DNA of 64,000 bases, taken from contig NOWV01000014.1 of NCBI GenBank assembly GCA_003344405.1, forward strand, positions 372,001 through 436,000, in the 5' to 3' direction. Both the position numbers and the translations under genes were made by a program. Shown in pieces: positions 1-64,000 of this stretch. The stretch's first letter is position 1. Each line of letters opens with the position of its first letter. The notes beneath the pieces were generated by a model. That model was not told the DNA's origin, did not search any database, and was given only the letters and a program-made list of their open reading frames with translations. This DNA is from Trichoplax sp. H2 (lineage: Eukaryota).

Positions 1-1322
1 AAAATGTAGATGGTAAAAAGGTGAAAGAAACAAAAGTAGGTATTTTTAACTTAAGATATGGTATAATAGTTTCCATAGTTTGATAATATTAAAAATCATA
101 TGAGATTTTGACGTGGGAATAACGTTTCTTAATCGTTTTATAATTAGGTTGCGGACTCTCGAAATGGTAGCTTGTTAAATTTTCAAAAAGCATTGGGTAG
201 TGCCGCTAGAAAATTACTGTGGCGATTAGATCCTGAGGAGGTAAGCATTTACATAGACAATATCACACTTTATATATTTGATCAGGCAATAATAATTAAT
301 TTCTATTATTTATTGATATAGAAAAAATATGATCACTATCTCTTAATGAACTGTAAAGTTGTGGAATTAAATGAAAATGTCACTTTTATATTGATTCATC
401 CATCCGCTGATTCTATCAACTGTATAAAAAATGATGCTAATTCTATAACGGCTAATGGGTATTACTTCCTTCCTATAACGCATTTTGAATTAGGCAAGTA
501 TAAATAGAGCATGAATATTGCTATCAGACTATCAATATTTTGTGATACTTTAGTAGTGCATTTAGCGATGATATTGCTGTCCGACTGCTGTTTATGTTAT
601 TGATGGAATGTATACTTACGACGGTTATTATACTTTAGCTTGTTTGTATATGTATGAACCGGAAATAGTCCAGTCATATTGTTGGCTTTCACTTATTCTA
701 AATGTTCTAGAAAATATGGCAAAGAGGGCTGAGAGAGAGGTACTTATGTTAATAATGATGGGATATCCTTCAATTTGATGTTAATAAAGAATCTTATTTA
801 GGATTATACTTTTCTTTTTTGTTATTATGCCATATTTACTATATTTCAAGTAATAGTAAAGTTTGGAGCTGCTTCTAAACGTAGCATCAAACTTTTATTC
901 TTGATTACTTTAAAACGAATGTGATCTATCAATTATACTGATATTAAAGAATACTTAGAATTTCCTATCAAATCTTATTCACTTATTAGGCAATAACACA
1001 ATCAGAAACTATGTTGGCTAAGAAACAATATCAGGAGATTATCAACTTAACAGAGGTAATAGTTGATAAGATTGCAGTAGTTTAATGAAGCAAAAAGTAT
1101 TTTTTACTCTATCAAATCTAACCATAAATTACCTTTTCGAATTTTTCTAATAAGATACTTGTCTTTTGATATTTTTAACTCGGTATCCGATGAAAATTGT
1201 AGTCTTTAGAAGCAAATTGGAAGGATATGCGATGGATTGGCGAAACCGCTTGCTATATAAGCGGACGGAATAAAGCTAAACTTTTGTACAGTGTTCCGTT
1301 GGCTCGTGTTTTGCAGCCATAG
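1..1322 (+). CDS. 3' part of an unidentified multi-exon protein-coding gene (truncated by window start)
   Basis: Phase-consistent exon chain: <1-35 (NVDGKKVKETK), 148-240 (VADSRNGSLLNFQKALGSAARKLLWRLDPEE), 322-493 (ends at AG|GCAAGT, a GC donor), 639-739 (ACLYMYEPEIVQSYCWLSLILNVLENMAKRAERE), 802-849 (least certain), 990-1055 (AITQSETMLAKKQYQEIINLTE), 1203-1322 (SLEANWKDMRWIGETAC...VLQP*). All acceptors are AG preceded by T-rich tracts. Confidence 0.6.
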
Positions 1323-4300
1323 TCAATTATTGATGCAATACTAGTTCGAGATTACGCTGATTTAGCTAAATCATTTAGTAATACAAATCTCGAATTGCTA
1401 TAGACGCTGAAACTACTTTAAACGCTAATTTGCTGCGAAATTATTTGTAACATTTGCATATACTGACGTACTTTATAGTTTATTTCTATATATGAATGTA
1501 CAGCGTTTACATACGTGTTTTCAGAATAAAGTTTTATTTGTTTGAGAGCAGATTCGCTATTTCTCCGGCGTGCTATATGATTTGTCTTGTATAATTATTT
1601 GTCAGAAATACACTGTAATTGACAATTGCAAAGTTTTATCAAGACCTCAAGCAATAATTTTGCGTTATTATTATATTAAACTACAACAAATATTTGTCTA
1701 GACTATAGTTGTTTTATTTCGAGTGATGGTAACTGTTATGAGTAGAAACATCTATTGGCAAGTACTTTATATCATATATCTATTTTAATGGAGTCAAATA
1801 AATATGGTACTTCTCATAACTAAATGTCATTATTTGTGAGTCGTTTGTACTGATTGTAAAGTTCGAAATAAGTCAATCAGATCTACAGCTGTCACTGGCT
1901 TATAGTACAATTAATAATTGGATTTAAAACTGTCATGAATAGATTAATTTTTCAAACATTGTTGATAGCTGCAGGCGTTTGCTTGCCTTAATAAACAAAC
2001 AAAAAATTTATAGTTCAATTGTCATAAAGACTATTTGTGTACTTGTATATAGAGAAATTTAGCGGTATTAAGATACATAGCTATAGGATAGCATAAGACG
2101 AAACTAGATTTAATCACCGAGGACATTGAGGTTGTACCCAATTAATATCTAAGGAATAAACATTCACCGCTATTTTAAATTACCACTCAATACAGTGCAT
2201 TGAAATTTTATTTACAGTAGCTTCCGAAAATGAGTGGCTCATTTTAAATATTCAAGGTGGTATAACAATGATGGCAATTTATTTGGTATCTATAATGTTA
2301 CTTTGTGTGATTGAAAATGTTAATCATCGAAAATTATCAATAGTGAATTATCTATTACGGCTATGATATAAACCTCAAGTGGCATCTTACAGTAGATGAT
2401 TGTATCACAATACTTTACTTGTTTGAGCTTTCATTAAAATCATCGCCTATCAACAGGCTGTTTAAATTCCTTATGAAGTCATGCAATGTTGTATAACTGG
2501 TATTAATAGATTAACAAATGGTGAAATATCAAGATGCATTGTATATAATATCTGCTTATTCAGTGCTATTAATAGTATGTTATTTATCAAACAGTTTATC
2601 ACGTATTGGCATCCTGCATTATAACATAAGACTAACTACATTCGCATAGTATGCCGTAGGAAGTAAATAATCTGTTGTAGCATAGTTTAGTGTTTCAACA
2701 TATATTAAATCAAGCCCTTACACGGCCATAATTAATCATGGTCCGATAAACAATCAATCATAATTTTTTAGCTTGTCCGTTCGATATTCGTGATTATCCT
2801 TGGATACGCTGGGAAAGTGCCCGCAGTTAGTAGATTTGCAAAATTGACTTAATTTCATTAACGATGTCGTCATAGATTGCGTCAAATTTTGTAATAAAAT
2901 ATACAACATATGCTTATATGCTACATATGATGTGTACTGATGTCATCAGGCTGGAAACGCCATTTAGGGAAAAATTTTTAGTCAGTATGTTGTCAATATA
3001 TTTACTTTAATGTGTAGTTTGTATGAAAGATAGCCGTACTAGTCTATACGAGTGCATAATCCTATATAATGAATTTCTGAATAGGAGAAGCAATGTAAAA
3101 CCCAACTAAATGGATCGTGAATGATCACTTATGTTACTTGATTTTATATAAGGAAAACTTTTTCCAGGATTGACAAGCCTAGTTAAAATACCATTATAAT
3201 GAAGGTTTTGTTACTGTTTAAATCAATAAAAATTAAATATCTTGTGTTCAATACTATATTTATGACAGCTATTAGTCAAAACATTACTTCTAATGAATTG
3301 TACTAACTCATTGTAAACTATCGTAATTGCTTTCTATCAATTCCGATTATCGTCATGATAAGGTAATTCATAATAAAACTTCGGCTTGCATTCATCTATT
3401 TTACATGACTTTTACATAAAGCTTTATTATCCATGAGCTATTTTTAGATAGTCAATACATCAATAATTATTTTAAAATGGCGTATCATTGTTGATTAAAG
3501 ATTGATTGGATGAACACATGGACAGTAAACACCTAAACTACAACATTCTCTCTTAAGCTTGTAATCAGATTTGTGTTTTGATATAAAAAGGTACAGTAGC
3601 ATCCTGCCGTAATTAATTATCGTGTTAATAATATATCATGTGAACTTCCTTTTACCTTTTAACTGGTATGCTAGCGTGCGATAACGCAGTCTTGTTTATC
3701 ACTGAATTGGAGAAATAGTAAACAGTAAGCGTATTAATGTTTTATTGCGTTTACGATTATACTTTCTATGTTACCATAGAAAAAAAATAAACAATCGAAA
3801 ATATTCATTGATCCGTTAATGAGTGACGAAGAAACTGGTTTTACGAGCTTTGAATTTATACTAACCGCTGTGGCTGAACTAGGTTAAGGCCTAGGGTACC
3901 ATTTTTGTTTTATTAGGATATCAAACCCACTTTATTAAGAATCGCTGAAACAATGCTCTAATTTATCGTCTATTCGCTACTCCATCAAATCATAAATTTA
4001 AAATTAATTGCAAAAAATTACTGCAATATATTGGCAGTACCGTACTTGATTTTTTGCTGAATACTATGCATAACTAATTGCGGATAATAGTCAACAATTT
4101 AGAAAATGATGTACATAAATAAGCTCTTATCGCTTGTACAGGACTACTCTATTCTTAATCGTTGAACTTTTCCTTCCTGTTATTAGCTAAATATACTTTA
4201 GTCTTGGTGTTTAATTACTACTAAGAAGGTCATTCAACCTTCGCTTTAAAATCTTGATCTATGACTTGAGTGAATGATCAATCTGTAGCTCTACTATTAA

Positions 4301-5249
4301 TAAGAATTGGAGCACAGGAATAAAGATATGACTTGTAATATAAGAATTAAAGCCTACATCTGACTTTTAAATATGTGTAACGGTATCCAATTTTAAGTCA
4401 ATTCAATGCAATAATTGTAATAAAAAGCGAGAAAGATATTGGGTCCTAAGAGCTGTCGTTAATTACCTACTGCAACTAATTTTACGGCAAGTTAAGTATC
4501 ATAATATGAATGATCGATCAATCATCCTTTGCTGCCTTTGTTGATCATTCACGACCTTAGTTCATTCTCAACTTGGCGGCATGTTCTTTCTTTCTTGTTG
4601 TAGCTACTGGATCAAAGTACTGAGTTTTTAAACTTGAACAATAATAAATTTATAATTAATTCATTATGATTATTAGTCATTTCTTTTGTCGAAAATATTA
4701 TTATTTTTATTACTAGTGAGGAAAAAACAAGACCAAGTTATTTATTTGTTTTAGTCTCAAATATTGTCTTGTAGATTAAGAAATGAAAGCGAGAAATTTG
4801 CCAACCGTAGCACGCTTAAGAGCTCCTATGCAACTATACCTATATACACTCATATGTTATGTCTTTGTCTATGAAGGGAAGACGCCATTACAGTATAGGG
4901 TTTAGTCGTTGTCGAGTTAGGAATTAATTATAGTTGTACAAGAGGGTTTTATTTCAGTTCGTACAAGACAAGTAATTTATCCATTCATAATCTGTAGGAG
5001 CGATTTGTATTCATTATTTTGGCTATACTCTACTTTACTGGCGATTGGCAAAGGCAGTAGTTTGAAGAGAGAATTTTGCCTATTCCACAGGTGCAGTGTG
5101 TGGTTGTTGCTGATATGCAAGAGTTGAAATTTTAGCAGCGATCTAATACTGTATACGTACGTAGAATGTTCCAAAGTCGCTGACAGAATATGGTTTGATG
5201 AAGGCAATTTTATGTAATACTGTACAGTGAAGTTTTACAATCGTTGTTG

Positions 5250-5998
5250 TTTTCATATTTGGAAAACATTTGATGACAGCGCCATCCTATGCACAGTCGA
5301 ATCAAGATGATGAACACCCGCCGTGTGTTGTCGGTATTCAAAGCAAGATGCACTTTATGTACCTACACCTCTTGAAAAATAATGCCTGCTTTCATGTTCA
5401 TTTTTGATCATCAAAACACTATCCTTCCCCAATTGAATAGTATCATAGACTGTATGGGCTTGATCACTGTACAGCGGGATATTCTGATTGCATAATTTGA
5501 CTACATGTAGTAGCAGCTCTCCTTTCTGACCTTCTACTATAGTATAGTATACTGAGTGTACACGTCCATCCAGATTGACTTCAAAGCCTGATTGTACAAA
5601 ATGAATTTGTTGACACAGTCGGCCCAAGGCTGGAAATAATGCTACAATATTTCATGGATATCGGTCGGATAAATTATCCTATTACAAACCGATAGACAAC
5701 GCATTCAGTCAACATGCATCCAAGTGTCCTGGTATTGACTTTGCAGGTCGTTGCCCTTAATATCATAAATTATCAAATTATTTCATTTGTGTTTATAGAA
5801 ATTATTTCTATTTATCTCGGTCATTTTAGGAATGATCTTCAATTTTGCAAAGCTATTGTGGCATGCTTGGCTATTATCCTTGACGCCGGTGATAGCTGTT
5901 AGGCCATCTTGTAGGAATTGTAGCCAGAAATTGAAAATCAATTCCTTGTTCAGGTCTACTCCATGGTATTTAGCGAAGCATCTTGTCTTAGAATTGGA
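5250..5998 (-). pseudogene. Possible decayed fragment of a TauD/BBOX1/TMLHE-like 2-oxoglutarate dioxygenase
   Basis: Minus-strand frame at ~5785-5998 reads ...ELIFNFWLQFLQDGLTAITGVKDNSQACHNSFAKLKII..., patterned like the FLxxFLxxGIAxVxxV segment of TMLHE/BBOX1 as recalled. Near 5300-5360, LALNTDNT and FEYRQHTAGVHHL occur in different frames, reminiscent of the HTD...PGV motif. Interrupted by stops; resemblance judged by eye. Confidence 0.25.
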
Positions 5999-6085
5999 TC
6001 AAGGGCGGGATGAATGGCCTGAGTGACGATGGAGTAAAAACGCAACCGCAGTATGGACGTGGTTGTCCAGTGTACACAGTTACGT

Positions 6086-6444
6086 ATGAAGCGCAGTCGT
6101 GTCATCGACTGATACACATCATTCATTTTGAAGCGTTTCTGTACTGTACACAGTATAGAATGAAGCGCAGTGGTGTCATCGACTGATACACATCATTCAT
6201 TTTGAAGCGTTTCTGTACCCTGAGTGAGTGTACTGTACAGTAGAGTATGAAGCGCAGTCGTGTCATCGACTGATACACACACATCATTCATTTGGAAGCG
6301 TTTCTGTACTATACACTGAGTGAGTGTACACAGCATAGAATGAAGCGCAGTCGTGGATACACATCATTCATTTTGAAGCGTTTCCGTACACTGAGTGAGT
6401 GTACACTGCACAGTAGAGTATGAAGCGCAGTCGTGTCATCGACT
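6086..6444. repeat. Minisatellite, ~4.3 units of 74-93 bp
   Basis: Core ATGAAGCGCAGTCGTGTCATCGACTGATACACATCATTCATTTTGAAGCGTTTCTGTAC starts at 6086, 6160, 6247, 6340 and (partially) 6420. Variable tails are built from CTGAGTGAGTGTAC/ACAGTA words. Confidence 0.95.
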
Positions 6445-6609
6445 CATGTCACTCATCCATATTCTATTCTTTACTACGGTGATCGTACGACACGAGAGTC
6501 GAATGACGATCGATTGACTAAAACGTTGAGTACCGTCAGCGTACAGTACTGTACTATGTAAAGTACCGTACTGTACAGTACTGTATGTTGCAAAATTGTG
6601 TCATGGTCA

Positions 6610-6632
6610 TACAGTACAGTACAGTACAGTAC
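6610..6632. repeat. (ACAGT)n pentanucleotide microsatellite within a GTAC/CAGTA-rich tract (6540-6632)
   Basis: acagtacagtacagtacagtaca read directly. Confidence 0.9.
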
Positions 6633-6938
6633 AAGCCGTTGTCAATAAATAAATAATAACAATTTATTTATAGACTGTTGATAATAATAATAATAATACA
6701 GTAGAGAATAATCCGCACACAGTTCCATACTGTACACGGATAACTACGATCCAAAATAAAAACAGTCTAATACAAATACACTGTATACCAAGCATACCAT
6801 CCTACCCTTCTCCACTCACTTAGTCCGCTCGTCCACTGCAAACTTGTGAATAATGCAATACTATGATGAACGCACTCTTGATAGCGTCGAATTTTTGACG
6901 CCCAAAATCAGCTGCTCAGGGTTAGCCAAACTGGTTTA

Positions 6939-6946
6939 TGACGTCA
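6939..6946. promoter_or_regulatory. Palindromic CRE (TGACGTCA) in the probable SLC25A38 promoter
   Basis: Exact TGACGTCA about 720 bp upstream of the ATG, with ATTGG (reverse CCAAT) about 20 bp downstream, in a locally GC-richer stretch. Confidence 0.35.
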
Positions 6947-7662
6947 CACCGATATAATACTATGATTGGTAGAAAAAGAACATGTGGTGATGCAATTAAA
7001 ACCATTGAATGAAACCGGTCCGACGTGTATCATAATCAAACACGCTATTCTTAGATGTTGTTCGCAACGGTAATAACAAATGCAACATCCAGCAATGAGT
7101 GAATCATACCAACATCATGTGAAGCTGGATGGAGTAGACTAACAAAGACGAAAATAACAACCGTGTTCCACCGCGTGACATCGCATTTTTGTCCACGGGG
7201 TTCTCAATGCTATACTGTGCCGTTGGAAGACGTTGACGGTACGCGCATTCAACCTCCTATCCACTCATTCATCTTTGGCGCTACTACTTCAATACCCAGT
7301 ATATAATCGCTGGTATCACTGACTGTTAGCCAATTTCATTGACTAGCAAGATTTTTCCAGTTTCTGCCTGTGATTGATATTATTGATCGTCAGCTTCTCG
7401 CCACTAGAAATCCGCGGCTTAACCACTGGATACGAACATATTTTATTGCTCAATGTTGGTAGGATAGTTTACTATGCCATTATCAATAGTTTAGTAGCTA
7501 GATCGAATCTAGAGATAGTCGTTACAGCCAACCACTGCCAAGTTGGGATAGCTAATTATAGAATTTCAAAAATATCCTTGTCAACATCAAAATAAAGGCA
7601 AAGCTTGGCAAGCAGAAATACCTCGTCAAAATTTTTTTCTCCTTAAAATTGAAAATAACATC

Positions 7663-10600
7663 ATGACTTCCACATCAATGGATAAGGTAAGTTTCCCTAC
7701 CGGAAATATTCTCATTGTAATAGTAATAACTGCTTCAAAATGGTGCATGGCCAGCAACTGCCTGTAATAGAAAATGTTTGATAAGATTGAACGTACAGAC
7801 CAGTCATTAAAACCAGTGACCTTTAGTAAATCAATAGATGTACGATACGCCGGTAGGCATTACTACAGCAACTCCACTGTGTTTTGACGCTCTTCTTATG
7901 GACCCATACTACAGTACAGCACAGTAGTAGTGTACTCAGTGTACTGTATTCCACCTACTGTACCTTGGCTAAAGGTGAATGTCGCTTTTTGATCTAGGGC
8001 GTGCTGGATAAAAATGAAAATTGTAATACACAGTATATACAATTGTGATCATGTTGCATAAAGTTGAGGAAAAAGTAGAGAGAAAATAGCCTTGATCTTC
8101 GACTATGTTATGATGTCGACACAATAAGAAGGATCTCATCAATTGCTTATTCTATCCTAATTATTAACAGTGAATATCAACCATGCTGTATTCCTGTAGG
8201 GTTATCTTTGGAAGGCATTTGTTGCTGGTTCGTTGAGTGGTTGCTGCTCCACAATTTTATTTCAACCGTTAGATTTGGTCAAAACTAGGCAACAGGCTCC
8301 ACTCGTAGCTTGCAAGTAAGTTTATTTGATCGTAATTGCTATCAATTTTCATTATCAATCTTTCTGATAGTTATTGTAGTAACCTTACTTGATAGCTGCA
8401 ATTTTGAGCGGCAATTCTTGTGCAAACTATATAGCATGTAGTCTAGTAATGTACGCTTCCTAAATATGATTATCAAAATGACGTACTAAAGCTATCACGT
8501 CAGATAAGATCGATAAATATCTGCAATCGAACATTACGGAAATGGTTTTCTACCCTTTTTAACCGACTTTAACCACTACAGTATGTGACTCGATCTGTCT
8601 ATATGTCATATATACGCGTATGTTAGCAGTACTGTACTGTATTAAATAGAACAAGTTAGGTCTCTACACCATGTCCTACAATATATCAGATACTGTAATA
8701 ATACGAGTAGACAGTGTACTAGGTACATTTTTCTGTTGCCCTTACCCTACTCAAGATGAAGAGGCAGTATTCACTTGGCTTACTTCATTGAAAAGAAAAC
8801 TACCTAATTGCATTGCATTTTACGTACTGTAGTTTGCCATATGATAACAAGTAGTCAGCTACTGCAATATCGCAATATCCTATCATCTGTGGACACTAAA
8901 TTTTATTTTATTTTATTGAGCGCCACATGCTCTCGAAATCATATGTGCTATTCTTGTATCTATATTATAAAATTTCCAGGCTTTAGTTAAAATACAGCTA
9001 TTGTAAAGAATTTTATCATGCCACTGAAATGGTTTCCTCTTCTCTTGTCATTTTTACAGCTGATAGAGCTGCAGTATTTCTAATATTGTATGCATTTAAA
9101 TGATTCACCAGATATGAACAATGCATTAAATAAAATTGCCATTTATTTCTATTATTTCTTAGCAATACTGGTGTGCTTCAAGTATTTACCACGGTCGTAC
9201 GTAAAGAAAAATTGGCTGGTTTATGGAAAGGAGTAGCACCGGTATGTTAGGATATTTGAAAATTTTATCAATTTTCAATTGGATTTATAACTTTCGGTAC
9301 TGTACATTAGTTAATTTGACGCGTAAATTAAGTTTAAATTGCGGATGTCACGGTATTAAATCATATCATTTTTTTTACTGTTATTGCTACTGTAGTCATT
9401 ATCGCGGACCGTCCCTGGTGTTGGTATATATTTTTGCTCTTTATCATTTCTTCGTTCTCATTTCAAGTAAGTAGCGAAGAAACGATAGGAATGTTTATTA
9501 AATACTTCACGTGATGAACTGTGTTTGGATGGAGCAATGTGTTTATTTTGGATTTGCTGTATTATGTTACTGTAAATAAAAGTTATGTTATACATCCGTA
9601 TACCATCAGTATTAGGGCATCTTTATACTTTACGCGATTGGATGTAACAAAAAATTTTAGGCAATCATTAGATTGCAGGTACTCTCACGCTTTGATGCAG
9701 CCAGTGTGTTCTGCAAGACTTCGTCCCGTGATAGTGCAGTTAGCGAGATTCGCAGCAAGTAGCGAGCGTTTCATTTTTACAGTACTATACTACATGAGAT
9801 AAGCTTTCTAGTTCGTAAAGAAATTAACGCTTGTTTTTTAAGATATAAAATCTCTATCTCGTCTCATCATTGCAATTATTATTAAAGGAATGACCCTACG
9901 CCGATGCAAACAGTTTGTCTAGGAGCTACTGCGAGGTCTGTTGCGGTTGTACAAACTTTACCCATAACGGTTGTGAAGACACGATATGAGGTAGGTCGAG
10001 TTCAGGTCATTTTTTAGATGCGCTATTTTTGTGGAAGATGTCTGTAAAAGTACTTGTTAATTTATTCTACTCAGTGTGCAGTGCTGTACTACATATAGAC
10101 GTACGTAGTAGTCCATGTGTAGCATAATTACGATGATGAAAATTCCGTTTAGAGTGCAGTAGTGATAAGAAGCATACACTGTAGTACAGTTGTTCAACTG
10201 GAGGCATCTATCTTGTAACTTGAATTATGCTGGAAAAGTCCAACTGTACAAAGTATACATTAGTCAGATAATTACTGAACTTTGGACAATGTACGGGAAA
10301 ACATACGCACCCTTTTGTAAATGGTATCGTACAGCATCATTCCCTTGTTATTACGCTTCCGCTATTACGAAATGTTACCAATATACGAACAATGCCAAGT
10401 TCCGACTCGCTTTTACGAATTTAATTGAAAAATTGTTGATAATAAAAGATATAAAATTTTATCTTGCCTTATAATGTCAAGTTTTTGTTCGAACTCGTTA
10501 AATGTTACTAGTACCCACAAAATGTACTTGATGCTGTTTTATTTCATACAGATTTTTATGCAATCAAATACAATAAACTTTGTAATTTATGAACGGTTAA

Positions 10601-11398
10601 TTGTCAAACGTAGCTTGATTTATTATTGCATATTGTGGTCAATTTTATAAAGTAGGCCATTTGAGATTTTAAAATTTGATCTTTTTTTCTCAGTCTGGTC
10701 GGTACGGCTACAAGAGCGTTGCTGACGCCCTTAAAGGTATTTGGCGTACTGAAGGAGCAAGAGGGTTATACAGTGGACTAACAGCAACTATAGTTCGTGA
10801 TGCGCCATTTTCTGGTCTTTACTTGATGTTTTTTACTCAGAGTAAGAAGTATTTGAATGGAGGTAAGTCACGTGCAATTTTTCTGATCATATATCTCTTG
10901 GCAACATTCTGCAACCAATATTTCAAAAGTCTATGCTCTGAATGCTTAATTTATTCCTAAAGTAATATCATCTATGTGCTTCTCTTACATGTCTAGTTAC
11001 AAATGATGTTCCTCAAGCTGGTATAACTTTTGCTTCCGGTGTTGTTGGTGGCATACTTGCTTCTGTGGTAACTCATCCACCCGATGTAGTCAAAACAAAA
11101 TTACAAATTGATCCCAAGTCTTATAGAAATACAATATCGACTATCGCCGCCATCTATAAAAGTAATGGTATCTCTGGTTTCTTTAGAGGTTTAGCATTAC
11201 GTTTAACTAGGCGAACTTTAATGGCTGCCATGGCTTGGACAGTTTATGAACAGGTAAAGAGATATTTCTAGAAAACAAAATGAATAGTATTTACTTCTTC
11301 ATTAAGTGCCTTAGTTACATGATTTGGAAGCTGTTAGATAATACTAGTATTTTGTTGATAAATTCTAGATATTCCGTGTGGTCAACTTGAAGAAATAA
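7663..11398 (+). CDS. SLC25A38: Mitochondrial glycine transporter SLC25A38 (mitochondrial carrier family), 8 exons, ~282 aa
   Basis: Exons 7663-7686, 8200-8315, 9163-9241, 9396-9466, 9888-9990, 10694-10862, 10997-11253, 11369-11398 (849 nt, all GT-AG, in frame). Three carrier signatures ([24 protein letters not shown]) plus SLC25A38-typical [32 protein letters not shown] and [14 protein letters not shown]. Confidence 0.95.
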
Positions 11399-14130
11399 CT
11401 CTTTAAACTTGGTAAATACTGAATTTACCATTAAAGTTCCATTGACATGAACGTACCCCTGTAATGTCATCATGTTTGCATGGACTTGTTTCACGACGTT
11501 ATGCTCTAAAAAAAGTTAATGTTGAGATGTTCGATTTCGACATGTGTTATTAATATTATATGTCTATCAAATGGAATACAATTAGATAATGATGCCATTA
11601 AGGCTTTCTTTTAATTGTATTCAGATTGATATTTGGTAATATATGTGTATCTAGGATATTTACGTTATCTCACCTATTCAGAGCATCAACTATGATATAT
11701 AACCATTTCTGGAATAATCTGGAATGTACAGTACACTTGCTGAACCGTACTTCCTGAATTTGTGTAATACAATCAGCTTTATATTGTATTCGCTTAGCTA
11801 ATGTAATTATTTAATATGAAATATACTTATGTACATTCTAGTCCTGTTTTCAATTATCCAATTGCCAAATAGTGTGTTATTATTTTTATGTGATTAAGCC
11901 GCTTATTCCGTATTTGATTATTCTTTGTCGTAAAATATCAATTCATCAACAGTATTGGTACCGTACGTCTTTTCGTCATCATATTTCACTTTATAGATTG
12001 ATTTTAACATTGCTTTATAGCGATCTACACGTCTACATATACTCTTGTACAGCATTGTATTACCATTCTGAAGTCTGCAGCTATCTGTCCTATTAGATGA
12101 TATTTCTAGTTGATGTACTATTTTTTCTTGTCTTTGCGTTTTGTATAAACATGTATAGGTATACGCGTATGTATAGTAGATACTTTCGGGTTGGAAAGGA
12201 ACCCGATTAACAAAAGTATGTAAATTTGCAGCTACTCACGAATTTCTGTATGATATTGAACTAGGTGTTTATCTTGTAAGTTATTACTATGAAAAATGCT
12301 GAATATTACTGGGCTATTTATTGTCGCCTGAGATACTTGACGACTTTATTGCTTTAGATTTTAGATGTAATTTCGGAGATATATATATTTGATACATTCC
12401 TCTCGTATTTATTTACTAAATAGATAAATGTATTCTGTATGTATATGTTATGCATCGTTTCTATGTAAATCAATGCTAGATGAGGAGGAACAGAAACACT
12501 GCTTAACTTGTATTTAAATGAAATTTACATCGACGAATCGAAGCTAATCGGATGAAAGAATTTAAAGAACGTCTAATGCAGTTCTGTATTGTACTGCTAA
12601 TATTTTACTTTGTTTTTAATTGATTGTCAAATACAATTTTAATAAAATACTCTATTGATTCAAAAATGCGATCTTTTTAGTATTTACCCAGTTCAATGGA
12701 TGCTATAGTGTATTACGAATAGATATCAATAGGCATTAGATGCGTTATTAATGCGCATTTTTTACGGCTGCTGATGTCTAAGAGGCTAGGTTCTGCAATT
12801 CTTTAGCGAATTTGGTGAGATATAGAAGAAGGATAATGCGTATCAGGCGGAAGTAGAGTCAGTCCTACGATAGACTCAATGATATCGAGTGGTGCATTCT
12901 TCGCAGTTTGCGCATAGACTTTTAGTTCATAAACCAGTAGAACTTTTAATCAGCGCCGTTATATCCGGTTAATGGTCAATTGGTTATGCTATATCTAGCT
13001 AATCATAATTCTACGATATGTTTGCAGTGGATATTGGTTGATACGAGCACATATGACCAATTCGGTCAGTATATAGTCTCGTATAGTGGGTAATTGATGA
13101 CTACGCGTACAGTATCATAGTATGAACTATGAACTGAAGCAGACTAATCGAAGTTGAACTACTGCGCTGTGCTTTTAGAGTACTACACTTTCATATCCTG
13201 TTTCAGAGTTACGTTTAACAGGTTAGGCTTTAGTGACGATCATCGAATCCGCTAAAGTATTACAACAACAGTGGATTTATGCAAGGATAAGCGAGCAGGG
13301 CATTTTATTGGTGATTATAAGAAGTTAGGAACTAGCCTGGATGAGCTTTCATCTCCTGTATAATCATTAATCATTAATATAGCCATTTATGGCATGTTTG
13401 AGCGTCTTATAATGAATGATAATCTATAACCGCAACGATGGATCCTCGCTCGCTATACAGAACGTATCAGTTTGGTAATTGAATCTGTTTTGTTAACTAA
13501 AATTAAAGTGCACAGTAGCGAGTATCACAGAGTCATTCAATGGGAGTCTGATGTAGTTTACTTACAGTATGTACTTACTATGCAGTCCTGGACAGTGTAA
13601 AGTAGTAGAAAATTAGAAATATGAGAAAAGTGGAGGCGTGTCCAGAATTTTAGGCGTGCCCTAGTGTTTTAAATGCAAATAAAGTCGGCTAACTTTAATG
13701 AATAATAAGCTGCAGTACTGTAGTGTGCAAGTGTACATGTATACTGTATAGTGCACAATCAGCTTTCTAGCGCAATGACTGTATTTGTACAATATACCTT
13801 ATGTAGTGGCGTTAAGTGCTATACTGTACTTTACGTATCATCTTGAAGTTCATCCTGATACTTTAGGCAGCCTTTAGCGCTATTATAATATAGGGAAAAT
13901 TAACGATATGCCCCTATATAATATATACAGTATAATTAATTAATTAATGAATTCTAATTCGGTTCAATAATTATGATTACATTCTACCTGATTCTACTCT
14001 AATTCTATTATCGAGGTTTATCATTGCACGCCGCGTGGTACCGCTGACGTATGCAAGCAGTTCAAGTCTTTGCCTCAGAAAAGTTACGGTACCTGAGTAC
14101 CATACTGTAGATTGTACCAATGTCCACGAG

Positions 14131-14142
14131 AAAAATGGCGGC
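14131..14142 (+). promoter_or_regulatory. YY1-like motif (AAAATGGCGGC) in candidate promoter of the first G-alpha gene
   Basis: aaaaatggcggc lies in a GC-richer patch ~2.7 kb upstream of the ATG. A strong acceptor at 16625 (T-tract + CCAG) implies upstream non-coding exon(s). Confidence 0.3.
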
Positions 14143-16848
14143 CAACGGTGGACCTCTAGGGATTTGAGTAATGCAGTACAGCACTCTAGGTACTCAATCT
14201 GTACTGTTGTATATTGAGTTGACGCCAATATAAGAAGAAAAAGAGTCTCTGCCTACTACGGTCTAGTCAATCTGTCACATTAGAGCAAGTCTTGTTCGCT
14301 TAACTTCATCTGCCGTCAAGCATTGAACACTTTATTAGCGGAGCTAATTAAAGCATACGAGTTAAGGCATATAGCATTCACTACGACATAACCGTGTTGT
14401 TGTTGAGATACGGTATTGCAAAAGTGCAACACCATGGCCTACTGGATAATCATGATAGCGCAATGTCTTTCCATGTCCATTGTAGCGCTTCCAGTAGGTG
14501 GACACCATACAGTGTACAGTCGGATTTGTTGACCATAATTGTAATTGATTTAGAATAAACGCACAGTAAAGAAGAGAAGAGTAAACTGGCGTGTCTTGGA
14601 CAGTCTACAGTATATAGAAAACTTGTCGCAGTTGCTGCTTGAAAAAAATCCAATACAATACAAATTACTATCCGCTGGCACCCCCCGCATGCGTAAAAAT
14701 GCCCAACGTTGATGCATCCAAGCACTTGAGCATGGACTATTTTAAGGTTTCGACCAGCATCGACAGTATAGTAGGGATCGCTGATACTCTATCGTCCAAC
14801 CACTACTTCTATAGGGCCAATATCGATCTCTTGGCGTCTACATGTTACTCTCCATAGGACATATACAGTATGTACATCGATTAACTTCAACAGTGCCTAC
14901 AACGCAAGCAGTGTAGAAAGAAAAGAATTATTAATGCGCTAACCTGATCCGCTTGCTTGAGAATTCACTGAAAGTTAGACATCCATTTGCTTAACCGTGT
15001 AAAGTCGAAAATTATTGTACAACATCATTCCAACAAGATTGAAATTATAGCTATTCATTTTGTGCAGGTGCTTGCCTAAAGTGTGTAATATATATTGCGT
15101 GACTGTTGGGCAAGGCGATCCAATCCAATGAAACGACTCATCCAGAGTAAGTTAACCAGCTAAGTAACGTTAGAAGTCAATAAAGTGCAGTACGCATTTC
15201 TGTTTAGCCATTTCTCCTCAGTAAACGCACAGAATTTCAAATTGAATATGGACCCAATATCCATCATTATCTCAGTTATTTCAATAATATACATCGACCT
15301 TAATTGTACTGAGTAGAATAGAGAAGATAGGCAGATGATTAGAATTTTTGTTACTGTCTAGAGGTCATATACAGTACATACCAGTCGGTTAGCCATTGAC
15401 CGTTACGGAATGACATGTTAACAACTTTTTCAACATCACTTGAGAAAGCAAATGTTGGTTATGAATCTAAATAACGCATGAAAATTTCATACAAGTAAAT
15501 ATTGTATTTTCAAGTAGCAACTTGTACATTGTTATCACATTTTATTTATTATGGTCGCAAGGTTATTTTAGCAATCCTCTTTTAGGATGACACATCCAAA
15601 AGACGTTTTTGTTTTCTATCAACTTTACATGAAAAATGAACTTGTTATCGATTCCAACTCATCATTTATTAATACAATCGATTCATTATTTTTCCATTAC
15701 TCAACTCAAGTGTGTACACTTATAGTTACTAAATGATAGTATGAACGTGTAGGCTGAATACACTAGCTCTAGTATTGATATCTTTTCTCAGCGAAGAACT
15801 TTAATCGTCGTCTATATCTACTGTACTTACACGATGCAGTAACCAAACTTACTAGTCGTCAAAAGCTACAATTTCAACATTTTCAACGTGCTGACTTTAA
15901 AATAGACAAGGAAGCTTGTAATTATCCCTTTACTGTATGAATATTGAATGATGCGTGATGAAGGTTTGCCCGCGTTGACGATTGTGGTTTCAGCGAATTA
16001 ATAGTAATTATGCTCTGTCATTTCAGCTTATTGCACTATATAATTGAGTCAAGTGTATTTATTTTGTTAAGAAAACTCTGCATTTAACCTAATAAGGACG
16101 TCCGTTGCTAATGTTGTGATCACAATTCAAATAGAATGTAATCATTACATTACAAGTGATGCATCAGTGAGTGCTGGTAGAATTCTCGATCAACAGTACA
16201 AATTGTTCTTCTACAATCAACACGCGATAGTCTATGAATCCAATCATATTGATCGATTTGGATGCTCTCCACAGTAATATACAAGTACTTTTTTGCCTTT
16301 GATAGCTAGATGTAGAACTGTTGTGGATATCATACCTCGAACCGGCTACAAATTTCAATTGAAAACAATCACTAATTTTACTTTTAGTGAATTGAATACT
16401 GATAGCCCTATTAGCGCTGAGTCGCATCCACTGGATAGTTAACAATAATAATAATAATTCTAATTAATGAATTAATACTTAAAACGCCATACCATCTACG
16501 TGCAGTTGGTCGAGGTTGAAATTGCATTGTGTAACGTAAAGTATGTGTTTCAAAATGGCAGTAACCTATGCTATGGTTGATTCTGATGGCTAGTCTATTT
16601 TTTATTTTTTTTTTGATTTATCCAGGACCTGGATTGTACAGTACGTGTATCAATCTATCTTACGATTAAAGGTTTACCCAAAATTCAATTATTCTTTGGT
16701 GGAAAGCTAAGTGAAATCGCTCTGTCGACGTTGATCTGCGCGTATTCAATTGATTGGATTGAAGTCGCCTCCTTGTTCAAAAAGTATTTCAACCATTGAC
16801 TGTTTTCATCCAACACCTTGAGTGTGTGTGTGTGTCCATTTTCAAGTG

Positions 16849-19800
16849 ATGGCCATGTTATGCTGCGCCGGTGGTAGAAATACTAGTAATGATCCTGAAT
16901 ATGACATGAAACGTCGCAATAGTAAACTGATTGATAAAGAATTATCCAAAGAGAAAAAATCTCGTGGGCGTCAAATTAAAATTTTGTTATTAGGTGCTGG
17001 CGAAAGTGGTAAGTCGACGTTTTTAAAACAAATGCGAATCATCCATGGTGAAGAATATAGTCAAAAGGATCTTATGGAATTCAAGAACCTCATTTATGGC
17101 AATGTGGTGAAAAATATGCGTGTTCTAATTACTGCAAGGGATTCACTGGGAATCAAATGGGCTAATGCAGATTATGAGGATTACGCCCAAGAATTGTTAG
17201 CAATTGATACCAAATCGACAGTATTCGATTATGCCGCATTTATGTCTTACGCTGGCAAAGTTGTCGATTTATGGCAAGATCGTGCAATACAGCAAACCTA
17301 CGACAAAAGGAATCTTTACCAGCTGGTAATGTATCCAATAAATCATTTAACAGCTTTATCGAAGCTGATATTAATTCATTATGAACTGGCATATCTCCAA
17401 TTCTGTCCACTGTTGCACAATGTTGATGATAGCCATTGTTTTCCACCGTACAGTACAGTCTACAAGTCGACTGTTCCGAATGTCAGACGATTTAGGGGGC
17501 AAAATGTTACTCTTGCCTTTCATGTCGTTCCTTGGCCTAAAATGGGCATTGTACTCGACCAGTGCATGAATGATATTTGTTTGACAAGAATCATTCTTGC
17601 CTAGGTTGCTTCTACTTCTTCTTCTTTTTCCCCCTCCCTCCTTTCTTTCTGTAATCCATTCGCTTGTACAGAGACTAATTTGCGCCTTGTTGCCTTACGT
17701 CGTCGTCTCCTCACTTTCAGCTTCATTGACTACTTTAGAAACGCCTTTGTCTACGTCATAACACGACCTGAATCTACAGTCAGTGTACGTACACTCAGTA
17801 CATTGTATTGTACAATACAATGTACTGTAATGTATGTACTGAGTTGAAAGGGGGGAAAAAAGACCTCCTCCAAACTCAATTTGCGACTACCGACCGACTG
17901 CAGTACAGACTTGAAAGTGAATTCATGCATGAGTCATACTGTACCAATATCCTGTAGTGGATGTTTCAGTACTGTAGCCAAAGAGAAAGGATGTGCAGCA
18001 CAAGACCTTGACAGTCGTAGTTGCAGTCGTCAAATGGAGTAAAAACGCAATCCCAAGCCGCTACTGTAAAACCCGATCAAAGGATGAATTGATTTTCCAA
18101 CCCGAAAGGAGTGCAATCGCCATACAAACACTGTCATTACCACAGAAAATCGGAACGATAAATGGCGCCCTCCAGTCCAGGCTTCGGGTTGATTCTTAAC
18201 CACACTCGACTAGTTGTATTGTCTTGCATTAACCACACTCGACTAATTGTACAGTATTGCATGACCCACACCGACATGGCGACATAGTGATGTTGCTGTT
18301 GGTCCACCTGCTCTCCACTTTTGGCTTGCGATGACAAGCAGACTACCAAAGAAAAGCCTCTCTCTCTCTTTTCTTGAGTAGTTGCTGCTAGAAGCTTGTC
18401 TGTGGTGCTAGAGTAGGCTTTCTACTGTACAGTAGATAGGCAAGTTTTCCACAGCTTTTATGGAGCGTTTTTGCATCGACTGTCAAAGTGTCCAGCAGTA
18501 GTTCACTCGACTGTAATGGAGTCTATTCTTGACTGTAGGTAAATTGTACCAATGCATGCATGACTGAGTCACAGGATGCCATCAACTATTCACAACAATA
18601 TCAAAATGAAATGATAATTAAGAATAAGAAATGAAAGTTTGTAGTCAATGCATCAATTCACGTAGCTTGCACGCAATCATTTTGTAACGTATTGTGCCCA
18701 ACCAACTGGACAGTACAATCCAATTCTACACATAAACTCCAATGGGGACGCGTAGTGAAGAAGAAAATGCCATTTCTCTTATGCTAGACTACAACGTCAG
18801 CGACGTAGGACAGGATGCTTGTTTTGCAAGGGTAGAATGATCGTTAAAACAGTTCATGAGCTTTCTCCACTGATGCCATCGTCTACCATTGGATTCGAAG
18901 AAATTGAAATGAAATACTCTACCTTGTATCCGACGTGCCATAGGCATTTGTTACGCTATAGAACTCCTCTTCCAACAATGGTACAGTTCAACTCATACAG
19001 GTTAAAAAAAAACATCTCCATTCTTCAACCTTGATCCTGTAGTAACCGGTCACCACTGTATGATGAAGAGGCAGAACTATAGCAAAGGAAATCCTTTGGT
19101 GCATCGGTTAAAAGTCATTTTATCGCAATCTTCTTTTCATCAAAGGGTACATCAAGCTATAATGAATGAATTCGAAAAAAACCATTTCAGTAATATGGTT
19201 GCAACAAAAACTGTCCAATTCTACCTTATAACATAGCCTAGGATACTCTCCAGTGCTCCATCCAATCCTATTGTTGATTTAGGACCTTGAGTGGGTTTAC
19301 ACTTCCAATGATAGATACGTATACAGTAGAGCAGTGGACAGGGTTAGACTTAGTGTAGAACAGACATGCAATACACTATCTACCGAATCCATAACTATAA
19401 ATCATTACTGCTAAAATTAGACTACAAGTGCAACTGTAATAATTGGCACCAACTTATCATCCTTACAATCTTCTACTTTAATCGATCCATCTCTTATAAT
19501 ATACGTACTTATGTAATCGTATCCATCTTTTCCTAGTTAAATACCCAGTAAGTGATTATCCAACAGGAGGGCATCAAAAAATAATTATAATGTCATCGAC
19601 TATTCTTGCAGTAATGGAAATCATACTACTGTAAACACTCGCTAATCTATACCGACAATAATAGAAGTATTCTCTTATGGATTGTGCATTAATGTAGTAT
19701 AGGTACTGTATCCATGTAAATTTTTCATTTATAACTCGATCCGTCTTCAGTACAGTGTGCATAAGCCCAATTTTTAGATACAAACATAGGCATAGATTAA

Positions 19801-21520
19801 TGTTTATTCTATTGCAATGCTATCCTAGAATGCTGTTATATGGCTGACCTTTCTTGACTGGAGTCGGTCAATGAGCTACACACACCAGGTCACTCCGATT
19901 CATTCTGTAATAATTACACCGTCAAATCAGATCATTTATCAAATAAGATACTTTTATAGTACAAGTCGCCACACGTGTGCAAACAAACTGCCCGAACAAC
20001 TAATAACTCAATAGCCAACTGATTAAAAAACTAGCTATATATTTGCAACGGATTCCATACTGATAACCTTAATCGCTTGACTCAATACGATCTAGACGGG
20101 TAGTAACATTGACTACACATACTACGACTATAGTCAAGGCACTAACACGGTTGTATTCATATAGAACATACATATATATATATATAATTACAACAAATGC
20201 ATAAAATGAATATTCAGTATTTTCTAATAAAGTGCTAACATACTACTTCATCAATTGGATATATTTTTTAAGCTCTCACTCTTTGTAGGATATAGTCACA
20301 TTAGAGTAAAGTAACTGCATTTTGAAAAAATTTCTTTCTTTTAAAATAGAGCGATTCAACATATTATTTCATGGATCGAATGAAAAGTCTGATGGATAAG
20401 GTAACTCAAAATTTTACTTACGTAGCTATAGCATATCATTACATTGCGTATTGACTTACAGATCTTGGTGTAAATTAATTATTAACTACTCGTTTATGAC
20501 GACATTGTAATCATTGACTTAGTAATGATTTCTACTAGTACTGATCTGCTTATATTGTAGTTCAACATGGATGTACTCTTGCCAAGTAGTAACATACGTA
20601 TATATCGTTGCTATGTGGTACACATTCTAGTCATGTAGATATTACACTTAACAGTCTAGTAGCGTTATATTGATTCATTCCTGTATCCCTTCTTACAATT
20701 ATCGCTGTCTCTTGCATTCACTTTACAAGTAGTACTATGACAAATACTAATATGGATTGGATCTCTGCTACCATCTGCAGACATGATTAAGAGTTTTATT
20801 AATGTCAACGTTTACAATACCGCTGTTTGCTATCATAAAACATAAATAAACTATAAATTTGGCTTATACTATAAAAGTCTTAAAGTTATGTTCAAATCTA
20901 AGACGCATTGTAGACTGTTGAAAGTTCTTCCAATAATTTTTTCCATATAGGCTTATGTACCAACGAAACAAGACGTTTTAAGATCACGTAAAGCTACGAC
21001 TAATATCGTTGAACTAACTTTGAATATCAATCGGGTTCCGTTCACTTTTGTCGACGTTGGTGGTCAAAGATCGCAAAGGCGCAAATGGCTACAGTGCTTT
21101 GAAGGTGTAACATCAGTTTTGTTTTTGGTTTCATCGTGTGCATACGATCAGGTCCTACTAGAAGATAATAGAACGAATCGAATTGTTGAATCCTGCCAGA
21201 TATTTGATACAATAATCAATAATAAGTTTTTCGCAAAAGTAGCCATCATCTTATTCTTCAATAAGACTGACATCTTGATAGAAAAAGTTTCACTTGTCAG
21301 CATAAAAGATTACTTCCCGGAGTTTAGCCGTGATCCTAAGAAGATTGAAGACGTTAAGCATTTCTTGATCACTATGTTTGAAAAAGTGAGCAATGATCAA
21401 AAGCGTGGACTTTATCATCACTTCACTACTGCTACTGACACTGAAAACATTAAATTCGTCTTCAATGCTGTCAGAGAAATGATCTTGGAAGAAAATATGA
21501 GTATATTGATGCTACAGTGA
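16849..21520 (+). CDS. GNA12/13: Heterotrimeric G protein alpha subunit, G12/13 class (paralogue 1), 3 coding exons, ~365 aa
   Basis: Exons 16849-17325, 20350-20400 (51 nt, SDSTYYFMDRMKSLMDK), 20951-21520. Motifs GAGESGKSTFLKQMRIIHG, DVGGQRSQRRKWLQCF, NKTD, HFTTATDTENI; C-terminus ILMLQ (G12/13-type xxMLQ); N-terminal CC, no Gly2. Confidence 0.95.
18196..18275. repeat. 33-bp tandem repeat (~2.4 copies) in intron 1 of G-alpha paralogue 1
   Basis: ttaaccacactcgactagttgtattgtcttgca / ttaaccacactcgactaattgtacagtattgca / tgacccacaccgac. Confidence 0.85.
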
Positions 21521-23849
21521 AATGCTTTAAGATTACAAATTACGAATTTTACTGGAAACATAAAATACTTCTCTATGTCCGTTATAGTAATGTTTACATA
21601 TCAGTAATCGATACTCTTTAGTGTATTTAACTGACCATAACAAAACTACCATCGATAGATTACACCATGGTTGATCTAATGGATAATAATATTGTATACA
21701 TAGTGGAAATAACTATTGCAATTTTTTTGTCTGCAGATTTATTCGCTTCTGTATATCGTTTAAACTTGCTTATTTTTATCATTGTATAAGCAGCACTGTT
21801 ATAAGATGAATTCGATAGTTAATTTAAAAAAAAACTCATCATTTATTTTATTTGTATCTGTTAAGGTTTACAACCATTGTAGTCGTTCCAGTATCTTATA
21901 CTCTTAACCACAATACTCATGTTGTTATTGGGCTAGTATCTGGATATATAAATTGCAATTTCTATTGTATCTGCTATGGTAAATCACTACCATATTTTAA
22001 CGTCATCAAGAATAGTTTATCATTTCTTGGGCAGAGTGATATCTATATTGTCACGCATTTAGAAAGGAACTGTCCTTATTCAAACAATTTTATCAACATT
22101 GTTTTGATATACAATTGTATTGATCTAATTAGCTATCATTTTCTACTGTGCTATCATGTACCTATCTCCTATTGTCTCTCTCATTCTTTTGGCAAGTCAC
22201 TCTTAGAAAATCTATTAATGTCTAGAATTCTACACTAACCTTCTGTTATAAATCAGTCAACTATTTTGCTCTTATAGCTAGTGTGTTGTTGTACTTGAGT
22301 AAAAGGTATCGCGTAGGAAATTTCTTTTTGCACCAAAAACGGCATATTGGAATGCCTGATGTGTATTTTAATACGACATTGAGTGTGATATAACTACTTG
22401 CTTATTTGATTATCTGTACCATTCCTCTCATGTCTCTATGAATTTTTCGGGAAACTAATAGTTAAATTATTGCTTGCTTATATTGATATACTACTCACAG
22501 TTAAGATAAAGATTGTCTTAATCATTGTATACTATTGTAGTATAGATCGAATTTTACTTTCACAAGGTTTTAATGAATATCAGGGTGTATCGTGTAGTTA
22601 TAAATTTTGATATTAAAGCTTTCTTTTATTCGGACACAAGTAGCATATAAATACTGCAAGAAATGTATCTTGATATACTTGTTAAAATCAGAAATATCAC
22701 CTTTAGTGTTGGATACAGTTAACTAGATAATTGTTTGATAAATCAAACCGAAGTTGACACGGCTTGTATGTGTTACCATAATATAACATTAATTTAAGGG
22801 AATACATGTCATTATATACTTTAAATAATTAATGGCTTTTATTTACACATAATATCAATATTGATCCCAACTTTAAATATGTGACATCATCATAAACAAG
22901 GTAGAAATCAAGATTCTGAACTACGACTTCATTAATAATACAACGGGTAATATTAGTGGACTATTGTTTTAGCCTAGATGGAGTAAAACTTAAGTAAGGT
23001 ACTGACCAATATTCAAATGATTCGACTTTCAACAAATTCTATTCAATGATTTCCTTGATTTCGTTAATTTACTTAAAGAGTATTGTATGCTACCATTCTA
23101 TTAATTATATAACATATTATATTAAAGTACTCTAGCTAAGGTACGGTAAAAATTATATGGGAAGATGTCAACCATCACTCAGACCAATAACAAATTTATT
23201 TAATGATTGTTTTCCAGTTTGATTATTCTAGTTACCAAACGCAGTATGCCATATGCGACAAATAGGAAAATACGATAAACTAAAGATTATATTCTTGCTG
23301 TTAATTATGAATGTGCAAAGCATGTTAAAAGATGCAATAACGTTCAAGATAATACCATAGTTTTATTCTTACACGTGCATTATTTCTAAAATTAATGTAC
23401 TACCTACGAGCAGTATGATTGCTAGCGAGACGATTATTCAGCAATAAATCCTTGCGGTCGAGGTATCTAAGATTAAATACTGTATATTTTATGGAATCAA
23501 TTGATGTAATTTCTTATATAACATTACTGTTACTAATAGTTACTTTACCTTTTATCGTGATATTTAAACTCCCAGATTGTATCTGTGTACTATTATTGCT
23601 TAGATAAATGCGAATAAATATCGTACCAGGACTATTAAAAGTAGCCTCTGATTTATTATTTGCAATGTTCATTGTAATATTAGATGAATGCACAGTAAAA
23701 TATACAGTATGCTGGCTGATACTTGCTAGTCTAAGGTAAACAAAAAAATTGAATACTTTCATATAATTGAAAAAGTATCAATTTCCTCATTAGTAAGGGA
23801 TTACAATCAAAGTCTATATCCATTTGCATTATGATTACAATTTATAAAC

Positions 23850-26702
23850 TAATCAATAGTTTTCATATAACCTAATAAGCAAATAGATTTGTATATTCTG
23901 GAATCTTTTATTTTAAATAAAAGATTTCAATATGATATTATGCTGTATAGCTTGAACAGCTTCTTAACGTATTAAGAGGATACATCATAAAAAGCTAACT
24001 TATTACTTCTTCAGATATTACGCTACCAAATCAGTATTCCACTAAGATCTACTCATACACATATACTATTATCCAAGCGTAGACATCCTAGATGTATGAA
24101 ATTATTTTTTCGAAATATGCGATAACAACTATTTGAGACAATAATATTTCGAGTTCGGTTATTAATTTATTTTTTTATGCATGTTTTATTTCGCAGCCAT
24201 GATGTCCTTTAGCAGAGCATAAACTTATAAAATTGTAAAGGTTAACTTTAGACTTCAATTAATCAACGCTAAACTTTTAGATTTATATCGATATATTACT
24301 AGATGATATAGCATTGAGAAAACAACACCTAAATATTAATTATCAATGATAAATAGAAGATTTCTGTCTGGTAGCGCCTTGTGGTTATTAATAACATATT
24401 AATAACGCTATGAGTGCCGTTAACTTTGATAGTAATTCGATATATATTCTTTGTTAACAATAAACTTATGCATCAGCATGCATATCAGATCATCGCTATA
24501 GGACATACAAGAAAAGAAGAATACTACAAATAGGTTGATCCTATTGATTTCAGTTGCCAGACGTATAGAAACATTATCCAGTTGGATAATTTCCCACACT
24601 ATTGTCATAACATTACCAAGTCAGCATCAGTTGTAGGGTACGTCCAATGGGGAAAGATACAACTTACTAGATAAAATCTATTTATAAAATAATTTTAAAA
24701 TTACCTTGGTATTGTGTTTTCAAAACGTATCGGACGATGACATTTGTTACACGGATATATCCAATTGATGAAAATTAGCATTATTAACAAGCTGTCTGAA
24801 TTACTGCTATATACAAAAGTATAATAACTCGTACCCTATAAGCTTTATATAGGTATTAATTTTCTTATATTAGAGCTTTAACTATTACTATAATTTTATC
24901 ATTGTCAGTATGTTTAGTGTTACACACGCGGAATATGCTTAAGTCAATGCCTTATCTTCGTTAATAGTTGGTTCATATCACTGGGAATGATAATTTGAAT
25001 AAAAATTTAAAAGTCCTTATCCAAAGAAAAAGGTTTTGCAAATTGTAATAGGATTATTGATGTACAAATAGCTAATATTAGATAAAATTTTTGTAGGCTA
25101 TTAGTATATCAAATTGAATTTCAACAAGGGATTGGTTATTAATTTTATTCTTACCCTTTCGTTACTTCAGGGCCACTTTTGATAGCCAAGCGTATCAATA
25201 CTTAAGGTAGGATTTTAAGATACTCATGNNNNNNNNNNNNNNNNNNNNTAATCAATAGTTTTCATATAACCTAATAAGCAAATAGATTTGTATATTCTGG
25301 AATCTTTTATTTTAAATAAAAGATTTTAATATGATATTACGCTGTATAGCTTGAACAGCTTCTTAACGTATTAAGAGGATACATCATAAAAAGCTAACTT
25401 ATTACTTCTTCGGATACTACGCTACCAAATCAATATTCCACTAAGATCTACTCATACACATATACAGTACTATTATCCAAGCGTAGACATCCTAGATATA
25501 TGCAATTATTTTTTCGAAATATGCGATAACAACTATTTGAGACAACAATATTTCGAGTTCGGTTATTAATTTTATTTTTTTATGCATGTTTTATTTCGTA
25601 GCCATGATGTCCTTTAGCAGAGCATAAACTTATAAAATTATAAAGGTTAACTTTAGACCTTCAATTAATTTAATCAACGCTAAACTTTTAGATTTATATC
25701 GATATATTACTAGATGATATAGCATTGGGAAAACAACACCCAAATATTAATTATCAATGATAAATAGAAGATTTCTGTCTGGTAGCGCCTTGTGGTTATT
25801 AATAACATATTAATAACGCTATGAGTGCCGTTAACTTTGATAGTAATTCGATATATATTCTTTGTTAAAGATAAACTTATGCATCAGCATGCATATCAGA
25901 TCATCGCTATAGGACATACAAGAAAAGAAGAATACTACAAATAGGTTGATCCTATTGATTTCAGTTGCCAGACGTATAGAAACAATTACAACACATCTTG
26001 ATGGAATATATCTAAGAATTAAAATTATACTGAGCTTTTATTGGCATTATCCAGTTGGATAATTTCCCACACTATTGTCATAATATTACCAAGTCAGCAT
26101 CAGTTGTAGGGTATGTCCAATGGGAAAAGATACAACTTACTAGGTAAAATCTATTTATAAAATAATTTTAAAATTACCTTGGTATTGTGTTTTCAAAACG
26201 TATCGGACGATGACATTTGTTACACGGATATATCCAATTGATGAAAAGTAGCATTATTAACAAGCTGTCTGAATTACTGCTGTATACAAAAGTATAATAA
26301 CTCGTACCCTATAAGCTTTATCTAGGCATAAATTTTCTTATATTAGAGCATTAACTATTACTATAATTTTATTATTGTCAGTATGTTTAGTGTTACACAC
26401 GCGGAACATGCTTAAGTCAATGCCTTATCTTCATTAATGGTTGGTTCATATCACTGGGAATGATTATTTGAATAAAAATTTAAAAGTCCTTATCCAAAGA
26501 AAAAGATTTTACAAATTGGAATAGGATTATTGATGTACAAATAGCTAATATTAGATAAAATTTTTTGTAGGCTATTAGTATATCAAATCGAATTTCAACA
26601 AGGGATTGGTTATTAATTTTATTCTTACCCTTTCGTTACTTCAGGGCCACTTTTGATAGCCAAGCGTGTCAATACTTAAGGTAGGATTTTAAGATACTCA
26701 TG
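23850..26702. repeat. Near-identical direct duplication around a 20-N gap (23850-25228 vs 25249-26702); probable uncollapsed haplotypes
   Basis: Sequence after the gap (25229-25248) restarts at taatcaatagtt and re-reads to gatactcatg, with scattered SNPs, small indels and a 62-bp indel at 25984-26045. Confidence 0.92.
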
Positions 26703-26803
26703 TTGCCTGCATTTCTGTTATATATTAACATAATATTAAGCATATACAAACTTATTTATAGAATATATCGAATTATTACCTTATTTTAATCAAGATTGAA
26801 GAG

Positions 26804-29800
26804 ATGGATACTGTTTTATGCTTTAAAGCAAATAGCGAACGTCGAGAACAAATTCGACACAGTAAAATTATTGATCAAGAAATCCTACAAGAAAGAACAG
26901 AGTACCACAAAACGATTAAGATATTACTATTAGGAGCTAGCGAATGCGGAAAATCAACATTTTTAAAACAAATGAGAATTTTACACGGCCAAGATTTTGA
27001 CGTCCAAGATTTATTGGAATTTCGTTCTATTATATATGGTAACATAATTCGAATTATGAAAGTTTTAGTCACAGCGAGACGAAGTTTTGAAATTCAGTGG
27101 AAAGATTCTTCTCATCAAAACTATGCCGATCAAATTTTAAACTTTAATACTAAAGTAAATGAAATTGAGCCGCATGAATTTGTCGCAGTGGTTGATATGA
27201 TTCGGGAGTTATGGTCAGACGAGGCAATTCAAGAAACTTATCGACGAAGAAATGAATACATATTGGTAATAAAACTGAAATTAGCTTGCTAAGGCCTAGT
27301 TCAAATATAAAATTGTCGCTCATACTTTATGATAGATCTTTAATTTCAAGCTAGAGGATAGTTTAATGATTTTTGCATTTATTGATATTCTACCCAAGTA
27401 GCTAATTTTTACTTTTAGCTATTGCTTATGATAAGCAGATTTACTTTGGGTTTACATATATATTCCTATCATTTAATAATAATGATCAGATAATCTAGAT
27501 TGCAGATGAAACAGCCGTTGGTAACTGTCTAATAACGAACAGATTTTTTGTTGCTAAAAATTAGTTGTTATTGATATGAGGCATTTTTCTACCGTATTTT
27601 GTTTCAAGGAGATTAGATTGATTTATACTGTAGTATATGCATATGGTTCACATTATCTGAAGTATTATTCGCCGCCAATATAATTGCCAGATCGAGTGCT
27701 TTAAACTATCATTAATATCTAAGTAGTGTACCTTATATATTTTTTGAAACGTTGCTTGGTAACGTAGTCATTAAGAAGACATAAAAATTTGACTTTATGG
27801 TATTAATCCTGAGCTAAATCAGCAATGATACATAAAAAGTATCGGATGGAGTTTCGTAGATATGAATTGTATCTTCTATCCGGAAATAATTATCAAAATG
27901 ACGTAAAACCATTAATATTACGTAGATATGAATTGTATCTTCTATCCGGAAATAATTATCAAAATGACGTAAAACCATTAATATTACACATTCATTTATA
28001 TTATGTTATTTTCTTATGGATATATTAGCATTCTACATATGTTATAAATGCAACTAATTCCTTTTATATACGTATNNNNNNNNNNNNNNNNNNNNAGACG
28101 AGGCAATTCAAGAAACTTATCGACGAAGAAATGAATACATATTGGTAATAAAACTGAAATTAGCTTGTTAAGGCCTAGTTCAAATATAAAATTATCGCTA
28201 ATACTTTATGATAGATCTTTAATTTCAAGCTACAGGATAGTCTAATGATTTTTGCATTTATTGATATTCTACCCAAGTAACTAATTTTACTTTTAGCTAT
28301 TGCTTATGATAAGCAGATTCACTTCGGGTTTACATATATATTCCTATCATTTAATAATAATGATCACATAATCTAGATTGCAGATGAAATAGCCGTAGGG
28401 AACTGTCTAATAACGAACAGATTTTTTGTTGCTAAAAATTAGTTGTTATTGATATGAGGCATTTTTCTACCGTATTTTGTTTCAAGGAGATTAGATTGAT
28501 TTATACTGTAGTATATGCATATGATTCACATTATCTAGAGCATTATTCGCCGCCAATATAATTGCCAGATCGAGTGCTTTAAACTATCATTAATATCTAA
28601 GTAGTGTACCTTATATATTTTTTGAAACGTTGCTTGGTAACGTAGTCATTAAGAAGACATAAAAAATTTGACTTTATGGTATTAATCCTGAGTTAAATCC
28701 GCAATGATACACAAAAAGTATCGAATGGAGTTTCGTAGATATGAATTGTATCTTCTATCCGGAAATAATTATCATAATGACGTAAAACCATCAATATTAC
28801 ACATTCATTTATATTATGTTATTTTCTTATGGATATATTAGCATTCTACATATGTTATAAATGCAACTAATTCCTTTTATATACGTATTATTTTAAGTGA
28901 AGGCTTTGCCTGATCGAGGCTATCGTTCATCACTAAAATTTGTTAGGTTATGAACATGAGATGTAGGAAAATGATACCGTGATAGCGGTTAATTCTAAGG
29001 CTTTCGCTTATCTGTAGCAAGAAAATAATATTTTTATCAAAGTATTAAAAAGTTAATGCAGGTTCATTCAGGGGTTCTGCCATTTGACTAATCTGTGATG
29101 CTCTGATTTTGTACCAAATCAATCGTATTATCAAGGATACTAAAATATCACACGTTATAGATTCTGTATTACTCTCTTGTCTATGTGCTCATTCAATGGC
29201 TTTCGATCCCCTTTAGCATGAAAAAACAATTTCATCAAAGTATTATAAAATTATAGCGTGGGTTAATTCAGGCGTTCCAGTATTTAATTCCTTTAATTGT
29301 CCTCTGATTTTATACTAGATCAGTCAGATTATCGAGGAAAGTAAAACATCTCTCATTATAGATGCACCATTACTTCCTTAGGTGACAAGCGGCCAGCGGT
29401 AGAAAATTTGTTTACTCTACTTTCGCCAATAGTTCTCAAAGCTACCACCATTTCGAAGCTACTGATCGTAGGACGTACTTTTATTTAGTATTATTCATCA
29501 ACGACAGCTGTTGTTTAAATGGAATATAACCTCACGGTCTTTGCCTCAATTATTCATAAAATTTAACGTGATTATGCACTGTTATATGTATTGTCGTCGT
29601 GATTCGACAACATATTAAGTCAAAATCGCACAAATAAAGTAGCTAAAATTAGAATTTAATGATAATCATTGAAGTAAAGTAAGGTATGACTAGTTTGTGA
29701 AACTCTTCCTTTATTAAGTAAAATGGATTAGATGGGGTAAAATAATAAAACTAGAGGATTAGTTCGTATTTCATCTTTCAGTTAAATAGTTTATAAGTTT

Positions 29801-32543
29801 TTCTAGCAATAATATAACTATAACGCTATCTTACGTACTTCGAATCACAGTCCTAATAATTTAAAAGCTATTTACATCGACTAGTATGTCGTACTTAATG
29901 TTAATCTTTAATCCTTTTTAGCGGCATTTCTTTGTCATAGTTTTCAATAGCTGAAATTACTAATGTATGATTTATGGAAACAGGGGTTCGTAATTTATCA
30001 CTTTCAGAAGGTTTATGCAGCTAGTTAGGATGTATTCTGACAATTCTACTGAATAAACGATTGTTAAAATATATAAATTATCTATATAACTTATCCTATG
30101 AAGTTAGCATAGTGAAAGAATTTATACTAAAAAAATTATATATATAGCAATATCTATGGAACCATTTATGTTTAAGAGGAATGAAAATACTTCTATCTCT
30201 ATTTCTATTTGATTACCAAATGACTGACACCGATGTCTTGCATTCGCTTTTATTCTGCAGGCAGATTCAACGAAATATTTCATGGATAGGCTAGAAGTTA
30301 TTGGCAAGGAGGTGATTATAAAATTATAACAGTAGCTTACCATTTATTTCATTTTATTCTCCTGTTAATTTTTAATCTTAACGAAATGGAGAACGAAGGT
30401 AAGCTGACTTAGATATACAGTGGATTAATTAATAATTGCCACATTAGGAAACAATTTCGACACATTCTTGTTAACATTAGATATCATTTAAAAGGATTCT
30501 AATTTCTTTGGTTATTTCATGTTTCGTTGACATTTACTTTAATTGTGCGCTAGTATTTCTTGATTGATGGTGTTGGTACTCGATTGGATATAAATCCAAA
30601 TAATAATCTATCAAGATCAGATATTAAGTAAACGCGCACTTAGGAAATATGTAATACATGAAATACAATCCGGAGAAATCTTAGTGTAAAATACTTTCAA
30701 TAGTCACTATTAGTAAGGATAAACGTTCATAGTATTCATACTATCGAAGATTCAAATTATTACTCTGTTAACATTAAAAAGCCTCAATTTAATGGTATAA
30801 TATTGTCCATCTATGATCATGGTTACAAAATGTTTAAAAAATTAAGACTTCAGAATAACAACAAATTCATTTAGGCGTATATTATCGTGTTAGATGCGGG
30901 TATAGGTAACAAGTGTAAAATGATTACACAGATAAAGAATATAGTAATTGCCCTATGTTGCAAAGCGTCTATGTTTTAATTTAATATAGACTATTAACCA
31001 AATAGCAAAAAAATGAAAGCCCAATATCGCTTGTAAACTATTACTCAAAGTTTAAAGTTAATAATGAAACGATTCATTTGCTTTACTGATACGGTACCGG
31101 TGGTTGATATTCGTAATTATCAAGCAGCCACTAGCGAATATGCCCTGCGATGTAATTCTGAATGTATACTGCAATCTGCTGTTCGATTTCTAAGTTAAAA
31201 ATGAAATCCTAAAACTCGTGTTCGGTTTAGATTAGAGCATTTTATCTTTACATTATTTGCTGATCTATTCACTGCAATGCTTAATTCATAACGGATAAAA
31301 ATTTTTCATTTGTATAACCTAGTTGTATGCAATTTAAGAGGCGTACCAAGGATAAGAGGAAACTTTAATCTAGAACGAGAATATCCATATCGCTCTAAAG
31401 TAATGAATCCTGTGATATTAAGAAGCATTTGAAGCTTTTATCACAAATTTAATCTTTTACTGTATATCAAACATATTTTAAATTTCTTGCACAAGTTTCT
31501 TTACAATGCCTGGATAAACTCAAATGTAGTATACAACTTTACTCTATATTAAAGCCTAATTAGAGATATATCCCTGATAGCAAAAGAATGAAAACGATAA
31601 GGTATTTTTACTTTTAATATGCCGTAATTAGTTGAAAATTATAGAAAGAATTGTGCTATTTTTTAAGTAACTGGCTATAAAGTTATGAATTCAATGTCGG
31701 TCCAAAGATACTTTTAGCTGATCTATTTAGAAGGAAACATATAAGATAACTATTAAGAAGGTTTCATGAATTGTACTTATCAAGCTACTACTCACTGACA
31801 TAGTCGACATCTTAAAAATATCTGAAACCATAATGCAACTATGCTAAAATCAATTTTTGATACCCAATGTTTCAAGAAATTACCCGTAGATTAGATATAA
31901 TCCTCGTAAGCCTCGTAGCGAAGCTTGCAATGAATCAATTTAATTTGATCAATTTTAACTGTAGGATTACGTTCCAATTCGACAAGATGCTTTAAGGATG
32001 AGAAAGGCAACAAAAACAATTGTTGAATTTACCACCACAATTAATAAAATCCCATTTGTCTTTATTGACGTTGGTGGGCAAAGATCTCAAAGGCGCAAGT
32101 GGTTACAATGTTTCGAATCTATTACTGCCATTTTATTCTTAGCAGCAGCTAGCGATTATAATCAAGTTTCACTAGAAGATAGAAAAACTAATCGCCTACT
32201 GGAATCATTAGAAATATTCGGTGCCATAGTCAACCATGAGCTCTTAGCTAAAGCTTCTAAAATCTTATTTTTAAATAAGATTGATTTACTGGAGGAAAGG
32301 TTAACCATAAGCAATATCAAAAATTTCTTTTCTGCATTCAATGGGGATGAAAATGATTTAACAACCGTTAAAGAATTTATATTGCAGCTTTTTTCCAACA
32401 AGATGGAAGCCAATAATGACAATGATAAATCATTATATCATCATTATACAATCGCTACGGATACTGAAAATATTAAAGTGGTATTCCGTGATGTAAAACA
32501 GACTATTTTACAAGAACGATTGGGAAGCTTGTTACTACACTAA
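26804..32543 (+). CDS. Divergent G protein alpha subunit, G12/13 class (paralogue 2), 3 coding exons, ~363 aa
   Basis: Exons 26804-27265, 30261-30311 (51 nt, ADSTKYFMDRLEVIGKE), 31965-32543, with the same intron positions and phases as paralogue 1. Motifs GASECGKSTFLKQMRILHG, DVGGQRSQRRKWLQCF, NKID, HYTIATDTENI; C-terminus SLLLH. Confidence 0.93.
27217..28888. repeat. Near-identical direct duplication around a 20-N gap (27217-28075 vs 28096-28888); probable uncollapsed haplotypes
   Basis: After the gap (28076-28095) the sequence restarts at agacgaggcaattc, repeating the last 49 nt of G-alpha exon 1, its donor site and the proximal intron with SNPs. Confidence 0.92.
27855..27986. repeat. Perfect 66-bp tandem duplication, present in only one of the two gap-flanking copies
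   Basis: cgtagatatgaattg...ccattaatatta at 27855 and 27921; single copy at ~28734-28799. Confidence 0.95.
28999..29373. repeat. Old degenerate ~199-bp tandem duplication in intron 1 of G-alpha paralogue 2
   Basis: Collinear anchors ggctttcg, atcaaagtatta, ttcagg, ctctgatttt, ttatagat and attact recur about 198-199 bp apart. Confidence 0.75.
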
Positions 32544-34782
32544 ATTGCCAAATTGTGTATTCGTTATTTGTCTTCTTCATTAATGCGCTATAATATGATT
32601 TGAGTTGTAGTCTCAATGAATTTACTTTTAACTCTTTTTCAAGTTAAAATTGCCTTGTGATATACATTAAGTTAATAATGACCGAGTGATCTATTTTACA
32701 ACAAGTTTACAACCCAAGTAATAATAGCTCTACGTATGAAAATCACTCAATTAAAATTTCTCAGCTTATATGGTAAAGAGGACAAGATTAATATGATGAT
32801 AACGATATGGACTTTTACTGTAGATTATATTAATTATTAACCTTAACCTGATAAAATAAGGATAGAGACTTTACTTCTTTTTCTTCTGTATATGTTGAAA
32901 GCTAACTCCATGATCTCAGTCGCTACAATTCTAAATATAATTCCACATAGTATGCTTTGCTTAAATAATTCGCCCTGATAATATTTAGTCCCATACTCTT
33001 TCCAACTGAAAAATAATATAGAGAACTAGCAGAAATGTTAAGTTGATTACCACTTAATAACTGATCAATACAACAAATAAATTAAAACAAAAATCTAACG
33101 TTAACGTGATTTAATTTTATTTATTTTATTGGATGAAGATATTTACAAGCCTGTTCTGATGTAGCTGATGTTGGAAAATTCAACGATTAGTATAGAATAC
33201 CCTTTTAGTAGAACGTCTAGAATGTATCGTCTTGTCAATTGGGGAGAATAAATTGAATAGGGTAAACATGAATTATTACGGTTTGATATTTCAGATGTTT
33301 CAATACGATAAATTAATTATTATATTCGCGTAATATGCCTGTTATTTAGCAGTATGTTCGACTAACAAGACTTATGTAAAGGAGTAATTTCATTAAATTT
33401 ATTGCACTCGTATTCGATGATGTTTCAAGTTATTCCATCTTTGTCCTATGAGAATAATTAGCCTTTGATATAGTAATCACAATGAATTATTGCTTTGTTG
33501 CATAGCCTTAAAAATAATTAGGTGTACTGTATACTATGTTTGTATGTCTATCATTTATTTGCTGGTATGACTACGAAATTTGACATTATTAGGAGGAAAG
33601 GCATAGTTTCTAAGTGATAGTAATCTATCACCAGACAAGGCTAGAATGATCACTGTAATCGGCACATTTATCACATAACAATGTCAAAACTGTTCATACT
33701 TTTCCTTTTAACTAGTTCAAAGGAGTCAATCAGACGTAATCGATCTTGGATGGCTATATGATCATTTTATTTCCAAATATTTTCGCATACTGTATAAATT
33801 ACATAATATGCCTAACGTTTATTTGCTTCTATCATTGTATCACAAGACACGACTACAAGGAAAACTACAATTTTAAGTATGATATTAGCCAAAGAAATAA
33901 ACATGGACACTTTACCATTGACAAGGTTCCATTCTGACTGGGCCATTTTGCACCATTTAATTGAGTAAGAGGACTACAGGCCTCAGCGTATTGTAATCCA
34001 AAAGTATTCTGTCGACATCAACATTTCTATATATCAAAGTCCTGCAGTTTATCTGCTGATAAAATGCCACACCAAACAAATCTTCCTAATATGATTAAAA
34101 GAGTATTTTGATGCAGAAATATGAACATAGTCTGCATAGGCTGTCTTGACTCCAGTCTTCGACATTTTATATTACCGTAATTTATCATTCCCTTATGTTG
34201 TGTAAAGCGATAATAAGTCATGGATTATTAAAATTTCATATTTTCATTATTTGGCTATATAGCCTTACAAAATGTTATCACTGTAGTCTTTAGCATAGTC
34301 AATTACATGTTTAGATGAGGTTTTGTTTTGTTTTAAAATGTACCAAGTTGTATTATGTAGTATAGCTATTGATTTATCATAGGATACAAGGTAGATAATT
34401 ATAGATTAGTTTTATACGAAATAGAACATCGATTTTGTTGATACTATAACATTAAAATGCTTACGATAACCTAGAGTTTACAAAAGCACGACGAGATTGC
34501 TTTAGTTGCCTTCTCAAGTACACATCAATTAATATCAATCTGAAGAATTTTCTACATTCTGTATTACAGTATATGAAGGATGGTTATGAGCAGCTTGACA
34601 GTATAACAATTTTTAGTTGATCCAAGGATGTTCTTTCATGTCAGTAGAATCCTTTTTTTTTTCGTGTATACGTCTATTAAAACGGAACGTTGCCTTTTTC
34701 CTGAATTGTTTTGACTATACAGTATATAATTATTTCTTTATGGAGTTATGGATATTGAGTATAGTAAGAGAGAAAGGTGTGT

Positions 34783-35055
34783 TTAATCGTCGTCTTCTGG
34801 CACAAATATGTCATTCTCTTCTAAAAAGGCCGCGCCTCGTTTGGATAACTGGGCACCCAGGTAGGTAAAAGAAACAGAGATCACTACTGCTTTAATAGTT
34901 CCAAATCTATCAATATGTGGCTTATCATGAAACACGGCTGAAGGTTGGTTCGCTATAGTCCGACTAAAGAAGTTTTTCGATTTATTCCATTTGGATGCAA
35001 ACAGTAGTGATGGACGAGCGGCGGCACGCAAGGAAAAAGTAGCAAAGATCGCCAT
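34783..35055 (-). CDS. SMDT1: Essential MCU regulator EMRE (mitochondrial calcium uniporter subunit), single coding exon, 90 aa
   Basis: ATG at 35055. Basic/hydroxylated presequence (MAIFATFSLRAAARPSLLFASKWNKSKNFFSRT), then KP...FG, one TM helix with GxxxS (YLGAQLS) and the diagnostic AAFLEENDIFVPEDDD acidic tail. Confidence 0.95.
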   Translation of the reverse strand: MAIFATFSLRAAARPSLLFASKWNKSKNFFSRTIANQPSAVFHDKPHIDRFGTIKAVVISVSFTYLGAQLSKRGAAFLEENDIFVPEDDD

Positions 35056-35717
35056 TATGACCAGGAAGACTGAGGCCACGGACAGCGGACGTCCACAGTT
35101 TTTCCTTCTGATTGCGACGGACTGACTGACAAAGGCGATACGGAAGGACTGGACTAGTACGGGTGTAAGCGCTGTCTGTTGTACTGGTCATTTTACTATA
35201 CTGTAAAGCTGGAAATGTACACGGTACCTTAAAGTGTAGTAAATGGCCAGCCGTCTACCCTCTTCATTTTAAAGATGGTTTCCAGTCCCTCTCTCTCTTA
35301 ATACTACGCAACCGAATCATACACCAAGTATTAATTATGACAATATAGGAAAATCAATCCTTTATTTATTAGATGCAATCTCCATGATTATCATACAAAG
35401 TGGCAGTACACTGCCATATTGTTGAGTCTAACCATATACAAATGTCAAGATGAGGCGTTCAATATAGCAGGTCGTGAACATAGCAATATACTATATGAAA
35501 ACCTGCTTTCTTCGATCGTTATGGTCGGGAATAAATGGTTTTATGACTGATTATGCCTGTCTTACATCTCTATGCTTTTTTGATTAATGATAGATCAGTA
35601 TGCCACTACGCTACTACGGTATAAGAGGAAATTCGCCACACTATATCCATCAAAGGGCGTAGACTAGACTTTAGACATCACTGCGATAGGGTATACGCTC
35701 AGTACATTTTAGCCCTG

Positions 35718-35731
35718 GTATCTATGACAAC
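35718..35731. promoter_or_regulatory. Candidate RFX X-box in the divergent EMRE / MS4A-like intergenic region
   Basis: GTATCTATGACAAC fits the GTHNYYATRRNAAC consensus and lies ~410 bp upstream of the ATG at 36139. Confidence 0.4.
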
Positions 35732-36138
35732 AAGCGGGCAAACTCTGATTTCTCCAAACATCCTTACTATGCTCTTGCAGTCATGCAAGAGGGCAAATAC
35801 AACCAAAAAGAAATAATAAGTTAACTTACTGATGACGGTATCAACAGAAGCAATTATTGTATTTGTGTAGTCGATCAATAGACTGTAAATCTAAACCACG
35901 GGATAGAACGGATTGCTATGAGATGAGAATAACGTACTCATCAAGTTCAACTGATTGTGAAGTCGACTTAGTTTGCTGCTACTAGATACAGTATTCCACT
36001 CTACTAAGCACTGCTAACAAGTTGATCAGTTTTGATTGATTATAGTAATACTGTACAAATAGCTAAAAAACGAATATCATTCGATGTCCTTACAATTTCA
36101 TTCGATCTTTTGTGGTAACCAGTAGTCAACTTTCCGTC

Positions 36139-38893
36139 ATGCCTGACTTCTTTTTGGTAGCTGGAGCTACACAGTTATCAGTAGCGTTGTTAAACGTTAT
36201 CATACCAGCCGTTGCATGGTTAACAACAGGAATTATATCAGCTACTACAGTTCCTGCTACATATTTTTTGGGTCCAGGTGTGGTTGGCATTACCGTAAGT
36301 ACAGTATACATTTCTTAATCAGTATTCTACAACGGAGATATTTGAAAAAATTTAGTCATAAATTGCTTGATACACATTTACAATAATCATATCTACGAAT
36401 ATAGCCTGATTAATGCATATACCAGCTTTTATAACAAACTTGAATAGTTTGAACAAATCAGGCAATATTAAAACTATTTTATTTTTTTCACTAAAAATAT
36501 TCAATTAAAATATGCTGGTATTTAGACGCAGTAATTAAGTTAAAAGACATAAAATTGAAGATTTACTACACAGTCGGTACGTTATTAACAGTAGTTTCAT
36601 TTCTGTGATCTAGTTTAAGTGCGATAAATGCGGTAATTAATAAGATGTTATTAACCACAGTGGATATTCTATGATCAACATTTACTTCTGTTCAAGTTAT
36701 TGTAAACATTGATCCATTTAATACGTTATCGCGATATTTCTGTTTTCTTTAAAGCTCGCTACTTCGGCCTTTTCATGCTTTATGGCAAGAAATAAAGCAC
36801 TTGATACAGTGGTAAGTTTCTTTTATTGTATGTAACACTATAGAATATAAAAGCATTAAAGAGTCGCAAAGATAATCTTAGACTAGTTAATATATTTAGC
36901 GTCTCAAATGTTTTGTAATATTTCATTAATCTGTCGCTTGTACTATCGTTAAGCAGCACTACTACTATGTAAAATTTATTATGCAAAATTGCTAATTTTG
37001 CATAGTAGTGCATAATTATTATCTTAATAGTTATAATTGAAAGTGGCTACTTATGCTGTAACTATATCAAGTTACAATCACCGTAAAGAAATTTTTATTT
37101 TTTCTATTTGGCTGTGATATCTACGCTTACATTGACATCAATGCAATCTCAAATAGTAATAATAATTTTATTTACTTTTAGGTTGCAGGCATTTATGTTT
37201 TTTCACTACTTGCTACAACATATTCTATTAGCAGTATTTTAATGTTTATTAGTGTTATAGTACGGTTGGCTACTTCAAATCTATTAAATACTGCTGTTGG
37301 AGCTTTGATTTTCACCTTGGTTACCATCGCTATTTTATGTGTATCTATGGGTGTTGCTATATGGGTCATTTACACAGCAAGAAAAATGTTACTCAAATCT
37401 GACTCTGTACAATCAGTTGACAATCCTGATTCCCCGCCGACCGTAGCTGAGCCAACAAACTGTTTAACAGATAGGACATTGGCCATATTAGAAATGTCAG
37501 CCGGTAACTTACTTGTAATAACCCCGGGAGTAGCAATATTCTTCCCATCTATTCAAAGACTGTATTGTGTGTTACCGCTATATGCTGGATCATTGGTAAA
37601 TAAGTAATTGTGGATTACCACTTAAAAATTGCATTGGATTAGCTTATAAACAAGTTATGAATGTATCACTCTGATTCCTTTTTTTCAATCATTTTGTTTA
37701 CTAATGACAGCTGATTGCTTCTGGAATGATGGGATATGATTATACGACTAAGAAAAGATATGCTCTTGTAAGTAGCAAATACATTGACGATTGCTACACA
37801 TTGGTATCATGATCAACCTTACAGTAAAATATTATGCTTATTCATCTTTATATCAAATGCATTTTGTAGATGTTGTGGTCGTTTGTTATGACTCGATTAA
37901 GCCTGCTATTAACTACTGTAGCTATCGCTGGAACTGGATTCTATTTGGGCATCACTGTTGGAAGTGGTTCTACAGCTCCTACTAATTTAGCTCTTATTTC
38001 ATTAATTCTGTTGGTTAGCATTTATGGCTTTATAATATCTATTGTATCGTTGGTTGTTACACGTAAGAGACTTGGGATAGTTTGCAGTTGTAACTTTAAT
38101 GTCAAAGATATGGAGTTTATATTTGGTGTGACAATGGTGGTATTAGGAGTAGTATATGCTATTGTAGCAGCGGTTGGATTAGTTTTGTTTGCAGCTCGCT
38201 ATTTTACAATTGTTGGATTTTTCGTTGCATGCGTGGTAAGTGTTAATCATGGTAGTAAGTAAAATATACATATTGAAATTTACCCTACTAAATTAATTTC
38301 ATTTCATAACGGGCTATCGTTCAAATATTTAGTAATTAATTTTGTGTTACGATCATCTACGTATATAGTCTAATTGCAATTTGCTTATTATGTCATGAAA
38401 TAGTTGCTGTTAAATGGAGAGTTAGGTATGGACTCTAGGGACGTTAAACATTTTGTAAGTACTGCCTTTCGATATTTCTATTACGAATTGGATCGTTAAT
38501 GTCGCATAATTACTAGAATTATTTAGGCAGTCTGCTGTAAATTGGTGTTCATTTTGTATTCGTAAATTGCGTAATGTAAAATTATCATGATATAAACGAT
38601 ACTTTTAATTTTTGTCATTGTACATTTAGGAAATTTCATTTGTTGTGAGATCAGTCTTGTCTGCCAGCTTTTCCGTTGAATGTGCAGTATTGACAATTGT
38701 GGAGTTTATTGCCTATTTGCGTTTAAATCCATCTTCCGGCCTTCTGGTACGCGGAGTTGCTATGATGGCTACAATTCTTGTATTTAATATAGCCACATTT
38801 GGTATAGCAGTAGCGGCTACCGTGAAAACAGGCAGAAAACATCAATTGTGCGGTATTTCTTCCCAGACTGGCCCATCTGAAGCTGAATCATAA
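36139..38893 (+). CDS. Polytopic membrane protein of three tandem CD20/MS4A-like tetraspan units, 7 exons, ~454 aa
   Basis: Exons 36139-36294, 36755-36811 (57 nt), 37182-37595, 37711-37767 (57 nt), 37870-38235, 38404-38454 (51 nt), 38630-38893; all phase-0 GT-AG, 1365 nt open. About 12 hydrophobic segments. Unit 2 reads LAILEMSAG...LPLYAGSL|LIASGMMGYDYTTKKRYAL|MLWSFVMTRLSLL, matching the MS4A pattern. Gene structure is well supported; the family call is by eye. Confidence 0.8.
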
Positions 38894-40350
38894 AATTAAT
38901 CAATTTGAATATTATGGATTTCATTTTTTATGATGGGTTCTTTAGATTTGAAGTACAGTTGATTTTAACAACTCTTTCATGGTTTGGAAATGGTTGCAAA
39001 TCCTACTCGAATGATTTATCTATTATATAGTATGAATTAAAAGACACATTTGGTAATACGTCCAGTATTGGCGAAGTTGATTAAAAAAAATTTGGCTTTT
39101 ATTTACTCTACCCCTTAAATACCCAGTTTGTTATGACTTAAAACATTCAATAATTCATTTTGGATAGCTTACCTAAATTGATAATTTTATTCAGCTTTGT
39201 ATGTTTCATATTACTTTGGTAAATCAGCTTGCCTCAACAATACCTTGCATGTAGTGTAGTAGTTCATTTCATTAGTAATTTATTGCAATGTTGTTTACTC
39301 TGCATGAGAATGTGGTTAATGATAAAAGTTCAATGAATTATTATCCTAGCATCTGCATGAGTAAAGTCTTCAGCTATTTATCTATTAATGGCAATGTAAA
39401 TTCCAATTTTTCTGCATGTCATTCCTGTTGACTGCTCAATCAGTAATGACCTAATCCCTTCTACCTTATGCACTAATAAAGAGCATCATGATACGCAATC
39501 GAATGACGTCAACTATGACTTTTCAACGAACGATTGAAAATGTAGATCAGCAGTCCAGATATCCGTTCGAAACTCATTGTTCACAGCCTTCTGTAATGGA
39601 GAATTGTCCACATCTTATGATGACCTATTAAAAGCTGCCTTAAAATAGGAATTGCATATACAATTGGTATTTTATATATCTGAATCATGGACTGCTAGAA
39701 ATTGCTAATGTAGCCCATGTTTTGGACGTATGGTCGTTTTAATGGGGTCCGTCTGCACGTCCGTTGGTCAAACACAGAATCCCTGCACTTCTTCTTACAG
39801 TACAGTACTGTAGAGTAGAGTGTAAAGTGTACAGTACTGTACTGTACTGCTACAGTACTGCGAACTGTATACCGTGCTCTAGTGACCAGTATTACATCAA
39901 ATTTCATCATTTCAATGTTCACTCATGTAATCATGACTGTACTGGTACTGTACTGTATATAAGTCAAGGTAAATGACCAATTTCAATTACAACCTGTCAA
40001 GTCTCAAGTTGCAGCATCAGTCAACTGTTTCACTACACCTGATCAAGGCAATATCAACCGCAGTACGGCAGTAGCACTCATTACTTTCATATACAGTACA
40101 CTAGTATTTGCAATTGTTGATCATCTAGTGCACTCCTTACCTCGGTCGACCAGCACCAATAGACTTTGGTAGTAAAGGTACTCATTGAATTACTGACTCT
40201 TGCTGCTGCAGCAAAGTCAGTATCAAGATCGATTGAAACGCCCAACGTTGACTGCTGACCAGTGGATTATTTTCATTGGATGAAGTGACCTGACCCACCA
40301 AAGCGTTGACCACACTCATCCGTCTCTCTCGACAGCCAGTAGGACACAGT

Positions 40351-42326
40351 ATGAAAATTGCAAGTTTCATCAACGGTGCTGAAGCATCAGCTGACGACAG
40401 TCAACACCGACGTTACATTGACAGCGACGTCATGAAAGCCGATGACGATCAACAACATGGTGGCAGGGTAAAACCTTACCAGATTATTATGTTATGTTGT
40501 GCGTATCGTATACAGGAACAGAACTTGCTTATGGTGTTCAAGCGGCTTATGTTACTCCAATCTTAGCTGGTTTAGGAATTCCATTACGCTATTTAACGTT
40601 AGCTTGGGCCATTAGCCCAATACTAGGGTTATTGACGCAGCCAGTGATAGGATCATGGTCGGATTCGTGTACATGTCCATGGGGGAGACGACGGCCATTC
40701 ATGGTTGCCATGGCTATTGGTATCTTGATCGGTCTATTAGCAACAGCGTTTGGTAAAGACTTGGGCTTATTAGTGTCGTCCAATAGTTTATCCTTTGCAA
40801 TCGCCTTCACTTTGATTGGCAACGGGATATTAGATTATTCATTAGATTCATCAGGTGTACCTTGTCGTGCTTACCTCTTTGATGTAACTCCGCAAAATCA
40901 GGAGCACAAGTTTCAAAGATTGGCTGCTATTTTTGCCTCTGTTGGTGCTATTGCTGGCTATTTAATATGTGGAATTGAATGGAATTTCGCCTTTGGTCAA
41001 GTTATCTTTGATCAAGCTCATTCAGTATTCATCTTAACCGCAGTCTTGGTTTGTTTATTTTATATTGTATCTTTATTCAGTGTCAAGGAAGTCCCATTTA
41101 TACAAACACAACAACATCGACTCGATGCTGCAACCGGAAGCAAGGAAATCCAATTGCAGGATACTAGCCAACATGCCCAATCGCAACATTCAAATGATAT
41201 TGTCATCAATGAAGACCAAACTGGTAGAGAAATACAAGCCAATCCTAGTCGTTCACATATAAAAGCAGTCTTTTATGCTGTTACAAAAATGCCAAGAGAA
41301 TTTGCCATTTTATGCTTATTAGACTCCATAGCATGGATAGGTTATGTTTGTTTTAGTGTATTTTATACCGATTTCGTTGGAATTGAAGTATTCAAGGGCA
41401 ATCCCACTGCACCATTGAATTCTACTGACTATTTACTCTATCAGAGAGGTGTTAAAATTGGAAGTTGGGGATTACTCGGTCAATCTGCTTTTGGAGGAGC
41501 ATTTGCCTTGTGTCTGGAGAGGATATGTAGAGTGACTGGTATGATTAGTATAATTTGAATCATTTTCAAATTTTTGACGAATGATACAATCAATATATGG
41601 CTGTAGATTGAAAAGTTAAGCCAACTGTTTGTTATATATATATACTTATATTCGTGTACATAAACTTTTAGGAAGTCGTTTAATAATGATTGGCGGATTC
41701 TCATTGGTGGGATTATTATTATTTATTATGGCTTTTGTTAAAGTTTTACCATTTGTCATTGCTGCTGGTACATTGACTGGTATCGTTTTTGCTATCATCT
41801 ATTCTATACCCTTTGGTCTAGTTGGACAATATCATGCAGCTTTTAAGGTAAATGACATAACAACTCGTACACTATATGCTGTGCCCTAATTCTATCGATT
41901 GTAACGAGCTTAGAATAAACTACTATAATAAAAATCTAGATGGATTGACAATCTTATTGGGATGGAATACTATTTTATAGATGTGTATGAAATAATATGT
42001 ACAGTATGACGTTAACTATTCTTTGTCAAATTAAATTGTAGGATGATCCTCGATGGAGTACCAGGGGTTTTGGTATCGATTCTGCTATCTTAAATAGTTG
42101 TATGTATGCTGGACAATTAACGGTATCATTTTGTGTTGGCGCTATAGTCGAAGCAAGTGGTACTAGAGATGCTGCAGCGATGACGATGGGTGGATGCCTA
42201 CTGACATGTGCTTTTCTATCCATATTTGTTGTTGAGCCACAGACAAAGCCATCACAAGTTGAACTCAATGATTTCACCGCCAATGAAAATAGGAACAATG
42301 ATTGCACCACTGTTGGTGTAGTTTAG
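40351..42326 (+). CDS. SLC45/sucrose-transporter-family MFS protein, copy A, with a 5-nt frameshift before TM1
   Basis: Exons 40351-41538, 41672-41847 (176 nt), 42042-42326. Motifs AYVTP, WSDSCTCPWGRRRPF, PCRAY, FYTDFVG, RGFGIDSA. The N-terminal VKPYQIIML lies in a different frame from the rest (shift at 40489-40511). Confidence 0.88.
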
Positions 42327-43254
42327 ATTTAACCAATGGTTCAATATCAATCCCTTTACGAATTACCTTCTATTTTTACGAAAGTACTATCGAATTTGTT
42401 AAACTGTAAATTATTTATTTGCAATCACCGTTGAAATGGAATTTTTTATCTGAATGAAATAAGCGCATAAATATTATAAATTTCAATTATTTGGGCAAAG
42501 CGACCTGACTTACTTATAAATGTATGTTGACTGAAAAATTTTTATGATTTTTATCGACATAATTAGTAAATGATATGGGTCTATAATTTATGATTGAAAT
42601 GAAGTGATGATGAGCATGCTTGCAAGCAGTTATCACATTTCACCATATACTACCTGTATGAATACTGCAGTGTTGCTGTTTTTATAAGTTCTTTAAACTT
42701 TATTTTTGAATATTATTGGATACATTTGCCTGTTTATCTGATGTATTATAATTATTTATCTAAAATTTGAGGAATTGTCAGCCATTTTATTACATTGTAT
42801 CAGGACTTCTAAGAGGAAATTGGCTTAAAAGTCCCTGATTTTACGCAGATTTGCTATTCTCTGTTACCTGAACTCTTTCAAGTAAATTATTTATGTAACA
42901 GTTTTATTGTTGACCAATTTATAGTACTATTAAATAACTTTGATTAAAACCATTATAATATCATACTTACTATGTGCTAATACCGCGCATGTTTTGACAA
43001 TCTTCTGAGGCTAATTGTTAGTTCTAACTTACGACGTATACCGAAAATAGTAGATATGTATCAGCTCAACGAAATGGTCTGACAATCCTTTAAGACTGAT
43101 ATTTTAGTTTTTTATTGTACTGTACTACAAAATAACAGATATGTATCAGTTCGGCGAATTAGTCTGGCTTATTGGTTTGTAGTAGCGATATTTTACTAAA
43201 CGTTTTATTGTATTGGTAGACGATATTTTATACGGTTAATCCGAGCCTGGGCGT

Positions 43255-43268
43255 GGTGCCATGGCAAC
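43255..43268. promoter_or_regulatory. Near-perfect RFX X-box upstream of SLC45 copy B
   Basis: GGTGCCATGGCAAC is one mismatch from the palindrome GTTGCCATGGCAAC and abuts a GGGCGTGG (Sp/KLF-type) box, ~660 bp upstream of the ATG. Confidence 0.45.
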
Positions 43269-43927
43269 TACCTTCTATTAATTAACTGCGATTAAGCGAC
43301 GATATTACAGTCGGCTGTAGTATGCCAATACCGTCCTTTCAATATGAATGATGTACAGATTTTAGAGTTCTACAGCACGAAAGAAGGAGACCAGGTTGTA
43401 ATTTGTGTGGTGTCCTGCAGTTTCAGACAATTACAGCATAGACAGTGTGCTGCACAGTTACTGTTTATACCATACTGCCCATGGCGTCCCATCAAAAATA
43501 CAGAGTTTGGAAGCTATTCCTACAATATTTGAATGAAATAAAGCCTTGATCATTCAATAATATCACTGCAATATACTGTAGCACACTATAGCGCATTTTA
43601 CCTACTGTACGAAACAGTAGAGTAAACAATTTACAGTAGTGCACTAGCCTTTTTATTGTGATTTAATTTCTTTCTAGTCGATTGTAGGTGAATCAGCCGG
43701 GCTGATAGAATTGCTAGAGTAACAATATCAAAGATCATATTATACTCGTAATTATATCAGTTGGACTATCCAACTTGCAGTAGTTGAAGACATCTACTTG
43801 GGGGAGGCTTCAATCATTTTTACATACAACAGTCGACGATTTACTTAGGAACTTCCCGGCCGTAAAGACTATATATGGCATTGCTTTATTTCTAGAGTAG
43901 CAATTCTTCATTCAGTTTATAATAATA

Positions 43928-45724
43928 ATGGGTGCCGATGAAAATTGGAATGGAAATAACCCTCAGGAGAAAATATTCAGTCCAGAAAATGATCATCACC
44001 CGATCAAAGTCAACGCTAAACCTTATCAAATTGTCATGCTGTGTGGTTTTTCAGTGGCTACTGGAATAGGCTATAGCGCCCAATCTGCTTACGTAACACC
44101 TATTTTAGCTGAATTAGGCATGCCTGTACGTTACTTGACTTATGTTTGGAGTTTCAGCCCTATCGTTGGTTTGATTACCCAACCTTTTATTGGATCCATG
44201 TCAGACGGATGCACCTCAAGATGGGGTAGAAGGCGACCATTTATTTTAGCTTTTGCTATCGGTACTTTGATTGGTTTACTACTACTAGGCTTCGGTAAAG
44301 ATATCGGATTAGCTATATTGCCCGGTAAGACAAGTGTAGCAATCGCTTTAGTTCTTATAGGCAATGGAATTCTTGATTATAGTTCAGATGCAAGTCAAAG
44401 CCCAGCTCGAGCCTATCTATGCGATGTAACACCAGAAGGGCAAGAACAACGAGCTCATAGAATCTGTACTATTTTAATGGGTTTAGCCAATGTTGTTGGT
44501 TTTTGTATCTGTGCTATCGATTGGGATGAGTTATTTATGCGCGATGATGGAACTGTTCCGATAACATCCGTTCAATTTGTTTTCCTTCTTAGTGGCATCT
44601 TGTCTACCATAGCCTTTATAGTTTGCATATTTAGTGTTCGCGAAATTCCTTTATCAAAAGTCGACAAGCAAAAGCAGATAAAAAGGGAACAAGACATTGC
44701 AGATAATCGACCTACTGCACAGGATAATGACGTCAAAGTCATTACTGAAAACGAAGAGAATGACTGTAATGAGAAACCCGTTTCTTGCTTACATTCTGTT
44801 TATAATGGATTTGTACAATTGCCTAAGGAATTGCTGGTTTTAGTCATTATGAATACACTATCATGGACTGGTTTCATTACTTTTATTGTTTTCTACACTG
44901 ATTATATTGGTATCGTGATCTATAATGGAGATCCAACCGCTGCAGCTAATACTACTGAGTATGCATTATATACTGTTGGTGTGAAGACAGGTAGTTGGGC
45001 TCTTGTTGGTTATGCTGCTGTGACTGGAGTTTATGCATTATCTCTTGATATTATCGAAAGATACGTTAGTAAGTATTCCAAGTCAGAATAAAAATTTTAA
45101 ATATTATGATCAGTAGAATAAACATCTTATACTCATAAATATGAAATCTTTTTTTTTATAGGCGTTCGTATTCTGTTACTGTTGGGATACGGAGGTGTCG
45201 GTGGTCTAATAATTTTAATGTCTCAAATAAATTCTCTTCCATTAGCTGTAACTATCAGTTGTAGTCTAGGTATCAGTTTTGCTACAATGTTTTCCATACC
45301 GTATGCCTTAGTAGGCGAATATCATGTTTATTTCAAGGTCGGTTAGCGTACTAGTGACTGATATATACAATTTGTTAATATACTGTATTTCAATGCAGCG
45401 GTATCATAAAAATACCTTAACTGATTACATGATATTGTATTACAGAATGATCCACGATGGAAAAGTAGAGGCTTTGGTTTTGATTCAGCTATGCTAAATT
45501 CTTGCACTTACGTCGCTCAATTAATCGTTTCATTCGGCGTAGGTGCTATTATTGAGGCTGCTGGAAGTAGAAATGCCGCCATTTTATTTAGTGGAATTTG
45601 CTATGTAGCTAGCGGATTAACGTCAATAGCAGTAAGTGTGTTACCAAAATCCGATTGCGACGAGGCAGAAAGTGAACCAAAATCACCAAAGTTAATAGTT
45701 ATGCAACAAGTAACATCTATTTAG
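43928..45724 (+). CDS. SLC45-family sugar transporter, copy B, 3 exons, ~531 aa
   Basis: Exons 43928-45068, 45162-45337 (176 nt), 45446-45724; intact frame; MSDGCTSRWGRRRPF, PARAY, FYTDYIG, RGFGFDSA. Confidence 0.93.
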
Positions 45725-46200
45725 CTACTGGAATAAACGTAATAGACTAAAGAAAGAATCCTAGCGCGAGCTTTATGGCATCCTAACGTTGAATAACATT
45801 AATATAACTTGCATCATTAATGCTAACCGCTTTTCTGACTGTAACTTAAAGCATGATATAATACCATCTAAATAAGAATGAAATTATCAGTAAAAGTTTA
45901 ATTTTTTTTTTGAAAAATTAAAGATTATCGGATCATTTTATTTAATACGCGATTTACTCGTAGGCACTGATTTTAACCATTCTAAATTTTAATCGATGAA
46001 TAGTAACTGCTTATCGTTTATTCCCGACTAAATCAAAATGCTTTAATATTTCTTATTGATACTTCTACTCAATCGACTTGTGTTATAATTAATAATTGCA
46101 AACGGCTAAGTATTCGGATATTTATTGATGTTCGGATGTCCAGATTAACCGTTCTAAAGACAATGTATACGTACCCATACTTTACAGCATGTAATTCTTA

Positions 46201-47170
46201 AAATGTCGCAAGAATTAACTTTTTTAGGCTTTTATTAGACTCCATGGCTTGAATAAGTTATGTTTGTTTTAGTGTATTTTATACCGATTTCGTTGGAATT
46301 GAAATATTCGAGGCATCTCATAGCGCCACTTAATTCTACAGCCTAGACTATTTACTCTATGAGAGAAGTGTTAAAACTGAAAGTTGGGATTACCGTACCC
46401 CTCAAATCTGTGCTTGGATAAGCATTTACTTTGTATCTGGAGACGATGTGTAGAATGACTGGCGCTGTATGATCAGCATAATTTCAGTCATTTTCAAGTT
46501 TTACTAATGATACAAGTTATTGCAATAGATTGAAAGGTAAAATCAACTGTGAATATATCTGTATACATAATTTTTAGGAGTCGTTTAATAATCATAGTGA
46601 TTGGCGAAGTTCTATTGGTAAGATAATTACAGTATTTCTTCTTATTATTATGGATTTTGCTAATTTTCTACTATTAGTCATCGCTGCTGGTATATTGATT
46701 AGTATAGCTTTTGCTATCATCAGTTCTACACCCTGCGGTCTAGTTAGACAATGTCATTTAGTCTTTAGGGTGAATTGTAATTCTATATAATTATATAACA
46801 ACTCGCATACTGTATACTGCGTCAATAATTCTATTTATGACGATAAATTTGTAACTTATAATAAAGGATCTTAATTGATTCATGATTTTATAAGGATATA
46901 ACACTATTTTGTGAGGGTATAAATTAATATTCACGGTAAGACCTTAGCTATTCTTGAACAACTTAAATCGTAGAACGATCTTCCATGGAGTATAATCGAA
47001 GCAAGTGATACTAGAGATACTACAAATATCGCAATTCCTACTAGTGATAAGTGATTTTCAGGCTATTTTTTGTCGCCAAACTACAAATACAGCCATCACA
47101 GATTGAAGTCAACGATTTTACAGTCGATGAAAATAGGAATAATGATTGCACCACTACTAATGAAGTTTAG
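46201..47170 (+). pseudogene. 5'-truncated, intron-retaining pseudogene of SLC45 copy A (A')
   Basis: Collinear with ~41286-42326, e.g. identical ttatgtttgttttagtgtattttataccgatttcgttggaattgaa. TGG>TGA at ~46250, multiple indels, a deletion in the last exon; introns retained; no long ORF. Confidence 0.9.
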
Positions 47171-48322
47171 ATGAAACCAATGGTTCTATTCTAAATTATT
47201 AATTTGCAGTGACTTTTGAATTTTGTCTTAGTGAAATATGAATATTATGAATCTCAGTTATTCAGATCTTACCACCATATTGAAGTTTGTACCAGTATAA
47301 CCATGTTATAGCATTGTTAGCGTGTTCAATGTATGCATAATCACTGGTCATTGCTTATATTATTCTCAATTAAATTAAAACATTTCCAATACATTTCTTA
47401 TAAATACTTTTTGTTCTAAATAAGCTATGGTATAATATGCTTGATAATGAATGATATCGTTTTGTGTCTCATGAATATATTGGATAAATTTGCCTATTAA
47501 TTTGTCAAATAGATTATTTAAATTTAAGAAATTATCAGTCATATTATAATACTGTACGTGGATTTACTATTCAATGTCACTTGAGGAATTCTTTTAGCTG
47601 AATTATTATGTCACAGTTTAGCTGGTACTCAATTCATTATTAAATAACGTTAACTGAATCAAAATTATCCTATCTAATATATGCTATTATTGAATACATT
47701 TTGACCATCCTTTGAGGCTAATTGTCAGTTCTAAGTTATGCTGTAAAATAATAGATATGCATCAGCTCAACCAATAAGTTCATCTTGTTATTTCTAGTAA
47801 CAACGTTTTATTTTAAACGTTTTTAATCCTAGCCTATGAGATTAGGTGGCGTGCCATCAACGTTTCATTGGTAGCCGGATCAACTAGCTATTATCTCCAG
47901 CAAAGATTGTTAAGATTGCTGGTTTGCTGTGCTACGCCTGCACCATTTTCCCAATATGAATAAGTTGGGGTGGCCTCATGATTAATAAATGGATTCTACG
48001 CTCACAGTTGCCATACATGATGGTTATCGGCTATCTTTGTGCAACACGACAGAAGATGAGGTTATAATTTGTGTAGTTGCAGTCTGGCAGGCGAAAGAGC
48101 ATAATGCACACCACATCCCTTCCAAAATGCATAGAGTATGGAAGTAACTAGCTTGAAATGCTCAAATCAAATAGCTTTGGCCAATCCAGTTCCAACTACA
48201 GTATACACTGTGCTGTACAATATACATTAATCAATCCTAGCTTTGATGAATCAGTCGCAGTATTGGCTAAAAGGGCTAGTCAAATCCTAGCTTTGACCAA
48301 TCAATCCTAGTATTGACAAAAC

Positions 48323-48411
48323 ATATATATATATATATATATTGTATGTATATATATATATTGTATGTATATATACTGTATATATATATTATATATATAT
48401 ATGTATACTGG

Positions 48412-48442
<31 letters not shown>
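48323..48442. repeat. Imperfect (TA)n microsatellite upstream of SLC45 copy C
   Basis: Several interrupted TA runs read directly. Confidence 0.95.
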
Positions 48443-48863
48443 CACTGCATTGTATACAGTACTCTATGTACATTATGACGTATATCGCTACTGTAGCAAA
48501 CACTGGAGTAGTTCAGTGACCTTTTGTCATGATTCGATTCTACTGAACAAATAAATATACAGTAAAATTGTTATTCAATAATAACTATCAGTCGATTATT
48601 GGTGTATTAGCCAGGTGATTGGTTAGAGTATCGGGAAGCCAAATTGCAATACTTCTTGCTTACATATTGTATTACCATTGGAAAAACACATATTGCCACA
48701 ATTGGATTATCCATCTCAGTCGAGTGCATCCACTTTTTGCGTTATCGATTATTTCTTCCATCTTACTGTTGATGATCTGTTCAGGAAGTTGAGGGCAGTG
48801 AAGATTGTGTGTGGTTTTGCTTTGCTTTTGAAGTAGGAATTCTTCATTGAACCGGCAGTAATT

Positions 48864-50661
48864 ATGGATCACAATGAAATGGGTGAAGGAAATAGCCATC
48901 AGGAGAAAATCTCCGATCCAGAAGATGGTCACGACCCGATCAAAGTCAACGCTAAACCTTATCAAATTGTCATGCTATGTTGTTTTTCAGCTGCTCTTGG
49001 AGTAGGCTATAGTGCCCAATCGGCTTATGTAACACCCATTTTAGCCCAGTTGGGCATGCCTTTACGTTACTTGACTTTTGTTTGGTGTTCTAGTCCTATC
49101 GTTGGCCTAATTACCCAACCTTTTATTGGATCCATGTCAGATGGATGCACATCAAAATGGGGTAGAAGGCGACCATTTATTTTAGCTTTTGCTATTGGCA
49201 TTTTACTCGGTCTATTACTAATCGGCTTCGGTCGAGATATCGGATTGGCTATATTGCCCGGTAAGACTAGTGTAGCTATCGCTTTAATCATTATAGGCAA
49301 TGGAATTCTTGATTATGGCTTAGACACAAGTCAAGGCCCAGCTCGAGCTTATCTGTACGATGTAACACCGGAAGGGCAAGAGCAACGAGCTCATAGAATT
49401 TGCACTATTTTAATGGGGTTAGCTAATGCTGTTGGTTATTGTATCTGTGCTATCGATTGGGATGAGTTATTTAGGCGTCAGGATGGTACCACTCCGATAA
49501 CATCCGTTCAATTTGTTTTTCTTATTAGTGGCATATTATCTACTATAGCTTTTATAGTTTGCTTATTTAGTGTTCACGAAATTCCTTTATCAAAAGCCAA
49601 CAAGCAAAAGCAGCTAAAAAGTCAACAAGACGTTACAGATGATAAACCTTCTTTACAGAACGATCACGATCAAGACGTTAAAGTCATTACTGAAAACGGA
49701 GAGAAAGACAATAAAGAAAAATCTGTTTCTTGCTTACGTTCTGTTTATAATGGATTTTTTCGATTGCCGAAGGAATTACTAGTTTTAGTCCTTATAAACA
49801 CACTATCATGGACTGGTTATATTACTTTTTTTGTTATCTACACCGATTTTATCGGTATCGAAATCTATAAAGGAGATCCTACAGCTGCAACTAATACTAC
49901 TGAATATGCATTATATACAGTTGGTGTGAAGACAGGTAGTTGGGCTCTTGTTGGCTTTGCTATTGTTACTGGAGTCTATGCATTAGCTCTTGATGTTATT
50001 GAAAGATACGTTAGTAAGTATTCCAACTTAGAATAAGGATTTTAAATATTATGATCGGTAGAACAAACATTTTATGCTCATAGACATAAATTCCTTTTTA
50101 CACAGGTGCTCGTATTTTGTTACTATTTGGATATGGAGGTGTCGGTGGTCTAGTGATTTTAATGTCACAAATTACTTCTCTTCCATTAGCTGTTGCTATT
50201 GGTTGTAGTGTTGGCATCAATTTTGCTACAATGTTTTCCATACCGTATGCCTTAGTAGGCGAATATCATGTTTATTTCAAGGTTGGTTTCACACTAATGA
50301 CTATACTATCAGATTTCTTGACCGTATTTTAATAAAATACTTATAATAACATGCTTTAATGATAATTTATATTGCCACATAGAATGACCCACGATGGAAA
50401 GATAGAGGTTTTGGCGTCGATTCAGCTATATTAAATTCTTGCTTCTATGTAGCTCAATTAGTCGTTGCATTCAGCGTAGGTGGTATCATTGAGGCTGCTG
50501 GAAGTAGAAACGCAGCCGTTTTATTTGGTGGAGTTTGCTATGTAGCTAGCGGATTAATGTCAATTGGAATAACTTCGGTGCCAAAAACCGAATGCGAAGA
50601 GACGGAAAGCGAACCAAAATCGCCCAAATTGCAAATGTTACAAAAAGAAACTTCTATTTAG
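48864..50661 (+). CDS. SLC45-family sugar transporter, copy C (close paralogue of B), 3 exons, ~534 aa
   Basis: Exons 48864-50013, 50106-50281 (176 nt), 50383-50661; intact frame, highly similar to B including intron sequence; ends ETSI*. Confidence 0.93.
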
Positions 50662-53595
50662 CTACTAAAATAAATGTAATAATCTATAGAGAGAATCTTA
50701 ACGCAGAGTTTTATCGCATCCTTTCATTGAATAGCACTAATATAACCAGCATCATTAACGCTAGCTGCTTGTTCTAAATGTAACTGGAACCCAGTATATA
50801 AGATTCCTGGCAGGAATAAAATTGGTAGTAAAAGAATATATTATCACCTGTATGGTAGTTTCAACTATGTAGAACAAATAGTACTGCTATTAAGCCATAG
50901 CAGTTTGGTCACCACCTGCTTTAATTTTTGAAAAAAATTAAAGATTATTGGATCATCATATCGAAATGATTTATGCTACTAATTTTGGTGTCGTCTGTGC
51001 GAAGCGATTACAATAATCGTTTAAGCTTTCGTCATTAATAATTACTGTAGCTGTTAAAATTATCAAGAGAAAAAGTTTAATGATCCTATTCTTTATTTTA
51101 TGTCACATTGGTCGAAAATATCATCATTAAAACTATTTTTGATCCGTATATTAAAGCTAATATAGCGCTCTTATTATTTGTAGCTCTTTCAACGGATGGA
51201 TGTTCACTATTCATTGCTTATTCTTAATTAAATGAAAACATTTTAATCTCTCTTGTCAGTACTTTCTACTCTAAACCACCTGTTATATAGTATTAGGAAT
51301 TAGTAAACTACTCCGAGATTTATTGATATCCAGATTAAGCATTCTAAAGACAATATTTTAGCAGACGAAATTTGATCTATATTTGTTTTACCTATAGCAC
51401 TGCAGACTGTGGAAATAGCCATATTCACAGCAGGATATGGCTCTAAGCTTGTCTGACTACTATTGTCTTAAGTTTGCAATCAGATTGGGATTGTACTCAT
51501 GATAATTTTAATTGACAATGCACTTCAACATCAACGCACTTATAGATTAGTACACGCAAAAATTGTTACTATTTGTAAGTTTGACTGGAATGATGGTTTC
51601 CATTTGCCCATCAGTCATCGAGTGATTCGTAATCAATATGATAACTGCCTTTAAATATCATAGTTGGTATAACTTGGACTACTTCAGCGGTCTAATTGTA
51701 AATCTAAAAATTGTATACTGTGAGATTAAGGTTTGCCAATACCGTAGTGTGTTACCTATACTTGTAATATATTATCCAAACCTTGTGTGCATCACTATCA
51801 GGTTCTATTACAAATAAGACCACGCTATTATGACTACTGTGGTATAAACTCAAAAAATCAGGCTAAAAGCTGTATTGTGATCAGTGACTTTTCATGTAGA
51901 TCGAAATAACATTACTAATTACTCATAAATGTATATACAAACAGTTATTGAAGGAGATTATTTAGTATTATGTAAATCGTGTACCCCAACTTTTTTATAC
52001 TCGTACAATGTAGATTAACACTAGTGCTTTCCTCATATGTATTTATGGATATGACGATGTAGTTGTTGCACTGAACTCTTTTCATTAATAATTAATTAAT
52101 GAATGCAGTATGCAAGCATGCCAACAACTACGGTATATCAATTGTAATTTTTGTATATTTTAACTAACTAAATACTTTGAATTAATGTTATATTATAGTA
52201 GAACAGAAGTTCTTTATTTTTATCCAAAATTTTAGTGTTCTATTGAGTACGTATCTTACGAATATATACCAGCTAGGTTAAATGTCCGACCTGATCGATA
52301 GAATATTGGTAGTGCAATTGTATCAGTTGCATGATAAGTAAAGTTTACGGTAGCATTAGCTGAACTGTTTTCTCGTAGTAATAGATTAGATTTCCTACGA
52401 AGCTATGCACATTGATAAAATATAAGCAAAGCAGTAAAATTGAATCTGTTTGTAGCTGGATTGCTAAATTAAATTTATTAAAAAACACTTTGATTCAAAA
52501 TCGTGAATAGGTCGACCTGTAATGCTAAATAATCCATTGGGGGATTGGTGAAGTCTTGCTAGGTGTCATTAAGGATTGGAAAAGCTGGATTGGAAAATAA
52601 TTGCATATATATAATGAGCAAGATACTTTGTAAAGTAGTATGCTGTAATACGAATCGTTAAATAGGAATGGCACCATTTACTATTTTATATAGATTCATC
52701 AATTTAAAGGATTCCCATCAAGTAAATGATATGGTGTAAAAATGTACATTTGCCATTCAATATGCACTAATTGTCTACTAATTCGAGCTAGTCGATCAAG
52801 GACGCGACAAATTTTTACTCAATCATCTTGAAGAGCATGATATCTAATTTGTGGTATAGGTTTTATACTACGGGTAGTATAAATTAATAAAATTAAACTA
52901 AAATAGGACATTTTTGTAATGATAGCAGTTGGCAGTTACCACAGCAGAGAGACGCAACTGTAGCTCAGCATGATTTCTGACGAAAAATGTAAGCATTAAA
53001 ACTTAATTATCTTGGAATTTTAAAGTTAAGATATTAATCATTACATTGCTATGACATCAGAAGCATACGGCTAGATAATTACAAATATGAAATCTATGAT
53101 AATAATTGATTGAAATATTTGCCTTATAAATGATTATAGATTATAGTCACTAAAGCAATTCTCTAGAATCTACATTAAACTACAGTATTTAAGTTTTAAT
53201 TTGCTATTGCTTGATGCAGTACATCATTACCTTTTTTGTCCTATACGGTATGCGAGATAATCTTGATGAAAGTTGAAATAGATTCTTTACTGGAAATTGA
53301 CTAAAATTTCTAACGTATATAAGTCTAACCAACTTTGAATAGAATAGTAGATGAACAAAAAGTATTATTAATGTCTATTTATATTTTTCATATTTTCAAT
53401 ATATGATTTATTAAATATATTTATTGTCTAGAACGTTGTCGGAACTGCTATAAACTGTACACCTGCTGATTTACTACGGCACTAGTTAGACTAAGCAGTT
53501 GTTGATATAGAATTTAATTTCTTAGTAAGGTAAAGTTAGACATTAAGGATTAGATAATCTTATTACAATTCTATATACTTGAGGGTAATTTAAGA

Positions 53596-56500
53596 ATGAA
53601 AGAAGTCATAGACTTAACTGGCCAAGAATATGAAGATATTGGCACGAATATACTAAATAATAATACCGATAGCATTAATCAAAATGTTGCTAAAAATACT
53701 AGTTCTGGCGACGGCCAAGCTAATTTATTCAAGCTTGTTTCCCTACCATCATCAGTATCCGTTGCTGAAATGTACTTTGCCTTTCTCGATAATTATTGTA
53801 TACCTATAGAATTAATGTCTCATATTCCAGTTCAATTTTCCGCCATTTTCTTGTGTCTCTATTATTGGATTTTTTGCTTCACCATTAGTTTGCAATTCAT
53901 CAGATCTATGCACAAGTCGATTTGGACGACGAAGACCTTTTATTAATGGTATCCTTTTCGTTTCAATTTTTGGAGGCTCTCTGTCGACTTATGGTCGAAC
54001 GATAGGCCTATTAATTTGGCCACATCATTTATTGCTTGCACAAGTTATGGTCACTACTGGTTTAATTATTACTTACATCTACTCATTGCTTATGATGATT
54101 CCAGCCAGAGCTTATGTTATGGATGTTACTCCTGCCGATATGCATTCAACTGTTAATAGCATTATTACATTCGTAGCGGATATAGGAGGATTGGTAGGCT
54201 TTGTAGTTTATGGGTATGCTGCTTTTACTCGTATATTTTATTCGATTTTTTACTAGTAGGCTTCTATAGGAATCACATTTATTCCAATGCTCATACTAGC
54301 GACAATAAATATTTGCTTATTATTATAATAAAGGCTAGCGAGAATTCGTACGCGTAATAAATACTATACTCCATTTTTTTATTTTAAAACTAATATAGGA
54401 TTAATTGGAAGTCGACAATATTTGCTAAAATATTTGGAGATCAAATTTAAATTTCTTTGGTTGTGATAACTTTTGTTGCAGTTCTTATAATTTTTATCGT
54501 ATGTATTAGTTGTAAAGAGGCTCCACTTGAAAGAAGTGAACTAAAGGTTAATAATATTGCTGACTTCATTTCTGTCAAGAGGGATGAGGAGGAAGAAATA
54601 CTTTTAATACCCGTTGGCGATACCGATGATAGAACATTAACTCTCAATCAATTTTCATGTGATGAAGTACCGAATCGGATATCAACAAAGCCTAAATTAA
54701 CTCTTGAAGAAATTCGATCTTGGAATATTTTTTATCAAATTTATTACTTTACTTAAACCATGCCTAAAGAATCAGTAGTATTATCGATAACGAGCCTATT
54801 AGGCTGGTTAAAATTTTCTATATTCGCTGTATTTTATACAAATTTTATTGGTCAATCTATCTTTAAAGGTGATCCCAATGCAGCTGAAAATTCAACAGCT
54901 TTACAACATTATAATGCCGGAGTAAGATATGGCAGTTGGGATTTAGCGCTGTGCACTCTTGCCACTACACTTTACTCCATCATAGTGAGGCAATTGAGCT
55001 TTTATTGTAGTAAGTTAACCTTTTAAGCTATTGCTATATTTAGAATTTCGATCTTTTCCTGCATATTACTGACCAATCTGACATTTAAATTGTAAGTATA
55101 TCTTTCGTACCAAAGCCATTTATTCCAAAAAATTAAAATTTTTAAATTAATCTTACTTGATTACAGTACTGTAGACTAATACTCCTTAGTTGTGGAATAT
55201 CCGAGAAAGTAAAAATTACAATTTGAAAATAATTTAATTTATTATAGATATTAAAAATTGTTTAATATTCCTGTAGCAACCTAATTCTGGCCATAAGCTG
55301 TGCCATATTGTAGTAATACATGTTGATAGGATTAAGCATGCCAGCGATGGACATTCTAGAAATTAAGTTTCAGTCAAGCAATAAATCAACCTACCTTGTA
55401 AATTTCTGACTAGAAAGTAAAGTATCACAGTAGCGACCAATTAAAGAATTTGTATATCTGATCCAGCAATTACAGACCTTGATCCATTGCTCACAGCTGT
55501 ATGATGCCTTAATCGTAACTTTAATTAATCATAAGCAATCTTATAAACTTTTTACTCGCAATCCCAATAGCGTAATTTTAATTTATTCAATAGATGCTAA
55601 ATATGTCAATGCTGTAGGATTTTTACTTATCAGTATCGCAACCGTAGTCATGGCTTTCTTGGATAACGTTGTACCTGTCATATGTCTTGCTAGTATGCAA
55701 GGTGTTGGCTTTGCTTCCATATTTACCTTGCCATTTGCAATATTGGATTCGTATCGTGAATATTTCGTGGTAAATTTAAGCAATATCATCTGCTACTTTA
55801 AGTTGGTAAAGCAGTCTAAGTTAGCGGTTTTGGATATTATTATACAATCAATTCATTCATCATCATTATATTTAACAATTATCGTACTTGGTATATTATA
55901 GATTAAATGACTAGACTAATTATATTGAAATCTTATTTACTAAGGTAGCTGCCTTGGAGATATATCATACAAAACTACTTCGTTAATCATGACCATATAT
56001 TAATTAATGAAGGCATTACTTCACACAGTATAGATTAAACGTCCAGGTTTCATTATACTAATATTTAGTTCACTAAACTAGCTGTTTTTGATATATTACA
56101 CAAAACTACTTCGTTGATCATGATCATATCTTAATGATTACATTACTGGATATAGTGTCGATGCAATAATTGAGACTGATTATGTTGATATCTTAGTCCC
56201 TATGCTAGCTATTTTAGATATATTACATAAAAATACTTTGTTGATCATGAACGTGTGTAAATGATTGCATTCCTATACATATTATCAATGCATTAATTTA
56301 GACTTATTATGTTGATATCTTAGTCCCTGAGCTAGTCGTTTAGGATATATTATACAAAGCTACTTCATTGATTATGACCGCATGCTAATGATTGTATTAT
56401 TTGATATATTATACATGCAATAATCTAAACTGATCATAGTGATATCGTATTAACTAAGCTTGTTATTTGGATATATATAAGTACTTATATTATAAAATAC

Positions 56501-56958
56501 AACTTTCTTGATCATGATCGTACGGTCATGATTGTATTACTTAACGTATTATAGATGCAATAATTTAGACCAGTTATTTTGATATTCTTATCCACTAAGC
56601 TAGCTGTTTTGGATCTACAGTATATTGCTCAAAACTGCTTCATTGATCATGAGAGTTTATTAATAGTTGCGCTATTGATCATATCATGAATAGAATGATT
56701 TTAGGTTGATCCTATTTTTCATTAATATCTTATTCACGTAGGAGCGAAGGGATAAAAGATGGTTCTTGAGAGATTATGGAATAGATATCTCTATTCTTAT
56801 AAATTCATCTCTGTTATGCTTTATTATCATTGGCTTTGCCGGTAGAGTATTAATTGCAGTTACTCATTCTCCCAGATCGGCTATTGTTCTGTCTGCTGGG
56901 TGGCTATAGTGCTTTATGTGCTATTAGTTCTTTATTCATTTACGATATACCCGGCTGA
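53596..56958 (+). pseudogene. Full-length SLC45-family pseudogene, copy D (4 exons)
   Basis: Exons 53596-54213, 54399-55009, 55594-55769 (176 nt), 56742-~56958. Frameshift near 53858 (SSDLCTSRFGRRRPF is out of frame with the start), in-frame TAA at 54448 and 54754, and a frameshift/TAG near 56900-56909. Confidence 0.88.
55905..56740. repeat. Degenerate ~127-bp tandem repeat (~6.5 units) filling the last intron of SLC45 copy D
   Basis: Unit anchors ctagct..tt..gatatatta..caaaactacttc.ttgatcatga...atgcaataat..gac...ttatgttgatatctta recur at ~55947, 56078, 56205, 56332, 56459 and 56600. Confidence 0.85.
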
Positions 56959-59537
56959 ATCTCATAAAGCGAACACCTTTTCAATACAGATAGTTCGTTA
57001 GTAACTTCATCTTCAAAGATTTCTATCAATTAACAGTAATTAAATCCAAGAATTCATTCATTAAATGACATACTGTAGTAGCAAGAATCTGTTATAGAGT
57101 TAACATCAATAAATGTGAAACCGGAGAGTCGCTGTATTAATAAATTAATAAATATTACTTGCTCCATATCTATATAATAAAGCCATTTGATCGTATTTAA
57201 GATACGGCATACGAGGAATAAACTTGCAGGGTAATTTGACAAAAATGCTAACAATTGTTAGCTTCGTGATTATAAGACGATGCAGATCGTTACCTACATC
57301 ATATAAATGTAGGATTTTTTTAGCCATAATATTAAAATGTGAATTGAATAATTTTCGTATAGGAGAAGTCTTTCCTCCAAAGGACTGCAGATTGCAAATT
57401 ACACGCATAAAATTCAAGTACAGATCATAATTACTTTGTCTAAAAAGGCCTGCGAACAGCAGCTGTACGCATATATTTTAACGGTAGAATATAATTTACT
57501 CTTAATATACAGCTGTTAGGCAACAGATTGCAAATAAGGACCTAATATATCAAATTTTTAATGTACTGTACACTGAACAGTACAGCCATTGGAGCTCGAA
57601 AATTTTTAACTTACCCTAGCAGCTAATAAAGCATCAATAAGAGATTAATAAAGAAATTACTATTGCATCAACTAACATGATATATAGCACAACTCTGCGT
57701 TATGCCTGTGTCCAAATGAAATGTGTCCACACCAGCTCGTCTTAATTGACAATCGACAGTTTAAAGCCGCAAAACCAGAATGCAGAGATGACAGCTGATT
57801 TTATACGCTGTTCCCACCATGTAAACTGCGTAAAAAATCAACAAATGTAGCTGAAATTGTAAGCTATTAGCAATGCTGAAAAGAAAAATCCAATACCTGA
57901 TAAAAGTAATCTAAGTTAGTTGGGCTATTTTCTGAAAGAAGGCGTCAGATTACGCAGAAATGTGCAAGAAGAATTTAAATTATATCTATCAGGTGGTATG
58001 CCATTTTCGATACTATAGGTCATCCGCCATATGGTACAAGAGCATTAGCTGGTAATCATTATGAGGTCAATATGAATCTATTTAACTCGAATAGAAATGC
58101 ATTTCATGGTATATTAAGATAAGGAATATGGATTAATTTTTAGTACTTCATATATCTTTCGTAAAAAGCGAGTTTTTTGTAACAATTAGAAAGATCTAGG
58201 GTTTATCAGTTACAGCAAGAAATTGATTTTGTTTCTTTTAGACTAATGATATGGGATTCAGTTCGATATGTGTGAGAGCAGTAAATTACTACCTAAACTT
58301 ATTCTATCTTGCTCCTTTTGATTAGCATTATTTGAAGCTTATTTTTTAATAAGATTGGAAGGGTAACATTGATATAAAGTACTGCAGAATGTTATTTAAT
58401 GTCGTACTAAGAAGAAACAAGAAATCTTCTTTTTATATTTAATTTAGGCTTCAGTTATTTATGTAGGCACTTTTAGAGAGCTACTGTATCATTTACAGAT
58501 ATTTATGTATATAATAATAAGGATAGAATAACTAAAATAACTTGATCACCTTGGCCTTGATAATATCCCAAGAACGAAAAGGTTATCTGATTATAATAGA
58601 AAATGACAAATAGGTGATGGAAACTTACTACTAATATCATGAATCGCTAGAAATGTACCGGTATTCTTCTGGTGGTCCGTGCTAATGCTCGATTACCATG
58701 AGGAAGCAGTAATTGAGTGTGTGGGATCAAATGCTTTAATGCCATTAAAGCATGCAATTAAAGCCGATCCGCTAATTCTATTAGACTAATGATGTTATGA
58801 AGTTGTATAAATAGAACTATTGCTACATGATAGTTCGTGCTGCTATAATACTGCACGTTTCCTGTTGTTTTCTAAGGATGACATCCTTCAAATCCATGCA
58901 AATTTTTAATCATTAATTAGTTAAGTAAATCCGTATAGTTTCCGTTATCTTCTTCAATAGTGTAATATCATAACTTATTTTTAATGATCCTTCAGTATTG
59001 ATTTCCTAATATCATGATATAGCATTAGTGAAGATGCAGGCTTGAATGCCTGTATAGAAATGCAATTCTTTAATTATACAAGCTGCCGGTGATTTTATAA
59101 TTCATACGCGCTTAATCTTATCCAAATTAGAATGACTTAATCAGTAATGCTAAACAGACACATTGCTCTTAATATTCTCTAGCAGTAATATCATTATCTA
59201 ATGTCATGATCTCGTGGTATAGCACCACTAAAGGAAATAGGTTGTCATATCTAAGTAAAAATTATGTAATACTTCTTCATATCTAGTGATGTATAATTCA
59301 AAAGGAAAACAAAAATTGATTACATTAAAGCTCTGCGTGATATATTAATCACTGATCTATTTATACCTGCGTGATGTATAATATATGATCAGGTACAAAT
59401 ACCCCCAATAGAGATTTCCAGGTAAGCTTAATCAAACGGTTCGAAGATATTCGCTATGCCAATGCTGATTTTACTCTAATCAAAGTAAAGTTTCATTGTC
59501 TACGTTAAAATTGGCACGACTGTGATCTGTCTACAAA

Positions 59538-62203
59538 ATGGAATCTCGATCTAACTGTAATAGCCATCGATTGACAAGGAATAAATTGGAAGCCATCAGA
59601 AATCGATCTCAGATGGTCGAAAATGATGAAGAAGAACGATTGATAGATCAAGGGACTACTATCAAGTTTTTTGGCTATCGCTTAGTTATGCTATCGGCTT
59701 CTAGTTCTGTTATTGAGCTTTCTTTCGCTATTGAAGCCGTTAATGCGATACCAGCATTGCTACAATTAGGTGTCCCAGTAGAATTCGCAGCTTATTTATG
59801 GTGTATTAGTCCACTGTTGGGTTTTCTAATACAGCCCTACTTGGGTTATTTATCAGACACTTGTACCTCTTCTTGGGGACGCCGGCGTCCTTTTATGATC
59901 ATTTACTTTCTGTTGATGTCAATAGGTCTTGGAATAGCAGCTTTTAGCACCAATATTGGCTATGCTATTGATTCTAATCATAGCAAAGTGGCTATAGCCT
60001 TTGCCTTCGTTGGCTTTACTTTGTTAGATTTCTTCCGTAACTCATTGGAAGTCGTATCGCGAGCTTACCTAATGGATGCAAGCACCGATCATTTTCAGCA
60101 ATTGGCTAATAGCATCTTTACAATTATGGCAGCTAATGGCGGTATCTTGTGCTATGCTATCAACGGGTACTTTTAATAGGAAAAATGAAATTATATTTAA
60201 TACGTTTCTTAAATAGTAAGACGCATATATCTCTAAGTAATGAAATTATACTGATTGATTGTTTCATGCTTACGACAGCACATAGTTTAGGATATTAGGA
60301 CATACGCGTATATGAATCGAATTTTAGAATTAAATAGTTCTTGCCTATTTTCCAATAGTCTGAATATCAATTTATATGCAAAAAGCATTTAGGGAACGTT
60401 GATGATACGTTTTGAATATGAAAAAATGTTTACTTTGTAGTTCAGGTCAATTCTAAATTCAGAGGTTATAATGCTTTGCGGCCGGATATACGCGTAGATA
60501 TAAAATGATACCGTAGGCGATTATTGAAAGATAGATCTAGATAATTGCTGATATCCGATGATATATTATAACTCTGTCTTTATAAGTGCAAATAATTCGT
60601 CTAGTTCTCATTAACAATAATTTCTCCACTACTAGGATGAATTTGTTTAATTGTTTGATTAATCAACCTAGCGTTTTCTAGGAAGAGATAGCGATTAAAA
60701 TAGCATGATATTAGCTTATAATTCCTTGTATAGCATATATATTCAGCCTAAAGATTCTTTTTTCTATTATAGTCCCTTGCTTTACCTTAAATTGATCATT
60801 TTTAACGTTTATCTTGATAGGATTAGTTGGAAATATTCGCTAGGAAAATTTGTTGGTGGTCAATTTCAAGCTGTAGGTACGATCTGTTTGATCTTGATGA
60901 CCATCATGATGGCAACATCTTTAATTAGTATGCCTGAAAAGTTAAGCTATGCCGGATGCCATACTAATCAGGGTAGTCGAAGTAGTATAGCTAGTAACAT
61001 TGACGATAGTTACTCTGATGGCGAATCCGATATTTCTCTCTCTCTTTCGCAACATTCTCATCCATCATCGATCATTCGACTTCAACGCTACACTGCTCAT
61101 CATTCACACTATTTCAAAGTAAAAGAAATCTATAGTTCGATTATTGGCATGCCCCATGAATTACGTAAATTAAGTTTAACCTGCTTTCTTGGATGGTCGT
61201 CTTTCCTTAATTTCCTAATTTATTACACCGACTATGTCGGTCAAGAAATTTATAATGGCGATCCTACAGCACCCATCAATTCTACATCGCACCATCTTTA
61301 CATACAAGGGGTTATGACAGCGTCATGGGGATTAATTGGTTATATGCTTGTCTCTGTCATCTATTCGTTTATGATAGAAAGTATTATTATTCAATTCGGT
61401 AGGATAAACAAAAATTGCGTAGCTCTACAAAGTTCAGTAGCTGTTTTCGTTTTAAATAGTCTGCTATTTTCTTTATCGACATTGACTAACACTACATTGC
61501 ATATTTATTGCAGGCCCAGCTGTAACATTTAGTTGCAGCTTTGCCGTTGTAGGATTGGCAATAGGCATCATGACCACTTTAGATTCTGTAGCACCTGCTA
61601 TTACGTTAGCCGCCTTTCAAGGCATTTCTTTTGCTATTAACTATAGTGTTTCCTATGCTTTACTAGGCGAATATCATAAATACTTTAAGGTGAGAATAGA
61701 ATATCACTAGAATAACTAATCCATTATTATACTACTCGTACATAACATGAGTATTTACTATATTTTGTTATATATCAATATACACGTATATGCTAAAACC
61801 TGAATCCTGGCTATTATACATAATAGCCGGGATTCGGGTTTTAGCCTTACCATACGATACTAGTAGATATGTTTAATTATTAATTCTAATTATTTTCATT
61901 CCGCATATTTCTGTCTAATACATCATTATAACTCGTATTTTACTCACTCTTAATACAAATTTCAATTCTTTGTGGCAATAGGAAGAAGAGGATTCACGTT
62001 GGGAACATCGAGAATTTGGAATTGACATTTCTATCCTACTACTATGCATGTATCTTGCACAAATTTTGGTCGCTTTTGTGACTGGAGCTATCATTTATGC
62101 TACCAATTCGCCCATTACACCGATGATTATGTCTAGTATTTCAGCTTTATGTTGTGCTATTGCTGCTGCCTTTTTAGATCGTGTACCTATTAATAAGTTC
62201 TAA
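59538..62203 (+). CDS. SLC45-family sugar transporter, copy E, 4 exons, ~534 aa
   Basis: Exons 59538-60166, 60821-61398, 61514-61689 (176 nt), 61982-62203; intact frame; LSDTCTSSWGRRRPF, VSRAY, YYTDYVG, REFGIDIS. Confidence 0.92.
61792..61845 (+). repeat. 54-nt inverted repeat (25-bp arms, 4-nt spacer) in intron 3 of SLC45 copy E
   Basis: GCTAAAACCTGAATCCTGGCTATTA-TACA-TAATAGCCGGGATTCGGGTTTTAGC; 23/25 Watson-Crick pairs, the other two are T:G. Confidence 0.9.
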
Positions 62204-62635
62204 ACTGGTTTTATTGACAGCTGCTTACTATGAAGATGATACGCTATTTGTAGTTCTAGTTGTAATTAATTACTAGTTCAGGCTAAACTTCAGAAATTTT
62301 AATTCATAAAAAATTGTGAATTATATTATAGTAGGCAAAATAGTGTTAAAATTATTTACAAATAGGAAGTGTTTTTAACTTTGCAGATATTAGTTTTACT
62401 ACTTATGAAATCACGGATAGAAAATGTGGATTGTAAAAATAGATTATAGTATCGGTTGATTAACATAGTACGATGAATTTGCTGTAAGAAATTGACAATT
62501 TCTGATACGTAAACTTCTTAGCTCTGTTGACAGTGTTACGAAATAGATGAAAATAATCTTTCCTACTTGAGTTGCTATACGCGAATTTGTATTTATGCAA
62601 AGATATTTACCGATCACTCGCTCTATATACATTCT

Positions 62636-64000
62636 ACATGGATATCGTATACTCATAACAAATTCACGATCCTTTTGCACTGATTTAGTAACAGAATTTT
62701 TTGAAATAGCACTAAATATATGTCAATGATTGTAAAAGTATGGCTATAAGACGACGGTCGATAATAGCTAAACTAGGAAATAGATGGATCAAAAATAAAA
62801 ATTTACATATTTCTTGCTAAGGCTAAAAATATCATGATTTATGAGTTAGGTAAACGTTGTTTACTTCATCTATACGGTTAAACGTAATTATACATTTAGC
62901 TCATCTTATAATATTAAAAATTCAAATATATTACATTCAGTAACCTTGCAAATTCAAATAAATTAATTTATGGTACTGTGTTAACATAAAGTCACGGCTT
63001 AACTCTAGTTTTTAACCTTCGTTCGATACTTTAAAATTTAAATAGGCGTGTGAGGTTGATAGATCAAGAATCTTCAAAACTTTAGAAAATTAAGATTTAT
63101 TGAACAAAACCTCCTTTACGAAGATACAACGTAATCGATTAGCTGAGGACCTCTAACGAGAAAGAACTAACTTACTATACTAAACTACTCGCTTATATAC
63201 CTTTCCGCGTTCACAGTCTTAGCACCTTACTTACTACACACTTCGGTATTAGCATCTCAAATACAGGCTAGTTTACACCTTTCATGTGAAGCTCTAGTGT
63301 GAGCACTGTAGCGCTCCTCTNNNNNNNNNNNNNNNNNNNNACATGGATATCGTATACTCATAACAAATTCACGATCCTTTTGCACTGATTTAGTAACAGA
63401 ATTTTTTGAAATAGCACTAAATATATGTCAATGATTGTAAAAGTATGGCTATAAGACGACGGTCGATAATAGCTAAACTAGGAAATAGATGGATCTGTTG
63501 TATATATATAGATAGTAATAGATTAAATACGATATCTTAACCATAAAGGCATAAATAAAGGAAACACTATATATATGTACGTATACGATGATTGTATGGT
63601 AGTACTTGTAATACAGTAGGTGATAACATTGTAAAAGGCGGACTGATAAGTTACTAATTGTAGTGCGAAGTATAAACTGTAATCGTATCGAGGTGTAACC
63701 TCGTGTAGCTATAAATACCGATCAACTAATAATAAAATGCAGTTATCAATCTTACTCACGGAGTGAACTTATTATTGAAGAACATAACAGGATCAAAAAT
63801 AAAAATTTACATATTTCTTGCTAAGGCTAAAAATATCATGATTTATGAGTTAGGTAAACGTTGTTTACTTCATCTATACGGTTAAACGTAATTATACATT
63901 TAGCTCATCTTATAATATTAAAAATTCAAATATATTACATTCAGTAACCTTGCAGATTCAAATAAATTAATTTATGGTACTGTATTAATATAAAGTCACG
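62636..64000. repeat. Near-identical direct duplication around a 20-N gap (62636-62996+ vs 63341-64000); probable uncollapsed haplotypes
   Basis: After the gap (63321-63340) the sequence restarts at acatggatatcg and matches to the window end except for a few SNPs and one 299-bp insertion. Confidence 0.92.
63496..63789 (+). mobile_element. Solo LTR (294 bp) of an LTR retrotransposon with 5-bp target-site duplication GGATC
   Basis: Starts TGTT and ends AACA; flanked by GGATC at 63491-63495 and 63790-63794. The empty site (single GGATC) is visible at 62786-62790. Internal TATAAAT (63710) is followed by AATAAA (63731). Confidence 0.88.

What the first reader, a model, noticed from the sequence alone, without database searches (positions are those of the whole stretch)
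36139..38893. Covalently triplicated CD20/MS4A-like tetraspan: a ~12-TM single-chain pseudo-trimer
Seen: seven phase-0 exons splice into one ~454-aa ORF whose architecture repeats three times, each unit containing a 57/57/51-nt micro-exon (LATSAFSCFMARNKALDTV; LIASGMMGYDYTTKKRYAL; LLLNGELGMDSRDVKHF). The ORF track misses all three; the first was predicted from the repeat symmetry and then found at 36755-36811 with good splice sites. Each unit has a TM1 of type GATQLSVA / AILEMSAG / GVTMVVLG and three further hydrophobic helices. Knowledge (recalled): CD20 reads YPLWGGIM|YIISGSLLAATEKNSRKCL|VKGKMIMNSLSL with a 57-nt phase-0 exon at this position, and MS4A proteins are normally single 4-TM units that oligomerise and act in Ca2+ signalling and non-GPCR chemoreception. 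Inference: this is an MS4A-superfamily concatemer with fixed three-unit stoichiometry and highly diverged units, possibly a single-chain receptor or channel in an early-branching animal. I know of no described example.
Basis: partly seen in the sequence, partly recalled or inferred. Interest (0 to 1): 0.88.

Follow-up and report, generated by a model that had tools for sequence, protein, structure and literature searches.

The report
Placozoan 12-helix protein, three tetraspan units
This is a real, transcribed Trichoplax gene for a 12-helix membrane protein built from three similar four-helix units, already in databases as a hypothetical protein, and its suspected kinship with the CD20/MS4A family is plausible but not proven.

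Summary
Seven phase-0 GT..AG exons (36139-38893, +) splice into a 454-aa ORF. It is identical to the annotated hypothetical protein TrispH2_002748 of Trichoplax sp. H2. One assembled RNA contig carries all seven exons, and the six junctions appear in 2-3 of 4 laid runs.

The protein has 12 predicted helices in a 4+4+4 layout. A 57/57/51-nt micro-exon encodes each TM2-TM3 loop.

Internal triplication rests mainly on this exon and topology periodicity. Only units 2 and 3 are significantly alike (z about 5, 0 of 500 shuffles). Unit 1 is not, and profile-profile comparison gave nothing.

CD20/MS4A membership is not shown:
- Unit 2 alone gives a sub-threshold Pfam CD20 hit (E 0.0085, 16.6 bits against a cut-off of 27.9).
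- Protein-atlas neighbours are CD20 and MLC1 clusters at lead level only.
- The whole protein, single exons, PDB searches and a 1.84-billion-protein phmmer scan gave no non-placozoan relative.
- My AlphaFold models were too poor to test the fold.

Multi-unit MS4A genes (2 or 6 units) and the 4+4 protein MLC1 are already described.

Verdict: a solid gene of moderate interest, whose family assignment remains open.

The parts
35918..36138 (+). 5' UTR (minimum extent)
   Evidence: RNA contig X5 record 9 begins at 35918. X7 record 16 extends about 149 nt further upstream of 35900. An in-frame stop lies upstream of the ATG.
36139..36294 (+). Exon 1, 52 aa: start codon, TM1 and most of TM2 of unit 1
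   Evidence: Joint 36294>36755 is seen in X5 and X7.
36755..36811 (+). Exon 2, 57-nt phase-0 micro-exon: end of TM2 and the cytoplasmic TM2-TM3 loop of unit 1
   Evidence: joints on both sides; helix limits
37182..37595 (+). Exon 3, 138 aa: TM3-TM4 of unit 1, the conserved cytoplasmic linker, and TM1-TM2 of unit 2
   Evidence: Conserved at 77% in placozoan fragments P0003 and P0006, with conservation ending at the splice donor.
37711..37767 (+). Exon 4, 57-nt phase-0 micro-exon: TM2-TM3 loop of unit 2
   Evidence: joints in X5, X6, X7
37870..38235 (+). Exon 5, 122 aa: TM3-TM4 of unit 2, a short linker containing CSC, and TM1-TM2 of unit 3
   Evidence: Conserved at 73-75% in P0004 and P0007.
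38404..38454 (+). Exon 6, 51-nt phase-0 micro-exon: TM2-TM3 loop of unit 3. It is missing from the T. adhaerens gene model P0001.
   Evidence: Joints 38234>38403 and 38454>38630 are seen in X5, X6 and X7.
38630..38893 (+). Exon 7, 87 aa plus stop: TM3-TM4 of unit 3 and the C-terminal tail
   Evidence: 61% identical in P0005.
38894..39200 (+). 3' UTR (minimum extent; the contigs run beyond the stretch laid)
   Evidence: X6 record 15 and X5 record 11 cover up to 39200 and continue past it.

Best explanation
This is an expressed, placozoan-restricted gene (TrispH2_002748; T. adhaerens orthologue TRIADDRAFT_53847). It encodes a 454-aa polytopic membrane protein of 12 helices arranged as three tandem four-helix units.

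Each unit has the same gene anatomy. TM1-TM2 come first, then a phase-0 micro-exon for the short basic TM2-TM3 loop, then TM3-TM4. TM3-TM4 of one unit is fused in a single exon to TM1-TM2 of the next. By the positive-inside rule, the N-terminus, the three micro-exon loops, both inter-unit linkers and the C-terminus are cytoplasmic. The outside loops are 4-11 residues long and uncharged.

The most likely origin (inferred) is fusion of tandem copies of a three-exon tetraspan gene. Intronic unequal crossing-over then duplicated a [micro-exon + fused exon] module, long enough ago that no DNA repeat remains.

The unit is probably (about 50%) a very distant relative of the CD20/MS4A-like tetraspan bundle, to which MLC1 may also be related.

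The most likely working mode (inferred, about 30-35%) is a membrane-embedded scaffold or regulatory subunit in which three diverged tetraspan bundles are held in fixed 1:1:1 stoichiometry. Contact with partners would run through the conserved cytoplasmic linkers (an acidic, Ser/Pro-rich U1-U2 linker and a Cys-Ser-Cys U2-U3 linker) rather than through an ectodomain. A cation-conducting role through conserved intramembrane polar residues (Q12, E175, E392) is the next guess.

Shown: the gene model, the transcript, the helix count, the exon periodicity, the U2-U3 similarity and the restriction to placozoan sequences. Inferred: the origin, the family kinship, the packing and the function.

The confidence of 0.5 is for the statement as a whole. 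By part it is: gene model and transcript about 0.97, threefold repeat about 0.8, CD20-like kinship about 0.5, scaffold function about 0.3.
For: **Gene and transcript**
- Seven phase-0 GT..AG exons give a 454-aa ORF identical to P0002.
- All seven exons lie in one RNA contig. The joints are seen in 2-3 of 4 runs and in none of the DNA-like run's contigs.

**Architecture**
- 12 helices in a 4+4+4 layout.
- K+R count is 20 on the N-terminal side against 5 on the other. D+E count is 16 against 3.
- Outside loops carry no charge.

**Repeat**
- U2 vs U3 Smith-Waterman score 65: z 5.7 with 0 of 500 plain shuffles, and z 5.1 with 0 of 500 layout-preserving shuffles.
- Same-type half-units average z 1.70 (6 pairs) against 0.23 for different-type pairs (9 pairs).
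- The local alignments of U1-U2 and U2-U3, computed without intron information, place the micro-exon boundaries in the same columns or within two residues.

**CD20 lead**
- Unit 2 alone hits PF04103 at E 0.0085. Unit residues 21-93 align to profile positions 14-79 of 156, which is in register from TM1 to TM3.
- 0 of 10 TM-rich 145-aa control segments from neighbouring MFS genes hit CD20 at E<=10.
- Atlas features: the nearest named clusters are CD20 (0.86) and MLC1 (0.85) for the whole protein, and an MS4A4D-like cluster (0.83) and MLC1 (0.83) for unit 2.
- Atlas structure for unit 2: TM 0.80 by query over 136 residues with a PF04103-94% cluster, against a next best of 0.65.

**Conservation**
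- Five placozoan fragments (P0003-P0007, 61-84% identical by BLASTP/MAFFT; one search's phmmer figures are 62-75% for P0003-5) match exons 3, 5 and 7 only.
Against: **Weak or absent repeat signal for unit 1**
- U1-U2 and U1-U3 are not significant: z 1.4, with 41 and 54 of 500 shuffles reaching the score, and 63 and 65 of 500 with layout-preserving shuffles.
- Exon 3 vs exon 5 gives z 0.2.
- hhalign of the exon 3, 5 and 7 profiles gives Prob 0.2-0.4%, and one of the three best alignments is out of register.
- No DNA-level repeat matches the units.

**CD20 signal below any accepted threshold**
- The score is 16.6 bits against a gathering score of 27.9. An unrelated family, DUF996, scores slightly better (E 0.0067).
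- The whole protein and the four large exons (1, 3, 5, 7) scanned singly give no CD20 hit at E<=10.
- Spurious sub-threshold hits of similar or better E-value occur for the control TM segments, for example DUF3169 at 1.6e-5 on an MFS piece.
- phmmer against 1.84 billion representatives found only 3 hits, all placozoan fragments.
- PDB sequence and profile searches never found CD20.
- Atlas scores are under 0.9 ('lead only'). For the whole protein only 5 of the 10 best family hits agree, which the tool reads as 'probably wrong'. Whole-protein structural TM scores are 0.28/0.45.

**No usable model of my own**
- pLDDT was 35.1 and 52.5.
- Foldseek against the PDB gave 0 matches at E<=0.001 and no CD20 among the rows listed.

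**Function and published view**
- No functional data of any kind exist for this protein.
- PMC2826416 (passages) concluded that invertebrate MS4A-like similarities are short and non-specific.
Confidence: 0.5

Rival explanations
1. This is a lineage-specific orphan. It is a true internal triplication of a four-helix unit that has no common ancestry with CD20/MS4A, and the CD20-like signals are convergent features of small-residue-rich tetraspan bundles.
For: There is no sequence relative outside placozoan fragments (3 hits; 4 hits, all placozoan). The CD20 hit is below threshold and tied with DUF996. Spurious sub-threshold hits are common for TM segments. PMC2826416 (passages) reports that such short similarities occur in many unrelated membrane proteins.
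Against: It was also the first named cluster by features and by structure in both atlas calls (17, 38). The structural TM of 0.80 stands clear of the other four-helix hits, which reach at most 0.65.
Confidence: 0.33
2. This is a 12-helix protein that is not a real triplication. The 4+4+4 look and the three micro-exons would be coincidental, or only units 2 and 3 are duplicates and the N-terminal four helices have a different origin.
For: U1 shows no significant similarity to U2 or U3. hhalign finds no repeat. No DNA repeat is present.
Against: There are three phase-0 micro-exons of 57, 57 and 51 nt at the same topological place, the end of TM2 plus the cytoplasmic loop. Large exons fuse TM3-4 with the next TM1-2 twice. 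The U1-U2 alignment puts both exon borders in identical columns. Same-type half-units score higher than different-type ones.
Confidence: 0.12
3. This is a member of a known 12-TM transporter fold (MFS-like or similar) that was missed by sequence searches.
For: Helix number only. The gene lies upstream of a cluster of MFS_2-type transporter genes. Atlas structural rows include MFS, TrkH and CstA at TM 0.30-0.33.
Against: There is no Pfam transporter hit at E<=10 for the whole protein or the exons. The structural scores are far below 0.5. MFS is a 6+6 fold with a long central loop, not 4+4+4. The neighbouring MFS genes are readily recognised by Pfam while this gene is not.
Confidence: 0.03

Closest known systems
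CD20/MS4A family (Pfam PF04103, CD20-like)
   Same: The unit has four helices with both ends cytoplasmic, a short basic TM2-TM3 loop, and a polar residue in TM1 (Q12 in unit 1, E175 in unit 2). Unit 2 gives a sub-threshold, in-register Pfam match. The nearest named clusters by atlas features and structure belong to this family. The family forms oligomers, and covalent 2- and 6-unit forms are predicted in chicken, opossum and platypus (PMC2826416, passages).
   Different: The score is below the family cut-off, and there is no hit for the whole protein. It has three units rather than 1, 2 or 6, and they are highly diverged from each other. The TM3-TM4 outside loops are only 4-5 residues long, so it lacks an ectodomain like the one I recall for CD20. 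It has no long cytoplasmic tails. It comes from a placozoan, whereas the 2010 survey found MS4A only in jawed vertebrates.
MLC1 (Pfam PF27925 Membrane_MLC1)
   Same: It is a single chain built from repeated four-helix units: MLC1 is 4+4, with contacts between its repeats, and is reported as a homotrimer in detergent (PMC9144339, section 4). MLC1 clusters rank second and third among atlas feature neighbours (0.85 and 0.83). One atlas cluster carries both PF27925 and PF04103 labels.
   Different: No PF27925 hit was listed at E<=10, and I could not confirm that this model is in the Pfam copy searched. It has three repeats, not two. MLC1 clusters are chordate. MLC1 itself has no established molecular activity.
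TMEM196 and MARVEL-type tetraspans
   Same: They have four-helix topology. TMEM196 (0.84) and MARVEL (0.76) clusters appear lower in the atlas lists.
   Different: There is no Pfam hit, the scores are lower than for CD20 and MLC1, and these are single-unit proteins.

Membership tests
CD20/MS4A (PF04103) | Pfam profile score at or above the gathering cut-off (27.9 bits) | tested here: not met
   Unit 2 alone scores 16.6 bits, E 0.0085. The whole protein gives no CD20 row at E<=10, and neither do exons 1, 3, 5 and 7 scanned singly. Units 1 and 3 could not be scanned as intact units.
CD20/MS4A (PF04103) | Four transmembrane helices per unit with N- and C-termini cytoplasmic | tested here: met
   Prediction only. 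There are 12 helices in three groups of four. K+R count is 20 inside against 5 outside.
CD20/MS4A (PF04103) | Detectable sequence similarity to bona fide MS4A proteins, including solved CD20 | tested here: not met
   phmmer against 1.84 billion representatives found only 3 placozoan fragments. PDB phmmer and profile searches at E<=10 found no CD20.
CD20/MS4A (PF04103) | Fold superposable on CD20 structures | tested here: inconclusive
   My AF2 models were too poor: pLDDT 35.1 and 52.5. Foldseek against the PDB gave 0 matches at E<=0.001. The atlas's own model of unit 2 aligns to a predicted PF04103-family model at TM 0.80 by query, which is below that tool's naming bar.
Paper searches returned nothing useful. 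The placozoan side of the comparison is established.
MLC1 (PF27925) | Pfam profile match | tested here: inconclusive
   No PF27925 row at E<=10. I could not verify that this recent model is in the library copy. Only atlas feature neighbours at 0.83-0.85 point to it.
MLC1 (PF27925) | Eight helices as a 4+4 internal repeat | tested here: not met
   This protein has 12 helices as 4+4+4.

The most novel reading that the evidence does not exclude
The three units are genuine, anciently diverged members of a CD20/MS4A-MLC1 tetraspan superfamily that pre-dates Bilateria. Placozoa would then have hard-wired a hetero-trimeric assembly of such bundles into one chain. This would give a natural single-chain model for how MS4A- or MLC1-type proteins oligomerise, and possibly for how they conduct or sense.
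Probability: 0.3. Interest if true: 0.6.

Novelty: new variant of a known kind. Interest (0 to 1): 0.4.

Why it matters
MS4A proteins and MLC1 are medically important: CD20 is a therapeutic antibody target, MS4A loci are linked to Alzheimer risk, and MLC1 to leukodystrophy. Their molecular activity and working stoichiometry are still debated.

A very old, naturally concatenated three-unit relative would fix subunit order and number in one polypeptide. That would make it a convenient object for structure determination and electrophysiology. It would also push the origin of the family back to early animals, against the 2010 view that it is restricted to jawed vertebrates.

If the kinship fails, the gene is still a clean example of an internal-repeat membrane protein whose history is recorded in its intron pattern. 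That would be of local interest only.

Tried and rejected
**Structure**
- AlphaFold2 of the whole protein with a 5-row alignment gave pLDDT 35.1 and pTM 0.25. Only the helix limits were used.
- AlphaFold2 of unit 2 with 5 rows gave pLDDT 52.5.
- Foldseek against the PDB on that unit 2 model gave 228 rows at E<=10 and none at E<=0.001. The rows were miscellaneous helical proteins and are treated as meaningless.

**Internal repeat**
- Self-BLASTP of the protein gave only the identity hit.
- hhalign between the exon 3, 5 and 7 alignments gave Prob below 1%.
- The DNA repeat search gave no unit-length repeat.

**Homologue and locus searches**
- The search for homologous proteins was run as near, longer, and shorter restricted to the unit 2 region. 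Only the T. adhaerens orthologue and placozoan fragments came back.
- The search for related loci with P0003 in metagenome contigs matched 588 pattern stretches, none confirmed. The micro-exons could therefore not be checked in other placozoan lineages.
- The genome search 'own' showed that no genome is held for this window, so paralogues and genuine PF04103 genes of Trichoplax could not be sought.

**PDB sequence searches**
- The only rows were an antibody chain (E 0.67) and a lactate dehydrogenase (E 1.2). Both were rejected as chance. Searches returned nothing.

**Earlier findings and papers**
- The earlier-findings index returned nothing.
- MS4A + Trichoplax returned 1 irrelevant paper.
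- MLC1 + cryo-EM + CD20 returned 1 irrelevant paper.
- The gene identifiers returned 0.
- CD20-like + placozoa returned 0.
- MS4A + exon + '57 bp' returned 0.
- MS4A + exon boundaries returned 1 irrelevant paper.

**Other**
- The known 12-TM transporter fold idea was rejected (see rival explanations).
- Intron 1 cover in X6 (record 13) and the low-depth intronic contigs in X5 and X7 were not interpreted.
Full report
**1. What is there**

The stretch 36139-38893 (+) contains seven exons: 36139-36294, 36755-36811, 37182-37595, 37711-37767, 37870-38235, 38404-38454 and 38630-38893. Every exon length is a multiple of three, so all introns are phase 0. All six introns start with GT and end with AG. 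Exons have 39% G+C and introns 27%. The spliced ORF is 454 aa. An in-frame stop lies upstream of the ATG with no earlier ATG.

The product is letter-for-letter identical to P0002. The protein collection names P0002 as RDD45687.1, hypothetical protein TrispH2_002748 of Trichoplax sp. H2. The T. adhaerens orthologue P0001 (XP_002109634.1, TRIADDRAFT_53847, 437 aa, 'uncharacterized') differs by three substitutions and by the absence of the 17-aa exon 6. The gene is therefore already in public annotation, without any family or function (no precomputed Pfam domains).

**2. Transcript evidence**

I laid contigs of four public runs on 35900-39200.
- All six predicted junctions appear as GT..AG joints. 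Joint 1 is in X5 and X7. X6 shows loose ends that match the neighbouring exon.
- Joints 2-6 are in X5, X6 and X7.
- X1 covers the introns continuously and shows no joint, as a DNA-like run would.
- X5 record 9 (1438 nt) runs from 35918 through all seven exons. The 52 letters between its exon 5 and exon 7 pieces correspond to exon 6.

The units are thus parts of one transcript. The refutation test 'separate genes' fails. No exon 6-skipped joint was listed, so the shorter T. adhaerens model is probably an annotation miss (inference; contigs can hide rare isoforms).

**3. Architecture**

AlphaFold2 on a 5-row alignment was unconfident (pLDDT 35.1). Its secondary structure still gives 12 long helices:
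- Unit 1: 2-29, 41-64, 70-103, 109-145
- Unit 2: 166-183, 193-213, 223-259, 265-297
- Unit 3: 307-330, 336-355, 364-399, 404-444

Hydropathy peaks agree. Assigning sides by helix midpoints puts 20 Lys/Arg on the N-terminal side and 5 on the other, and 16 against 3 Asp/Glu. By the positive-inside rule (established knowledge), the N-terminus, the TM2-TM3 loops, both inter-unit linkers and the C-terminus are cytoplasmic. The outside loops are 4-11 residues long and uncharged.

Each micro-exon encodes the end of TM2, the short basic TM2-TM3 loop and the first residues of TM3. Exons 3 and 5 each fuse TM3-TM4 of one unit to TM1-TM2 of the next.

**4. Is it a triplication?**

*Sequence evidence is uneven.*
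- Units 2 and 3 align over essentially their whole length, in register, with score 65. That is z 5.7 with 0 of 500 plain shuffles, and z 5.1 with 0 of 500 shuffles that preserve the helix/loop layout.
- Unit 1 against units 2 or 3 is not significant (z 1.1-1.4; 41-65 of 500 shuffles reach the score).
- In a half-unit test, the six same-type pairs average z 1.70 and the nine different-type pairs 0.23. The best pair is TM1-2 of unit 2 against TM1-2 of unit 3 (z 3.5, 5 of 800).
- Self-BLASTP, hhalign of the exon 3, 5 and 7 alignments (Prob 0.2-0.4%) and a DNA repeat search show nothing.

*The stronger argument is anatomical.* Three phase-0 micro-exons of 57, 57 and 51 nt sit at the same topological position. 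The intron-blind local alignments of U1-U2 and U2-U3 place the exon borders in the same columns or within two residues.

I rate a true threefold repeat at about 0.8. A plausible history (inferred) is fusion of tandem three-exon tetraspan genes, followed by intronic unequal crossing-over that duplicated a [micro-exon + fused exon] module. The best half-unit similarity, between the TM1-2 parts carried by exons 3 and 5, fits this.

**5. Relatives**

- phmmer of the whole protein against 1.84 billion representatives found 3 proteins at E<=0.001. All are short ORF fragments matching exons 3, 5 and 7 at 62-75% identity.
- Word-indexed searches (near, longer, and shorter restricted to unit 2 at E<=10) added two more fragments and nothing else.

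In these fragments, similarity stops exactly at the splice donors of exons 3 and 5. The best conserved stretches are the two cytoplasmic linkers. The family is thus visible only in placozoan-like sequences. No single-unit or two-unit relative was found.

**6. Is the unit CD20/MS4A-like?**

*Against:*
- Pfam gives no CD20 row at E<=10 for the whole protein or for exons 1, 3, 5 and 7.
- PDB sequence and profile searches never return CD20.
- My own models could not be used for fold comparison.

*For:*
- Unit 2 scanned alone gives PF04103 at E 0.0085 and 16.6 bits against a cut-off of 27.9. Unit residues 21-93 align to profile positions 14-79 of 156, which is the expected TM1-to-TM3 register. It appears beside DUF996 (E 0.0067) and DUF2919 (E 0.068).
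- As a control, ten 145-aa TM-rich pieces of the neighbouring MFS genes gave 0 CD20 rows at E<=10. They did give spurious sub-threshold rows, such as DUF3169 at 1.6e-5, so an E of 0.01 is within the noise for such queries.
- The ESM Atlas holds this protein with a confident model of its own (pTM 0.81). By features, the nearest named clusters are a CD20 cluster (0.86) and MLC1 clusters (0.85) for the whole protein. For unit 2 they are an MS4A4D-like cluster (0.83), MLC1 (0.83) and CD20 (0.82), with 7 of the ten best family hits agreeing.
- By structure, unit 2 aligns over 136 residues to a PF04103-94% cluster at TM 0.80 by query, against 0.65 for the next best four-helix hit.

All of these lie below the tools' own bars. 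I put distant kinship at about 0.5 and do not file the protein as a member.

The recalled CD20 intron position was not testable here.

**7. Comparison with what is described**

- PMC2826416 (passages read) reports long MS4A genes with two tandem units in chicken, opossum and platypus, and one with six units in opossum. It takes them as support for oligomerisation. It also concluded that invertebrates lack MS4A genes, because similarities were short and non-specific.
- PMC9144339 (section 4 read) describes MLC1 as a 4+4 structural repeat, homotrimeric in detergent, with no conductance detected and a proposed tetraspanin-like organising role.

Covalent multi-unit tetraspan proteins of this broad kind are therefore known. 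A three-unit, strongly diverged form in a placozoan is not described in anything I could search.

**8. How it most likely works**

There is almost no extracellular surface. The most conserved stretches among the fragments compared are the cytoplasmic linkers: an acidic, Ser/Pro-rich segment between units 1 and 2, and a basic Cys-Ser-Cys segment between units 2 and 3. The Cys-Ser-Cys segment is a candidate lipidation site (inference).

I favour a membrane-embedded scaffold or regulatory subunit in which three diverged four-helix bundles pack in fixed order. It would engage partners from the cytoplasmic side or within the bilayer (about 0.3-0.35). A cation-conducting or sensing role is the second guess (about 0.2). 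It would use the intramembrane polar residues Q12, E175 (conserved in both fragments that cover it) and E392 (conserved in P0005). A chemoreceptor role seems least likely, given the minimal ectodomain. None of this was tested.

**9. Surroundings**

The gene stands alone. No paralogue is present in the window. On the minus strand about 950 nt upstream is a DDDD-family ORF. Further upstream lie two G-alpha genes and a mitochondrial carrier. Downstream lie at least four tandem MFS_2-type transporter genes. No sizeable ORF overlaps the gene on the minus strand.

**10. Verdict**

- Observation: confirmed.
- Interpretation: partly supported.
- Novelty: a new variant of a known kind if the CD20/MLC1 link holds, otherwise a lineage-specific internal-repeat membrane protein.
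- Interest: moderate (0.4).

Noticed in passing
window 38404-38454: The T. adhaerens reference model (P0001, 437 aa) lacks the 17-aa micro-exon 6. RNA contigs of three runs include it, and no skipping joint was listed. The shorter model is probably an annotation miss.
   Followed up: partly
window 37385-37490 and 38050-38095 (protein residues about 140-168 and 293-308): The two cytoplasmic inter-unit linkers are among the best conserved stretches in the placozoan fragments. One is an acidic, Ser/Pro-rich segment. The other is a basic segment with a Cys-Ser-Cys motif that could be lipidated.
   Followed up: partly
window 16822-21520 and 26762-32543 (+): There are two tandem G-protein alpha-subunit genes (PF00503 hits on ORF pieces).
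   Followed up: partly
window 40446-61532 (+): A tandem array of at least four MFS_2/SLC45-like transporter paralogues lies here, with very similar long exons.
   Followed up: partly
window 34783-35187 (-): An ORF with a DDDD (PF10161, putative mitochondrial precursor) domain lies about 950 nt upstream of the 12-helix gene and is transcribed divergently.
   Followed up: no
window 10673-11271 (+): These are mitochondrial carrier (PF00153) exons.
   Followed up: no
window 25229-25248, 28076-28095, 63321-63340: Three runs of 20 N are present, presumably assembly gaps. The second lies inside the second G-alpha gene region.
   Followed up: no
window 36265-36757: One contig of RNA run X6 covers intron 1 continuously with seven differences. 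X1 and X7 hold two allelic 120-nt contigs at 36568-36687. This suggests a retained intron or DNA carry-over, and a polymorphic intron.
   Followed up: no
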